DNA from: a virus
Lineage: Duplodnaviria; Caudoviricetes
Virus record (IMG/VR): IMGVR_UViG_3300025424_000012
Coordinates: 1-56,242 of that record
Direction: 5' to 3' (one strand)
DNA: 56,242 bases
A model generated the notes under the pieces. It saw only the letters and a program-made list of their open reading frames with translations. It was not told the DNA's origin and did no database searches. A program made the position numbers and the translations under genes. Shown here in pieces: positions 1 to 56,242 of this stretch (the first letter of the stretch is position 1; each line of letters opens with the position of its first letter).

Positions 1-37
1 TCGTGCCGGAGTCGGCAGCGCAGTCCTGAAATAGCCG

Positions 38-94
38 TGGTGCCCGGGGCCGGAATCGAACCGGCACGCCTTGCGGCGGGGGATTTTGAGTCCC
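38..94 (-). repeat. att core, left copy (displaced 3' part of tRNA-Leu)
   Basis: TGGTGCCCGGGGCC...TTTTGAGTCCC, identical to 55596-55652 over 57 bp. Confidence 0.97.
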
Positions 95-132
95 ACGGCG
101 AAACAAGCACTGGCGCGGGTTTCCGGGCGATT

Positions 133-197
133 ATTGGCGCATCGGATTGGCTGCAAGGGGTTTGAATCTCCCTCTAATCAGCGCCGGATGCGCCTAT
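133..197. promoter_or_regulatory. Putative integrase arm-type binding sites (left arm)
   Basis: ATTGGCGCATC (133-143, inverted) and GATGCGCCTAT (187-197) match the three tandem copies at 55535-55567. Confidence 0.6.
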
Positions 198-448
198 GGC
201 TTGGTTTCCACAAAGCTGCTCAACTTGCGTAACCACTTTAGAGAATCGTCATTGGCCTTGATGGCGCGCCACACGCGTCCGTTTTCGTGCATGGAGCCTA
301 TTTCAACTTCAATTCTTCTCATCCCCATTGCCGGCCCCCAGGGCTCTACAGTGTCGTACGCTGGAATTGTCAAACGGTCTTCTTTTGGCATGGAAATGTT
401 GAGGTGGCCCATCAGCTTGCCGGTGTCGTGCCAGCGAATTTCAATCAT
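194..448 (-). CDS. Hypothetical protein
   Basis: 84-aa ORF whose start overlaps the integrase stop (ATGA). Confidence 0.65.
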   Translation of the reverse strand: MIEIRWHDTGKLMGHLNISMPKEDRLTIPAYDTVEPWGPAMGMRRIEVEIGSMHENGRVWRAIKANDDSLKWLRKLSSFVETKP

Positions 449-1452
449 CGTACAGCCTTCAGTTTCACCGGCTTGGTCCGGTAGTGGGTATCCGTCAGTT
501 TCGTCGTGCTGTGTTGCAGCAGGGCAGAGGCTGCGGCCAGGTCATCGGCCAGGTTCGCGGCGCGCTTGCGCATGTCGCGGTTGTACATCGCCAGGATTTG
601 ATCTGCCAGATGGGGATTGGCCTTCGCGGCCTTGGCCCGAGCATCGTCCCAGCGGTCGGTAAGCATGCGCTCGGACACCTGCCGGCCGGTATCGGTAGTC
701 AGGAACATGACGCTGTACGCCTTCATGGCAAGCCTGCGCTCCAACAGGGCCGACAGTACGGGGCTTTGGGATACCTCGAATTCGGCCCATTTTGCCGTCT
801 TCCCAGCCTTGAATCGCATTACCCCTGCCACGGGTAGCCGGATGGTGCGAACGTCGCTTACACGCATGCCGGTGGCCGTAGCCAGATCCATGCTGTCGCG
901 CAGGATTCTGTCAGCCTGGGCGTAGACGGCGGCAAACAATTCGTCGGTGACTTCGACCACCCTGGGCTGCTCCTTGTTCTTCCAGTCCTTCACGCCAGCA
1001 GCGGGCCAGGGCAGGGCGGTCATGCCCCAAAGCCTGGCCTTGCTCCAGACAATGGACAGCACCGACATTTCCCGGTTGCCCTGCGTCTTGGCGCTGCGCT
1101 TGTCCAAGTAGGCCCGCAACAGGGGCAGCGTGATCTCGTGCCAAGCCATGCCGCCGCACCAAGCTTCGACCTGGGCCAGTTGCTTTGCGTAGCTGCGCCT
1201 GGTCTCCGGGTTTTCGTACTTGGGCAGCTCGCGCTCGCGCCAGCGCTCGATAGCCTCGCGCACGGTGCCCACGGTCAGGGGCTGATGGTTGTGCAGCTTG
1301 TCCCACTGGGCGATGGCCTGGGCGTAGTCCCGGCCCAGCCGTACATCGGGCTTCCCCGTGCCGCGCATGTCATAGACGTAGTACACCCAGCGCTGACCGT
1401 TGGCGCCCTTGTAGACCTTCGTGCGAAGGCGGGGATACTTCGACCTTTTCAT
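445..1452 (-). CDS. int: Tyrosine recombinase (phage integrase)
   Basis: TGMRVSDV (R), RDMR, LLQH and THY catalytic-type motifs; adjacent to att. Confidence 0.95.
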   Translation of the reverse strand: MKRSKYPRLRTKVYKGANGQRWVYYVYDMRGTGKPDVRLGRDYAQAIAQWDKLHNHQPLTVGTVREAIERWRERELPKYENPETRRSYAKQLAQVEAWCGGMAWHEITLPLLRAYLDKRSAKTQGNREMSVLSIVWSKARLWGMTALPWPAAGVKDWKNKEQPRVVEVTDELFAAVYAQADRILRDSMDLATATGMRVSDVRTIRLPVAGVMRFKAGKTAKWAEFEVSQSPVLSALLERRLAMKAYSVMFLTTDTGRQVSERMLTDRWDDARAKAAKANPHLADQILAMYNRDMRKRAANLADDLAAASALLQHSTTKLTDTHYRTKPVKLKAVR

Positions 1453-1661
1453 TTGACGCTGGCCCAGTTCGGGCCTTTGGATATTACGGCCTGTTCACCT
1501 TCAAGCCAAGCCCTGACCTGCACGCGCGACACGATCACGCGCTTTCCGTCCGGGCGGTGCGGTACTCCTTTGCCAACAAGCCACTCGATCTGCGCCGCTG
1601 CTCGGGCAAACCCGGTCAGTTGGTGCAGTTCGGCGGGGCTTAGGAATTCGGATTCAGGCAT
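1449..1661 (-). CDS. Excisionase-like DNA-binding protein (DUF4224-like)
   Basis: FLSPAELHQLTG...Q..WL...PNW pattern; overlaps int start. Confidence 0.8.
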   Translation of the reverse strand: MPESEFLSPAELHQLTGFARAAAQIEWLVGKGVPHRPDGKRVIVSRVQVRAWLEGEQAVISKGPNWASVK

Positions 1662-1667
1662 GACGGG

Positions 1668-2258
1668 TCACTTCATAGCCTCCAGTGCCCCGGCTTCTTT
1701 ATGTTTCTCAACCCATGCATCAAGGGATCGTTTGACATAGGCCGCAACATGCTTCTCGCGTTCGTAAAGAGATACGTGGGTTGTATCTACACCGGCATCC
1801 CGCGCTACTGCCGCCTGGGTCATACCAAACGCATTGCGCAAAGTCAACAGCGTTTGAGTCTTGGAAAACTCAGGATGCTCCGTGTGCATATGGTTCATCA
1901 GGTTGGTAAAAGTGCGGTTGCAGCATGGGCACACACCATTCATCACGCGAACGCGCATCTTTTGGTGCGCTTTAGCAATTTGCTGGCGCTCGGCTTCTGC
2001 TGTGTTTGCCCTGGCTTGGGCAGACTCAAGTATTTGCCGCTGGCGCTCCAGCATTTGTCGTTGGCTTTCTAGTTCCTTCTTAAGTTTTTCTTTTTCGCTT
2101 GGCCCAGTGTAGTGTTGTGCATGGCCTGACGGACAATAGAAACTTAGGTGATCTTCTATTCGACGATCCCGAAGTTCAATTGGCATGGCAAATTTAATGT
2201 GGCACTTGCAACACGTTTCAATTTCAAACCAAGTGTTATCTGCAAAATGTGATCCCAT
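1668..2258 (-). CDS. Zn-finger / coiled-coil / XRE-HTH protein
   Basis: CCKC..CPSGH, coiled coil, CPCC-x8-H-x4-H, C-terminal LRNAFGMTQAAVA...VSLYE HTH. Confidence 0.75.
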   Translation of the reverse strand: MGSHFADNTWFEIETCCKCHIKFAMPIELRDRRIEDHLSFYCPSGHAQHYTGPSEKEKLKKELESQRQMLERQRQILESAQARANTAEAERQQIAKAHQKMRVRVMNGVCPCCNRTFTNLMNHMHTEHPEFSKTQTLLTLRNAFGMTQAAVARDAGVDTTHVSLYEREKHVAAYVKRSLDAWVEKHKEAGALEAMK

Positions 2259-2349
2259 GATTAAATCCCCGCCTTTTTCAAATACCCCTTCGGGTCGGAT
2301 GCGATTACGCAGGCCAGGTTTTCAGGCAGTGCGTTGTATTCGTCTTTGG

Positions 2350-2655
2350 TCACTTTGATTGCTCCTTAATGGCTGCTCGTGCAGCGTCAATGTCAACTGG
2401 CGCGCCGCGTTCGTTCGTAATCGGCCAGCGAATACTTCCGATTTGCCGATGGTCTTCAAGTCTGCTTTTCAACTGTGCGACCTCGGCCTCAAGCTGTGCA
2501 ACCCGCTCCTGCTGGTGGATGGCGGCTGCTCGGTAGCCAGCCCACCTGTCTGCAATTGACGGAAAAACGTATTCGCCATTCGTTGATTTTTTGCGACAGA
2601 AACCAAGGCCGACATCAGCCTCAAACTCAGCGCGAAGTGTTTCAAGGTCGGTCAT
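2350..2655 (-). CDS. Hypothetical phage protein
   Basis: MTDLETLRAEFEA...W.GY.AA pattern typical of early mosaic genes. Confidence 0.7.
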   Translation of the reverse strand: MTDLETLRAEFEADVGLGFCRKKSTNGEYVFPSIADRWAGYRAAAIHQQERVAQLEAEVAQLKSRLEDHRQIGSIRWPITNERGAPVDIDAARAAIKEQSK

Positions 2656-2866
2656 GGTGTGGCCTTTCGTGCATCTGCCAAATCGCATAGAGGGTCAATA
2701 ACGTCTGGGCCAAGGCTCAGCCAATCATTTGCCGGAACCTCGTACACGTAGCCAGCCGGGTGCCCTGCGCGATCAGCAGACCGTTTATGTGTCTGCCCAC
2801 AAACAAAGCCCGCTCTGTCCGGCAGTGAATGCGGTAATATCCCGTAGGTAGTTGCTCTGCTGTCAT
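2652..2866 (-). pseudogene. Small hypothetical gene with apparent 1-bp frameshift
   Basis: Both ends have ATGA overlaps with neighbours but the span is 215 nt; N-part MTAEQLPTG... and C-part ...ADARKATP are in different frames. Confidence 0.45.
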
Positions 2867-2933
2867 GGTGTAAGCACTCCTGTTCCGTTGCCGCCGTCTG
2901 TAATCCACCGCTCAAACTCAGCGCGAAGGTCGG

Positions 2934-3179
2934 TCAACATGGCACAAACCTCCCATCAGTCAAATAGCCATGCCAACCGCAGCAACGCTGCCCAAGCGAC
3001 GGAGTTAGCGACGGCGCTGTCTCGGACCCGTTCCAGGCCCAACCATTCACAGGGTCAATAGGCACCCAGCAATCCCCGCCGCAGCCGGGGCAGTCAAACG
3101 CGACGCCGACAGCAACCCCATCGGGGTAATGGCGAATGTGCCAGCCGTGCGGCCTTGGCTCTTTTTCTTGGTCGGTCAT
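2934..3179 (-). CDS. DUF6527-like Cys/His protein
   Basis: CPGCG...WAWNGS..APSLTPS...CGWHGYLTDG motif. Confidence 0.7.
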   Translation of the reverse strand: MTDQEKEPRPHGWHIRHYPDGVAVGVAFDCPGCGGDCWVPIDPVNGWAWNGSETAPSLTPSLGQRCCGWHGYLTDGRFVPC

Positions 3180-4003
3180 GGCTTGCTGCTCCCCTGGTCG
3201 GCTAGCTGTGCTGGCGGCTCCGGTGCTGCCTGTGGCGGCGTGTACTTTGGGTCGATCAACATCTCGGAAACCCAACGCTGCACGTTTTCTTCGCTGACCT
3301 CTTGCCCTTCGCAATGGTCGATCAAATACGCTGGCAGGTTGGCCCATTCAATCCGCTTTCTGATGACAGGCTCGCCCATCAATGTAGGCCCCTCAATCTC
3401 AGACCTGAGCGCTGCCGATAGGTGCCGCACAGTTTCTTCGGCTTCCAATGCGCGGGCTTTCCAGTCGTTAGCGCCCTGCGCTTTCCTGACTGCTTGAGTT
3501 TCCAGATAGCGCTTCTGCCAACCCACAGCAAAATCATTCCACTCGGGCGGCTCCGGTGCTGCCTGTGCTGTGTGCGGGTAGAGATCAGGGTAAAGCAGAG
3601 CGGCCCGGACTTTCATGTGATTGATAGCGCCACCGTCCGTGCGGTAGGTGTCAGGGTCAAGGCCCCACTTCTTCAAAAGCTCGTCCGCTTCATTCAGCTC
3701 AGCATCGGCAGGATTGAGGGCTTCTATGGCTCGGGCGAAAGCTCGCAACCGGCTCATATTCGGGCTGCTGAAACCATCTGGAAAGCGCAAGGCGATAGCC
3801 TCATCAATCTCTGCATCCGTCAGCCGAGGCACGCTGGCTAGGGCTGCGTCCCATGCTTGGCGCATCAACTGGCGGACAAGGCTTTCTTGGTAGGCCCTTT
3901 CCATCGATGTGGTGTATGGCCCCATCGCTGCCGTTGCATTGGGCGCAGGGTTCATCCGCAAGCCAGTTTCTGGCAGCGGTATCAGGTCTGCTGGGTGGCT
4001 CAT
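3176..4003 (-). CDS. Mosaic early phage protein
   Basis: 275-aa ORF coupled at both ends; internal QAAPEPP repeat. Confidence 0.75.
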   Translation of the reverse strand: MSHPADLIPLPETGLRMNPAPNATAAMGPYTTSMERAYQESLVRQLMRQAWDAALASVPRLTDAEIDEAIALRFPDGFSSPNMSRLRAFARAIEALNPADAELNEADELLKKWGLDPDTYRTDGGAINHMKVRAALLYPDLYPHTAQAAPEPPEWNDFAVGWQKRYLETQAVRKAQGANDWKARALEAEETVRHLSAALRSEIEGPTLMGEPVIRKRIEWANLPAYLIDHCEGQEVSEENVQRWVSEMLIDPKYTPPQAAPEPPAQLADQGSSKP

Positions 4004-4242
4004 TGGTTCCTCGCTTTCAGCATTTCATCTGCGGCCGCGTATGCGGCTATTGCGGCGTAATTGCCAATCCATTCTTCTGGGAAGTTTGGTGAGGCAATAA
4101 ATGCCGCAAAAGCATGCGCCGCAAAGTAGTCCCTGAGAGACATACCTTGCTGGATGCCATAAACCTCAGCAGTCACCCATTCGCCGCTTGCGGTCTGAAT
4201 AACTTGAGGGGGAAACGCTGGCCCTCCGGTTTTGTCTGTCAT
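4000..4242 (-). CDS. Conserved small phage protein (GGPAFP...GMSLRDYFAA family)
   Basis: GGPAFP, GMSLRDYFAA and AY..AD.ML.AR motifs. Confidence 0.85.
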   Translation of the reverse strand: MTDKTGGPAFPPQVIQTASGEWVTAEVYGIQQGMSLRDYFAAHAFAAFIASPNFPEEWIGNYAAIAAYAAADEMLKARNQ

Positions 4243-4336
4243 GCTGTCCTCCAGTAAGTTGCTGCCGGGCCATCCGGCTGGGTTGGTTTGTGTGCGCGAT
4301 AGCGCTTTCCGTTGACGATGGGGAAGGGCCAGCAGG

Positions 4337-4591
4337 TCATGACGTGGCCCCAAAAATTGATGCCATCAAAATCCGAATCAGCCCGTACCTCGAATGCTCG
4401 CGTTTTTCCTGCTCGCGCCGTACCCACTTTTTGAATAAGCGGTGCGACAGCGTTCCCTTCAATCGAATAAGTTTCCGGTCACACTTTCTCGCGCATGAAC
4501 TGCAAACCATTTTGAATGCTCCGGTTTGCAAGTGTGGAACCACTGTCTCAAGGCTCGTAGCGGATTTGCCGCAGAGGTCACAGGCCATCAC
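4337..4591 (-). CDS. Small Zn-ribbon-like hypothetical protein
   Basis: CDLC and CSSC motifs; coupled to the upstream gene. Confidence 0.55.
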   Translation of the reverse strand: MMACDLCGKSATSLETVVPHLQTGAFKMVCSSCARKCDRKLIRLKGTLSHRLFKKWVRREQEKREHSRYGLIRILMASIFGATS

Positions 4592-5583
4592 GCACCCCCT
4601 TTCTCTGTTGCGGCAATGGCAGCGTCAATTTCTGCCATCGCTTCGTGGTCGGCTTCGCTTACTCCTGTGGGGTAGGCGTCTTGATACCAAGCAAGGCCAT
4701 TGCGCGCCAATTTCAGCGCCTCCAGCAGTTGCGCATTGACCGCCGCATGCGGGGATGTGCAAGCGTTGCCATGTACAAGGTCGCGCACTTCGCCAGCTAA
4801 CTCGCGGAGCGTGTTGTAGTAATCTTCTTTTGCCTCGCTGCGGAACTCCCAAGTTCCGGTGTCTGGATCTTGTCTAGAGTAGTCGGTAGCAAAGTCATCA
4901 GCTTTCTTGTCCAGCATGGCTGCCGCAGCATTTACGCCATTGGTAAATTCGTCCACCGCCTCCCCTGCCGCTGCTTGCGCCGACCCCGTAGCCAAGACTG
5001 AATCCGGCCCACACGTTGCCACCTGCGCCGCATCAATCGGGTCATACGACTGCGTAAAGGCTGGCGGGTTCGGGTCGCCTTCAATCTGTTTCCTTGGCGC
5101 TGCCGCTGCTTGCTGTACTGGGGGTGCTGGTAGTGGCATCCAGTGGGTCGGGTTTGGAATCATCCCGCCGCCACAATCAAGCCAGTCGTCAAAACCATCG
5201 TGTTCTTGCTGGTCAACGTAAACGCCGGCAACGTCTCTTTTTTCTCGGACGTATGGTTCTTCATGCTCCCACCATCCCTGCGCCACCGTTGCGCCGTTTG
5301 TCAAGATGATGTGCGTCCCATCCCTCGGCGCACTCTCAATCGGCCTCCACTGCGGCTGCCCTTCCAGGGCTTCGAGTGCGTCTGCGGCTTTGTTCAAGCA
5401 ATGACCAGCTTCGCAGCCGGTACTGATGCGCGCGCCCTTCCAGGACGACCCAATTTCAAACGCTTTCTTAAACCCAAGCCACAGATCGCAAAAGCCAATG
5501 CCGTAGGCATCGCCGCAGCGCCAGTTTTCAGAGCCGGGGAATGCGGCCTGAAAGCGTTGATGGATTGATTCAGGTGTAATCAT
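4588..5583 (-). CDS. Modular protein with DUF551-like domain
   Basis: WRPIESAPRDGT...PTHWMPLPAPP; C-terminal LLEALK...AAIA module. Confidence 0.8.
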   Translation of the reverse strand: MITPESIHQRFQAAFPGSENWRCGDAYGIGFCDLWLGFKKAFEIGSSWKGARISTGCEAGHCLNKAADALEALEGQPQWRPIESAPRDGTHIILTNGATVAQGWWEHEEPYVREKRDVAGVYVDQQEHDGFDDWLDCGGGMIPNPTHWMPLPAPPVQQAAAAPRKQIEGDPNPPAFTQSYDPIDAAQVATCGPDSVLATGSAQAAAGEAVDEFTNGVNAAAAMLDKKADDFATDYSRQDPDTGTWEFRSEAKEDYYNTLRELAGEVRDLVHGNACTSPHAAVNAQLLEALKLARNGLAWYQDAYPTGVSEADHEAMAEIDAAIAATEKGGA

Positions 5584-6203
5584 TTAATCCTCCTAAATTC
5601 AACAACCCAAACCCAAGGGTTTGCATCCCATGAACCGGCGCCGTTGATGGATTCCCATAGCTCTGCATACTCAAATCGAGCAAAGTCGTTAGGAGCCCAA
5701 TTGCGCGGATGTTTCCCTGAAAACTGGCTCGGACTAACTTTGCCCGTGATGCGCAATAGCGGGGTGCCAGAATGGCTGCACGGGATGCGGACGCCCTCAG
5801 CAAACGCATCGGCCCCGCTGATGTCCTGCAGGCGCTCGACGCGCACGCCGGGAATCTCCAGCGTGATGCGGCTGGCCCAGCGTGGCATGAATATGCCGGG
5901 GCGCAGCTTGCCAGCATTGAAGTGGGGCAGAGAACCGGCACCGTCTGCTTGGTAAACAATCGGCGAGCCGACTGGAATTTCACGGGGCGGCGTCAGTTCG
6001 TAGGCCAGCGACGAGCGCCACGCCTCCCGCACCCAAAGCTGATCGCCGGGCTGACCGTAGGGGCACTTTGTTTGTCCCGGCACATAGGCCACACGCACGC
6101 CCGGTGGCGGCTGATCGCGCCATGCCCGCCGCGTATGCGTCTTGCTGTCATCCAGCAAAGCCCGCACCATCGGGCCGTTGTAAAGAATGGGCCGGGACTT
6201 CAT
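5580..6203 (-). CDS. ASCH/PUA-like phage protein
   Basis: RPILYNGPMVRALL..KT.TRR, PGDQLWVRE, MPRWASRI, NPWVWVVEF. Confidence 0.85.
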   Translation of the reverse strand: MKSRPILYNGPMVRALLDDSKTHTRRAWRDQPPPGVRVAYVPGQTKCPYGQPGDQLWVREAWRSSLAYELTPPREIPVGSPIVYQADGAGSLPHFNAGKLRPGIFMPRWASRITLEIPGVRVERLQDISGADAFAEGVRIPCSHSGTPLLRITGKVSPSQFSGKHPRNWAPNDFARFEYAELWESINGAGSWDANPWVWVVEFRRIK

Positions 6204-8080
6204 GCTGCCATCCTTTCCGCAAACTGCTCGCTGTAATTGGCAGCCACATAGGCGCGGGCCATCGGGGGACACACAGAATTTCCGACCATACGCACTTGGG
6301 CAGTTTTGGTCAGCGCGCGCCCGTCTCCGCCTCGCTCAATCTGGTACGTATCTGGAAAACCTTGTGCCCGGTAGAGCTCGCGTGGCGTGAGCATGCGCAG
6401 GCCAATGTCCACAATCGCGTAGTCCTGGCCCTTGATAGTGACCAAGCCAAAGCGGTCCTTGGTCGTGATGGTGTGCAGCGGCTCTCGTAGCTGCGGGTCT
6501 TGGTCGGTGCCGTAGTATTTCACCAAGAAGGCGCGGACCTCGGCATGGTGGGTGCCCTGGGCACTGATGGTTGCCAGGGGTGAGTCTGTGGGCTGGCCCA
6601 CGTTGTCGCCGCGCAGCTTGATAAGGTTGCTGGTGACAACTGCAGCCGGCATGCCGTTGGCGGTAACCGTGTTGAGCGGTTGCGCAACATCCCGGATGCC
6701 ATGGCTGAATCGCTTGGTGCCATCTTTGCCTTCGCCGTGGCCCATGTGCACCAGATGCGCCGCCACCATCGCGTGCCGGTTCTCGGTCACGGTTGTTTTC
6801 AGCGGTGCCGTGGCCGGGCTGTGGCCACCCTGGCTGCTCTGGTTGTCGATGGTGACCATGTGGGCAGTGATCAGCCCGTGCCGGTTCTCGGTGGTCTGTG
6901 TCTTGACAGGATCGCGCACGTCGCTGGCGCGCACATCAGATGGCCTCTTGTCCGAGTGGTAGTGCACCAATGCGGCAGTCACCAAGCTGTTGTGATCCAC
7001 GCTTGTGACGGTTGCCAGCGGGTCAGCCATGTCACTTCCCACCACGCCGCCGTAGTGCTTGGCAATGAACGCCGTTACCAGGGCATGCTTTTCCGTGCCA
7101 ACCAGGGTGCCAATGGGCTTTTCCAATCCGGGCACGCGCGGTGCCTGGCCTTGGCGCTCTCCGTAGCCGGTCTGGATAAGCGTCGGTACAACCAGGGCGC
7201 GGTGATTCTCGACCGTAACCGTGCCAAATGGCTTTGTCGTTGGCGCTGGCTTGCCTGCATAGATGGGCCCACCTTGGCCCACGATAAACGGATCGGCCGC
7301 ATCGACCACATACCGCATGATGCCCTTGGCAATGCGCCTGCATGTGGCCTCGGCCAATGGCTTTGAGCGCTCAAAAATACTCGGGGCCGGGATGCTCCAG
7401 TCGATGCATTCCGCAGCCGTGCGCCACGGCTTCAGCTTCTTTTGTTTGACCGGCAGGCTGGCCGGCGCGCCGTGGGTCTGCTCGGGAAACACGATGGGCA
7501 AGCCGTCGCAGCGGGCCACCAGAAACAGACGTTTGCGAATGGTCGGGGTTCCGAAGTCGCTTGCCCGGTCTTCACGAAAATCGACCTTGTAGCCCAAGTT
7601 TTCCAGTGATTTTTTCCAGCGCTGAAAGGTGCGTCCTTTGCGCTGCGGGCATGGCCGGTCATCTGCACCCAGCGGGCCCCAGGTCTGGAATTCTTCGACG
7701 TTCTCCAGAAAGATGACGCGCGGCCGCACCAGCTTGGCCCACTTGACCACGACCCAAGCCAGCCCGCGAATCTTCTTGCTGACCGGCTTGCCGCCCTTGG
7801 CCTTACTGAAATGCTTGCAGTCCGGTGATGCCCAAAGCATCCCCACAGGCCTGCCTTCGACCACGGTAACGGGGTCAACTTCAAACACGTCCGAGACGTA
7901 ATGCAGGGTCTGGGGATGGTTGGCTTGATGAAGCGCCACGGCCTCGGGGTCATGGTTGATGGCAATGTCGACATGGCGGCCAATGGCCTGCTCGATTCCG
8001 GTTGAAGCGCCGCCACCGCCCGCGAACAGGTCAATTACGAGCTCATGGGCCAGGGGCAGGATGTACTGTGGTTTAAGCAT
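6200..8080 (-). CDS. C5 DNA cytosine methyltransferase
   Basis: DLFAGGGG (motif I), SPDC (IV), ENV (VI), RKRLF (VIII), GNSV (X). Confidence 0.93.
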   Translation of the reverse strand: MLKPQYILPLAHELVIDLFAGGGGASTGIEQAIGRHVDIAINHDPEAVALHQANHPQTLHYVSDVFEVDPVTVVEGRPVGMLWASPDCKHFSKAKGGKPVSKKIRGLAWVVVKWAKLVRPRVIFLENVEEFQTWGPLGADDRPCPQRKGRTFQRWKKSLENLGYKVDFREDRASDFGTPTIRKRLFLVARCDGLPIVFPEQTHGAPASLPVKQKKLKPWRTAAECIDWSIPAPSIFERSKPLAEATCRRIAKGIMRYVVDAADPFIVGQGGPIYAGKPAPTTKPFGTVTVENHRALVVPTLIQTGYGERQGQAPRVPGLEKPIGTLVGTEKHALVTAFIAKHYGGVVGSDMADPLATVTSVDHNSLVTAALVHYHSDKRPSDVRASDVRDPVKTQTTENRHGLITAHMVTIDNQSSQGGHSPATAPLKTTVTENRHAMVAAHLVHMGHGEGKDGTKRFSHGIRDVAQPLNTVTANGMPAAVVTSNLIKLRGDNVGQPTDSPLATISAQGTHHAEVRAFLVKYYGTDQDPQLREPLHTITTKDRFGLVTIKGQDYAIVDIGLRMLTPRELYRAQGFPDTYQIERGGDGRALTKTAQVRMVGNSVCPPMARAYVAANYSEQFAERMAA

Positions 8081-9452
8081 TGGTTCTCCGAAAACTCTTG
8101 GTGAAGTGAAAATCAACGGCATGACCGCGCTGGCGCATGGCCTGAGCAAGCCTCGCGCGGTCGTTGTGGCTGTGGCTGGATTGGCGAAGAAGCCCGAAAT
8201 AGCTGTTCCCGGCCTCAAAAGTGTCGTCATCACCCAAGGTGTGAATCCGGGATATAGCGCTGTTGACCGTCCGAGCTCTTGTGGTCCGCCGCCATGGCTT
8301 GACCACAAAACCAACGAAGTCCACGCCACGTTCCACCGGCTGGATGATGGTTTTTCGGTCATTCAGACGCGCACCAAGCCGCTCGGGCAAGAACTCCCGG
8401 ATCCTGCGGTGTGCATCGCCGAGCCACGCCGACGACTCATGCAGGATCACAAAATCATCGACATACCGGACGTAATGTCGCGCGCCGATCTGGTGCTTGC
8501 AAAATTGGTCCAAGGCGTCCAGGTGGACATTGGCGAAGAATTGCGAGCTCAGGTTGCCAATGGGTAACCCGGTATTGGCCGGCGAGCAAAGCAGCCTCTT
8601 GTGGGCTGGCACGCGGCCCATGAGCGCAGGATCGCCGCGGTATTGATACGACTGGCGCGGGTCATGGAACAAGATGGTCCTGGCCAACTCCAACCAGAAG
8701 GGTTCGTGCACTTTGGCCGCGAGCTGGGCAAACAGAATGTGCTTGTCGATCGCCACAAAGAAATTGGCAAGATCGAGTTTCAGATACCACGCAGGCCGGG
8801 CCCAGTTCTGGGTGATGGACCGGATACCGCTTTCCAAGCGTTTGGCGGCGTACAGCGTGCCCCTGCCGGGTATGCAAGCGCTGCTGCCGGCCACAAAGCC
8901 AGCATGGAAGCGCGGGGCTATCTGGTTGTACAGACGGTGATGAACAATCCGATCACGAAATTCGGCAGCCCAGACCTCGCGGTGCTTTGGCCTGGTGATG
9001 ACAAAGCAGATGGATGGACCTGGGCGGTATTGGCCGGAAGAAAGCTCTTCGAACAGCTCGCACAGGTTGCGCTCCAGGGCTTGCTCGAAAGCAAGTGCAC
9101 TGGAAGTGTTGCGCTTAGTCTGGCGGCAGTCCAAATAGGCCTGCAATAGCTGATCGAATGAGACTGACGATGAATCTGCTGACGGCGCGAGCCAGGGCCT
9201 CGTAGGACTTGTTGTTGTTGTTCTGGTTGCCGTTGTTGAAGTTCTGATTCCAGGCGTTGTTCTCGGAGTACTGCGTCGATTCGCGCCATCCACGTCGCCA
9301 CGCCGAAGGCCTGAGCCGATCAGTTTGGAAACTGCACCGGACCGGGTCTGCGCTTGGGCAGCGGTATCCGTGATGTGCATGTCCGTGGCCTTGTGAGCCA
9401 GGGGCGCGACCAGATTCAAATTTCGCACGGGCATGATGACCTTGACCGTCAT
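8073..9452 (-). CDS. DGR reverse transcriptase (start uncertain; conserved core from ~9165)
   Basis: RDRIVH, LKLDLANFF, GLPIGNLSSQ (DGR-type SQ), YVRYVDD, GVDFVG; adjacent to TR and avd. Confidence 0.96.
   Translation of the reverse strand: MTVKVIMPVRNLNLVAPLAHKATDMHITDTAAQAQTRSGAVSKLIGSGLRRGDVDGANRRSTPRTTPGIRTSTTATRTTTTSPTRPWLAPSADSSSVSFDQLLQAYLDCRQTKRNTSSALAFEQALERNLCELFEELSSGQYRPGPSICFVITRPKHREVWAAEFRDRIVHHRLYNQIAPRFHAGFVAGSSACIPGRGTLYAAKRLESGIRSITQNWARPAWYLKLDLANFFVAIDKHILFAQLAAKVHEPFWLELARTILFHDPRQSYQYRGDPALMGRVPAHKRLLCSPANTGLPIGNLSSQFFANVHLDALDQFCKHQIGARHYVRYVDDFVILHESSAWLGDAHRRIREFLPERLGARLNDRKTIIQPVERGVDFVGFVVKPWRRTTRARTVNSAISRIHTLGDDDTFEAGNSYFGLLRQSSHSHNDRARLAQAMRQRGHAVDFHFTKSFRRTNA
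9173..9276 (-). repeat. DGR template repeat (TR)
   Basis: AAC-rich (11 AAY codons); differs from both VRs only at coding-strand adenines. Confidence 0.97.
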
Positions 9453-9811
9453 GCTGCAGGCGACAAACGAGCCGATTTAAGCCAGCCGCCGGCTTGCTTG
9501 CCAATGCTCTCGGTAAGCTGGATTGCTCCAGCCCAGAGCTTGGGCGACACAAAGCGCTTGTCATGGCTCAGGCGAAGCAACAGGGTTACGACTTCAAGGC
9601 GCTCGACCAACGCGATGATGTGCGGAGCCCTGCCCATACCCCGCGCCGCATTGGCGCGCCCGATCAGGACAAGGATTTCCACGCATTCCGTGTGAATCTT
9701 GCTGCCCAAGCTGGCCTTGAAGGCGCGCGGCATGTTCTGCTGCACGTCAGCTGCCAGACTCAAAAGGTCATAGCCCTGTTTGTAAATCGGGAGTTGGGTA
9801 TGGAGTGCCAT
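9449..9811 (-). CDS. avd: DGR accessory variability determinant (four-helix bundle)
   Basis: LPIYKQGYDL, MPRAFKASLG, IGKQAGGWLK; 120 aa, located between target genes and TR. Confidence 0.92.
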   Translation of the reverse strand: MALHTQLPIYKQGYDLLSLAADVQQNMPRAFKASLGSKIHTECVEILVLIGRANAARGMGRAPHIIALVERLEVVTLLLRLSHDKRFVSPKLWAGAIQLTESIGKQAGGWLKSARLSPAA

Positions 9812-9842
9812 GGCTTAAATCAAATTCAAAAGGACTGAAGGC

Positions 9843-10346
9843 TTAAAGCGGAAATCTGCTGACGGCGCGAGCCAGGGCCTCGTAGGACTTGCGGCGGTCG
9901 TCCTGGGTGCCGTCGGTGAAGTCCTGACTCCAGGCGCTGCCCTCGGAGCACTGCGTACCCGTCCAATGCCACTCGCTCGTATCCAGCTTGTCCTGCAGAT
10001 TTGCGTAAAGAAGCGCTGATTCAAACCGCGTTGGCAGGCGGGCACCGTTGCCCAAAGATTCGGCCCACTTGACGGCAGCAGCCCACGCCTGCTTTTTTTC
10101 GGGTACAGCATTGAGCAGCACCAGGTGGCCGTCCGGCTCGCCATCCAGACCACGGGAAAGACCGGCATACACGCCATCCAAACCGGGCCACGGCTCGCCG
10201 ATCTTGGGGAACACGCCGACCTCGGGCGCGGTTCCAGCCGGCGGCTCATCGTCCGGAATGGACTTGACCATCAGACCTTCGATAAAGGCCTTGACGATGG
10301 CTGACGGGCCGTCTTGAATGTGAATGTTCACGGTGTTGATACGCAT
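9843..10346 (-). CDS. DGR target protein 1 (DUF1566/CLec-like)
   Basis: W..A..WA, RLPTR.E, WHWTGTQ...AW.Q.F...ARAV; C-terminus is VR1. Confidence 0.92.
   Translation of the reverse strand: MRINTVNIHIQDGPSAIVKAFIEGLMVKSIPDDEPPAGTAPEVGVFPKIGEPWPGLDGVYAGLSRGLDGEPDGHLVLLNAVPEKKQAWAAAVKWAESLGNGARLPTRFESALLYANLQDKLDTSEWHWTGTQCSEGSAWSQDFTDGTQDDRRKSYEALARAVSRFPL
9853..9956 (-). repeat. DGR variable repeat VR1
   Basis: 104 bp aligned to TR 9173-9276; 15 mismatches, all at TR adenines. Confidence 0.97.
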
Positions 10347-10380
10347 GGTTTGCTCCAGTTGAAATAAAGGATTAAAGGGC

Positions 10381-11001
10381 TCAAGCACTGAGTTGAATCA
10401 GCCTGACGGCGCGAGCCAGGGCCTCGTAGGACTTGAGGCTGTAGCCCTGGTAGCCGTGGCCGAAGAACTGATACCAGGCGTAGCCCTCGGAGTACTGCGT
10501 GCTTGACCAATACCAGCGCTGCTCGAAAGCCTCCGGGCCATCTTCACGGAAAACATCTGCCGTGGTCTGGATCGGGCTTTGCTCGGTGTATGGATAGCCG
10601 GCAGGGATGCTGCTGGGGTTGTCGCCGTCGCGGAAGCTGGCGGAGTTTTCATCCGTGCCAGGCTTCAGGTTGCGGTAGGCCAGCTCGAGCACGTCGCGGG
10701 CAGGAATGCACCAATCCTTGTGGCCATTGATTTCCAGCCCCAGGGCCCACTTTGCCAGCGGGCTGCCGGCTTCGGCCATGGCAACGGTGTTGTCCATGCT
10801 GTGAAAGCAGCTGGCGGCGTTGGGTACGTCGGTATAGCTGGGCAGCCAAATGGATTTCTTCTCGCCCAAAGCCTTGGGCGCCCAGACAATGGCGAACTTC
10901 TTCGTGCCCCCGTGGCTGTTGATGGTGCCGCCGTAGAACCCACCTTCAAAGGCGGTAGCGAATTGGGCTGGGACGAGGATGGATGGTTTGTTTTGGTTCA
11001 T
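10381..11001 (-). CDS. DGR target protein 2 (DUF1566/CLec-like)
   Basis: GHKDWCIPARDVL, WYWSSTQYS..AW.Q.F...ARAVR; C-terminus is VR2. Confidence 0.93.
   Translation of the reverse strand: MNQNKPSILVPAQFATAFEGGFYGGTINSHGGTKKFAIVWAPKALGEKKSIWLPSYTDVPNAASCFHSMDNTVAMAEAGSPLAKWALGLEINGHKDWCIPARDVLELAYRNLKPGTDENSASFRDGDNPSSIPAGYPYTEQSPIQTTADVFREDGPEAFEQRWYWSSTQYSEGYAWYQFFGHGYQGYSLKSYEALARAVRLIQLSA
10403..10500 (-). repeat. DGR variable repeat VR2
   Basis: 98 bp aligned to TR 9179-9276; 16 mismatches, all at TR adenines. Confidence 0.97.
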
Positions 11002-11044
11002 GGTGATCTCCAGTTAAAAAAGCGATGGTTGGGAAAAGGATTGG

Positions 11045-11866
11045 TCAGGCCGTTGCCGGCTCTGTGCTGCGGTCAAACAATGGCCGCTGATCCGGCTCGC
11101 CCTTGGTCATGTCATCGGGTATGGCCAGAAGCTCGTCGTTCTGCTCGATGATCACGGTCACAAAACCGCCGGCCACGTCCGCCAGGCTGTGGGCTTCGCT
11201 GTTGGCCATGAGCTTGAGGGTGGCCTTGACTTCGGCTTCGCCTTTGAAATTGACTTTTTCAACCTGGGCGCGGAACTCGATCCGGCCGTGGTGGGCAATG
11301 ATGCGAATCGCCTTCTGTGCGGCGCGGCGAACATCGTCAGCCAATCCAGTCAGCACGCGCTCTTGCTCGCCTTCGCTGAGTTGGGACCATGGCACAGCCA
11401 GATCCATGAAGCGCAGCTTTGCGGCGCGCATCAAGTCGCCAACCATGAAAATTTCCGCATGGCCTTCGGTTCCAAATGCCGTGCTTGGAGCCTTGAGGAA
11501 CAGTGCGAGCACATCGTCGCCAATCTGATCGTCCTGGTTGCTCAGTTCCACGATGGCGGCAAGTTGAAATTCGTCGTCAGGTTTCTTTGGTTCCCAACCT
11601 TCCGCTATGGCGTCTTTGCGAAAAGACTTAATGATTTTTTTGGCAGCAGCGGATGTGTCGTCCGACAGGCGCACCCAGGCAAAGGAATGACCGGCAGCGG
11701 CGAGACGGGCTTCCAGGGCCTCGATCTCATCCTTTTCCATCACGCCGGACGTGTGGATTGGAAGTGCAGCGGCTGCGCCAAAGCCGGAGGCAACATTGGT
11801 GCCGACGAATTTCAAAGCCTCGGGGCTCAGGTCGACGAGCAAAGGCGTAACGGTTTCAGTGTTCAC
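11045..11866 (-). CDS. Hypothetical phage protein
   Basis: 273-aa ORF with AAAGGA RBS and GTG start. Confidence 0.8.
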   Translation of the reverse strand: MNTETVTPLLVDLSPEALKFVGTNVASGFGAAAALPIHTSGVMEKDEIEALEARLAAAGHSFAWVRLSDDTSAAAKKIIKSFRKDAIAEGWEPKKPDDEFQLAAIVELSNQDDQIGDDVLALFLKAPSTAFGTEGHAEIFMVGDLMRAAKLRFMDLAVPWSQLSEGEQERVLTGLADDVRRAAQKAIRIIAHHGRIEFRAQVEKVNFKGEAEVKATLKLMANSEAHSLADVAGGFVTVIIEQNDELLAIPDDMTKGEPDQRPLFDRSTEPATA

Positions 11867-11895
11867 GGGAATGGTCCTTTAGGGTTGGGGGTGAC

Positions 11896-12183
11896 TTAAG
11901 CGGTTGCCGGCTCGGCGGCAAACTTTTCAAACGGCAGCGTCTTGATGTGCTTGCCGAAATAACTGCCAATGGACTCGGCGGTTTTGAAGGCTTCGAACAC
12001 CTCGGCAGACACGTCCGGGTAGTGATAGATCGCTCCGGTGCCCCGCGTGAAAGTCACGGCCAGGGTTTTGCTGTCGGCTGCGTAGCCAATGGCCGCGATC
12101 TGGTTTGAAACCACGGGCTGCAGCTCGATCTGCGGGCGCGGACGGTCTGAAAATGCTTGTGGTTCGGGAAACTTCTTTTCCAT
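11896..12183 (-). CDS. KTSC-domain protein
   Basis: V.SNQIAAIGY...L.V.F....Y.Y.DV........AESIGSYF..HIK. Confidence 0.88.
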   Translation of the reverse strand: MEKKFPEPQAFSDRPRPQIELQPVVSNQIAAIGYAADSKTLAVTFTRGTGAIYHYPDVSAEVFEAFKTAESIGSYFGKHIKTLPFEKFAAEPATA

Positions 12184-12210
12184 GGTTGTTGCTTCAGTTG
12201 GTTGAAAAAA

Positions 12211-13923
12211 TTAGGCGGCTTGCTTGGCCTGGACGCCTTCGACGTGCTTGACGATCGCGGCGCAGATCAGGGTGAAATCAGACTCGCGGTAAAGCTTCGC
12301 GGCCTTGTCGGTTGCGACGTGGGTAAAGCCCAGCGCAGCCAGGTTGTCGGCGCTCAGGGAAAGCGGCGCCAAACGGGCATTGATGTCGCCGAGCTTGATG
12401 CGCTTGCCGGTATCAACTGGCGCGCGAGCAGGCATGGCGATCACGTTGGCTGCGGGTGTAGGTGCGGCAACCGGCGCGGCGGGCGCTGGGGCCTGTTCTG
12501 GCGCGGGTGCTGCGGCCTTTGCTGCGGCTTGCTCTGCCTCCAGCTTCTCGCGTGCTTCACGCTCCGCCTTGGCTTGTTCCTCTGCCCGGATGGCCGCGCG
12601 CTCGGCTTCCAGACGACTCTGCTCGGCTGCCTGGTGCTCGGCAATCCGAGACTTGACCAGGGCCTGTAGGTCGTCCGTGGCTTTCAGGACAATGACCGCG
12701 GCGTCCGGAAAAAGGGCGCGGTAGTCGGCGGCGTTGTCGCGCAAGTACTGCAGATTGAGGTCGATGCGGTCTGCAATGGCGCCGGCTTCAATCTTGGCGC
12801 GGGCCAGTTCGTCGGAAACCTTGCTTTCCATGCTGGCCAGGGATTTCAAGCCCTTGACCACGCCGCCGAAGTCGGTAGCGATGGTTGGCATGTAGGGCTT
12901 GCCAAGCCGGGTATTCATGGCGTCGATGTGCGCCTTGAATTTGGTTGCTCCAGCGTTGACGATTTCGAGCTTGCGGCGGTCCTTTTCGGCCTTGAGAATG
13001 TCCTCGGCGAGCTTGACGTTCTGCTGTAGCAAAGAGTCCAGCATGTCCTTGGTCTTCTTGGCCTGGTCAACCGGCTGCACCTGGGCCAGCATCTGCGCCT
13101 CTGCCGCCTTGAGGGCTTCGCGGGCCTTTTTCATGGCCCTGATCTGCTCGTCAAGGTCGGCAAAGTCTTGATCGGATTCGGGCTTGCGGATCAGCTTGTT
13201 TTCCAGAAAGTCGCGTAGGCGCTGCTCAAACACCTTGAAGTTGTCCTGCAGGGCGATCTGGCCGGATACCTGCACTACGGGAGCGGGTAGCGCCTCTACT
13301 GCCTCGGCGACGACTTTCTCGGTCTTGATTTCGCTGGGCACGTATTCGGCCAAATCCTTCTCGAACTGCTCCCAGCCGGCCACGATCTGGGCGCGCAGGG
13401 CAAGGTCTGGCTCATACCAGCAATGCCCTTCCGCAAGCAGCGCCCCGTCCTCCCAATGGGATGCCATGAACAGCACGCGCTCGCAGCCTGACACCATGGC
13501 CTGATGCTCCATCTGAACCCGGTACATCAGCGGCAAGTCAGCGCCCGTGCGACCTTTAACCAGGGCGAAGCGCAATTCGGCGTTAAGGCTCTTGTGTTCA
13601 AACGCGATGTGTTCCACCATCGTCAGGCCGTCGAAGCTGGCGCTGTATTTGCCCTCGGAGCCGGTGACCGGGAAAAGGTCTTCGCCGATGATCTTTTCGG
13701 CCAGCGGTCGGGCCAGGGCTTCAAAGCGGTGACCGGCATCGAACCGGCGCTGGGTTTCCGGATCGACCTCTGGCGCAATGCCGGTGTGCAGGCGGTGCAT
13801 CAGCTGGGTGCGCGTTTCGTGCGGGCTGCAGCCCATCATGGCCGGGGCATCGCTGGCGTTGAAGTGCTGGGCGCGGTGGGCCAGCCATTCCGGCGAGCCC
13901 TGGATAAGGGAATGGGTTTTCAT
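12211..13923 (-). CDS. YqaJ-like viral recombination exonuclease with coiled-coil extension
   Basis: QGSPEWLAHR, ASDAP, GH.FE, SASFDG, FEHK, Y.VQM.HQ. Confidence 0.92.
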   Translation of the reverse strand: MKTHSLIQGSPEWLAHRAQHFNASDAPAMMGCSPHETRTQLMHRLHTGIAPEVDPETQRRFDAGHRFEALARPLAEKIIGEDLFPVTGSEGKYSASFDGLTMVEHIAFEHKSLNAELRFALVKGRTGADLPLMYRVQMEHQAMVSGCERVLFMASHWEDGALLAEGHCWYEPDLALRAQIVAGWEQFEKDLAEYVPSEIKTEKVVAEAVEALPAPVVQVSGQIALQDNFKVFEQRLRDFLENKLIRKPESDQDFADLDEQIRAMKKAREALKAAEAQMLAQVQPVDQAKKTKDMLDSLLQQNVKLAEDILKAEKDRRKLEIVNAGATKFKAHIDAMNTRLGKPYMPTIATDFGGVVKGLKSLASMESKVSDELARAKIEAGAIADRIDLNLQYLRDNAADYRALFPDAAVIVLKATDDLQALVKSRIAEHQAAEQSRLEAERAAIRAEEQAKAEREAREKLEAEQAAAKAAAPAPEQAPAPAAPVAAPTPAANVIAMPARAPVDTGKRIKLGDINARLAPLSLSADNLAALGFTHVATDKAAKLYRESDFTLICAAIVKHVEGVQAKQAA

Positions 13924-13926
13924 GGC

Positions 13927-15030
13927 TTACTCCTGAATCTCGGTTGAACGGCGCTCGTAAATGGCCTTGAGCTCTTCGCGTTGCGTGCCATCGGCAACGG
14001 AATTGATCAGGCTCCCGGCTTCGGCCAGCTTGTCCAGGGTGTCGGCCTTGTTCAATTTGTCGGCCACCTGGGGATAGGTGAAGATCACTTCGCCGTCTGC
14101 TGTTGCTTTGGCCGGCGCGGCACCCTTGATGGCGGCTTGCTGGGCCTCGGTCAGTTGGTGCTTGCTGGATGCCATGGCGATGATCTGGTCGGCAGTCTTC
14201 TTGCCGTCAGCAATGGCCTTGTGCCAGGTCGGCAATGCCTTGTCGAACTGCTCTTGCGGGTAGGTCGTTTGCTGGGCCTGGGCGGCTTTGGGGGCTTCAC
14301 CGTCAACCGCAAAGGCCTGCTCTGGCGTGGTGTCGCCGTCCTTGATTGCCGTCAGCATGCCGCGTAGCAGGAGCAGATGCTCAAGGGAAATATCCTCGGC
14401 ACCGGCAATTCCCAGCTTGGCAAATACCTGATCGTTGCTCACGCCGTATTTCAGAAATGCGCCCAGCGCATCGGCGCGGCGATTCGCCAGCGTCTTCACG
14501 TCACCCATAGCCGTCTGGCGGGCAGAGTCGTACATGTCGGCCCAAAAGGCTTTCGGAATGCCCTTGAGGATGGCATTGCGCAGGGCGATTGAGCATGCCG
14601 CGTTGGCCGTGACCGCGATCATGTCGGCACCGAAACGCTTGCCGGCCTTGTTGGTGATCCGGCGCTGCACTTCGTAGGTAATGGCGACGTTGCGCTGCAG
14701 GTCGTGGAACACGCCTTGCGCGGTCACAAAATCGCCAGCATCCGAAACGACGCGGGCACCGGCCCGGCCATTGCCCCATGCACTGGCGACAACCTCGGCG
14801 AAGCGTGCGCTGGGTCCTTCGATGGTTTTGCCGTCACGCGGCAGGGCGTAGATACATTCGCCGGCCACCTTTTCATTCAGCGTGACCATCTGCAGGACTT
14901 CATTGCGGAACTGCACGATGGAGCGCGGGTATTTGTGCGCCGTGGCAATCTGCATGTCGATTTCGCCCTTGTTGAGTAGGGCCAGGGTGCCGCTGTCGGC
15001 GGTGATGATTTCGGCTTCTTCGTTGTTCAT
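13927..15030 (-). CDS. Putative single-strand annealing protein (YqaJ partner)
   Basis: Directly upstream of YqaJ; QIATAHKYPR and IEGPSARFAE motifs; function inferred from context. Confidence 0.65.
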   Translation of the reverse strand: MNNEEAEIITADSGTLALLNKGEIDMQIATAHKYPRSIVQFRNEVLQMVTLNEKVAGECIYALPRDGKTIEGPSARFAEVVASAWGNGRAGARVVSDAGDFVTAQGVFHDLQRNVAITYEVQRRITNKAGKRFGADMIAVTANAACSIALRNAILKGIPKAFWADMYDSARQTAMGDVKTLANRRADALGAFLKYGVSNDQVFAKLGIAGAEDISLEHLLLLRGMLTAIKDGDTTPEQAFAVDGEAPKAAQAQQTTYPQEQFDKALPTWHKAIADGKKTADQIIAMASSKHQLTEAQQAAIKGAAPAKATADGEVIFTYPQVADKLNKADTLDKLAEAGSLINSVADGTQREELKAIYERRSTEIQE

Positions 15031-15039
15031 GGTGTGCTT

Positions 15040-15231
15040 TCAGTGTTTGGATGCGAGATAAAGGGTCAGGAAAAAGAAAGCCAGAAAGGCGACAACAGAC
15101 CCGATGTACTTGGGTCGGATGCGGTCAATCCATGCGTATTGGTCGTCTGCGGCTTCGCGCACGGGGTCAGACTTGGGCATACCCGCGCGGATCTGGCGGC
15201 TGCGGTAGAGGATGTGGCTGTCGTCGGTCAT
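15040..15231 (-). CDS. Small membrane protein
   Basis: C-terminal hydrophobic helix; GGAGG RBS. Confidence 0.6.
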   Translation of the reverse strand: MTDDSHILYRSRQIRAGMPKSDPVREAADDQYAWIDRIRPKYIGSVVAFLAFFFLTLYLASKH

Positions 15232-15232
15232 T

Positions 15233-16225
15233 TCATGCCTCCGGAAAACCGTCATGGGTGCGGCCATCGAGCAAACGGCCTGCGGCCTTCTTGCCGATGC
15301 GATATAGGTCTGGTTCGTTATCTGCGTGCCCGTCAATGACGCTCAAGTCTTCCTTCTGCAACAACCATTGGTTGTTGAACCATGTGGCCGCTTCGACAGT
15401 GCCGCGTTTGGCAGTGACGTTTACGCCCGGAGTCCACTCTCCCCACTGCTTGAACAGGAAGGGTACGCCAGCAGCCTCACACTGATCGCGCAGACTGCGA
15501 GCCCAATCGGGGTGCATGGGGCGAGCGCCGGGGCCGGATTCACCGCCGACAATGACCCAATCAACCGCATATTGCCGGTCCGTGCTTCCACCACTCTTGT
15601 TTGCGAGAAACCCAGTGAGCACGTTGTCGCAATACGTCCAGTCGCCGTCATAGCTTGAACGCATCACTTGCGTCAAATTCACCGGACCCAACAGCGGCTC
15701 CATGCTCAGGAACCGTTTTGCAGCGGGAACCGCCAGCAGTTTCGGAATGTCCCTGTCGGCTTCGGTCTGGTTCACGATGGTGGCACCCAGCCACAGGTTT
15801 CCAGGTGGAGTCCACCCGTTGGCGCGGTCTAGGAGCGTGCCGTACATCATCGCGTTAGCGTTGCCTATCCGCTTCGTTAGCAGCAACCAGTCAAGGTTCG
15901 GTGTGGCCTCAATCAAGTTAAACAGGTCCGCGCGCCACTGTGGATCTACCTCGTTGTCGAAGACATCGGCCAGTGACGCGCAGAACACCCGCTGCCGGCG
16001 GCCGTGCTGCGCCTGGAAGGCTTCGTGCGCCCGATTCCACTTCTCGGGCTCGCTCCATGTCTTGGTGCGGTGGCGTGCCTGGCCGGGGCCCCACTGGATG
16101 CCAAGCGCGCGGCTGGCCGTGTTGACGGCCGCATAGCAGTTGTCGCAGCCCGGGCTGACCTGGGTGCAGCCGATCCACGGGTTGAAGGTGTGGTCGGCCC
16201 ATTCAATTTTTGTGTTCTCGCTCAT
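15233..16225 (-). CDS. Phage Gp37/Gp68 family (DUF5131) protein
   Basis: TKIEWADHTFNPWIGCTQVSPGCDNCYA, LLTKR, SMEPLLG, WVIVGGESG, FKQWG. Confidence 0.92.
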   Translation of the reverse strand: MSENTKIEWADHTFNPWIGCTQVSPGCDNCYAAVNTASRALGIQWGPGQARHRTKTWSEPEKWNRAHEAFQAQHGRRQRVFCASLADVFDNEVDPQWRADLFNLIEATPNLDWLLLTKRIGNANAMMYGTLLDRANGWTPPGNLWLGATIVNQTEADRDIPKLLAVPAAKRFLSMEPLLGPVNLTQVMRSSYDGDWTYCDNVLTGFLANKSGGSTDRQYAVDWVIVGGESGPGARPMHPDWARSLRDQCEAAGVPFLFKQWGEWTPGVNVTAKRGTVEAATWFNNQWLLQKEDLSVIDGHADNEPDLYRIGKKAAGRLLDGRTHDGFPEA

Positions 16226-16443
16226 TTGCGATACCCCTTTGGAATGCAGACCGGCTCACCATTGGCGGCATGAACCAGATGCGCCTCGCCGTAGGTTTCC
16301 CGGCAGTGCTTGGCAGCGGCCAGGTCACGATCCAGCGGCCTGACAGGCTCAGGCTCACGGAATCGGACATCAAGGTTGCAGCTGGCCGCAATGGCGAGTG
16401 CGGCAGCGCAGGCATAGAGCCAGGTGAAGAGCGGGCGGGTCAC
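16222..16443 (-). CDS. Small secreted/lipoprotein-like hypothetical protein
   Basis: GTG start overlapping the upstream stop; hydrophobic stretch ending LAIAASC. Confidence 0.55.
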   Translation of the reverse strand: MTRPLFTWLYACAAALAIAASCNLDVRFREPEPVRPLDRDLAAAKHCRETYGEAHLVHAANGEPVCIPKGYRK

Positions 16444-16826
16444 GCTTGCCTCGCTTTCACCGCGTCGACCACGGCTTTGCACTGGGCCACATCGAACATG
16501 CCGATGTGGGCCTGCTTGCGGGGGATGCCCAAGGATTGCGCCAGCCACTTGTAGGCTTCAACCCGGCGCATGGAGCCATCGCGCCAAAGCGGGTCGAAGA
16601 CGGAATGCGCGCGGTTTTTAGCCCTGCGCAGTTCGGCATTGGCCAGCCGGCCAAGGGGAACCACGGTGCCCGGGTGGCAGCCCACATAGGCATTGCAGGG
16701 CGCGCAGGAGTAGAACTTCTTTTCGTGCAGGTCCGGGCGGTGCGGGTAAATCACATCGCCGGACACAAGGACGGAAGGCCCGGAGCAGTAGGGGCAGGCA
16801 GGGGCGGGGCTGTGCTGTGCGCTCAT
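16440..16826 (-). CDS. DUF3268-like zinc-finger protein
   Basis: CPYC, YPHRPDL, C..C.AYVGCH, PLGRLAN, AH..FDPLW, HIGMFD. Confidence 0.88.
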   Translation of the reverse strand: MSAQHSPAPACPYCSGPSVLVSGDVIYPHRPDLHEKKFYSCAPCNAYVGCHPGTVVPLGRLANAELRRAKNRAHSVFDPLWRDGSMRRVEAYKWLAQSLGIPRKQAHIGMFDVAQCKAVVDAVKARQA

Positions 16827-17158
16827 ACGCCCTCCACATGCTGAGTAGTAGCCCGACCAAAGCACTCCACCTCGGCCCTGCGCTGAATCGTGGTTTCACG
16901 ATATTGAGCAAAGATGCGCCCGACCTTGTGAACATCGCCACGTTGCAGGGCTTGGAGAATTGCCGCGCCGTACTCGCTGGAACATTCCGCGAGGTCGTCA
17001 GCGTCAAACCCTGCGGCTGCGCGGACTTTGGCCGTGTCCCATTCAGTCTCTAAAACCTCGACGCCGTAGAACTTGTCCAGTTCGGCATCGGTAACAGGAC
17101 GGTCCCAAGAGCTTGCAAACACTGCTGCGTCTGCGCGTTGGACTGTGGTTAGTTGCAT
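16823..17158 (-). CDS. Hypothetical protein (first gene of leftward operon)
   Basis: GGAGAG RBS; stop overlaps the next start. Confidence 0.7.
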   Translation of the reverse strand: MQLTTVQRADAAVFASSWDRPVTDAELDKFYGVEVLETEWDTAKVRAAAGFDADDLAECSSEYGAAILQALQRGDVHKVGRIFAQYRETTIQRRAEVECFGRATTQHVEGV

Positions 17159-17290
17159 GTGTTGCTCTCCGGTTAGTTAATCGCCCACTCACTGCGGAAC
17201 ACTGTTCCTAAAGCGCCCTCTGCGTCCTGTCGGGCTTACTGGCTTCGTATCGCTTGCCAGCTCTTGTCGTTTTGTGATGCGATGGGATAG

Positions 17291-17332
17291 ACTCTAAGGC
17301 ATATTTGCCTGTATGTCAAGGCATAGATGCCT
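17291..17332 (-). promoter_or_regulatory. PL-like promoter with two operators
   Basis: TTGACA(17319-17314)-17 bp-TAGAGT(17296-17291); AGGCA-N4-TGCCT palindromes at 17297-17310 and 17319-17332. Confidence 0.85.
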
Positions 17333-17372
17333 ACAAAATGGCAAATTTTTTTGAGTGGGGGTTGACCCCTGC

Positions 17373-17678
17373 TCAGTTTTTGGCTTCTTTTAGCAACTGC
17401 TGTAGCCGTGCGTACAGGTCGCGTTCGGGTGCGCTCTGCTGGATGACCGGAGGGTTTGAAGGGTCAAGGCCAGGAATCAAAATCTGCCACGCGTTTAACC
17501 CAAAAGCATGCGCCAGCGCGTCGATTTGCTTGAGCGTCGGGCTGTTGGATATGTTCAATATCCGGCCCACACTTTTCTGGTCAATCTTGGCGGCTTTGCC
17601 CACGGCAGCTTGCGTGCCTAGCCCCGCGTTGTTGCGCATCAGGTTACGCAGGTTCTCTGACAGCACTTTGTGGACCAT
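17373..17678 (-). CDS. CI-like XRE-HTH repressor (no S24 peptidase domain)
   Basis: L.ENLRNLM...TQAAVGKAAKIDQKSVGRIL...PTL..I..LA.AF; lies between operator pairs, divergent from cro. Confidence 0.85.
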   Translation of the reverse strand: MVHKVLSENLRNLMRNNAGLGTQAAVGKAAKIDQKSVGRILNISNSPTLKQIDALAHAFGLNAWQILIPGLDPSNPPVIQQSAPERDLYARLQQLLKEAKN

Positions 17679-17701
17679 GCTCAATTGTTTTCCAGAACCC
17701 T

Positions 17702-17743
17702 AGGCATTTGTGCCTTGACAATGAGGCAAATCTGCCTTAGAGT
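17702..17743 (+). promoter_or_regulatory. PR-like promoter with two operators
   Basis: TTGACA(17715-17720)-17 bp-TAGAGT(17738-17743); AGGCA-N4-TGCCT at 17702-17715 and 17724-17737. Confidence 0.85.
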
Positions 17744-17749
17744 TTGGGT

Positions 17750-17950
17750 ATGGAACAAATCAACATGCTCGATTTGGTGGTCGCAGAGCTTGAGGCCAGG
17801 GTCGGCGATTTGCGCAAAGTCGCAACTGATACAGGCATCCCCTACGACACCATCCTTCGCGTAAAGAACCGCGAAAACGACCCGGCATTTAGTCGCGTTG
17901 CCACTCTCTATGAGTACCTCTTTCCGGTCAACGCCACTGACGCCGCTTGA
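17750..17950 (+). CDS. Cro-like HTH regulator
   Basis: LRKVATDTGIPYDTILRV...DP...V..L..Y HTH; first gene after PR. Confidence 0.85.
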   Translation: MEQINMLDLVVAELEARVGDLRKVATDTGIPYDTILRVKNRENDPAFSRVATLYEYLFPVNATDAA

Positions 17951-18249
17951 GCCATGCCTCCTGTCACACCACGCCCAAATACCCAGCGCGCAGGTTCCCG
18001 GCCTGCATCCGCACCCCTTGTCTCCCCAATGCCTACATACCCCAGGTTCCTCCTCCCTGAACTGGGTGGCATTGGTTTCCCCGCTGGCCTTCGGGCTGGT
18101 GGGGCTTTCTATTCCGCGCATCCAGTCGGGGAGCGCATCGGCAACGTGAGTCCATGGGTTTGTTTTCATGGACTGAATGCTCCTTTTTTTGTCCAGAAAA
18201 AGCATTGCGAACCGTTGCGAAAGATTCGCAATGGTCAGGAAGGTAGCCC

Positions 18250-18624
18250 ATGGATTCGCTGAATCAAGCCCTCATTGACTGCGTACGCGCTGCGGGCGGC
18301 TCGAAGGTCGTCGGGCCTGCACTGTGGCCCGAAAAGATGGCAGACGCAGCCCAGCGCCTATTGCTTGACTGCCTGAATGAAGACAGACCGGCGCACCTCA
18401 CGCCCGAGCAGATGGCTTTTGTGTTCTCCATGGCAAAGCAGCGCGGCTTTCATGGCGGCATTGGGTATCTGCTGTCTTCGCTGGGCTATGCGCCAACGGT
18501 GCCGCTTGAGCCCAAGGACGAGGCCGGCGAACTAATGCGGCAAGTGATTGAGGGCCAGCGATCACTGTCAGAAAAGATTGACCGGCTGAACAAGCTGCAA
18601 CCGAGTTTGAGGGCTGTTGCATAG
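18250..18624 (+). CDS. CII-like regulator
   Basis: AAGGSKVVG..LWPEK...L.DCLN.DR...L.PEQ; located after cro. Confidence 0.75.
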   Translation: MDSLNQALIDCVRAAGGSKVVGPALWPEKMADAAQRLLLDCLNEDRPAHLTPEQMAFVFSMAKQRGFHGGIGYLLSSLGYAPTVPLEPKDEAGELMRQVIEGQRSLSEKIDRLNKLQPSLRAVA

Positions 18625-18697
18625 CCCACAAAGCGAAAACCCCGCAGGACAAGTGCGGGGCTTCTAAACATCAACCAACTTAAACAGGAAATTGGAA

Positions 18698-21358
18698 ATG
18701 TCTGGCTCAAGTTTAGACGATTACGAGAAATTTCTCAAGGCCAAGGTCAAGATGGCCGATACCTTGGGATTTGAGATTGAGGATTTGGACGTGAATCCGC
18801 TTCTCAAGCCACACCAGCGGGCAATGGTCCGCTGGATGGTCCGCATGGGCCGCGCGGCATGCTTTGCGGCTTTCGGCCTGGGCAAGTCGGTAATCCAGCT
18901 GGAGACGGTGCGGATCATCTTGGCCAAGGTCGGAGGCCGGGCCATTATCGTGGCACCGCTTTCCGTGCGGCATGAGTTTGCCCGCGATGCCGCCATGCTG
19001 GGCATCAAGACCAAGTTCATCCGCCGCATCGAAGAGTGCGAGCCCGGCATTGATGTCTACCTCACCAACTACGAGAGCGTGAGAGACGGAAAGTTAGACC
19101 CGCGGCAATTCAACGTAGCCAGCCTTGACGAGGCTTCATGCCTGCGGGGATTTGGGGGCACCAAGACATTTCGTGAATTCATGGCCGTGTTTGCTGGCGA
19201 CCGCAAAACCATGAATGACCGCATCTACACCGATGGCGTGAAGTATCGGTTTGTCGCCACGGCAACACCGAGCCCGAACGAATACATCGAATTGCTGGCC
19301 TATTCGGCATTCCTGGGCGTCATGGATGTTGGCCAGGCAAAGACACGCTTTTTCAAGCGCGATTCCACCAAGGCCGACACACTGACCATTCACCCGCACA
19401 AGATTAAAGAATTTTGGATGTGGGTTGCGTCCTGGGGCTTGTTTGTGCAGAGGCCCTCTGATCTGGGGTTTTCAGACGAAGGCTATGCACTGCCCGAAAT
19501 GGATATTCGCTGGCACGAAATACCAGGTGACCATGCCGACGCCGGTACCGACTTTCGGGGTCAACATCTTCTCATCAAAGAACAGGCTGTTGGCCTGTCG
19601 GAAGTCGCCAAGGAAAAGCGCGAAAGCTTGCCGCAGCGGATTGCGAAGCTGCTGGAAATTCGCGCCGAGGATCCTCTGTCGTCTCGCATTATTTGGCACG
19701 ACCTTGAAGCCGAGCGCTACGCCATTGAAAAGGCCATTCCCACGGTCATGAGCGTTTATGGCTCTCAAGACGAAGACTTGAAGGCGGACCGAATCATTGG
19801 GTTTTCTGATGGCGAGTTTCAAGAGCTTGCCGGCAAGCCTTCCATGCTGGGCTCAGGGTGCAATTTTCAGCGGCATTGCTCATGGGCTGTATTCCTGGGA
19901 ATCGGCTTCAAGTTCAACGACTTTATCCAAGCCGTTCACCGCATCTACCGATTCCTGCAGACCAATCAAGTCCGCATTGATTTGATCTACACGGAGCAGG
20001 AGCGCGAGGTGCGCCGCATCCTCGAAACCAAGTGGGAACAACACAAAACGACGGTAGACGAAATGACAAAAATCATTAAAGAGTTTGGCCTGAGCAATGC
20101 CGCCATGGAAGAGTCGCTGCAGCGTGCCATGGGCGTCGAGCGGATCGAGGTTGCCGGCAACAGTTTCCGGGTTGCGCATAACGACTGCATCAAGGAAACA
20201 CGCCTGATGGAAGAGAGCAGCGTGGACATGATCCTGACCAGCGTTCCGTTTTCAACGCAGTACGAATATTCGCCGAACTACGCGGACCTGGGCCACACCG
20301 ACAACAACGCTCACTTTTTCGAGCAAATGGATTTCCTGACGCCCGAACTGATGCGGGTATTGAAGCCTGGCCGCGTGGCCGCTATCCACGTCAAGGACCG
20401 GATCGTGCCCGGTGGCCTGACGGGCCTTGGCTACCAGACTGTCTACCCGTTCCACATGAAATGCACGGAGCATTACACCCGGCACGGCTTTGGCTACATG
20501 GGAATGATTACCGTGGTCACAGACGTGGTGCGCGAGAACAACCAGACCTATCGGCTTGGCTGGACCGAGGTATGCAAGGACGGCTCAAAAATCAGCGTTG
20601 GCATGCCTGAGTACATCTTGCTGTTCCGCAAGGCTCCCACAGACACCTCGAATGCCTATGCCGATGAGCCGGTCACGAAAAGCAAGCCCGACTGTCTGGA
20701 CGAGCATGGCAACGTGGTCCCGTTCAAGCGCGGGGAAAAGGAGATTCCCGGTACCGGCTACAGCCGCGCACGCTGGCAGACAGACGCGCACGGATTTTGG
20801 CGCAGCAACGGCAACCGTTACCTGACGCCTGACGAGCTCGAAACGCTCAGCCATGCGCAGATATTTCGCTGGTTCCGCGACTTCCACATTCACAACATCT
20901 ATGACTATGAACACCACGTCAAGATTGCCGAGACGCTGACCCAACAAGGCAGGCTGCCCAGCGGTTTCATGCTTTTGCAGCCGCCTTCCCATATTCCTGA
21001 CGTGTGGACAGACGTGGCGCGCATGCGGACGCTGAACATGCTCCAGCAGCGCAAAGGGCAGGAGCAGCATCTTTGCCCGATGCAATGGGATATTGCCGAC
21101 CGCCTGATTGAGCGATTTACCAACAAGGGTGAAACGGTATACGACCCATTTGGCGGGATCATGACGGTGCCCTATCGGGCCATTCTCAAGGGTCGAAAAG
21201 GTGTGGCGGCCGAGTTGTCGCCACGGTACTTTTTTGATGGCGTTCACTACCTGCAGGCCGCAGAGCGCGAGCTTGAAATGCCGTCACTGTTTGACACGCT
21301 GCCCGTACCGGAAGAGGCGCAGGAAAGCGATTTGCCGCAAGAACTGGAGGCCGCATGA
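18698..21358 (+). CDS. SF2/SNF2-like helicase fused to an N6A/N4C DNA methyltransferase
   Basis: GLGKS, DEAS, TATPSPN, QAVHRIYRF; then TSVPF, RVLKPG, HLCPMQ, VYDPFGG. Confidence 0.9.
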   Translation: MSGSSLDDYEKFLKAKVKMADTLGFEIEDLDVNPLLKPHQRAMVRWMVRMGRAACFAAFGLGKSVIQLETVRIILAKVGGRAIIVAPLSVRHEFARDAAMLGIKTKFIRRIEECEPGIDVYLTNYESVRDGKLDPRQFNVASLDEASCLRGFGGTKTFREFMAVFAGDRKTMNDRIYTDGVKYRFVATATPSPNEYIELLAYSAFLGVMDVGQAKTRFFKRDSTKADTLTIHPHKIKEFWMWVASWGLFVQRPSDLGFSDEGYALPEMDIRWHEIPGDHADAGTDFRGQHLLIKEQAVGLSEVAKEKRESLPQRIAKLLEIRAEDPLSSRIIWHDLEAERYAIEKAIPTVMSVYGSQDEDLKADRIIGFSDGEFQELAGKPSMLGSGCNFQRHCSWAVFLGIGFKFNDFIQAVHRIYRFLQTNQVRIDLIYTEQEREVRRILETKWEQHKTTVDEMTKIIKEFGLSNAAMEESLQRAMGVERIEVAGNSFRVAHNDCIKETRLMEESSVDMILTSVPFSTQYEYSPNYADLGHTDNNAHFFEQMDFLTPELMRVLKPGRVAAIHVKDRIVPGGLTGLGYQTVYPFHMKCTEHYTRHGFGYMGMITVVTDVVRENNQTYRLGWTEVCKDGSKISVGMPEYILLFRKAPTDTSNAYADEPVTKSKPDCLDEHGNVVPFKRGEKEIPGTGYSRARWQTDAHGFWRSNGNRYLTPDELETLSHAQIFRWFRDFHIHNIYDYEHHVKIAETLTQQGRLPSGFMLLQPPSHIPDVWTDVARMRTLNMLQQRKGQEQHLCPMQWDIADRLIERFTNKGETVYDPFGGIMTVPYRAILKGRKGVAAELSPRYFFDGVHYLQAAERELEMPSLFDTLPVPEEAQESDLPQELEAA

Positions 21359-21645
21359 CCCGCTGCTACATCGCCGGCCCGATGACCGGAAAACCCGACC
21401 TGAATTTTCCGGCATTTGAAGCCGCCGCGCGCCATCTGCGGCGCAATGGCCATGACGTGGTGAATCCGGCAGAAATCAACCCGGACCACAAGATGCCCTG
21501 GGCCGAGTGCATGCGCCGCGACATTGCCGCCTTGGTCACTTGTGAGGCCATCTACCTTCTTCCCGGCTGGCGTGAAAGCAAGGGCGCGACCCTTGAGCAC
21601 CACATTGCCGAGCGACTTGGACTACGAATTCTGGAGGCCGCATGA
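21355..21645 (+). CDS. DUF4406 family (deoxyribosyltransferase-like fold)
   Basis: YIAGPMTG..DLNFPAF, VNPAE, LPGW..SKGA.LE. Confidence 0.9.
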   Translation: MTRCYIAGPMTGKPDLNFPAFEAAARHLRRNGHDVVNPAEINPDHKMPWAECMRRDIAALVTCEAIYLLPGWRESKGATLEHHIAERLGLRILEAA

Positions 21646-21932
21646 AAACTGCCGTCACGCAAACCAGCCTGCACAGCTACGACGCCCTGAAAGCATCCGG
21701 TTTCAAGGGCCAACATGCCGCGATCTGCTCACGCATGGAGCGCGGCAAGGTTTACAGCCGGCGCCAGGTCGCCAAGGTCTGCGGCCTCGAAACCTCGACC
21801 GTTGCCGCACGAGTCAACGACCTGGTGAAGTTTGGCCAGGTAGTCGAGGTCGGGACCATCAAATGCCCGATCACCGGTAAACACGTCGGGGCCATCAAGC
21901 TCGCTGACGCCCAAGGGGAGCTGCTGCAATGA
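21642..21932 (+). CDS. Winged-helix DNA-binding protein
   Basis: SRRQVA...GLETSTVAARVNDL...CPITG. Confidence 0.7.
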   Translation: MKTAVTQTSLHSYDALKASGFKGQHAAICSRMERGKVYSRRQVAKVCGLETSTVAARVNDLVKFGQVVEVGTIKCPITGKHVGAIKLADAQGELLQ

Positions 21933-22486
21933 GAAAACCATACGCCACACAGCCGGGCACGATCCCGCATCGCGCGGTCGAAGCGCTTAAGGCGCTGGGC
22001 CCGGGCGCCGAATTGAGCAATGCCGAGCTGGCCGATCAGCTCGACGTCAACCCTTTCTCGCTGATTCCATGCTTGGCTATTCCGCGAAAGCGCGGAGCGT
22101 TGAAAGCACGTCGAGACGAGACCCGCCACGGCTGGCCCGTCATGTGGAGCATTGGCAATGGCATTCCTGAGCCCGTTGCGCAGGATCCAGAAGATGGTGC
22201 GGCAGAGGACGATCCGCCCAAGCCCAAGATCGTGGCCAGCGACGTCGCGCAGCGCGTCCAGACATCCGCTTTTCCCGGCCTGACTGCAGCGACAGTCAAT
22301 ATTCCCGAGTCTATTGCTACAAATAACGTAGCTATCGAAGTCCAAAAGACAAGGGCTCCCGGATATTTTTACTGCGGCCTCGACCTGCAGGGCAATCTGA
22401 TCATCACCGACGGCGAAGAGGAAATCCGCTTCAGCGCCGTCAAGGCCGAACTCATTGGCCGTGTGCTGGGAGCGCCCAGGGGATGA
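21929..22486 (+). CDS. Hypothetical protein with N-terminal wHTH-like segment
   Basis: Coupled ORF; LSNAELADQLDV. Confidence 0.65.
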   Translation: MRKPYATQPGTIPHRAVEALKALGPGAELSNAELADQLDVNPFSLIPCLAIPRKRGALKARRDETRHGWPVMWSIGNGIPEPVAQDPEDGAAEDDPPKPKIVASDVAQRVQTSAFPGLTAATVNIPESIATNNVAIEVQKTRAPGYFYCGLDLQGNLIITDGEEEIRFSAVKAELIGRVLGAPRG

Positions 22487-23367
22487 ATCCTGCAGCACCC
22501 TACCCAGCAGATGCGCGCGCCAAGGGCTGGCGGTTTGAGCTTGACTACGAGCGCATTGGGCAATCTGGCACATGGGCGCTGGCCGCCCAGCCCGGAAAGG
22601 AATCGTGCCGCCCGCTATTGCTCATGCAGTGGCTGGTGGCTTGGACGCAAGAGCCCTGCGGGACGCTACCGAACGACGAAGAGGTCATTTCTGCCCTGAT
22701 CGGCGTGGGGCCGAAGGTGTGGGCCAAGCATCGCGCCATTCTGATGCGCGGCTGGTGGCTTGCTGACGATGGCCTGTTGTATCACCCAACCATCACCAAG
22801 CGGGTGCTTGAAATGCTTGAGTATCGACGCAAGACCGCAGAGCGAGTGGCGAAGCACAAAGCAGAGAAGCGAGAGCAACAGATCGGTAACGTGTTACCAA
22901 CAGTACCGATAACAGTTAAGAACGACACCGGAACCGGAACCGGAACCAGTATTTCTAAAGAAGAGAGAGAGTGGGTTAACTCAGCGTCGGCCCGCGCTTT
23001 GTCGAAACAGGCAGCCGAAGCCATGGCCAAGGCCGGGAACGTCGAGGCTGTCGCCACCAATCCCCAGCTGCTCCACCTACTTTTTTTGGGAATGACGGTT
23101 GGGGAATTGGAGACCGCTGCCGCCGAATCGCGGGGCAAGTCAAATGCCTTCACCTACGCGATGGCCAGGGCTATCGGCAAGCGCGAGGATGCGGCGCGGA
23201 TTGGTACTCTGCCGCCTCTCAAAACCGCCAGCGCTGACCCCGATTCCCGGTCCGCTGTCGAGGCCGAAGCCAAGGCCAAAGGCATCAAGCCGTGGGACGA
23301 AATCAGCGAGCAATGGCCGGCATACAAGGCCCGGGTGCGTGCCGCCAAAGCGATGGAGGCCGCATGA
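22483..23367 (+). CDS. Replication initiator-like protein (DUF1376/YdaU-like)
   Basis: AW.Q.PCGTLPNDE, DGLLYHP, TGTGTG linker; lambda O position. Confidence 0.75.
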   Translation: MNPAAPYPADARAKGWRFELDYERIGQSGTWALAAQPGKESCRPLLLMQWLVAWTQEPCGTLPNDEEVISALIGVGPKVWAKHRAILMRGWWLADDGLLYHPTITKRVLEMLEYRRKTAERVAKHKAEKREQQIGNVLPTVPITVKNDTGTGTGTSISKEEREWVNSASARALSKQAAEAMAKAGNVEAVATNPQLLHLLFLGMTVGELETAAAESRGKSNAFTYAMARAIGKREDAARIGTLPPLKTASADPDSRSAVEAEAKAKGIKPWDEISEQWPAYKARVRAAKAMEAA

Positions 23368-23852
23368 TTCCGCTTCCCGACATTTCGGCAGACTGGCTTC
23401 TCGGCCGGGTGCGCGACAACGGCGAAGGTTGCTTGGTGTGGGTGGGTTACAGCCAAAATGGCGATCCGAAAGCGAACTTTGGCCCCGGGCCTGTGAACGT
23501 CCGCCGAGCGATCTGGAAGGCCATGACGGGCGCCGATCCGAGGCCCGGGTACATCGTCAGGTGTTGCTGTGAAACCTTCAACTGCGTCGAGCCGGCGCAC
23601 GTCGTCCAGCTGCCGGCCAGCTATCGGAACAAAGGCCGCAAGCAAACCATTCAACAAAGAGCTGCCACAGCTGCGGCGCTTCGTGCCAAGTCGAAAATCA
23701 AGGACGAAATCGAGGCCATCCGGTCATTGGAACGAACCCAGCGGCAAGAGGCCGAGCGGCTTGGGATTTCTCAAGCCATGGTGAGCCGGATCCGCTTGGG
23801 CAAAAACTGGGCCCCGATGACGACTCCCTTTTCCGGACTGGGGGCGCGGTGA
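23364..23852 (+). CDS. Degenerate HNH-like protein with C-terminal HTH
   Basis: CLVWVG, VRRAIW, C...NCVEPAH; AERLGISQAMVSRIR. Confidence 0.7.
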   Translation: MIPLPDISADWLLGRVRDNGEGCLVWVGYSQNGDPKANFGPGPVNVRRAIWKAMTGADPRPGYIVRCCCETFNCVEPAHVVQLPASYRNKGRKQTIQQRAATAAALRAKSKIKDEIEAIRSLERTQRQEAERLGISQAMVSRIRLGKNWAPMTTPFSGLGAR

Positions 23853-23928
23853 GCCAAGCCATGGACCGGGTGCAGGCCGGCATAGAAGCCTCTGCCGCTC
23901 GCCATCTTAGGGAAATGCGGAGGGGTGC

Positions 23929-24366
23929 ATGATCGTCGAATCAATCCTGAAAGTGAAGCGCCCGATTGCCCCGAACTGGCAACGCGCTGCATGGTGGCAA
24001 TGCCCGCCGCAATTGGCCGCGCTGGGTTATCCGGTTGAAGCGTGGGAGCATCGCAAATCGGGGCTATTTGTTCTGTCCGCGATTGAGGTTGCCCGCGACC
24101 GGGGCCAGCCTGACCTTGGTCCCGAGTATCACCTGAGCGTAAGCCTGAGCGGCCAACGATGCTCATTGGCTGATGCGCTATTTGCGCTCGCCGCTTTTGG
24201 GCTGGAGGATGCCAAAGAGGACAACCATGTTCCCAATGGCCGCGTTCGCAATTTCTGGCGTCCGGTTGCCGACCATTTGAGCGGCTACGAATGCCCATGC
24301 GTCGATGATGAGCCGGCGATTCGTGAAGACAAGGGTGATTTTGTTTGGCGGGGGCTTACGTCATGA
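23929..24366 (+). CDS. Hypothetical phage protein
   Basis: GGAGGG RBS; EYHLSVS motif. Confidence 0.7.
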   Translation: MIVESILKVKRPIAPNWQRAAWWQCPPQLAALGYPVEAWEHRKSGLFVLSAIEVARDRGQPDLGPEYHLSVSLSGQRCSLADALFALAAFGLEDAKEDNHVPNGRVRNFWRPVADHLSGYECPCVDDEPAIREDKGDFVWRGLTS

Positions 24367-24902
24367 CAACCACCAGCCCCATCCTGGTCTGCCCAGTCAT
24401 CCCGCTGCGCCATCTTCCCGACTGCGAGCGCGACGTGATCCGCCGCTTTGTCTCCGAGCATGTCCGGGGCATGGATGCCGCCAATCACCGCCGCTGGATG
24501 CGCCTGTGGGGGCAGATATTCAAAGCAGAGGCCGGCGAAGGTTTCCAGTTCTACCGCCTCGAAGAGCGCAGCGGGCCATTCCACCGGCGCCACCGAGTCA
24601 TTTTGGAGAAGTTGTTTCACGCGCAGGAGCGTTTTAGGCTGTTGGAGCCAATGCACGATTGGATAAAAGTCCGGTGTTATTTCGTCACATGGGGCGAGGG
24701 CTCACGCGGCCAACCCATGCCGGTGCCACGGTCAACCAACTTTGACGAATGCCCGGAGGCGGACATGCGCGAACTGCACACCCGCATGGTTGACTTGCTG
24801 CACGAACCAACGGCGCAGCGCTATCTGTTCCCCAAAGTCAAGGCCAGCCAGCGGCAGGGGATGGTAGATGCCGTCCTGGCGGACGAGCAGGAGGCCGCAT
24901 GA
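24363..24902 (+). CDS. DUF1367/NinB-like protein
   Basis: RSGPFHRR, QERF, PRSTNFD; nin-like region. Confidence 0.65.
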   Translation: MTTTSPILVCPVIPLRHLPDCERDVIRRFVSEHVRGMDAANHRRWMRLWGQIFKAEAGEGFQFYRLEERSGPFHRRHRVILEKLFHAQERFRLLEPMHDWIKVRCYFVTWGEGSRGQPMPVPRSTNFDECPEADMRELHTRMVDLLHEPTAQRYLFPKVKASQRQGMVDAVLADEQEAA

Positions 24903-25069
24903 CCCCAGACACCCCCAATACCCAAGCACCGCCAAAAGAGGCTATTGCCATTGTGATCGACGAAAACGAACTGTACGCGCCGACTACTGGCCCGCAGTCT
25001 GGCACCTGGCTATTTGCGATGCACGTCGAGGTGATTGATTTTTACGCCGAACCCGTCACGGCCCATTGA
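24899..25069 (+). CDS. Small hypothetical protein (56 aa)
   Basis: Starts in a GGAGGCCGCATGA coupling motif. Confidence 0.5.
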   Translation: MTPDTPNTQAPPKEAIAIVIDENELYAPTTGPQSGTWLFAMHVEVIDFYAEPVTAH

Positions 25070-25088
25070 CTGGAAATAGGAGCACACC

Positions 25089-25334
25089 ATGGAACTGAAC
25101 CCGCAACGCGAATTGACCTTTGGCGAAAAAGCTGTAGGTCTGACCTTCAACCCCGGCAACAACCCGGAAGTGGACGCATGCAAGCGCATCTTTGCCGCAG
25201 CCATCGACCAGATGCATGAACTGCGCGGGGCGCTCTCAAGCGGCCCCGGGCAGGCGCGCCACGCCAGCATTGCCATCACCCAGATCGAGGACGCACAGAT
25301 GCGCGCGGTCAAGGCGATTACCTGGAAGGACTAA
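25089..25334 (+). CDS. Acb2/Tad1-like helical hairpin protein (candidate anti-defence sponge)
   Basis: FNP...V...K...A..ID and RHASIAITQIEDAQMRAVKAITW resemble the Acb2/Tad1 C-terminal helix; AGGAG RBS. Confidence 0.65.
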   Translation: MELNPQRELTFGEKAVGLTFNPGNNPEVDACKRIFAAAIDQMHELRGALSSGPGQARHASIAITQIEDAQMRAVKAITWKD

Positions 25335-25337
25335 GCC

Positions 25338-25619
25338 ATGAGCCACCACGGGCAAACACCACCGCACATTCAGCGTCAACTCAGCGATTCCATGCGTCAA
25401 GTCTTTGGCGAATTTCCAAACGGGAAACTCAACGATGACGACGCCGGGGCATTGGCATTCAGCGTCAGCACGGAAGCTGGCCGCGTTGTGGTGCGTTTCC
25501 CCAAGCCTGTCGCATGGATGGGTATGACAGGGGACGAAGCGATGGAACTGGCCCAGTTGCTTTTGAAGCATGCCAGGTCGGCGGGAATCACCAGCCCATT
25601 GATTATTCAACTGGGGTAG
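25338..25619 (+). CDS. Hypothetical phage protein
   Basis: FP.GKLN.DD.G.L...V...F.KPVAW.GM pattern. Confidence 0.75.
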   Translation: MSHHGQTPPHIQRQLSDSMRQVFGEFPNGKLNDDDAGALAFSVSTEAGRVVVRFPKPVAWMGMTGDEAMELAQLLLKHARSAGITSPLIIQLG

Positions 25620-25621
25620 CC

Positions 25622-25816
25622 ATGCTCAAGCGCTCAGGCTTCACCCGTAAGCAGCCCGGCAACAAGCGGCCCAGCGTTATCAAGGAATTGCGCAGCACCA
25701 AGGGATTGAAAGTCAAGCCCATGAGCGACTACCTCGAAGCCGTGATTGCTGAAGCCGTCACCGACTTTGGCGTGATGTTCTCGGTCAGCCGGTGGGAGCA
25801 ATACCGTGCAGAGTAA
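25622..25816 (+). CDS. Small basic hypothetical protein
   Basis: Tightly packed in the operon. Confidence 0.5.
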   Translation: MLKRSGFTRKQPGNKRPSVIKELRSTKGLKVKPMSDYLEAVIAEAVTDFGVMFSVSRWEQYRAE

Positions 25817-26072
25817 AAACAAGCCGGCCATGACCAAGGCAGAGCGCGCCCACGTTGCCCGGCTTGCCCAGATGGAATGCGTGGTGTGCGGCGAGCATGG
25901 GCCCAGCCAGGTGCACGAATTCGAGCAGGGGCAATGGTTTACCAGCGTTCCCCTATGCGCGCCATGTCACACCGGCCCCCAGGGCTGGCACGGCACCCGG
26001 TTTCGCTGGGCCCGGCTCAAGATGGACATGCTCAAGGCGATCAACGAGACGCTGAAAAGGCTGGCGGCGTGA
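25806..26072 (+). CDS. Ref/DUF968-like HNH-type Zn protein
   Basis: AERAH, CVVC, VHE, PLCAPCH, GWHG. Confidence 0.75.
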   Translation: MQSKNKPAMTKAERAHVARLAQMECVVCGEHGPSQVHEFEQGQWFTSVPLCAPCHTGPQGWHGTRFRWARLKMDMLKAINETLKRLAA

Positions 26073-26275
26073 ACTGCATGACATGTACCCACGCCACCAC
26101 GAAAAGCCCAACAGGCGGCACATCCGTTCATCGGCAATCCATGTGGCGCCTTGGATTCGTCGGCTTCCGGCTGGACCGCGAAGAGGGAAAAACCTACAGC
26201 GCGACGGCCGAGCGCGAATGCGCCAAGTGGCAGCAGGCCACCCCAGAAGATCTTCGACTCAGGAGCCCACGATGA
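26069..26275 (+). CDS. Small hypothetical protein
   Basis: GTGA/ATGA overlaps at both ends; CMTC. Confidence 0.55.
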   Translation: MNCMTCTHATTKSPTGGTSVHRQSMWRLGFVGFRLDREEGKTYSATAERECAKWQQATPEDLRLRSPR

Positions 26276-26688
26276 TCCAGTTCACCATTCCCGGAGAGCC
26301 TGTTGCAAAAGGGCGCGCGCGCTCATTTGTCCGCGGCGGCCATGTTGCCCACTACACCCCGGAAAAAACGGCCCGGTATGAGAACCTGGTAAAGCTGGCC
26401 GCCCAACAAGCCATGGACGGCCTGCCACCGGCCGACGGAGCCATCACGCTGACCGTGCGGGCTTACTTCGGCATTCCGGCCAGTTGGTCGAAGAAGCGCC
26501 AAGCAGCCGCCCTGGCCGGAGTCGAGCACCACACCAAGCGGCCGGATCTGGACAACGTGGTGAAAGCGATCAAGGACGGCATGAACGGCGTGGCCTGGCG
26601 CGACGACTGCCAAGTGGTCCAGCTTAAGGACTGCCGCAAAACCTATGGAGAGACGCCACGGGTCGAAGTCATTGCATCGCGGGTCTGA
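26272..26688 (+). CDS. rusA: RusA family Holliday junction resolvase
   Basis: PGEPVAKGRAR, KRPDLDNVVKAIKDGMNGVAWRDD. Confidence 0.92.
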   Translation: MIQFTIPGEPVAKGRARSFVRGGHVAHYTPEKTARYENLVKLAAQQAMDGLPPADGAITLTVRAYFGIPASWSKKRQAAALAGVEHHTKRPDLDNVVKAIKDGMNGVAWRDDCQVVQLKDCRKTYGETPRVEVIASRV

Positions 26689-26690
26689 CC

Positions 26691-26903
26691 ATGGTGCTCG
26701 ACTCCTACATGTACGGCGACCCAGAAACGGTCCTGATCCGCAAGCAAGAAGAGGCCGCCCGCAAACAGACCGCCTGCGGGCAATGTATCCACCACAAACA
26801 GATGGAGTTCCAGGGCGAAAACTGGCACTTCTGCGAGTTCAAAAGGCGCACCTATGGGACGCGCTGCGAGCTCTACACCACGGAGAAAAAATGCAGACCG
26901 TAG
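26691..26903 (+). CDS. Cys-rich hypothetical protein
   Basis: YGDP...CGQC...C...RC. Confidence 0.65.
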   Translation: MVLDSYMYGDPETVLIRKQEEAARKQTACGQCIHHKQMEFQGENWHFCEFKRRTYGTRCELYTTEKKCRP

Positions 26904-27157
26904 AAAAAACCTTGACTGTCGGAGTCGGCTACGGCGTGCGCGCCAAGGTGCGCCGAATGTCGCGGCGCCAGATAAAAAAAGCTCTGTCGCGCAGGTTGCG
27001 GGTATTGCTTGGTGCCCCGCTCAACAACGAGACGGCAGACAAGGCGCGTGCGATACGCGATGCCTTTTTGTACGCCCCATTCAATTACCGCCTGACCATC
27101 AAAGTGCCGGCCAGCGCGCCAGATTTCACGATGCCTTTTGAGTGGCAGGAATACTGA
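26891..27157 (+). CDS. Hypothetical protein
   Basis: GGAGA RBS before ATG at 26891. Confidence 0.5.
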   Translation: MQTVEKTLTVGVGYGVRAKVRRMSRRQIKKALSRRLRVLLGAPLNNETADKARAIRDAFLYAPFNYRLTIKVPASAPDFTMPFEWQEY

Positions 27158-27247
27158 AATGAAAAAGGCCCCGACGTCGCCAAACGCCGGAGCCTTCCGA
27201 GAGAACCAAAGGAACTGAAGCGCCTTCATTCTACCGGAGCCCGACCC

Positions 27248-27949
27248 ATGATCGCAACAACTGAAAAGCCGGATACGCAAGAGCAGTACCAGACTGCCGT
27301 CAACACGTCGAACCTCCGAATCGAGGTGGACCGCCCAAACCGGGGCGACATCATCCTGGCCGCCGGCATGAGCAAGTCACGGCTGGGCGCATCCCTGCTG
27401 AGGCTCTACACGGAATGGGACAGCAGCGAAAAGCTGCCCAAACTGACCAAAAAGGCAATCGAGACCCTGGCGGCCACCATGCCGACCAAGGCCGGCAAGC
27501 CCAACCACGCCAAAGCGGCCGAGACCGCCGCGAACTGGCACATGCACGAAATGAAGCTGCTGATGGGCAAGCTCAAGACGCTCCCCGAGGTCCGGGCGGC
27601 CGTGGTGTGGCAGGCCACCGTCTGGGGCATTTCCGAGCCGGAACAGGTCACCGCCTCGGCTTTGCTCTGGTGGCTGGCCCCTACCTGCCAGACCTGTCAC
27701 GGAGTCGGATGGCTATTCAAGGAAAGCCAGCCGGCGCAGATCTGCACCAAATGCCGGGGCTCGACGCGGGGCGGCATCCCGTGCGGCGAAGCTGGCCGGA
27801 AAGTGGTGAATCACCTGGACGATTGCGTGAATGTCGCGCGCCAGTCCATTCATGGCAGGCTGAGGGCATTTTCCAGGGCTGGCGCAAAAAAAGATTGCAC
27901 AACCACAAAAAATGTGGATAATGCCGCCAAGGATGGCACGGCCTGCTGA
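27248..27949 (+). CDS. Q-like late antiterminator
   Basis: Last early gene before the late region; CQTCHG...CTKCRG zinc motif. Confidence 0.7.
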   Translation: MIATTEKPDTQEQYQTAVNTSNLRIEVDRPNRGDIILAAGMSKSRLGASLLRLYTEWDSSEKLPKLTKKAIETLAATMPTKAGKPNHAKAAETAANWHMHEMKLLMGKLKTLPEVRAAVVWQATVWGISEPEQVTASALLWWLAPTCQTCHGVGWLFKESQPAQICTKCRGSTRGGIPCGEAGRKVVNHLDDCVNVARQSIHGRLRAFSRAGAKKDCTTTKNVDNAAKDGTAC

Positions 27950-28038
27950 GTCCGTCGCCCCTGAAAAGCCTAACGTCTGCGGGAGTCAGTCTCACCGCCG
28001 AAGCTGTTTCAGGGGGATGCTTTCCCCGGAAATTCTTT

Positions 28039-28064
28039 AAGGGCTCGCAGATCGCGGGCCTTTT
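28039..28064 (+). terminator. Rho-independent terminator (tR'-like)
   Basis: AAGGGCTCGC-AGATC-GCGGGCCTTTT. Confidence 0.6.
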
Positions 28065-28074
28065 CGCTTTAACG

Positions 28075-28740
28075 CATGGTGATTGCCAGAGTCTGCAAAT
28101 GCTCTGGAGTACGGGCTACATGCAGGACGGCCCCGAAACTGCAAACAGTCACCAGCCGTTAGCGCGAGTGCTCAGGGGACTGGAAGCGACCAAAGCGAGG
28201 AATCGCCCACGGTAAAAAGGTTTCGGCCTTCTGAAAAACCGAGAAACAGGCAACCCACCGGCAAACGACGTGCGCATAACCTGCCGGGCGCACGCGGTGA
28301 TCGGACCCGCAAGCACGCTGAAAATGCCAGAGATCAGCACTGGCCGCGCTAGAAGATAAATTACCCAAGGCCGCCGCAGTGCGGGCTTTATTCATTCAGC
28401 CGTCAACCTTTGATGGCCCCCAAGTTTCGGCGGAAACGCCGGTCAGACCGACCCCGTAGTACCTTGCTTGAAGCCTCGGTGCTGCCGTGAGGCCACGGCA
28501 CCCCGGGAACCGCTGACCGCCCCGTTCCCGGCATGTCCGGGCATTGCAGACGGCCGCCGAATTCAACCCGCAGACCAGGTGCGCAATTCCTGCTGACAGC
28601 GGCCGCCAGGCCACGCAATCCGCGCACCCCTGTAGCCCATCGCCGCTCATCAAGTGGGTATGTAACAGCGGCACCCCAGCACGTTCAAAGGCCATCGCTA
28701 AAGCTCCCTTTGCAAAGCGGTAGCGCGGGGCTGGGCAACC
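28075..28740 (+). ncRNA. Candidate structured non-coding RNA region
   Basis: Many nested perfect or near-perfect stems and no convincing ORF; strand inferred from late transcription. Confidence 0.4.
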
Positions 28741-28761
28741 GAATCTCCCAAGGAATCCACT

Positions 28762-28938
28762 ATGAACGCATCCCAAAGCGGCGCCGGGACAGCCCTTGCC
28801 GCCTTCTGCGCCCTGTTCAACAGCGGGAGCCTGGTATTCCTGAGTGGGGCCATGCCGGCGTCAACCACATCAGCGGCGTCCCCGGCCTCCCAATGGCTGG
28901 TAACGGACCCCAAAGACAACTTCACGGCCAAAGCATGA
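28762..28938 (+). CDS. Small hypothetical protein (58 aa)
   Basis: AAGGA RBS; stop overlaps the next start (ATGA). Confidence 0.55.
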   Translation: MNASQSGAGTALAAFCALFNSGSLVFLSGAMPASTTSAASPASQWLVTDPKDNFTAKA

Positions 28939-29258
28939 GCGGTGCAATCCTCCTACCGTCAACCGTCGCCCCGGGCGCCCTGGGAGTCATCACCCTTGAC
29001 TTCTCGGACAACCTGGCGGCTGGCGAATCCCTGACGGGCATCAGTTCGAGCGCGGTCAAACTCACGGCGGGCCTGGATGCCACCCCGGCCGCGCTGATCA
29101 CCAGCGCCCCGGTGGTTTCCAGCAATGGGTATCAGGTCAGCTTTGGCGTGACCGGCAGGAGCGACCAGGCGGATTACGAGGTAACCATTGTCTGCGCCAC
29201 CAGCAACAGCCTGAAAAGCTTGCCAATGGCGGTGACGATTCAGGTAAGGGCGCTGTGA
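28935..29258 (+). CDS. Beta-rich virion adaptor-like protein
   Basis: LDFSDNL..GESLT...Y.VT....TSN pattern reminiscent of fibre-adaptor proteins. Confidence 0.6.
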   Translation: MSGAILLPSTVAPGALGVITLDFSDNLAAGESLTGISSSAVKLTAGLDATPAALITSAPVVSSNGYQVSFGVTGRSDQADYEVTIVCATSNSLKSLPMAVTIQVRAL

Positions 29259-29259
29259 T

Positions 29260-29742
29260 ATGGCCGCCAAAGCACTAGACAAAGCCAAGGCCGACGCGAT
29301 CCTAATCGACTGGCGGTTGGGTCAATTAAGCCAGCAGCAGATTGCCGAAAAACACGATGTCAGCAAAGGCGTCGTAAACAAAATTTGCAAAGGCGTGGAA
29401 CAGGACGCCGCAAGTAACGTGACCGCCGGAATCCAGTATTGGCGCGGGTTAAAAGGTCATGATGACCGCATGGTGACCGCAATTGAGAACGAGGTCACGA
29501 TCCAATCCAAGCGGTTGGACCTGTTGGCAGAGTTGGCCATGGATAACGTAAAGCAAGCCATGGAAGCCAAATGCAACGGGCAAGCCGATTTCCGACATCG
29601 GGCCATGACAATCAATGCCGCCAAGGAAAATCTTGTCGGCAAAACACCGACCGTAGCCGTGCAAGTAAACCAGGGCGGGTCTGGATTCTCGAGCGTCGAA
29701 CAGTTCAAGGAAGCCGGCGCCGAGCTTTTGCAAAAAATCTGA
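29260..29742 (+). CDS. terS: Terminase small subunit
   Basis: N-terminal HTH (LSQQQIAEKHDVSKGVV); directly upstream of TerL. Confidence 0.75.
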   Translation: MAAKALDKAKADAILIDWRLGQLSQQQIAEKHDVSKGVVNKICKGVEQDAASNVTAGIQYWRGLKGHDDRMVTAIENEVTIQSKRLDLLAELAMDNVKQAMEAKCNGQADFRHRAMTINAAKENLVGKTPTVAVQVNQGGSGFSSVEQFKEAGAELLQKI

Positions 29743-29743
29743 C

Positions 29744-31144
29744 GTGCTCAGTCAATCGGATATTGAGGCGGCGGCAGTCCTGGCGCAAAACAGGCAGCTC
29801 AGCCTGTACAACTTTAGCCGGGCGATTTTTCTGGGGCGCAGGGGATACCGCTGGCAGCAGGCCCCGCACCATGTCAAGATTTGCGATGCGCTGGAAAGGG
29901 TTTTTCGGGGCGAGTGCAAGCGGCTGATCATCAACATCCCGCCCAGGTATTCCAAAACCGAGTTGGTGAAGTGCTTCATTGCATGGACGCTCGGACAGGC
30001 GCCGGACAGCGAGTACATCTACACGTCCTATTCCGGGCGGCTGGCTGCAGCGTCATCATGGGACATCCGGGAGATGGTGCAGACCCCGCTGTATCAGCGA
30101 ATTTACCCCGGTGTGGCGCTCAGGAACGACAGCCAGGCAAAAGACGAATGGCGGACCGAGGCCGGCGGGATCATGTATTCCGTTGGTGCCGGTGGCACGA
30201 TTACGGGATACGGAGCCGGCAAACACAGGGGGGGCTTTGGGGGTTGCCTGCTGATCGATGATCCGCACAAGGCCGACGAAGCGCGGTCTGACGTGATGCG
30301 CCAGAACGTGATCGAGTGGTTTCAAAACACATTCGAAAGCCGCAAAAACTCGCCAGACACACCGATCATTTTGGTGATGCAGCGGCTGCACGAAGACGAT
30401 CTGGCCGGCTTTTTGTTGGATGGCGGTAACGGCGAAGAGTGGGAACACCTCTGCCTTTCTGTCATTCAAGACGACGGCACGGCCCTCTGGCCTGAAAAAC
30501 ACAATCTGGAAACTTTGGAGCGCATGGAGCAGGCCGCTCCGTACATGTTTGCCGGTCAGTACCGGCAGCGGCCAGCACCACCGGAAGGCGGTTTGTTCAA
30601 GCCTGAAAAGCTCAAGATTGCCGAATTTATGCCGCAGGGCCTCACGATGGCCAGGGGTTGGGATTTGGCGGCCACCGAAGAAGCGCAGGGGAAAAAGCCA
30701 GATTGGACCGCTGGTGCCTTGGTGGGCCGCGACGACCTGGGCCAAATCTACATTTGCCATATCAGCCGATTCCGCGGGAGTCCGCTGGCGGTCGAGCAGG
30801 CGCTGCTGACCACGGCGGCGATGGATGGCTATGAGGTGCCAATCAGCGGGCCACAGGATCCAGGGCAGGCCGGCAAGGCCCAGGCATTCGGGTTTATCCA
30901 AAAGCTCGCCGGATATGACGTGGAATTCACGCCGGAAACCGGGAGCAAGGCAACGCGGGCAGCGCCGCTGGCCGCTCAGGTGGAAGCCGGAAACGTCTTT
31001 ATGGTTCGCGGTGAATGGAATCAGGCCTTTGTCGATGAGTTGAGGATGTTCCCCAATGGATCATTCGACGATCAGGTAGACGCCTGCAGCCGGGCATTCC
31101 ATAGGCTTTTAACGGCCAAGCGCTGGTCCTTCGGGTCGGTATAG
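29744..31144 (+). CDS. terL: Terminase large subunit
   Basis: IPPRYSKT (Walker A), LLIDDP (Walker B), QRLHEDD, GWDLA, FPNG.FDDQVD. Confidence 0.96.
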   Translation: MLSQSDIEAAAVLAQNRQLSLYNFSRAIFLGRRGYRWQQAPHHVKICDALERVFRGECKRLIINIPPRYSKTELVKCFIAWTLGQAPDSEYIYTSYSGRLAAASSWDIREMVQTPLYQRIYPGVALRNDSQAKDEWRTEAGGIMYSVGAGGTITGYGAGKHRGGFGGCLLIDDPHKADEARSDVMRQNVIEWFQNTFESRKNSPDTPIILVMQRLHEDDLAGFLLDGGNGEEWEHLCLSVIQDDGTALWPEKHNLETLERMEQAAPYMFAGQYRQRPAPPEGGLFKPEKLKIAEFMPQGLTMARGWDLAATEEAQGKKPDWTAGALVGRDDLGQIYICHISRFRGSPLAVEQALLTTAAMDGYEVPISGPQDPGQAGKAQAFGFIQKLAGYDVEFTPETGSKATRAAPLAAQVEAGNVFMVRGEWNQAFVDELRMFPNGSFDDQVDACSRAFHRLLTAKRWSFGSV

Positions 31145-31150
31145 GAAACT

Positions 31151-32533
31151 ATGAGCAAAAAACCGACATTCACAGCACGATTGGGCGAGTGGGCTGGCGA
31201 CAGGATTGCCAGCGCCATCTGGGCTGGCCGCTTGCGCAAGAACCCGGCGCGCGATACCGTGCCCTATGCCAAGCTGATGAGCATTGGCGGCCAGCGCTAC
31301 ACGCGCGACCGGCCCATGATCAAACCGACGCCCAGCAACCTGCGCCGGTTTAGCCGGACCGTGTACGCGCGCCGGGCCATCAACTACGTAAAAAACTCCG
31401 TGGTCGGGCTGCGCTGGGAAGTCGTGGCAAAACCAGAGGTCACCGAATCGGCCGAGATCAAGCGGCAAATCGAGACGGTAAAAAAGTGCTTGGAAAAGCC
31501 CAACACCGACGATTCTTTCCGCTCCATGATGGAGCAGGTATCCGAAGACATTCTGGTGTGTGGTGCCGGCGCGATTGAGCAGGAGGTTGGGGCCCATGAG
31601 TTGCGCCCGCTCTGGCTGTGGCCGGTTGACGCGCTTTCCATCGAAATCTACGCGGCGTGGTCTGGCGACAAGAGCGAGCCACGCTACTCCCAAACCATGG
31701 GTTACGGCAACGTGGGCGGCACGCGCGGCATCACGCTGACCAATGACCAGCTGATCTACATCAAAAAAGACCCGAGCACAGACAATCCCTTTGGCCTTGG
31801 CAGTCTGGAAATTGCCTTTAGCTCCATCAACCGCCTGCTTTCCACGGCTGACTATGCGGGTAACGTGGCCGGCAACAGCCAGCCGGCCAACATTCTGCAG
31901 TTCCCCGGCATGGATGCCACGACCCTGGATAAATTCCGGGAGTACTGGCGCAACGAGGTCGAAGGCCAGGGCCAGACGCCCATGGTGGGCGGCGACAAAG
32001 ACGTCAACGTGCTGGCGCTGCGCGGTGCCAGCGACGACGCCCTGTACCTCAAGTATCAGGAATTCCTGATTCGGGAAATTGCGACGGCATTTGAAATCAG
32101 CCCGAGCAATCTCGGCATCGAGGCCGACGTCAACCGCAGCACCGCAGAGGTCTCGGTAGACAAGGATTGGCAGGCCGCCATCATCCCGCTGGCGACCAAC
32201 ATTGCCAGTTACATCAACCGCGAAGCCATTGAAGGCCGGCTGGGCTTTTCTCAGATCGAATTCAAGTGGCTTGGCATTGACCGCGACGACGAAGAGCTGC
32301 TGTCCAAGATTCACGGCGCGTACTACGAAATGAACGCGCTGACGCCGAACGAAATACGCGAAAAACTGGGCCGCGAGCCCTCGAAATCTCAGTGGGCTGA
32401 TTTGAATGCAGCCGATGTAGAGATCGCCAAACTCGCCGCGCGCGGGCTTGCGACCGACCTTGATACCAACATCAAGAACAAGCCGCAAAAAGGCGCAGCC
32501 AAACCAACCAAACAACCGAAAGTTGAGGATTAA
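31151..32533 (+). CDS. Portal protein
   Basis: Follows TerL; LWPVD, FGLGSLE, IA.AF.ISP..LG, LTPNEIREKLG. Confidence 0.92.
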   Translation: MSKKPTFTARLGEWAGDRIASAIWAGRLRKNPARDTVPYAKLMSIGGQRYTRDRPMIKPTPSNLRRFSRTVYARRAINYVKNSVVGLRWEVVAKPEVTESAEIKRQIETVKKCLEKPNTDDSFRSMMEQVSEDILVCGAGAIEQEVGAHELRPLWLWPVDALSIEIYAAWSGDKSEPRYSQTMGYGNVGGTRGITLTNDQLIYIKKDPSTDNPFGLGSLEIAFSSINRLLSTADYAGNVAGNSQPANILQFPGMDATTLDKFREYWRNEVEGQGQTPMVGGDKDVNVLALRGASDDALYLKYQEFLIREIATAFEISPSNLGIEADVNRSTAEVSVDKDWQAAIIPLATNIASYINREAIEGRLGFSQIEFKWLGIDRDDEELLSKIHGAYYEMNALTPNEIREKLGREPSKSQWADLNAADVEIAKLAARGLATDLDTNIKNKPQKGAAKPTKQPKVED

Positions 32534-32535
32534 TC

Positions 32536-32838
32536 ATGAAATTTGCTCACGCCATCGCCGTTCCCAGCGGCGCAGTCCAAGCCAATCAAGGCCAAGTGCT
32601 GATCGGCAGCATTCCCGGTGTTGCCAATGCCGCGGGCGGCGGTGCAGGCGCTGCCGTGGTCACCGCAGTGTCGGTGCCCGGTCTGCCGGCCAGCTATTCC
32701 GTCCTGGTCAACCCCGGGCAAGACGCTACCGCTTTTGTCAGCGGCAAAACCTCCACCGGCTTCAATGTGACGCTCACGCCGCGCCTTGCCGCCAACACCC
32801 TGGCGGCCGGCACGTTCGACGTCGTGATCGTCGCCTGA
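32536..32838 (+). CDS. Virion protein (putative head decoration)
   Basis: Ala/Gly/Val-rich; SYSV.V.P, KTSTGFNV. Confidence 0.7.
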   Translation: MKFAHAIAVPSGAVQANQGQVLIGSIPGVANAAGGGAGAAVVTAVSVPGLPASYSVLVNPGQDATAFVSGKTSTGFNVTLTPRLAANTLAAGTFDVVIVA

Positions 32839-32873
32839 TCAAAGTTCAACCACCACCCGCATAGGAGCCCATC

Positions 32874-33089
32874 ATGGCACTCATTACCCCCTTGAAAGCG
32901 CTGACCATCCTCGCCAGCGAGCAATCGACCGTCATCGCCGCCGTTGGCTCGGAAGACGCCACCGGCATGCTGAGCGCTGTTGTCACCAGCTTGCAAGAAG
33001 TGCAGATCCAGTTGACCCGCTTGGCAGCGTACCTGCCGGCTGGCACGAATCTGACGGCCATCAACACCGCGTTGACCACGATTGCCTGA
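32874..33089 (+). CDS. Small helical hypothetical protein
   Basis: AGGAG RBS. Confidence 0.65.
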   Translation: MALITPLKALTILASEQSTVIAAVGSEDATGMLSAVVTSLQEVQIQLTRLAAYLPAGTNLTAINTALTTIA

Positions 33090-33091
33090 TC

Positions 33092-33310
33092 ATGGCAGCA
33101 GCAGTCAACGCAACCGCCGCCCGCGTCACGCTCGAGCAGCTGATCGCCAAGCAGCCAACGCCGGCCAACTTTGCGCAACAGTACCGCTTGGCGGCCCTGG
33201 AAATCAAGTTGGGCGAGCTCAAGCAGCTGGTGACCCAGATCAACTCTGCCGGCGGCATCACCAACTCGACCGTGGCCACTGACCTGGCTACGCTGACGAG
33301 CCTGCTGTAG
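33092..33310 (+). CDS. Small helical hypothetical protein
   Basis: Packed 2 bp after the previous ORF. Confidence 0.65.
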   Translation: MAAAVNATAARVTLEQLIAKQPTPANFAQQYRLAALEIKLGELKQLVTQINSAGGITNSTVATDLATLTSLL

Positions 33311-33312
33311 CC

Positions 33313-33543
33313 GTGGCAAAGCCGTCCAAGGAAACCGCCAAGGAATTGGCGCAGCCGGTCTCGTTTGTCGCCACGGTATCGGCTGCAGCCCGTGCGGCCG
33401 CCGTGGCGCGCAACTACGAACTTGAGGGCCAGCTTGTGCGTTGCGAAACGCTGGCTGGCAACCTCAAGGCGTTTATTGCCACGATGGGCGAAGTGCCGGC
33501 CAACGTTTCCGAAGCATTCAAGGCGCTGGAAGCCGTTTTGTAA
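33313..33543 (+). CDS. Small helical hypothetical protein
   Basis: Packed 2 bp after the previous ORF. Confidence 0.6.
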   Translation: MAKPSKETAKELAQPVSFVATVSAAARAAAVARNYELEGQLVRCETLAGNLKAFIATMGEVPANVSEAFKALEAVL

Positions 33544-33552
33544 AGCACTCCC

Positions 33553-34944
33553 ATGTCCCTGACCAAAGACCAGCGCGCCGCGCTCGCCGAGACGGATTTC
33601 GCCGTGCCTGGCAAGCGCAAGCTGCCAATCCACGACGCCACGCACGTCCGGCTCGCCCGCGAGACCGTGCTACGCACCAAAGACCTGACCGCTGAAGAGC
33701 GGACAGAGGCGACGTGCCGGATTTTGGCCAGGGCAGAAGAGCTGGGTGTGGATACGTCCTCTTGGCAGTCCGATTCCATCGTCTCATTCGAGTGCATGGC
33801 AATCGAAATGCCGAAATGGGACGGCCACCCCAACCGCATGCCGTTTTCCGGCGTGCTGACCAGGGTCGATGAACCCAGCGACATTGCGCCCCACGGCTCC
33901 AAAGGCCACCGGGTCTACATGTCGAAAGAAGTCGCGGAACGCGCTCTGCCCAGCCTGTTGGGCATGGGTGTGGATTACGAGCCCGGCTTTCAGGGTCACG
34001 ACCCCCAAAAGAAGATCGGGATCATCACTGCCGCCGTGATTGAAGGCAGCGCGATCAAGGTCGAAGGTTTTTTCTACGCAAAAGACTTCCCAGAGGAGTG
34101 CGAGCAGATACAGGCTGAAAAGGACGCGCTTGGCTTCAGTATTGAAGTAGACGCCCGCATCCAGGACCGTACTGCCGACCTGTGGGTTATCGAAAACTGC
34201 GTGTTCACTGGCGCTGCCGTTCTTTACAAGGACCTGGCGGCATACACCTCCACCTCTCTGGCCGCATCGGCCGACAAGGAAATTGACATGACCCCCGAAG
34301 AACTCAAGGCCTTTTTGGCTGCACAACTTGGCCCCATCGCCGAAAGCGTCAAAGCGCTGTCGACCGAAGTCGCCAGCATCAAGGCCGCCGCATCCCTGGC
34401 TGGCCCCATCATTGACCAGGTGAAGCCTCACGTCGACGCCGTGAACGCGTGCGCCGACGTAATGGCTGCTGCCGGTGTGGGCAACGACCCCAGCAATGGC
34501 CACGTCGTTCATCTGCGCCACATGGCAGCCCACATGGCCGCCGAGGCTGTTTCTGGCCGTGTGCCCAAGGTCTACCGCGATCACGACTTTTTGGAGGACG
34601 CCCGCGTGCGCGCTTCCGCCGACAAGTCCGGCAACGAGGAAACCAATGACGCCCTGGCCAAGGTCACGGCATCGCTGGAAAGCCTGAGCACGCAAGTCAC
34701 CGACTTGAAGGCCAAGGCATTTACCGACGCACCGGCACCGGCCCGCAAGACGCTCGACGCTGGCGTGCAGACCATCCTGGCAAAAGCTGGTTTGGCAGAT
34801 GCCGTGAACGACGGCAAGAAACTGACCATGACCCAAGTCGACGCGGCCCTCGAAGCCGCCGGCGTCAAGGGTGCCCAGCAGCGCATCGCCGCAAAGCTCA
34901 AGTTGCGCGACGCCGGAATGATGGAAGCTGGCCAAGCCAACTGA
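33553..34944 (+). CDS. Prohead protease/scaffold (N-terminal DUF6582-like)
   Basis: DFAVPGKRKLPIHDA.HVR; H...KIG.I, LGFSIE, FTGAAVL; coiled-coil C-terminus; precedes capsid. Confidence 0.8.
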   Translation: MSLTKDQRAALAETDFAVPGKRKLPIHDATHVRLARETVLRTKDLTAEERTEATCRILARAEELGVDTSSWQSDSIVSFECMAIEMPKWDGHPNRMPFSGVLTRVDEPSDIAPHGSKGHRVYMSKEVAERALPSLLGMGVDYEPGFQGHDPQKKIGIITAAVIEGSAIKVEGFFYAKDFPEECEQIQAEKDALGFSIEVDARIQDRTADLWVIENCVFTGAAVLYKDLAAYTSTSLAASADKEIDMTPEELKAFLAAQLGPIAESVKALSTEVASIKAAASLAGPIIDQVKPHVDAVNACADVMAAAGVGNDPSNGHVVHLRHMAAHMAAEAVSGRVPKVYRDHDFLEDARVRASADKSGNEETNDALAKVTASLESLSTQVTDLKAKAFTDAPAPARKTLDAGVQTILAKAGLADAVNDGKKLTMTQVDAALEAAGVKGAQQRIAAKLKLRDAGMMEAGQAN

Positions 34945-34964
34945 TCCAGACCAGAAACAACGTC

Positions 34965-34989
34965 AACCGCCCATGAGGCGGTTTTTTTA
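34965..34989 (+). terminator. Rho-independent terminator
   Basis: AACCGCC-CATGA-GGCGGTT followed by a T-run. Confidence 0.7.
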
Positions 34990-35017
34990 CGTCCTCATTT
35001 TTTAGGAGCCTACTCAA

Positions 35018-36013
35018 ATGGCCGCAGATACCAAAAACATCTCTTTGAGCGCAGCCGCCGACTACCTCGGCACTGGCGCCATCGAAGTTCCCGAGTTCGA
35101 AAAAGAAATCACGGACCTGGTTCGTCGCACCAGCGTTGCGCTTCAGCGCATCCCGCAAGTGCCGGCCACCGGCCACCCGCACCGCTACTTCGAACAGACC
35201 GCCATTGCAACCGGCGCCAGCGTTGACCCGCGCAACCTGACGGCAACCGCAACCGGCCCGACCCGCCTCGAGCGTCCCGCCTTCATCAAGGCGACGATTG
35301 CCCAAAGCAACATCAGCCAGTTCGACAAGGACGTGACCGAGCAGCAAGGCCAATTCGCCAGCGTGATCGCCAAGGACGTCGATGACGTCATCAGCGGTGT
35401 GGAAATCGCACGCGCCGGCATGGTCTGGGCCGGCACCGACACCAGCATGTCGGCACCCACGACCCTGCAATGGATGGGCGGTCTGTCGCAGATCACCCAG
35501 CAATTCACGGTCACGACCGGCTCCAGCATCATCGACGGCCTCAAATCCGCCGTTGCCTCCATGGTTGCCAATCAGAACAACGTGGTCCGCCCGACCGCCA
35601 TCTACCTCAACCCCCTGCTGGCCGACTTCATCGACCAGGAAGCCAAGGCTGCCCGCATCAGCCTGGATTCGGTGGAGGTTGTGGCCGGCGTCACCGTCTC
35701 GGCAATTTCCACGCAAGTGGGCAAGTTGCCGCTGATTGGCGACCCGTTCGTGCCCACCACGGCAGCGGCTACCGCGCAATACGGTTTCAGCGCCACTCCC
35801 ACCGGCATCAAGGGCTACTACGCCGTGATCGTGATGGAAAGCGAGATCGAAATCCCCGTGATTTCCGGCCCCAGCTTCAACCCGAACCCACGTCTGTTCC
35901 AGCTCGGCCTGGTTGGAAACCTGTCCGGCCAGTTCGTGGGCGTGAAGTTCGACACCATCATCTTCAAGGGCGCCGGTTACGCCCATGCAGTGGTGCAAGT
36001 CCAGCACGCCTAA
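35018..36013 (+). CDS. Major capsid protein
   Basis: 331 aa after scaffold; AGGAG RBS; strong codon bias; followed by a terminator. Confidence 0.85.
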   Translation: MAADTKNISLSAAADYLGTGAIEVPEFEKEITDLVRRTSVALQRIPQVPATGHPHRYFEQTAIATGASVDPRNLTATATGPTRLERPAFIKATIAQSNISQFDKDVTEQQGQFASVIAKDVDDVISGVEIARAGMVWAGTDTSMSAPTTLQWMGGLSQITQQFTVTTGSSIIDGLKSAVASMVANQNNVVRPTAIYLNPLLADFIDQEAKAARISLDSVEVVAGVTVSAISTQVGKLPLIGDPFVPTTAAATAQYGFSATPTGIKGYYAVIVMESEIEIPVISGPSFNPNPRLFQLGLVGNLSGQFVGVKFDTIIFKGAGYAHAVVQVQHA

Positions 36014-36033
36014 CCAGGCAAGTTGTCGGATTG

Positions 36034-36061
36034 AAGCCCATCCATCCGGGTGGGCTTTTTT
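36034..36061 (+). terminator. Rho-independent terminator
   Basis: AAGCCCATCC-ATCC-GGGTGGGCTT followed by a T-run. Confidence 0.7.
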
Positions 36062-36075
36062 ACGCCCATTTCACT

Positions 36076-36306
36076 ATGAAAATCTACCAACCAGACGCAC
36101 CCAATGGCCGGCGCACCGTGTTTGTGCAGCCCGGCAACGAGTATCCAAACAGCGACTGGATCGACGAGCAAGGCAAGGCGCGCATGCTTTCCGTGGTGTT
36201 CACCATGGGGCAGGCGGACGTGCCTGACAACCTGGCCAATTACATGGTCGACAAACAGCTCGCCAGCTTCAGCCCGATCATCCTACCCCCCGGAGTCACA
36301 GCATGA
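36076..36306 (+). CDS. Hypothetical virion-associated protein
   Basis: Coupled to the next gene. Confidence 0.65.
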   Translation: MKIYQPDAPNGRRTVFVQPGNEYPNSDWIDEQGKARMLSVVFTMGQADVPDNLANYMVDKQLASFSPIILPPGVTA

Positions 36307-36599
36307 GCGTTGCAGCCAATCCCATCCTTGCGCCCCAAACCGGCGCGGGCGCTTCATCTGTCGTCAACCGCTCGGTGGCAGACGGGGCCTTTACCGTAGT
36401 GGCTGGCGGCCTGGGTGCCAGTGAGACCGTGACCGCGCAGATCATGGACGCATCCGGCAACTGGCAGACAGTGCCTGCGGCCATTGCCCCCGTTCTCAAC
36501 AACACCACGGCGGCGCTGACTCTGACCGCGCCCGGCATCTACCGTTTCAGCAAAACCGCCACGGCATCCGCTGTTGGCATCGTCCTGTACAGCTACTAA
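36303..36599 (+). CDS. Beta-rich virion protein
   Basis: APGIYRF.K; head-neck region. Confidence 0.7.
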   Translation: MSVAANPILAPQTGAGASSVVNRSVADGAFTVVAGGLGASETVTAQIMDASGNWQTVPAAIAPVLNNTTAALTLTAPGIYRFSKTATASAVGIVLYSY

Positions 36600-36605
36600 A
36601 AACCA

Positions 36606-37532
36606 ATGCCCAGCGCATACCTTCAGGGCGGCGATCCCGGTGTCTATGGCGTGCAGAGCGCTACCACGCCTCAGATTTTGCAGGCCTCGACGATGATCGA
36701 CGCCTACCTGAATCGCCCGGCTGGCTTGCTGTACGCGGCGGACGCCACTGGCCAGCCGTGTTTCATGACGGCGCTCAATCCCACGCTGACACTGACGGCG
36801 ACGGCATCATTTGCGCCTGGCTCGTCGGTAGTGGTTCCGGTCTCCGGGCCAACGGCGGCGCTGTCGGTGGGCGATTGCGTTGTTTTGGACCGGGCCAATG
36901 CCGCGCTGTGCGAGGCCGTGCAAGTCATGGCCATTGGATCCGGGAGTCTGACTCTGGGTAGCACGGCCGTAGGCGGCAGCGGGGTTGCCAACACTCACGC
37001 CAGTGGCTGCACGATTGACCTGGGCGTGATGATCACGGAAAAACGCTACCTGCCGAAAAGCCGCAGCGAGGTCATGCTGAGCGCCACGCCGGTTGCCCGC
37101 ATTGTCGGCGGCACCGGGCGCTATGGATACGGACGGCGCGGCGACGCATCCGGCTATGACATGGACACATTCAACCTTCTGGCCAGCCTGAACAAATTCG
37201 GCGGGCCTCCAGCATGGGAAATCTGGCCAGCAAATACGGCGGCAGGAATTGACGCCGCCACCGGCCAGCTCTGGGTCCCGGCCGGCGTGATGCTGGCTTA
37301 CTACACGGAAGTGATCGTGCGGTATGTCGGAGGGTATCAATACAGCAATTTGCCGCCAGCCATCAAACAGGCCACGGCAAATCTGATTCAGGCCATCGGC
37401 AACGTGACCCAGATGGGCAACATGAAATCCATGAAGGCAGGCGATACCGCGGTTCAACGCTTTGCCGCGACCTTGATAGATGACGACACCAAGGCCATGC
37501 TGGCGCCGTACCGCGCCCGGGCGTTCGCCTGA
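36606..37532 (+). CDS. Head-tail adaptor protein with inserted domain
   Basis: AS.MIDAYLNR...VRY.GGY..LP.AIKQA...LAPYR. Confidence 0.8.
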   Translation: MPSAYLQGGDPGVYGVQSATTPQILQASTMIDAYLNRPAGLLYAADATGQPCFMTALNPTLTLTATASFAPGSSVVVPVSGPTAALSVGDCVVLDRANAALCEAVQVMAIGSGSLTLGSTAVGGSGVANTHASGCTIDLGVMITEKRYLPKSRSEVMLSATPVARIVGGTGRYGYGRRGDASGYDMDTFNLLASLNKFGGPPAWEIWPANTAAGIDAATGQLWVPAGVMLAYYTEVIVRYVGGYQYSNLPPAIKQATANLIQAIGNVTQMGNMKSMKAGDTAVQRFAATLIDDDTKAMLAPYRARAFA

Positions 37533-37879
37533 TGTCGTTCATGTATCCGCGCACGCTGACCGTGACCCGGCCAGTGCTGTCTACCGCTGTCGGTGCTCAG
37601 GGCTATGGCGGCGTGACTTCGGCGGCCGAAACAACCGTGGCGACCGGCATACCGGCATCGATTCAGTACTACAAGCGCAATGACTCTGGCGAGCTCTCGC
37701 TACCGGCCAATGCGGGGAAAAGCCTCTGGCGCGTCATGGTGCCGCCGGCATCGGCCGCGTTGGGCCTGTTCCAGACGCGCGACATTCTCACCGACGACCT
37801 GGGCCAGCGCTACCAGGTGGCCGTGCCGTACTGGAATTCCATGGGGCATGCCCTCATCGCTGAGCGCCTGGAGGCGTAA
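37532..37879 (+). CDS. Head closure (stopper) protein
   Basis: Position; T.T.TRP, D.LTDD.G.RY.V. Confidence 0.7.
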   Translation: MSFMYPRTLTVTRPVLSTAVGAQGYGGVTSAAETTVATGIPASIQYYKRNDSGELSLPANAGKSLWRVMVPPASAALGLFQTRDILTDDLGQRYQVAVPYWNSMGHALIAERLEA

Positions 37880-38718
37880 TGGCCGATCAGACTGACGTAG
37901 AAACCAGCCTTGTCAATTTGCTGGTCGGCGTTGCCTATCCCAATGGGACGTCTCAGGCGCCAGGCCAAGGCTATCCGGTATTGGCAATGCCGGGCTGGCC
38001 GACACCAGAGACCGTAGACGCAACAATGGCTACGGGAAAAATCTGTTGCTGGGTTTATTCGAGGCCAGAGGTGCGCGAAACCACACGGTTTCCCTACCAA
38101 TGGCAGACGCAAGGCATCACGCCGGCCACCATCACGGCGACGGTATCCGGGAACACGGTGACCATAGGCGGCGCAATGCCCAGCCCGTTTTCTGCGCACA
38201 ACGTCTTTGTGCTGATGGGCGGCCAAGCCTTTGGGTATGCCGTTCAAGCCTCCGACACGCTGAGCACCATCGCGGCCGCGCTGGCCAGCCAGATCAACGC
38301 GGTCTACGCGGGCACGTCAAGCGCGGGGCCAGTACTTACCGTCGGCAAGGGCCCGCTGCCCATAGCCCGGGTCGGTACGGTAGGCCAGAGCGTGCTGGAA
38401 ATCGGGCGCTTTGAGCAGCAATTCCAGATCTGCATTGCCGCCAGCACGCCGGCTGCGCGTACCGCGCTTTCGGCGGCCGTCATGCCGGTGCTGATGGCGA
38501 CGAGCTGGCTGACCATGCCAGACGGCACGGCAGCGCGGTTGCGCGTGAAGTCTCCGGTAGACGTTGACAGCAGCCAGAAAGTAGCGGTTTACCGCAGAGA
38601 CATCCGGGTGGCCGTGGAGTATGCGGTGACCCAGACCCAAAGCACGGCAACGGTTGAGGCTGTGCCGACTACGTTCACCGGCACCTATGCAAGTGCCATT
38701 CCTTCCAGGAGTTTCTAA
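37879..38718 (+). CDS. Neck / tail terminator protein
   Basis: GWP motif, YRRD...VEY; precedes the sheath. Confidence 0.65.
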   Translation: MADQTDVETSLVNLLVGVAYPNGTSQAPGQGYPVLAMPGWPTPETVDATMATGKICCWVYSRPEVRETTRFPYQWQTQGITPATITATVSGNTVTIGGAMPSPFSAHNVFVLMGGQAFGYAVQASDTLSTIAAALASQINAVYAGTSSAGPVLTVGKGPLPIARVGTVGQSVLEIGRFEQQFQICIAASTPAARTALSAAVMPVLMATSWLTMPDGTAARLRVKSPVDVDSSQKVAVYRRDIRVAVEYAVTQTQSTATVEAVPTTFTGTYASAIPSRSF

Positions 38719-38720
38719 CC

Positions 38721-38894
38721 ATGTCCCCCTATGCCTTGACCGTGATTCACGACTTCGAAAGCTACAAGCGCGGCGATCAGATCACCGACGACGACGAGAT
38801 CGCCCGCGTGAGTGCTGGCGAGAACGCGCACCACTGCCACAAGGTGGCCATGCCGCCGGCTCCCGCGCCCGTGGCAAAGAAATCCGCCGAATAA
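38721..38894 (+). CDS. Small hypothetical protein (57 aa)
   Basis: AGGAG RBS; L.V.HDF..Y.RGD.ITD. Confidence 0.65.
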   Translation: MSPYALTVIHDFESYKRGDQITDDDEIARVSAGENAHHCHKVAMPPAPAPVAKKSAE

Positions 38895-38916
38895 ATCAGC
38901 CTTCCGATTCAACCAG

Positions 38917-38940
38917 AGCCGCCCACTGAGGCGGCTTTTT
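38917..38940 (+). terminator. Rho-independent terminator
   Basis: AGCCGCC-CACTGA-GGCGGCT followed by TTTT. Confidence 0.6.
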
Positions 38941-38956
38941 CTTTGGGAAATCCATC

Positions 38957-40969
38957 ATGCCTCTCTACCAAGTAGGTTCGCTCAACACCGCAGCCCTGAC
39001 GGCGCCCGGGGAATACGTCCAGATCGTGCCGCCGACCACCCGCTACATCAATGGCGTGCCAACCAACATTCTGGGCATTGTGGGCCTGGGCTCTTGGGGC
39101 CCGGTCAACAGCGCCTACCTGATCGGCTCCCCGCAAGATCAGGGGAACTACTTGGGCAACCCTGTGGTTCGCAGCTTTGACTTGTCCACCGCTGTGTCTG
39201 TCGCCCTGCAGCTGGGTCAAGCCAACATCCGTGCCGTGCGCGTCACCGATGGCACCGATACCGCGGCGACCGCCAACCTGCTGGACGTGACGCCCGTTAC
39301 CGGCGCCGTGCTGACCGCCTACTACACCGGCATCGTCGGCAACACGCTGACGGCCGTGATCGGCTCTGGCACCGTCAAAAACAGCTACAAGCTGACCATT
39401 GCGCGGCCCGGCTACACCAGCGAGGCCTTCGACAACATCCTGGCCGGCGTGAGCGGCGGAACCGTGACGGCTGGCACCGGCTACACGTCAACCCCTGCCG
39501 TGACGATTTCTGCACCCCAGACTTCTGGCGGCGTGCAGGCGACTGGCTCGGTCTCGCTGAAAGTCATTTCTGCCAACGTGACCGGCGGCGGCGCTTCGGG
39601 CGGTACCGGCTACGTGACCAACGACACGGTGACGCTACCCAACGGCGTGATTCTGACCGTGACGGCATCGGCTGGCGTGATCACCGCCCTGGCTGTGACC
39701 AACGCGGGCGGCCTGAGCGGCGCGGCACCCACCAATCCCTCGGCTCCCACGTCGACCTCCGGCGCAGGCATCGGCGCCCTGATCAATCTGGTCTGGGGCC
39801 TTGGCACTTTCACCGTGACCAATCCCGGCAGCGGCTACACCAGCGCAACGGCCACCCTGACCGGTGGCGGCGGCACCTCTGGCGCGATTACCGTCAGCAC
39901 CTCGATCTGGCTCAACCTGGTCAATGCCGTGAACAACGGCAACAGCGTCACCCGCGGGCCTTCGCAGCTATGCGTAGCTTCGGTCGGCGCACTGGCGGCC
40001 ACGACCCCGAACACCACGACCACCTTTACCCTGTCTGGCGGCACGGATGGCGCATCTGGCGCCGGCAGTTCTACCCTGATAGGCACTGACGGCAATACCC
40101 GCACCGGCATGTACGCGCTGCGCGGCACCGGCATTCAGACGCTCAACCTGGTCGACCACGTTGATTCCACCGCATGGGGCACGATTGCCGGCTATGGCCA
40201 GCAGGAGGGCATCTTCGTAGGCTCGCAAGCCTCTCCCGGCGCGTCCTACAGCACCACCAGCGGCCTGTTGAACTCTGCTGGAGCCGATTCCCCTTGGCTC
40301 AAAATCTGCGTGGGCGATTGGGTCTACTGGAATGACCAGGTGAACGGCGTCCAGCGCCTGCTGTCCCCGGTTACTTTCTGGGCACCGCTTCGCGCATCGC
40401 TGGCCCCCTACATGACCACGCTTAACAAGCCGGTCTTGAACCTGATCGGCACTCAGCGCGCCGTGCAAAAGCTGCCCTACAGCAATGCCGAACTCGGCGC
40501 GGCTGCCGTGGCCCGGCTGGATTACATCGCCAACCCGTCGGCTGGCGGAAACTACTTCAGCTTCCAGACCGACCGCAACGCCAGCAGCGACCCGACCCGC
40601 AACGGCGAGAACTACACGACGATGACCAACTTCATCGCCTTGACCCTGGCCAGCGCGTTCGGTTTCTGCATCGGCTTGCCCCAGACGCCATCGCTGCGCA
40701 CACAGGTCCAAAACACCATCCAGTCGTTCCTGATGAACCTCTGGAAGCCGGGCAGCGGGCCTTCGATGATCGGCGACGTCAACAACCCGAACACCGTCCC
40801 TTTCTCGGTACAGATCAACGCCAACAACAACCCGAGCAGCCAAGTGGCGCTGGGCTACATGAGCTGCTACGTCAAGGTCACGTATCTGTCCATCGTGCGC
40901 TACTTCATCGTGTCGCTGGAAGGCGGCCAATCGGTGTCGGTGACCGTCAGCCCGAATCCTTCGTTCTAA
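38957..40969 (+). CDS. Contractile tail sheath protein
   Basis: APGEYVQ, G.GSWGPVN, VRV, LSGGTDG, TGMYAL, C-terminal sheath domain. Confidence 0.9.
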   Translation: MPLYQVGSLNTAALTAPGEYVQIVPPTTRYINGVPTNILGIVGLGSWGPVNSAYLIGSPQDQGNYLGNPVVRSFDLSTAVSVALQLGQANIRAVRVTDGTDTAATANLLDVTPVTGAVLTAYYTGIVGNTLTAVIGSGTVKNSYKLTIARPGYTSEAFDNILAGVSGGTVTAGTGYTSTPAVTISAPQTSGGVQATGSVSLKVISANVTGGGASGGTGYVTNDTVTLPNGVILTVTASAGVITALAVTNAGGLSGAAPTNPSAPTSTSGAGIGALINLVWGLGTFTVTNPGSGYTSATATLTGGGGTSGAITVSTSIWLNLVNAVNNGNSVTRGPSQLCVASVGALAATTPNTTTTFTLSGGTDGASGAGSSTLIGTDGNTRTGMYALRGTGIQTLNLVDHVDSTAWGTIAGYGQQEGIFVGSQASPGASYSTTSGLLNSAGADSPWLKICVGDWVYWNDQVNGVQRLLSPVTFWAPLRASLAPYMTTLNKPVLNLIGTQRAVQKLPYSNAELGAAAVARLDYIANPSAGGNYFSFQTDRNASSDPTRNGENYTTMTNFIALTLASAFGFCIGLPQTPSLRTQVQNTIQSFLMNLWKPGSGPSMIGDVNNPNTVPFSVQINANNNPSSQVALGYMSCYVKVTYLSIVRYFIVSLEGGQSVSVTVSPNPSF

Positions 40970-40988
40970 ACCCCGCGTCAAACCCATA

Positions 40989-41013
40989 GGGCCCGCCATG
41001 CGCGGGCTCTTTT
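40989..41013 (+). terminator. Terminator-like hairpin
   Basis: GGGCCCGC-CATGC-GCGGGCTC followed by TTTT. Confidence 0.5.
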
Positions 41014-41028
41014 CTTTCAGGAGTTCCC

Positions 41029-41463
41029 ATGGCAGGCACCAACCAATTCAACATCGGGCGCGACGCGCAGTTGACCATCAACGGCAGCGCGGGCCCGATG
41101 ACTTTCAACATCATCACGGAATTCGACGCCAAGCCCCAATACAAGAGCTTGGAATCGGACGCCATCGACGGCACCCAGCGCTTCCGCGATCTGCCCATGG
41201 GCCATTCCGGTTCGTTTTCGCTGGACCGCGCTGACTCGAGCGTGACCGACTACTTCGCCGGGCAAGAAGCCAACTTCTTTGCTGGCCTGCTGCCAGACCA
41301 AGTGACCATCACCCAGACGATCACCGAAGCGTCTGGTGCCGTGACCCAGTATCAGTACACGGGCGTGGCGCTCCAACTTGAGGACGCCGGCAACTGGAAA
41401 GGCCTGGAAAAGATCACCCAGAAGATCAACTGGCGCGCGACCCGCATGCTCAAAGTGAGCTGA
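41029..41463 (+). CDS. Tail tube protein
   Basis: 144 aa directly after the sheath. Confidence 0.8.
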   Translation: MAGTNQFNIGRDAQLTINGSAGPMTFNIITEFDAKPQYKSLESDAIDGTQRFRDLPMGHSGSFSLDRADSSVTDYFAGQEANFFAGLLPDQVTITQTITEASGAVTQYQYTGVALQLEDAGNWKGLEKITQKINWRATRMLKVS

Positions 41464-41499
41464 TCCGGTCAAGCCAAAAACTAAAAACATGGAGCAAAA

Positions 41500-41889
41500 A
41501 TGGCAACAGTGAAGATGAACCAATCTGGCGCGGCTCAGTCCGCCTCCCCATCGACAGCCGTCATTGCGGCAGCGGTAAGCGAAAACACAATTCACGACGC
41601 GCGAGGCCGCGCTATCGTGCTTGGCAAGCCGGGGCCTTTGGAGCAATACAGGCTAGTGGAGGCGGCTGGAGAATCGGCAGGAAACAGCACCTACATGTCG
41701 ATGATTTTGCCGCTGATCTACGTCAAGAGCATTGAGGGCGCAATCGTCCCAAATATCCACAAAAAAGCGCACATTGAAGCGCTTATTCAGCGCTTGGATG
41801 ATGATGGCATCAACGCCGTTATGAAAGCCGTAAGCGAACTGTACGGATCGCAAGACCCGGAAGCTGACAAGGCCACCTTAAAAAACTAG
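41500..41889 (+). CDS. Tail assembly chaperone (G-like)
   Basis: After tail tube; ends at the slippery heptamer A AAA AAC. Confidence 0.8.
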   Translation: MATVKMNQSGAAQSASPSTAVIAAAVSENTIHDARGRAIVLGKPGPLEQYRLVEAAGESAGNSTYMSMILPLIYVKSIEGAIVPNIHKKAHIEALIQRLDDDGINAVMKAVSELYGSQDPEADKATLKN

Positions 41890-42059
41890 CCACGGCCACG
41901 CCTGTAAAAGAATGCCTTTGGCTTGTAAAGAATGGCGTTCCATTTGACGTGGCCTTTCAGCTAGACGATTTGATGCGCGCGGCTTGGTGCATCATTTTTT
42001 CCGAAATGGAAGGTGCAAAGTTTGACTGGTCTTCGATGCAGTACGAAAGGCCGAGCTGA
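41880..42059 (+). CDS. Tail chaperone -1 frameshift extension (GT-like)
   Basis: A_AAA_AAC at 41880-41886; open -1 frame ...CLWLVKNGVPFDVAF...ERPS*. Confidence 0.75.
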   Translation, partial: KKLATATPVKECLWLVKNGVPFDVAFQLDDLMRAAWCIIFSEMEGAKFDWSSMQYERPS

Positions 42060-42061
42060 TT

Positions 42062-42568
42062 ATGGAATTTACCCGACTTGGGCATTTTGCGGCTCACCTT
42101 TTGTCGCTTGAGGTCAAAGCCACCGTCGCGGCGCATCACGGTCTTAAGCAGGCGGCAATGCTGGTGGAAAAAACCGCCAAAGACGAATTTGGAACATTGC
42201 AGCCGGAAGCCGGCGATTTCCCGACTTGGGCGGAGCTAAAACCTGAGACTATTGACGACAAAGTGCGCCAGGGATACGAAGTCAATTCCGACGGTAGCCC
42301 GTTGGTGCGGACCCATGATCTGCAGAACTCAATTTCTCATGAAGTCAGCGGGTTCGATGCCATAGTTGGTTCTGATTCAGACGTCATGGTTTATCAAGAA
42401 CTGGGCACAGAAAAAATACCTCCGCGCCCTGTTCTTGGCCCTGCCGCAGTAAACACCGAAAAAAAGGTTGGCGCGATTCTTGGACACGCTATCGGCAGAT
42501 CGCTTGCGGGCTTGTCGATGATTGAGTATGGCGGCGAAGGGCTTTTCAGCAAGCTTGAATCAAAGTAG
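42062..42568 (+). CDS. HK97 gp10-like / tail completion protein
   Basis: WAELKPET, L.RT.DLQNSI, YQELGT.KIPPRP.LGPA. Confidence 0.8.
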   Translation: MEFTRLGHFAAHLLSLEVKATVAAHHGLKQAAMLVEKTAKDEFGTLQPEAGDFPTWAELKPETIDDKVRQGYEVNSDGSPLVRTHDLQNSISHEVSGFDAIVGSDSDVMVYQELGTEKIPPRPVLGPAAVNTEKKVGAILGHAIGRSLAGLSMIEYGGEGLFSKLESK

Positions 42569-42790
42569 CTACATCAGGCAGTAGGCCAGCACGCCAACCG
42601 CAAAAAGCATCAGCAAGCCAATTGCCAAGAGCGCCAGCGACATCACCAATAGCTGGAATCGAGCCAGCATCGGCATCTTGTACTTGAACCCAAAAACAGG
42701 CAGGCGCGGAGACATCTGCGTGATCCTTGGGTACTGTACCGCAGCGAAATGATCGGCCGCCCAAACGTGTAATTTATTGCGCAGAGTCAT
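42569..42790 (-). CDS. Small membrane protein, antisense to the tail operon
   Basis: Exactly fills the gap between two tail genes; long hydrophobic C-terminus. Confidence 0.55.
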   Translation of the reverse strand: MTLRNKLHVWAADHFAAVQYPRITQMSPRLPVFGFKYKMPMLARFQLLVMSLALLAIGLLMLFAVGVLAYCLM

Positions 42791-42807
42791 GGAAAGCCAC
42801 CAATCCT

Positions 42808-44682
42808 ATGTTTGAAGCTTACAAAATCGGCATCAAGCTGAGTTTAATTGATCACGTCAGTCGTGGTCTGGTTTCGATGTCGCGCGGCTTCATGAAGAGT
42901 GAGGCTGACGCCGCAAGGCTCGAATCTCGTATTTTGAGCATTCAGAAAACCGCTCTTAAGAGCGGGGCAATGCTCGGGGTTGGCGTTGGCATGTTTGCCA
43001 TGCTGGAAGGCCCATACAAAGAAGCAAAAAAGCTTGCCCAGGCTCAGGCAGATTTCAGCACAATGAACCTGTCTGCGGCTGACAATGCGGCTGCCTTTGC
43101 ACAGGCGGCAACGTTGTCTCACAAAGTTTTGGGAAGCACGATTACCCAGAACGTCAAAAACATTCAAGATCTGCATACGGCGTTTGGTGACCTTCACCAC
43201 GCACTGGAAACTTCCGAGCTTTTTACAAAAATGTCGATTGTTGGCCGTGTTGCCAATGGCGGCAAAGACGTTGATGGCCTCATCATGTCCGCCGCAAAAG
43301 CCCTTGAGCATCGCGGTGGAAAGGTTGTGAACAGCACCCCGGAATTTGAATCTGAAGCCAACATGATGACCCAAGTCATGTTGGGTACAAAAATGCGAGT
43401 TTCGCCCAGGGATTACCTGACGGCGTCTGGCACCGGGAAAATGGCCTATCAGCTATTTGACAAGGAATACCTGTACGGGGTGTTTGCCGGGTTAATGTCT
43501 TTCATGGGTGGGAATAAAGCTGGCACTTCGGCTATGACGGCGTTTAGCTCGCTGATCGGTGGCCATATGGACAGCAAAGGCAAAGGATTCCTGTCGGAAA
43601 TTGGCCTTTGGACTGAAGGGGTAAGCCCTAAGCGACTCAAGATGATGCGCGAAGCCACCAAAGGCCTGAGCAAAGAGGAGATGAAAGAGTTTGGATTTCT
43701 GATGCCAACTACTGGCGGATTGTCTGATGTGAATTCGGAGCTTTACGCTCACAGGCCGGACATATTCATTTCGACAGTTTTGGTGCCGGCAATCAAGCGG
43801 CGGTTTGGCATGGACCTCAGCGATGATCAGTTGGCATTGCTTGTGGCAAAAAACTTCAACCGTGCGACTGGAGACTTCATTGGCAATCAAATCACGATGG
43901 CGCCAAAGCTTAACAAAGACGCCGGGATATTTCGAAAGACAGCGACGATTGGAGAAGGTCTTGCCTCCTACATGAAATCTCCGGCTGGAGCTGAAATTGC
44001 AGCCAGTGCCGCATGGGAGAATTTTTTAGCCATGTTCGGGACGGTATACCTTCCGGCCATAACGAGCGGCATGCTAAAACTTGCCGGCGTCCTTGATAGT
44101 TTTTCCGGCTTTGTCGAACGAAACCCCACTTTGGTCAAGGGTCTGGTTGGGGTATTCGCCGCAATTGCGGGGCTTGCAGTGGTCGGCGGAACGCTTGGCC
44201 TTATCTCTGCCGCATTCTCTGGGATTGGCGTGGCCATGACGTTTTTTGGTGGGGGCGTGGTCATGACTACCATCGCGGCCGCTTTTACGACGATCGGGGC
44301 CGTCATTGGGCCTGTCGTGGTTGGCATTGGCGCTCTGGCCGCCCTGTTCTATGGGTTGAGCAAAATTCCAGCAGTTGGACGCCCTGAAAGCCACAATTCA
44401 CTTGAAGATTTTTACGCCGGCAGAGGGAATCAGTCTAGTCGCTACTATGGACTCAATTCAAAAGGCGGCGCTGGGCGTGGTTTTGTAAATCCCGATTTTG
44501 TTCGACCGGCGGCAAGTGATGCCGAATCAACGCGCCCCGTGCAATTGGTGCTTCGAGATGGCGGCAGAGTGCTGGCAGACGTTGTTTCAAGTCAACAGGC
44601 CAGGGGCGTCATGAATAACGCTTCCGCTGGTGGATATGAACTTGGCCTTCATCAGCCCGGCATGAATCTGAGGACAAATTGA
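42808..44682 (+). CDS. Tape measure protein
   Basis: MFEAYKIGIKLSL start; helical Ala/Gly-rich with hydrophobic segments; position. Confidence 0.8.
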   Translation: MFEAYKIGIKLSLIDHVSRGLVSMSRGFMKSEADAARLESRILSIQKTALKSGAMLGVGVGMFAMLEGPYKEAKKLAQAQADFSTMNLSAADNAAAFAQAATLSHKVLGSTITQNVKNIQDLHTAFGDLHHALETSELFTKMSIVGRVANGGKDVDGLIMSAAKALEHRGGKVVNSTPEFESEANMMTQVMLGTKMRVSPRDYLTASGTGKMAYQLFDKEYLYGVFAGLMSFMGGNKAGTSAMTAFSSLIGGHMDSKGKGFLSEIGLWTEGVSPKRLKMMREATKGLSKEEMKEFGFLMPTTGGLSDVNSELYAHRPDIFISTVLVPAIKRRFGMDLSDDQLALLVAKNFNRATGDFIGNQITMAPKLNKDAGIFRKTATIGEGLASYMKSPAGAEIAASAAWENFLAMFGTVYLPAITSGMLKLAGVLDSFSGFVERNPTLVKGLVGVFAAIAGLAVVGGTLGLISAAFSGIGVAMTFFGGGVVMTTIAAAFTTIGAVIGPVVVGIGALAALFYGLSKIPAVGRPESHNSLEDFYAGRGNQSSRYYGLNSKGGAGRGFVNPDFVRPAASDAESTRPVQLVLRDGGRVLADVVSSQQARGVMNNASAGGYELGLHQPGMNLRTN

Positions 44683-45617
44683 TGTCGCTGACACTCGGCA
44701 CCTTCGTGTTCCAAGATTTCGAGATTCCGGAACACATCGCCTTTGGCGGCGAGCAGCGCCTGGCAGTAAAAAAGCTGGTCGGCGGCGCGCGGGTAATCGA
44801 CGCCATGGGCTACGACCCGCACCCGGTTTCATGGAGCGGCGTGTTCTTTGGCCCGCAGGCCATGGCGCGCGCGCAGACCCTCAAGGCCATGGCAATTGCC
44901 GGGCAGGCCTGGGGCTTGACGTGGGACCAGAACAGCTACCAGGTGGTGATCCAGGCCTTTGAGCCTGATTTCCGCAAGGCGTACCACATCCCCTACACCA
45001 TCAACTGCGAGGTGGTGACGGACAACTTCGGCACATCCTCGGCCACGGCTGCCGGCCTGAATGACTCGATCACGGCGGACGCCGGTACCGCATTGGGCAT
45101 CTGCACCGCTCTGGGCAATTCGCCCCTGACTTCGAGCATGAGCACGCTCAGCAGCGCCATTTCGGCAGTATCGAATTTTGCCAATGCTGCCAACAGCACC
45201 ATTGCCGGGGTTTTGGGCCCGCTGCAGGCCGTGCAGACCCAAACCAGCACCCTGATTGCCCAGACCGAAAAGACGCTGGCCAATGTGGCGACGGTGGGCG
45301 GAATGCTGCCCAACAACCCGATTGCCAAAACCGTGGCGCAGATCAGCGCCTACACGTCGGCAGCGCAAAGCCAGCCCATGCTGGTGCAGCTCAGCGGCGT
45401 GCTGGGGCGCATCGGCGTGAATCTTGGCCAAGTCAATTCCAGCGTCCGAACGGTCACGGTGCCCGGCGGCAACCTCTACGACATCGCGGCCAAGCAATAC
45501 GGCGATGCCAGCGCCTGGAAAGTGATCTCCCAAGCCAATCCCGTCCTAAACGGCGACCCGCAATTGAGCGGCATCACTACCCTCGTGATTCCGCCCTACA
45601 ACAGCAGCGTAGTGTGA
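44682..45617 (+). CDS. Tail/baseplate protein with C-terminal LysM-like domain
   Basis: GGNLYDIAAKQYGDASAW..I.QAN...L.IP. Confidence 0.8.
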   Translation: MSLTLGTFVFQDFEIPEHIAFGGEQRLAVKKLVGGARVIDAMGYDPHPVSWSGVFFGPQAMARAQTLKAMAIAGQAWGLTWDQNSYQVVIQAFEPDFRKAYHIPYTINCEVVTDNFGTSSATAAGLNDSITADAGTALGICTALGNSPLTSSMSTLSSAISAVSNFANAANSTIAGVLGPLQAVQTQTSTLIAQTEKTLANVATVGGMLPNNPIAKTVAQISAYTSAAQSQPMLVQLSGVLGRIGVNLGQVNSSVRTVTVPGGNLYDIAAKQYGDASAWKVISQANPVLNGDPQLSGITTLVIPPYNSSVV

Positions 45618-46780
45618 GAAGCAATCCAGACATTGGCGGGACCGCCCGCGCGCCACGCGCCATCGTCATGGTGGGCCCATCTCAGGGCGCCATGGTGAAG
45701 ATGCCGTACCTGACATGCGATGTGAGCAACAACAACATGTCGAGCGCCGACACGTTCCATGTCGCGCTGCCAATATCCACGTTGCCGGCCGGGTATGACG
45801 CCAATTGGTTTTCGAGCCAGCAGGACATGTACGTGCAGGTCTACATGGGCATGCCGCCCAACCCGGCGCCTGGCCAGTTCACCACGGCGGACCTGACAAG
45901 CTACATTTTTGGGCAAGTTGACAGTATCGAGTTTGACCCGGCGAACCAGCTGATCATGCTCAGCGGGCGGGATCTGACGCGGGTCTTCATTGACACGAAA
46001 TCGACCCAGAAATATCAGAACCTGACGAGCTCGCAAATTGCCACCGAGCTAGCGACCGCGCACGGCCTGACGCCGCAAGTCACGGCAACAAAGACTCAGG
46101 TCGGCAAGTATTACGACCTAGACCATGTGCAACTCACCGACGAGCGCACCGAATGGGACTTGTTGCTCTACCTGGCCGGTGTCGAAGATTTCATCGTCTA
46201 CGTGCGCAACCAGACGCTGTATTTTGGGCCCCGGCCTGCCGATGTAGTCGGAAGCAACCCGCAAAGCCTCTACGTGATCAAGTGGCAAAAACCATTTGTC
46301 ACCAATGCCGGATCGTCGGCTTCACCGGTTGCCAATGTCCAGAGCCTGCAATTCAGCCGGGCGCTCACGGTTTCGCGCGGCGTGCAGGTCGTGATCCGGT
46401 CATGGAATCAGAAACAGGCCAAGGGCTTTACCGCTTCATACCCAAGCGGCGGCAAGAGCATCCAGGTCGGGAAAGCGACGCCTTTCGGCGGCGCTCAGGT
46501 CTACGTGCGGACCTTTCCCAATTTGACCCAAGACCAGGCGCAAAAAAAGGCCCAGTCTTTGTATGCGGCCATCGTTGCCCATGAAATGAAATTGAAAGCC
46601 GAATTGCCCGGCGACACCATCCTCGACACCACGTCGGTGATTCAGGTCACCGGGACCGGCACGGCATACGACCAGATCTACTACCCTGACAGCATCAGCC
46701 GGTACATGCATTGGGATGGGGGCTTTTCCATGACGGTATCGGCCAAGAACTTTGCGTCCGACTCACAGGCGACACTATGA
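45614..46780 (+). CDS. Baseplate hub protein (gpD / Mu gp44-like)
   Basis: ADTF, G.VD, SGRD.T, TEWDLL.YLA. Confidence 0.8.
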   Translation: MRSNPDIGGTARAPRAIVMVGPSQGAMVKMPYLTCDVSNNNMSSADTFHVALPISTLPAGYDANWFSSQQDMYVQVYMGMPPNPAPGQFTTADLTSYIFGQVDSIEFDPANQLIMLSGRDLTRVFIDTKSTQKYQNLTSSQIATELATAHGLTPQVTATKTQVGKYYDLDHVQLTDERTEWDLLLYLAGVEDFIVYVRNQTLYFGPRPADVVGSNPQSLYVIKWQKPFVTNAGSSASPVANVQSLQFSRALTVSRGVQVVIRSWNQKQAKGFTASYPSGGKSIQVGKATPFGGAQVYVRTFPNLTQDQAQKKAQSLYAAIVAHEMKLKAELPGDTILDTTSVIQVTGTGTAYDQIYYPDSISRYMHWDGGFSMTVSAKNFASDSQATL

Positions 46781-47373
46781 ACGGACATGCAGAACTCGCC
46801 GAAGCGATGAAGCGCCAGGGCGCTGCACCGTTTAACGCTTTTTCGTTCCCGCGGCACGCCAAGGTCAGCAGCTACAACCCCAAGACGTATGCCGTCAAGG
46901 TCATGCTGCAGCCGGAAAACGTGGAATCCAACTGGATGCCACTTGGCACTGAAGCCGTGGGCAGCAGCTGGGGCATCGCAGTAGGCCCGCAGATCGGCGA
47001 CATGGTGGTAGTGGTGTTCCCAGAAGGGGACTTCAATTCCGGCGTGGTCATGGCCCGGCTGTATTCGACCCAGCAGCTGCCGCCCGTGGTCAACAGCGGA
47101 GAAATGGTTATCCAGCACAGTAGCGGATCATTTCTCAAGTTCAATGCGGACGGCTCCATCACGCTGAATGGCGCTGGCAACCTCAACATCACGGCACCAG
47201 CCGTCAACATCACCGGGCCGGTAAACGTCACGGGGCCTATCACTGCCACCGGGACCATTCAAGCGCCTACTGTGGTGGGAACGACCAACGTCACTTTCGG
47301 CGGCAAATCGGGCATTGCCCACACGCACGGCGGCGTCCAGACCGGCGCAGGAAATACAGGGGCTCCAAATTAA
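46777..47373 (+). CDS. Baseplate spike (gpV-like)
   Basis: PQIGD.V.V.F.EGD; beta-helix repeats; C-terminal HTHGGV. Confidence 0.88.
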   Translation: MNGHAELAEAMKRQGAAPFNAFSFPRHAKVSSYNPKTYAVKVMLQPENVESNWMPLGTEAVGSSWGIAVGPQIGDMVVVVFPEGDFNSGVVMARLYSTQQLPPVVNSGEMVIQHSSGSFLKFNADGSITLNGAGNLNITAPAVNITGPVNVTGPITATGTIQAPTVVGTTNVTFGGKSGIAHTHGGVQTGAGNTGAPN

Positions 47374-47775
47374 ATGCAAGACCTCTACCATTTCTGGGGC
47401 GGCGACTTGGCGGTATCGGCCAACGGCGATCTGCTGGTCACGGACCCAACGACGACGGGCGAGCAGCGCGTGCTGCGCCGCCTCTTGACCAATCCGACGC
47501 TCAACGACGCCAACGGCCAACCCCAGGCGAGCGCCGACTACACCTTTGCCCCCAGCTATGGCGCAGGCCTTCCGCGTGCCGTGGGCATGCCGGTAAACAT
47601 CGCGGCCAGCACAGCCTTGATCGCCAGCCAGATGGCGCAAGAAGCCGCGGTAAGCCAGACCCCGGCGCCAGTGATCCAGATCACGCCGATCCAGTCGGGC
47701 GTGAACGCTTTCATCATGTACAACGACGCCGCCAGCAAGCTGCCCGTGGTGCTCAACTTTGACGTGACGCAATAA
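47374..47775 (+). CDS. Baseplate wedge / sheath initiator (gp25/W-like)
   Basis: GDL...QRVLRRLLTNP...P.YGAGL. Confidence 0.8.
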   Translation: MQDLYHFWGGDLAVSANGDLLVTDPTTTGEQRVLRRLLTNPTLNDANGQPQASADYTFAPSYGAGLPRAVGMPVNIAASTALIASQMAQEAAVSQTPAPVIQITPIQSGVNAFIMYNDAASKLPVVLNFDVTQ

Positions 47776-47777
47776 AA

Positions 47778-48935
47778 ATGGCCAACCTGCAAACCCAGTC
47801 TTTTGCGACCATCGTCACCAACTTTGCCAGCGCGGTGCAGGGCGCGGCGTCTGCGCTGCTCAATTTCAGCACTGGCTCGGTGCTCAAAGCCATTGGGCAA
47901 GCCACGGCAGGCGTGGCGCTCTGGCTGCAGGGCCTGATCATGACCCTGCTTGCCGTGACGCGGCTTTCCACGTCCAGCGGGACGGATGTGGATTCGTTCC
48001 TGGCCGACTTTGGTTTTGCCCGGCTGCCCGCTGTGGCCGCTACTGGAGTGGTGACATTTTCCCGGTTCACCAACACCAACCAGGCGGTAATCCCGGTGGG
48101 CTCCTTGGTGCAGTCAAGCGACGGCACTCAGCAATTCATCATCAAGGCTGACACCACGAACGCGGCCTACAGCGCCACGGTGATTTCCGGCGGCGGATTC
48201 ATCATCCCGGCCGGCACTACCAGCATCACGGCGACGGCAACCAGCATCACGGCGGGCCCCAGCGGCTATCCTGACGCGACAGGCAACGTGGCGGCCAACA
48301 CCATCACGGCCTTGGTGCAGCCCATCCAGTATGTGGACACCGTGAACAACGCGGCCGCGCTGACCAATGGTGCAAACCCGGAAAGCGATTCCGCCGTCCG
48401 GGCGCGGTTTGTACTCTGGATTAACTCGCTGGCAGAAGGCACCGTCGCGGCCATTCAGACCGCCATTGCGGGTGTTCAATCCGGCCTGGCCTACCTGGTG
48501 ATCGAAAACACACAATACAACGGCACCACGCAGCAAGGCTATTTCACGGTCATCATCGACGACGGCACTGGATACCCGTCTTCGCAGCTGCAGACCAACG
48601 TCGGCAACGCCATCAACGCGATCCGGCCCTTGGGCTCGACCTACAGCGTGCATGCTCCTGTCGTGGTCAGCGCATCGGTGGCAATGACGATTTCCACGGC
48701 AAGCGGATACCTGCACTCGGCGGTCACGGCCATTGTCCAAGCCGCGATCCAGTCCTACATCAACACGCTGGGCATCGGCGCTACTCTAAGCTACACCAAG
48801 CTGGCCCAGGTTGCCTACGACGCATCGCCGGGCGTGACGGCCGTTACCACTGGCTACACGGTCAACAGCGGCACGGCAGACGTTGCCGTGACCAACCTGC
48901 AAGTAATCAAGGCCTCAACCGTGACGGTGAGCTGA
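47778..48935 (+). CDS. Baseplate J-like protein
   Basis: ATG.VTF, GN..ANTI, NG...ESD...R.RF. Confidence 0.88.
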   Translation: MANLQTQSFATIVTNFASAVQGAASALLNFSTGSVLKAIGQATAGVALWLQGLIMTLLAVTRLSTSSGTDVDSFLADFGFARLPAVAATGVVTFSRFTNTNQAVIPVGSLVQSSDGTQQFIIKADTTNAAYSATVISGGGFIIPAGTTSITATATSITAGPSGYPDATGNVAANTITALVQPIQYVDTVNNAAALTNGANPESDSAVRARFVLWINSLAEGTVAAIQTAIAGVQSGLAYLVIENTQYNGTTQQGYFTVIIDDGTGYPSSQLQTNVGNAINAIRPLGSTYSVHAPVVVSASVAMTISTASGYLHSAVTAIVQAAIQSYINTLGIGATLSYTKLAQVAYDASPGVTAVTTGYTVNSGTADVAVTNLQVIKASTVTVS

Positions 48936-48936
48936 T

Positions 48937-49617
48937 ATGGCCACAGGCGACCAAAACGACATTTTCGGCAGGCTCAACAGCCTGCTGCCCAGCCGCTGGT
49001 TTGTCGGCAGCACGCCGATCAAAGACGCCGTAATGACGGGCATCGCGGCGGTGTTCGCGCAGACCTACGGGCTGTACGCCTATACCAAGCTGCAAACCCG
49101 CATTTCGACACTGACAGACGGCTGGATCGACACCGCAGCAGCGGACTATTTCGGCACCGGGCTGACGCGCAATCTCGGGGAATCAGATGCTGCCTACTTG
49201 GCGCGCGTGAAAGCCAATTTGCTGGCCCCGCGCACCGCGCGCCCGGCAATGGTTACCGTGCTGACTCGGCTGACAGGCCGGGTGCCGACGATCTGGGAGC
49301 CAAACAACCCGGCGGACATGGGTGCCATGAACGCGCCAAAGTCACCGGGGTATTGCGGCGTGGCCCGGTTTGGATCAATGGCGGTACCGTTTAACGCATT
49401 GATTCTGGCGTTTCGGCCAATGGTCACCGGCCAGGTCTCGGCAGGCGCGGCATTCAGCAACGCGCCCAAGCTGTCCGCCATGAACACCCCGCTTTCCCAG
49501 GGCTACACCGGATCGCTCGGCTCGCAGTCTTCAAGCGCGACGGATGCTGCCATTTACGCGGCGGTCAACGCCACCAGGCCGGCCGCTTCCGTGGTGGGCG
49601 TCTCGATCAGCAACTAG
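48937..49617 (+). CDS. Baseplate wedge protein (I-like)
   Basis: QTRIST.TD.W.D..A.DYFG..L.R..GESD..Y.AR. Confidence 0.78.
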   Translation: MATGDQNDIFGRLNSLLPSRWFVGSTPIKDAVMTGIAAVFAQTYGLYAYTKLQTRISTLTDGWIDTAAADYFGTGLTRNLGESDAAYLARVKANLLAPRTARPAMVTVLTRLTGRVPTIWEPNNPADMGAMNAPKSPGYCGVARFGSMAVPFNALILAFRPMVTGQVSAGAAFSNAPKLSAMNTPLSQGYTGSLGSQSSSATDAAIYAAVNATRPAASVVGVSISN

Positions 49618-49638
49618 ACCAACACTTTCAGCAAACCC

Positions 49639-49662
49639 AGCCCGCCGCGTGCGGGCTTTTTT
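49639..49662 (+). terminator. Rho-independent terminator
   Basis: AGCCCGC-CGCGT-GCGGGCT followed by TTTTT. Confidence 0.7.
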
Positions 49663-49678
49663 CATTGGAGACCAATAC

Positions 49679-51427
49679 ATGGATCGCGTCGAAACCTACG
49701 TCGGACAGTCAATCTACGAGTGGTATTTCAGCAAGCAGGCCCAGAACGACATGGTGGGCCTTGGCCGCCTTTCCGCCGCGCTCATGGGCACCGCTGGAAT
49801 GGTCAATGGCTTGGGCTGCACCCAGACCACGGTCGCCTCCATGCAGGTTTCCATCGGTCAGGGTGAGCTCTACCAGCTGGCCAGCCTCGAAGCAACGGTT
49901 TGCGGCACGCTGCCCGTGAACACCACGGACCAAGTTCTCAAGCAAGGCATCCTGCTGGGCTCGGCCGCCCCGTACAACCTTCCGGCCAGCAGCACCTTTG
50001 CCACGCCTGGCAGCTCGGGCCAGTCCATCAATTACTTGATTGAGGCCCAATATCAGGATCAGGACGTCAGCGTCGACCCGACCACTGGCGCTACACCGGT
50101 CACGCTGAATTTCTACAACTCGTCCAATCCTTCGACGCCTTGGAGCGGCCCCAACAACACGGGCGCCAGCAGCAACACTTTCCGCAAAGGTGTCATTGCT
50201 TGGCAAGTTAAGGCCGGAACTGCGGCCACCACCGGCACACAGACCACGCCATCGCCGGATTCCGGCTGGATCGGGCTGTACGTGGTCACGGTGGCCTATG
50301 GTGCTTCCAGCATCACAAACAGCAACATTGCCGTTTACCCTGGCGCGCCTTTCATTGCCAGCGGCGGCGTGATTGCTGGCGGCCTGCAAGGCAACGGCTT
50401 TGTTATTTCGACCGCTGGCGGCACGTCTGACGCCTTGACCGGCAGCTACTCGCCCGGAATTACCGCTGTGACCAATGGCATGAGCTTGTTGCTGCGCGCC
50501 GGAGCGGCGAATGCAACGACCACGCCCACCTTTACGCCGAACAGCGGCGTCATTGGCGCTGTGACCATCGTCAAAGGCAGCGGCACGCCATTGAATCCCG
50601 GCGACATTGCAGGTGCCGGGCATTGGATCGAACTCCAATACGACTCAAGCCTCGCAAAATGGGTGTTGCTCAACCCGGCCACTGGGGCCGCACCGGCAAG
50701 CTCTGCGCCTGTCGGCTCTGTGCGCAACTTGAAGATGTCCATTGCGGCTGCAAGCGCTACCGCAACGCTGACCGCTGACGAAATCATCGTTGAAGCGGCC
50801 CTTGGCGGAGCATCCTACAAACTTGCCAGTTTCAACAAGACGATCAACCTTGCCACCACGGGCGCGGGCGGCATGGACACCGGCACGGCGCCTGTCTCTG
50901 GGTATGTCGCGGTCTACGCCTTTTACAACCCGGCCACTGGATCGTCCGCGCTGGTGGGATACAACGCCACCTCCGCTGTCGCGCCAAACATTTACGGCGG
51001 TGCCAATGCGCCCAGCGGCTACACCGCCAGCGCCTTAATTTCCGTTTGGCCAACCAATGCCAGCAGCCAGTTTGTAGCCGGGCTCCAGCGTGACCGAAAG
51101 GTGTCAATTGGTGGCGTCACCGTATTGACTTCTGGATCGAATCAAGCGTCGTATGCATCGCTGTCGATTTCTGTTGCAGCGCCCAAAAACGCGCTGGCCG
51201 TAAGCGGTTGTATCAATGTGACATCCACGTCTTCTACTTTCTGCACTGGCGCGGTGACGCCGGACGGAACAAGCGACATTCAACAAATTGCAGCCAGCAA
51301 CGTGGTTCAAATACTAGCGCCATTTCGCGATTTGCCAATTTTGACCGCTCAAACGCTGTATTACGCGGCTTTTGTCAACGCCGGTACTCCGTCGATTTCC
51401 GTTGTTGTATCTGGCTACACCTTTTAA
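49679..51427 (+). CDS. Tail fibre protein
   Basis: After baseplate; Thr/Ser/Gly-rich beta modules; GAGGMDTG.AP motif. Confidence 0.85.
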   Translation: MDRVETYVGQSIYEWYFSKQAQNDMVGLGRLSAALMGTAGMVNGLGCTQTTVASMQVSIGQGELYQLASLEATVCGTLPVNTTDQVLKQGILLGSAAPYNLPASSTFATPGSSGQSINYLIEAQYQDQDVSVDPTTGATPVTLNFYNSSNPSTPWSGPNNTGASSNTFRKGVIAWQVKAGTAATTGTQTTPSPDSGWIGLYVVTVAYGASSITNSNIAVYPGAPFIASGGVIAGGLQGNGFVISTAGGTSDALTGSYSPGITAVTNGMSLLLRAGAANATTTPTFTPNSGVIGAVTIVKGSGTPLNPGDIAGAGHWIELQYDSSLAKWVLLNPATGAAPASSAPVGSVRNLKMSIAAASATATLTADEIIVEAALGGASYKLASFNKTINLATTGAGGMDTGTAPVSGYVAVYAFYNPATGSSALVGYNATSAVAPNIYGGANAPSGYTASALISVWPTNASSQFVAGLQRDRKVSIGGVTVLTSGSNQASYASLSISVAAPKNALAVSGCINVTSTSSTFCTGAVTPDGTSDIQQIAASNVVQILAPFRDLPILTAQTLYYAAFVNAGTPSISVVVSGYTF

Positions 51428-51436
51428 GGGCCATCC

Positions 51437-51910
51437 ATGACCACAGTATTTGTCCAGTTCTCTGATTCCAGCCAGACCAAAGTGCAGACCGTTTTTGGCT
51501 GCGCTCAAGACCCTGCCGCATGGCCCAACCAGGCCACCATCGCAGACACCGACCCGCGCTACTTGGCCTTCATCAATCCCGCTGGCACGCCTGCCGCCAT
51601 CAAAGCCGCAGCTGTGGCCGCGCTCTTCGCCTCCTACCAGGCGGCATGCGCGGCCAACGTGAGCTTTACCAGCGCGGGCGGCGTCACCAAGACTTACCAG
51701 GCCGACCAACAGAGCGTATTCAACCTGCAGGCCTCCCTGCTGGGCTGCCAGAAGGCTCAGGCCACACCGCCGGGCTTTTTCTGGGTTGCCGCCGACAACA
51801 CCCAGGTGCCGTTCACCTTTGCCGACCTGCAAGGACTGGCCCAAGCCATCTTTGAACAAAGCGCGGTTGCATTCGCTTCGTATCAAACCGCCAAAGCCGC
51901 TCTCGGTTGA
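51437..51910 (+). CDS. Tail fibre assembly chaperone (DUF4376-like)
   Basis: YQAD..S, W.AADN..VPFT..DL. Confidence 0.8.
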   Translation: MTTVFVQFSDSSQTKVQTVFGCAQDPAAWPNQATIADTDPRYLAFINPAGTPAAIKAAAVAALFASYQAACAANVSFTSAGGVTKTYQADQQSVFNLQASLLGCQKAQATPPGFFWVAADNTQVPFTFADLQGLAQAIFEQSAVAFASYQTAKAALG

Positions 51911-51931
51911 CGGGTCGGCACCCGGAGACAT

Positions 51932-51955
51932 GCCCGCCGCGCGCGGGCGTTTTTT
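51932..51955 (+). terminator. Rho-independent terminator
   Basis: GCCCGC-CGCGC-GCGGGC followed by GTTTTTT. Confidence 0.65.
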
Positions 51956-51979
51956 CGTCCAAAAACTACAGGATCAAAG

Positions 51980-52363
51980 ATGCCGCCACCAGAAGACAGG
52001 CTAGCCGCCCTCGAAAGCAAGTTCGACGATTTCCAAGCGACTGCCACCCACCGATTCGACGAGGGCAAGGAACGCATGGACCGCTTCGAGCGCATGCTCA
52101 CCGCCAACAGCGAGATGGTGCGCGAGAACACCCTGCTGACTCGCAGCATCAGCGACAACACGGCAGGCTTCGTGGCTTTCCAAAACGACCTGATCGACGG
52201 CACGCGGTTTCTCTGCCGGTGCGCGCGCGGAGTGTCGTGGTTGCTCAAGACGGTCAAGGAAAACGTGCTCACGTTGATCCTGGTTGCCGTGATCGTGTCC
52301 TGGGCCCTGCATCTGCCGATTCCCGACTCCCTGATGAAACTGATCAAGCTGATTGCGGCTTGA
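51980..52363 (+). CDS. Holin/antiholin-like membrane protein
   Basis: Coiled coil plus C-terminal TM helix; directly before the endolysin. Confidence 0.55.
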   Translation: MPPPEDRLAALESKFDDFQATATHRFDEGKERMDRFERMLTANSEMVRENTLLTRSISDNTAGFVAFQNDLIDGTRFLCRCARGVSWLLKTVKENVLTLILVAVIVSWALHLPIPDSLMKLIKLIAA

Positions 52364-52376
52364 GAAAGGCCTCCCC

Positions 52377-52835
52377 ATGAAACAGCAGTTGACGCAACAG
52401 CTCGAGCAAGACGAGGGCACCAGCGCGACGGTCTACCAGGACCAATTCGGATTTTGGACGCTGGGCACCGGCCGCTTGGTTGACAAACGCAAGCCCGGCG
52501 CCGGCCTGCGCCAGGTCGAGATCGACTTCATGCTGCAAAACGACATTGATGACCGCATCAACGCCGTCGGCAAAGCGCTCCCGTGGTTTCAGAACCTTGA
52601 CGATGCCCGCCAAGGCGTGCTGCTCAACATGGCTTTCCAGCTGGGCACCGATGGCCTGCTGGCCTTCCACACCACGCTGGGCCATGTCCAGGCCGGGAAC
52701 TACGCCCAAGCCGCTGCCGACATGCTGCAAAGCCCCTGGGCAAGCCAGACGCCGGGGCGCGCCAAGCGCCTGTCCACCCAGATGGAAACCGGCATCTGGC
52801 AGTACGCCAACCCGACCACTGAGGTGGATTCGTGA
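52377..52835 (+). CDS. Endolysin (T4 lysozyme-like muramidase)
   Basis: DEG....YQD..G..T.G.GR (E-x8-D-x5-T), NMAFQLG, S.WA.QTP.RA. Confidence 0.93.
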   Translation: MKQQLTQQLEQDEGTSATVYQDQFGFWTLGTGRLVDKRKPGAGLRQVEIDFMLQNDIDDRINAVGKALPWFQNLDDARQGVLLNMAFQLGTDGLLAFHTTLGHVQAGNYAQAAADMLQSPWASQTPGRAKRLSTQMETGIWQYANPTTEVDS

Positions 52836-53038
52836 TCAAGGCCGCCGCCCTGGTACTGACTGCGGCGCTTTCAGCGCCTGCCGACACTGACCGCCTCAAG
52901 ATCATCCTTGTGGCCCCGGGTAGCCGATTCCAGTGCACCAGCCCGAACGGCTGCGTGGTCATGGATGCCAACACCCTCCCGAAGGTGATCAAGGCCGCGC
53001 GCGACCGCGGGCAAAGCGATTGCGAAAAGGCAATATGA
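52832..53038 (+). CDS. Small secreted hypothetical protein
   Basis: Signal-peptide-like N-terminus; three Cys; coupled at both ends. Confidence 0.6.
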   Translation: MIKAAALVLTAALSAPADTDRLKIILVAPGSRFQCTSPNGCVVMDANTLPKVIKAARDRGQSDCEKAI

Positions 53039-53424
53039 GCCGATTGTCCAGAAAGCTGCGCAAGTGGGCCCACCCCGCCAGCGGGCAGGAGGGCCTGAGC
53101 TACTGGTGTCAGGGTTGCGTGTCGATGCATTCGATCCGCACCAAAGGCGCGGGCGCGTGGACATGGAACGGCGACGTTGAAAAGCCTGTTTTTGGGCCGT
53201 CTGTTCTTACCACCTATGAGGCCGTGCCGGACGCTGAGCCCGGTTTTGAGGAATGGCGCACAAAACGCACCTGCCATACCTTTGTCGGCTGCAACGGCGC
53301 CCAGCCCGGCGAAGTGATTTTCCTGGGCGACTGCACCCACCCGCTGGCCGGCACCGTCCAACCGTTTCCCGACCTGCCGGACTACATGCAGGACCAGGGC
53401 GAAGACACCAGCCACTCGATTTAA
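53035..53424 (+). CDS. DUF6527-like protein
   Basis: WCQGC..MH...WTWNGDVEKP.F.PSVL...CHTFV...FLGDCTH.LAG. Confidence 0.8.
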   Translation: MSRLSRKLRKWAHPASGQEGLSYWCQGCVSMHSIRTKGAGAWTWNGDVEKPVFGPSVLTTYEAVPDAEPGFEEWRTKRTCHTFVGCNGAQPGEVIFLGDCTHPLAGTVQPFPDLPDYMQDQGEDTSHSI

Positions 53425-53444
53425 CCAATCCTCCACTCCATTGG

Positions 53445-53467
53445 GCCCGCCGCGTGCGGGCTTTTTT
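53445..53467 (+). terminator. Rho-independent terminator
   Basis: GCCCGCCGCGTGCGGGCTTTTTT, identical to 49640-49662. Confidence 0.65.
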
Positions 53468-53974
53468 ATGCCCGTAACCGAAACCCACGAAGAAAAAGAA
53501 ACCCTGTCGGTAAGCGTCTTGCTGCCCGGCCATGAAACCAGGGGATCTGCATCTGCCCTGTTCACGCGCACCAAAAAAGAATTGGCTGCCCGCGACGGAA
53601 ATCGCTGCTGGATTTCTGGCGAAACACCGGAAGAGGCCGGGCCACTGGAAGCGCATCACTTCCCCTTGGAATGGTCGACCGCCATGGCCATTGACTTTGC
53701 CAGGGTGCGCGCCGATTGCGAGGCCGGTGAATTCGGCTTGACCCAAGGCCAGCGCGACGCCGCCAAAGCATTCGATTGGTCAACCTTTGACCCGGCTGAC
53801 CCATATTCCTTCGTTGACAACATGCTTGTCAACGGCGTGCTGCTGGCCAAGCGATTCCACACGGCCAAAGACAGCGGCATTCACACCCTGCCGCACCCCC
53901 TGTGGATTTTTCAAAGGTACGCCCGCGAAGGCTACAAGTTTTCGGACGTGGAAATTATCCACCACGAACAGTAG
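53468..53974 (+). CDS. Degenerate HNH-like protein
   Basis: CWISG...LEAHH...N..LL...H....GIH. Confidence 0.65.
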   Translation: MPVTETHEEKETLSVSVLLPGHETRGSASALFTRTKKELAARDGNRCWISGETPEEAGPLEAHHFPLEWSTAMAIDFARVRADCEAGEFGLTQGQRDAAKAFDWSTFDPADPYSFVDNMLVNGVLLAKRFHTAKDSGIHTLPHPLWIFQRYAREGYKFSDVEIIHHEQ

Positions 53975-54136
53975 CCCGAATGATCGCCGCCCTGCTGATT
54001 GCTATCGCATTGGTAGCGAGCACTCCGCACAAAAGCTGTCACTACAGCGCTTTTCCCGAATTCGACACCAGCGGCCCAAGCCCGGTGATCGACGGCATTT
54101 CTGCCAAAACAACCTGCACTTTTTGAAGGACCAACC

Positions 54137-54361
54137 ATGCCTCGCAACACCCTGCTTTTGCTCTGCTCCCTGATCGCCGTGATTGTCGGCCTGCTGGTGA
54201 GCTATTTCCCGCCCGCCCAAAACGCGGTGTCGATCTGGAGCCTGGTTTCCATGGCCGTGGGCTACGGCATCCGGGATCTGTTTGCCGCCGACGCGCCTGC
54301 AGCCTCCACCCCAGACCTGCAGCCAGCGGCGGCTCCTGCAGCTCCGACCGCAACCCAATAA
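54137..54361 (+). CDS. Two-TM small membrane protein (holin candidate)
   Basis: Two hydrophobic helices with a Pro/Ala tail; AAGGA RBS. Confidence 0.65.
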   Translation: MPRNTLLLLCSLIAVIVGLLVSYFPPAQNAVSIWSLVSMAVGYGIRDLFAADAPAASTPDLQPAAAPAAPTATQ

Positions 54362-54407
54362 CGGGAAGCGGGCGCCCGATTTCGCCCGCAAAAACTTGGA
54401 GATTCAG

Positions 54408-54779
54408 ATGAAGAAGTTCTTTTTGTTCCTTGCCGCCGCTGTCCTGGCGCTGGCTTTCGCCGCGTGCACCACGACCGGAGCGCCCAACGCCACCCAGGTG
54501 CAAGCCATCCAGCAAGCCTGCGCCATCGATGCCGGCGTGCGGCCCAGCGTGACCGTGCTGCTGTCCATTCCCGGCCTGGCCACCGTCCAGGAGGTTGCGG
54601 CCGTTGCCGCCGCTCGAGCGGTGATTGACCCCATTTGCGCCAATCCCGCGGGCTCCGCGCAGGCCAACAGCCTGGCAGTGCTGAGTTCCGCGACCGGTCA
54701 GGTGACGTCGATTCTGATCCAGTTGCAGGCCCGAAAAGCTGGCTCAGTACCGGCACCGGTCGCCGCCGCGTCTTCGTGA
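54408..54779 (+). CDS. Lipoprotein
   Basis: MKK + hydrophobic core + FAAC lipobox; two further Cys. Confidence 0.8.
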   Translation: MKKFFLFLAAAVLALAFAACTTTGAPNATQVQAIQQACAIDAGVRPSVTVLLSIPGLATVQEVAAVAAARAVIDPICANPAGSAQANSLAVLSSATGQVTSILIQLQARKAGSVPAPVAAASS

Positions 54780-55390
54780 TCACCGTCCTGCAGTCGGCCC
54801 AGCTCGCCAGCGCAACCTATGCTGGCGTGCCTGCGGATTGGGATCGCCTGATCCAGACCGGGGATTTTGTTGGCGGCCTCAAAACCATCGACGGCGCCCA
54901 GGTCCTGGCCATCCGGGGCAGCCTGACCGCTGCCGACTGGATGCACGATGCCGAGGCCTGGCCGGAATGGGACCGGGAAATTGGCTTTGTCCACGCCGGC
55001 TTTCTGGCGGACGTAGACGACGCCCTGGCCCAGATCGAGCCGCTGCTGACCGGTCCGCTGACCATCCAAGGCCACAGCCTTGGCGGCGCGCGCGCCCGGA
55101 TCGTGGCGGCCAAGCTGCTGGTGCGCGGCAAAGCAGTCGCCCGGGTGTGCACATTCGGCAGCCCGAAGCCGGGTTTCGCCAACGTCGCGCGGATTCTGCA
55201 GAAGAGCGGCTGCGAGCATGTTAGCTATCGCAACCGCAACGACCCGGTGCCGCTGGTGCCGGGCATCCTGCCCGATTGGGTCCATCCCGAGCCGTGGATC
55301 GCCATGAACGAAGCGCCGGGCGGCGACGTGCTGGAAGCTCTGCGCGACCACAGCATGGATCTGTACATGCGCGGGGCTGCAAAGGTGTAG
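54776..55390 (+). CDS. Class 3 lipase (alpha/beta hydrolase)
   Basis: IRGS..DW, VHAGF, GHSLGG, TFGSP, DPVP.VP, DHSM..Y. Confidence 0.9.
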   Translation: MITVLQSAQLASATYAGVPADWDRLIQTGDFVGGLKTIDGAQVLAIRGSLTAADWMHDAEAWPEWDREIGFVHAGFLADVDDALAQIEPLLTGPLTIQGHSLGGARARIVAAKLLVRGKAVARVCTFGSPKPGFANVARILQKSGCEHVSYRNRNDPVPLVPGILPDWVHPEPWIAMNEAPGGDVLEALRDHSMDLYMRGAAKV

Positions 55391-55477
55391 CCCCGAACTT
55401 GCCAACCTGCCCCAAATCGCAAACTGACCAAAATGCTTGACTGATTTCCAGTTGTCTCCAGTTGCGAAAGCAACCTT

Positions 55478-55517
55478 GCCCCGCTTCCGGCCTTACCGCT
55501 GGGAGCGGGGCTTTTTT
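55478..55517 (+). terminator. Late operon terminator
   Basis: GCCCCGCTTCC...GGGAGCGGGGC followed by TTTTTT. Confidence 0.65.
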
Positions 55518-55534
55518 GCGTTTGGGCGTGGTGA

Positions 55535-55567
55535 GTGCGCCAACGGTGCGCCTAGCGATGCGCCTAT
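55535..55567 (+). promoter_or_regulatory. Putative integrase arm-type binding sites (right arm)
   Basis: Three tandem RTGCGCCWA repeats spaced 11-12 bp apart. Confidence 0.6.
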
Positions 55568-55595
55568 TGCTACAGCTTTGATAGCTGTAACCCTA

Positions 55596-55680
55596 TGGTG
55601 CCCGGGGCCGGAATCGAACCGGCACGCCTTGCGGCGGGGGATTTTGAGTCCCCTGCGTCTACCAATTTCACCACCCGGGC
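55596..55680 (-). tRNA. tRNA-Leu(CAA); its 3' 57 bp are the right att core
   Basis: GCCCGGGTGGTGAAATTGGTAGAC...GGGGA-CTCAAAA-TCCCC...GGTTCGATTCC...CACCA; long variable arm. Confidence 0.97.
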
Positions 55681-55721
55681 GGCTTGCGCTGTAAGACCGA
55701 AATTATGGCACAGTGTGGTGC

Positions 55722-56242
55722 ATGAATTACCCAAGCATTGAAGACGCCATAGGCAAAACGCCGCTTGCCGCTCTGCAGCGGATCGGCTCAAGGGAAAACG
55801 CCGCGCGCGGCAATGTGATCCTTGGCAAGCTCGAGGGCAACAATCCCGCAGGTTCCGTCAAGGACAGGCCTGCGTTGTCGATGATCCGGCGCGCGCAGGA
55901 GCGCGGCGAGATCAAGCCCGGTGACACCCTGATTGAAGCTACCTCGGGCAATACCGGAATTGCACTGGCCATGGCTGCTGCCATTAAGGGCTACCGCATG
56001 GTGCTCATCATGCCCGAGGACCTGTCGATTGAGCGAGCGCAAACCATGAAGGCCTTCGGCGCCGAACTCATCCTCACGCCCAAGAGCGGGGGCATGGAAT
56101 ACGCGCGCGATCTGGCGGAACAGATGCAGGACGAGGGCAAGGGGCGGATGCTCGACCAGTTCGCCAATGCCGACAACCCGCGCATCCACTACGAGACCAC
56201 CGGCCCCGAAATCTGGGCCGATACGGCAGGCCGGGTCACGCA
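55722..56242 (+). CDS. cysM: Cysteine synthase B (partial; runs off the window)
   Basis: IGKTPL, KLEGNNPAGSVKDR, EATSGNTGIALA, LDQFAN.DN...HYETTGPEIW. Confidence 0.93.
   Translation, partial: MNYPSIEDAIGKTPLAALQRIGSRENAARGNVILGKLEGNNPAGSVKDRPALSMIRRAQERGEIKPGDTLIEATSGNTGIALAMAAAIKGYRMVLIMPEDLSIERAQTMKAFGAELILTPKSGGMEYARDLAEQMQDEGKGRMLDQFANADNPRIHYETTGPEIWADTAGRVT

Follow-up and report, generated by a model that had tools for sequence, protein, structure and literature searches.

The DNA analyzed here, a 56,242-nucleotide stretch of a phage genome referred to below as the window, carries on its minus strand a complete DGR with two targets, in the order target 2 (T2), target 1 (T1), avd, RT-15 RNA, TR and reverse transcriptase (RT) (Table 1). 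An initial annotation had described a two-target DGR arranged as target2-target1-avd-TR-RT. Our analysis likewise identified RT, avd, TR, VR1 and VR2, and this order holds, with the addition of a 192-nt structured RNA between avd and TR.

Table 1. Features of the DGR locus and of other genes in the window
Feature	Position	Strand	Evidence and remarks
Tyrosine integrase	445..1452	-	phrog_1 1.3e-19; end of leftward arm
C5 cytosine DNA methyltransferase	6200..8080	-	Pfam DNA_methylase 3e-33; directly downstream of RT
DGR reverse transcriptase	8073..9293	-	Pfam RVT_1 6.6e-13; phrog_1423 8.9e-110
TR	9276..9173	-	ungapped minus-strand comparison; 104 nt, 35 A
Structured RNA RT-15 (RF03018), 192 nt	9274..9465	-	cmscan 172.1 bits (gathering score 82), E 6.7e-43; full model covered, 1-192
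avd, 120 aa	9449..9811	-	Pfam bAvd PF22296, 51.5 bits (cutoff 40)
Target 1 (T1)	9843..10388	-	181 aa from GTG 10388, 167 aa from ATG 10346
VR1	9956..9853	-	3' end of target 1; ungapped comparison to TR
Target 2 (T2), 206 aa	10381..11001	-	single Lcl_C/DUF1566-type CLec domain
VR2	10500..10403	-	3' end of target 2; ungapped comparison to TR
RecE-like recombination exonuclease	12211..13923	-	phrog_7655 6.3e-181; upstream of targets
Tail fiber gene	49544..51427	+	phrog_11518 5.4e-48

Differences between TR and the two VRs are confined to TR adenines, at all 15 mismatches over the 104 nt of VR1 (11 A>G, 4 A>C) and all 16 over the 98 nt of VR2 (7 A>G, 7 A>T, 2 A>C). These counts reproduce to the base those first reported, as does the number of AAY codons, 11, when TR is read in the frame of the targets. 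Calculated from the composition of TR, such adenine-only patterns would arise by chance with probabilities of ~8e-8 for VR1 and ~3e-8 for VR2. [quoted passage not shown] In both of these adjacent genes, TR-derived, adenine-mutagenized sequence now stands in place of the final ~100 nt. An A-tolerant scan and blastn over the whole window revealed no TR-like copies beyond TR, VR1 and VR2.

A GC-rich 3' block of 33 nt is invariant across TR, VR1 and VR2, and divergence from TR begins directly after this block in VR2 and 6 nt further on in VR1. This pattern fits an IMH/IMH* boundary. DNA folds gave no stable hairpin 3' of VR1 or VR2 (z-scores of +0.82 and -0.12), and the locus appears to differ from BPP-1 in lacking a GC-rich hairpin at this place.

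Conserved RT sequence starts at ~9170, and the stop codon is at 8073. Its start is uncertain, the nearest upstream canonical start being the GTG at 9293 and the frame remaining open as far as the ATG at 9452. TR is located within this open frame, which is a further difference from BPP-1. The best solved relative of the RT is chain 8ub7_A (‘Reverse transcriptase’, E 8.2e-42), which we take to be the BPP-1 RT; group II and retron RTs match with E values of 2e-11 or weaker. The RT motifs IGNLSSQ and YVDD align to IGSLTSQ and YMDD of 8ub7_A, and IGxxxSQ is the signature of DGR RTs. The avd product matches phrog_3206 (‘Avd protein of DGR’, 8.7e-29) in addition to its Pfam family, and scores 45.9 bits against NCBIfam DivGenRetAVD, under the cutoff of 80. 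RT-15 occupies the interval between the 3' end of avd and the beginning of TR, and occurs at the equivalent position in all eight related loci scanned.

Like BPP-1 (mtd-avd-TR-brt), the locus combines a C-terminal VR in a CLec-fold target with avd, TR and RT, and its mismatches are restricted to adenines. The RNAs differ: RT-15 is located 5' of TR, whereas in BPP-1 an RT-10 RNA lies between TR and RT, according to the accessible portion of Weinberg et al. (PMC5737381).

Target proteins and their variation in nature

Whereas BPP-1 diversifies one tail protein of 381 aa, the two targets examined here are stand-alone proteins of 167-206 aa. T1, recorded in the protein collection in its 167-aa form, has a conserved motif of ~30 aa at its N-terminus, followed by a linker rich in Pro and Ala and a CLec domain. 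In the predicted structure T2 consists entirely of one CLec domain, and an additional domain for docking is absent; an insert at residues 121-146 is sequence-invariant and poorly modeled. Pfam Lcl_C scores of 28.1 bits for T2 and 16.9 bits for T1 are both under the cutoff of 34.9, and PF07603 is a precomputed assignment for P0001 and many relatives. Longer forms are rare, with 4 matches compared to 994 of similar length. The targets had been described as paralogs. Because BLASTP similarity between them spans only the 37-residue VR part, the term is limited to the fold and the VR module and does not extend to the whole sequence.

The AF2 model of T2 (pLDDT 77.9, pTM 0.79) resembles the C-terminal domain of Legionella Lcl (Z 12.9, rmsd 3.2 over 125 residues), a Bacteroides fimbrial protein (Z 11.9) and the C-terminal domain of Bdellovibrio Bd2740 (Z 9.4), and also matches the DGR variable proteins TvpA (Z 6.5) and Mtd (Z 6.2). 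By this model, the solved folds nearest to T2 are extracellular adhesin tips, and we therefore keep a virion or extracellular role among the possibilities. T1 and T2 might be accessory receptor-binding adhesins whose DGR switches tropism as in BPP-1, except that their genes lie outside the tail module. Made in the cytoplasm, they would dock non-covalently on the tail or its fibers, or act at the cell surface after release by lysis. We consider this less likely than not. In a viral structure library, the T2-type fold is C-terminal in a Peptidase S74 protein of 594 aa, a collagen-repeat protein of 1034 aa and a ‘Tail fiber protein’ of 1417 aa, such that it ends tail-fiber-like proteins. The N-terminal motif and flexible linker of T1 could form a docking peptide, and the T2 insert could offer a docking surface. 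Moreover, a tail protein is the target of every functionally characterized phage DGR in the literature cited here. Against this proposal, no trimerizing or fiber-like N-terminal domain was found in either target.

The targets had also been characterized as small DUF1566/CLec-type proteins lacking membrane signals, a description borne out by Pfam, the T2 model, and a simple hydropathy and regex screen (not SignalP). In this screen neither target had a TM segment or a lipobox, the highest hydropathy over 19 residues being 0.90 for T1 and 0.84 for T2, and no lipobox occurred in any of 120 T2-family and 120 T1-family proteins. A missing signal peptide does not separate the readings, because virion proteins need none. 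In the accessible text of Wu et al. 2018 (PMC5758913), about half of category ‘d’ (DUF1566/CLec2, for example Legionella LdtA) are short, domain-only proteins, and the VRs described here likewise lie within a DUF1566/Lcl_C-type domain. LdtA is, in the same text, a surface lipoprotein, whereas both targets lack a lipobox, a TM segment and any signal-like region and are encoded in what appears to be a phage early arm.

Variation of the VRs across strains, as expected from the initial annotation, is found among public sequences. The 90% cluster containing the T1 of this phage has 8 distinct VR1 strings among its 14 full-length listed members, and the 11 members of a sister T2 cluster carry 8 different VR2 strings; in both, the variable columns are concentrated at AAY positions. 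Because near-identical scaffolds carry these eight VR1 and eight VR2 versions, we conclude that the lineage diversifies in nature. The claim applies to the lineage and not to this individual genome, because its own VRs recur unchanged: the VR1 type on 18 contigs and in four other members, and the VR2 type on 23 contigs with the exception of one non-adenine change. Recurrence of this kind could indicate a frozen relic, in which diversification is past and the target sequences are now fixed, and the listed contigs that span the VRs in two of the four runs compared (X10 and X12) likewise carry the VR types of this record. We judge a relic highly improbable. The components RT, Avd, RT-15 and TR are each intact, and the catalytic motifs of the RT are present; essentially identical metagenome scaffolds carry seven VR1 versions besides that of the record; and rare variants are lost from contigs, so that the X10 and X12 contigs cannot show their absence. 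The DGR is almost certainly real and part of an active lineage.

Genomic placement and related cassettes

The phage is temperate and of myovirus type, encoding a tail sheath, and a freshwater member of the Burkholderiales is its probable host, as judged from the names on sequence matches and from run labels. The cassette had been placed between recombination genes and a methyltransferase, and a RecE-like exonuclease indeed lies on one side and a C5 methylase on the other (likely start 8080, with the longest ORF reaching 8362). In BPP-1 the genes are in the tail module, whereas here they are in the recombination/integrase arm. The tail fiber gene is 38.5 kb from the targets, in agreement with the earlier estimate of ~39 kb. 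The same scans that covered the window found no TR-like sequence in this gene, confirming that it has no similarity to TR. The targets are outside the tail module, and they have no Mtd-like or fiber-like N-terminal part of the BPP-1 type.

All cassette genes are co-directional within a long leftward gene string, separated by gaps of tens of bases. A promoter and terminator scan remained at background (4 sites versus 3.5 expected, and 19 versus 16.2), and no separate promoter was detected for the cassette. The putative assignment of the targets to an early operon is one of gene order and strand.

The initial annotation implied that this arrangement is unique, which overstated the case. The element belongs, by sequence comparison, to a conserved clade, its arrangement recurs widely among public sequences of phages and prophages, and the report on Burkholderia phage Magia had already noted a ‘potential DGR’ with targets in ‘relatively short reading frames’ (PMC7883833). 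Equivalent cassettes are present but unannotated in Pseudomonas LPPA56, Cruim01, SC_8_H2H8_2017, Haboob and phPA-G, in Burkholderia vB_PL1 and vB_E192a, and in Shewanella vB_Sb_QDWS; the Cruim01 preprint does not mention a DGR, and no proteomics turned up in the PMBT3 paper. RT identity is 58-64% in 11 of the 30 phage records listed. Beyond the Pseudomonas, Burkholderia and Shewanella phages, the clade includes 24 loci, all with Avd and RT, of which 16 have two VRs and 8 have three, and at which 694 of 724 TR/VR mismatches fall at TR adenines. Magia, LPPA56 and Cruim01 carry two small lectin-fold genes, avd, RT-15 and RT in the order seen here, with two VRs whose mismatches are restricted to A, and the genome loci share this order. 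The module of the relatives, found in beta- and gammaproteobacterial prophages and in isolated phages, comprises two to three small targets, avd, RT-15, TR and RT. The targets of the Magia group are only 26-50% identical to those of this phage, and the flanking genes of related cassettes are mosaic. In Aurca01, both target genes are at the equivalent place without avd or RT.

In the relatives examined, gene order puts the module always in the recombination/methylase/integrase arm. The cassettes of Magia, LPPA56 and Cruim01 adjoin RecT/nuclease or ERF/SSB genes, methylases and integrase. Neighboring ORFs of the other loci were called with a crude GC3 script. Among the 21 Pfam families of 80 upstream ORFs there is no capsid or tail family, and the 25 of 55 families listed for 78 downstream ORFs include integrases (7), methylases (4+2), ParB, resolvases and host genes. 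Across the 20 loci tallied, no structural family is among the listed neighbor families, which argues against accessory adhesins, as does the fact that the targets of LPPA56, Cruim01 and Magia have recombination, methylase or integrase genes next to them. The same proposal must also accommodate a module that moves, with mosaic flanks, between phages of unrelated tail architecture: the cassette occurs with the sheath-bearing tail of this phage, in the ‘myophage’ Magia, and in the sheathless Cruim01 (tape-measure/major-tail-protein).

Position next to integrase and methylases at the prophage end raises another alternative, namely that the cassette serves the lysogen. Binders expressed from the prophage would, by analogy with cellular systems, recognize proteins of superinfecting phages or other invaders, leading to exclusion or sensing. 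Host genes within four ORFs downstream at several loci and tRNA genes near the cassette in two of the eight loci scanned are in keeping with such a role, and cellular DGRs with putative cytoplasmic antigen-sensor targets are described in the accessible part of PMC10907252. We nevertheless regard a lysogen-serving cassette as unlikely. Its genes run in the leftward string with no promoter of their own detected, and no effector domain was found on the targets or fused to them. PADLOC, a defense library, gave no match for the targets or their neighbors except generic RT and methylase models. With PADLOC and NCBIfam together there was nothing for T2, and for T1 only an Lcl match of 20.9 bits.

Possible roles of the diversified targets

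By analogy with Bordetella BPP-1, diversification would proceed through mutagenic retrohoming: reverse transcription of TR RNA would misincorporate nucleotides opposite A, and the resulting cDNA would take the place of the VR. We propose that both targets act as soluble, stand-alone binders with a lectin fold. They would be produced in the cytoplasm from an early leftward transcript and would not become part of the virion. In this way every genome, whether infecting or resident, would directly try out its own binder variant in its own cell. In favor of this reading are the non-structural neighborhood of the cassette, its occurrence with unrelated tail types, the lack of TM segments, lipoboxes and extra domains noted above, and the retention of both target genes in Aurca01; the adhesin-tip folds and the tail-fiber-like proteins ending in this fold weigh against it. 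We give an even chance to this functional reading of soluble cytoplasmic, non-virion binders from an early transcript, and about the same balance holds for its central element, that the targets are soluble binders outside the virion. The initial annotation went further in suggesting an intracellular anti-defense binder. Bare CLec targets without a signal peptide or TM segment are compatible with such a protein, but a host defense or host-takeover target remains a doubtful candidate for the ligand.

Diversification of proteins that are not displayed on a surface has precedent in cellular DGRs. From the accessible portions of the sources, cytoplasmic targets include putative antigen sensors of multicellular bacteria (PMC10907252) and cyanobacterial regulators (PMC7517822). 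Those targets are chromosomal and carry signaling or conflict-system domains, whereas the proteins examined here are bare CLec domains on a phage.

In the literature consulted, phage DGRs have been explained almost entirely by the BPP-1 model of tail-fiber tropism switching. The clade described here instead places two to three bare variable lectin domains amid genes for recombination, methylases and integrases, and does so in phages whose tails are unrelated. Somewhat speculatively, the whole clade of temperate-phage DGRs may hypermutate free cytoplasmic lectin-fold binders from the early arm for intracellular aims rather than to retarget virions. The binders would then resemble an antibody-like, self-diversifying reagent against host defense or takeover targets during infection, or against proteins of competing phages in the lysogen, with genotype and phenotype linked inside a single infected cell. 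If the targets do act inside the cell, they would constitute a programmable binder system in phage-host or phage-phage conflict and a new role for DGRs in viruses; if they prove to be virion adhesins, the element would be an ordinary DGR with an unusual gene placement. Cultured relatives exist, including Magia, LPPA56, Cruim01 and Haboob. In freshwater communities, the diversification of the lineage is itself visible.

The retroelement and its RNA

The reading frames for target 1 (T1) and target 2 (T2) each carry an in-frame variable repeat, VR1 and VR2 respectively, at the C-terminal end, and both repeats match a template repeat (TR). In ungapped comparison on the minus strand, VR1 (9956..9853) differs from TR (9276..9173) at 15 of 104 positions and VR2 (10500..10403) at 16 of 98, and all 31 of these differences fall at TR adenines. 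TR contains 35 A in 104 nt, such that adenine-only mismatches would be expected by chance with probabilities of ~8e-8 for VR1 and ~3e-8 for VR2. In the frame of the targets, TR reads TQYSENNAWNQNFNNGNQNNNNKSYEALARAVSR and includes 11 AAY codons. The initial annotation had given these mismatch counts, the adenine restriction and the codon count exactly, and its claim that the 3′ end of the tail-fibre gene lacks TR similarity is borne out by an A-tolerant scan and blastn, which found no further TR copy in the 56,242-base record.

An invariant GC-rich block of 33 nt at the 3′ end is common to the three repeats. VR2 diverges from TR immediately past this block and VR1 diverges 6 nt further on, a pattern that would fit an IMH/IMH* boundary; DNA folds gave no hairpin 3′ of VR1 or VR2. 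The best solved relative of the RT is 8ub7_A (E 8.2e-42), which scores far above group II and retron RTs, and the RT motifs IGNLSSQ and YVDD align with IGSLTSQ and YMDD of this chain. That the element is a DGR acting through mutagenic retrohoming is established as firmly as sequence data allow.

Features of the DGR region and its surroundings
Feature	Coordinates	Strand	Basis or position
Repeat of ~104 nt, 3 copies	9179-9291, 9859-9971, 10403-10515	-	repeat search
RT	stop 8073	-	Pfam RVT_1; phrog_1423 8.9e-110
RT-15 RNA (Rfam), full-length	9465..9274	-	172 bits, gathering score 82; between avd and TR
avd	9449-9811	-	above Pfam bAvd cutoff
T1 ORF	9843-10388	-	contains VR1
T2 ORF	10381-11001	-	contains VR2
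Integrase	445-1452		end of leftward string
C5 methylase	6200-8080		leftward string
RecE-like exonuclease	12211-13923		leftward string
Helix-turn-helix repressor-like gene	17373-17684
Esterase/lipase-like gene	54635-55390	+	phrog_21992 8.3e-33; right end of record, past tail-fibre region

RT-15, a curated Rfam family, overlaps the avd stop, and it occupies the same site in all eight related loci scanned (L001-L004, L010, L013, L015 and L022), which places the structured RNA of this clade 5′ of TR. By contrast, Weinberg et al. (PMC5737381) locate another motif, RT-10, between TR and RT in BPP-1, and gave RT-15 no assignment. Given this difference in position, the geometry of cDNA priming in the clade may differ from the BPP-1 model. 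The TR itself appears to be embedded in the 5′ coding region of the RT, in a frame other than that of the targets. Similarity of the RT to 8ub7_A begins at the residue encoded near 9161, corresponding to chain residue 14, and the RT frame has no ATG, GTG or TTG between GTG 9293 and TTG 9146. This frame is open through TR and RT-15 to ATG 9452, which overlaps the avd stop (ATGA).

Variation in natural populations

Clustered at 90%, the T1 of the window, in its 167-aa form, falls into a set of 17 proteins, 15 of which were listed. Eight different VR1 strings on a virtually identical scaffold are present among the 14 full-length members listed. A sister cluster of T2, 88% identical, comprises 11 members with eight VR2 strings, and the variable columns in both clusters are mostly the AAY-coded positions. 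The occurrence of eight versions of each repeat in near-identical scaffolds shows that this DGR lineage diversifies in nature. Absence of VR variation across reads or strains had been proposed in the initial annotation as the mark of an inactive element; variation across strains is present, and we consider it very improbable that the DGR is a frozen relic.

The window stretch occurs in 24 listed freshwater-metagenome runs, and no RNA dataset containing it was found among the runs listed. The window type of VR2 is unchanged on 23 contigs except for one non-adenine Q169H change, and the window type of VR1 is unchanged on 18 contigs and in four other members. In four of the runs (X10, X12, X16 and X18) contigs break at TR, VR1 and VR2, with parts of VR1 left uncovered in X16 and X18. 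The sole VR difference listed for these four runs is the Q169H change itself (10495 C>A, in X12 and X18), read from contigs, in which minority variants are not resolvable. Summed contig depth in these runs is 33-409 at the TR bin (9144-9247) versus about 5 elsewhere, and the loose contig ends at this bin differ between contigs. These two features together indicate that many related elements bearing TR or VR coexist in the same freshwater samples.

Among the proteins P0256, P0262, P0267 and P0265, three with the T1 scaffold end with the T2-type tail RLIQLSA and one runs on into the sequence past TR. Such proteins may have arisen by recombination, between VR1 and VR2 or between VR1 and TR, or else be chimeras of metagenome assembly formed across the shared repeat.

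A widely shared cassette among recombination and integration genes

In the window, a leftward gene string extends from about 16865 to the integrase and comprises genes for a RecE-like exonuclease, a KTSC protein, a 273-aa protein, T2, T1, avd, RT, the methylase and a phrog_874 protein. The rightward arm carries helicase, terminase, portal, sheath, baseplate and fibre genes. The targets thus lie between recombination genes and a methylase, the context described in the initial annotation, and the lambdoid gene order makes an early PL-side operon a reasonable inference for the DGR genes. A promoter and terminator scan of 5500-19000 stayed at background (4 sites versus 3.5 expected and 19 versus 16.2) and is uninformative on operon structure.

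No nucleotide match to 8000-11100 was found in the phage collection by megablast, and relatives are recognized at the protein level only. By tblastn, an RT of 58-64% identity is encoded in 11 of 30 listed phage records: Shewanella phage vB_Sb_QDWS (with a second record, equal in length, under another name), Burkholderia phage Magia (two records), vB_E192a, vB_PL1, and the Pseudomonas phages SC_8_H2H8_2017, Cruim01, Haboob, phPA-G and LPPA56. T2-like proteins are found in 19 phage records. LPPA56, Cruim01 and Magia share with the window the order of two small genes, avd and RT; in these three records the cassette is flanked upstream by ERF/RecT-type, nuclease and SSB genes and downstream by methylase and integrase genes. 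The order T2-like, T1-like, Avd, RT also recurs among 28 loci from species-representative genomes of Burkholderiales, Rhodocyclales, Neisseriales-type bacteria and Pseudomonas. All 24 loci that carry both Avd and RT (three phage records and 21 genome loci) have VRs, two in 16 loci and three in eight, and 694 of 724 VR mismatches in this set are at TR adenines. Of the eight loci with three VRs, five (L004, L005, L008, L010 and L029) have the third one in a remote target: a further small T1/T2-like gene of the same prophage arm, 2.1-6.7 kb upstream of the cassette.

Neighbouring genes were tallied for 20 of the 28 genome loci, with four ORFs taken on each side by our own ORF-calling script. Six loci were too short or cut (L011, L012, L023, L025, L026 and L031), and two others, L020 and L021, have a T2-like gene with no Avd or RT nearby. 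The 80 upstream ORFs include DUF2303 (5), Rv2179c-like exonuclease (5), YfbR-like (3), YqaJ (2), ParB (2), PrtN (2) and dNMP kinase (2) proteins, as well as Gam, CII, RecT, KTSC and ANT, and none of the 21 families matched by these ORFs is a capsid or tail family. The 78 downstream ORFs include Phage_integrase (7), DNA methylases (4+2), ParB (3) and resolvase (2), followed by host housekeeping genes, and no structural family is present among the 25 listed of 55 families. All-against-all BLAST of the neighbour ORFs revealed mosaic flanks and no universally conserved partner gene.

The cassette occurs with differing tails, of sheath type in the window, in Magia, termed a "myophage" in its announcement (PMC7883833), and in the sheath-less Cruim01, which has tape-measure and major-tail-protein genes. 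Pseudomonas phage Aurca01 (L032, 6256-7564) has both target genes at the position they occupy in Cruim01, with avd, RT-15 and RT replaced by other genes, leaving the targets orphaned from their diversifier.

Several sources bear on what was already known (PMC5758913, PMC8144416, PMC11661182, PMC10053308, PMC7883833, PMC8421299, PMC5737381 and bioRxiv 10.1101/2024.05.07.591244). Short DUF1566-only targets form the established DGR category "d" (Wu et al. 2018, PMC5758913), the 2021 Magia announcement notes a "potential DGR" whose targets lie in "relatively short reading frames" (PMC7883833), and Roux et al. describe viral DGR targets as mostly tail proteins, with "non-structural" targets named briefly. 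The Cruim01 preprint (bioRxiv 10.1101/2024.05.07.591244) makes no mention of a DGR. In the literature searched we found no recognition of a coherent phage DGR clade in the early or integration arm that combines a 5′ RNA element with two or three bare variable domains, and no description or test of small stand-alone targets in early-arm phage DGRs, although the clade may well figure in the DGR lists of Wu 2018 and the target clusters of Roux 2021.

Structure and possible roles of the targets

At E≤1e-3, no fewer than 994 relatives of T2 were detected with lengths of about 204 aa, and longer forms are rare (4 hits). An AlphaFold2 model from a 37-row alignment (pLDDT 77.9, pTM 0.79) adopts a C-type-lectin fold closest to the C-terminal domain of Legionella Lcl (Z 12.9, rmsd 3.2, 125 aligned residues), followed by a Bacteroides fimbrial protein (Z 11.9) and the C-terminal domain of Bdellovibrio Bd2740 (Z 9.4). 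TvpA (Z 6.5) and Mtd (Z 6.2), both variable proteins of DGRs, rank further down. In a viral structure library, the fold is found in small stand-alone proteins, including one of 209 aa (TM 0.71) and a 186-aa protein of phage D3, and it also terminates long fibre-like proteins. Residues 121-146 of T2 (window about 10564-10641, minus strand) are near-invariant across the 37 homologues (FRDGDNPSS.PAGYPYTE..P.QT) and form the only internal region with pLDDT below 50; this segment may bind a partner or fold by induced fit.

T1 starts with a conserved motif of about 30 residues, which a Pro/Ala/Thr-rich linker joins to a shorter CLec domain, and the similarity of T1 to T2 by BLASTP is limited to the VR. 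In the window the T1 and T2 ORFs share 8 nt (10381-10388), read in different frames. Three proteins of 346-352 aa (P0078, P0081 and P0082) are natural fusions of T2-like and T1-like domains, with a VR in each domain and a Pro/Ala/Thr-rich linker, and the start of the 181-aa form of T1 resembles this linker. Given these fusions, the T1 and T2 products probably act jointly. A prediction of the T2 and T1 complex scored 0.00 and gives no verdict; its input alignments, A3 and A7, held 37 of 120 listed T2 hits and 39 of 120 listed T1 hits, picked for spread and full length. Another alignment, A2, was made without P0123, a fragment of 103 aa. PADLOC and NCBIfam provided nothing informative on either protein. 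The absence of transmembrane helices from the targets, proposed earlier, agrees with a simple hydropathy and regex test, which detected neither transmembrane segments nor lipoboxes in the two families.

There is perhaps an even chance that the targets are soluble, non-virion binders. They would then act in the cytoplasm, where selection would be clean in that each genome would be testing the binder it encodes within the cell it occupies, a feature that itself favours such a role. This reading is also favoured by a position that stays the same across the loci and records examined, amid early genes of DNA metabolism and integration, by movement of the module among phages with unrelated tails, by the lack of a docking or trimerisation domain in the targets, and by the existence of orphan targets without an RT. 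It is possible, if somewhat unlikely, that T1 and T2 are instead virion or extracellular adhesins: the close structural relatives of known role are all extracellular adhesin tips, fibre-like phage proteins carry the same fold, a virion protein can do without a signal peptide, and the N-terminal peptide of T1 and the invariant insert of T2 could serve as docking elements. A sensor or exclusion role that serves the lysogen is a distinctly improbable third option. The interpretation in the initial annotation, early intracellular binders plausibly serving anti-defence or host takeover, is supported in part, as regards genomic context, namely the placement among recombination, methylase and integrase genes; within the soluble-binder reading, the anti-defence or takeover version is unlikely. 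The DGR mechanism is ordinary, and a possible non-tail role for phage DGRs is a question accessible to experiment.

One longer T2 relative, P0269 (516 aa), joins a T2-like domain to an N-terminal part with sub-threshold matches to DHH/DHHA1 phosphoesterases, and is either a fusion or a gene-calling artefact. One locus also has a DHH/DHHA1 ORF upstream of its cassette.
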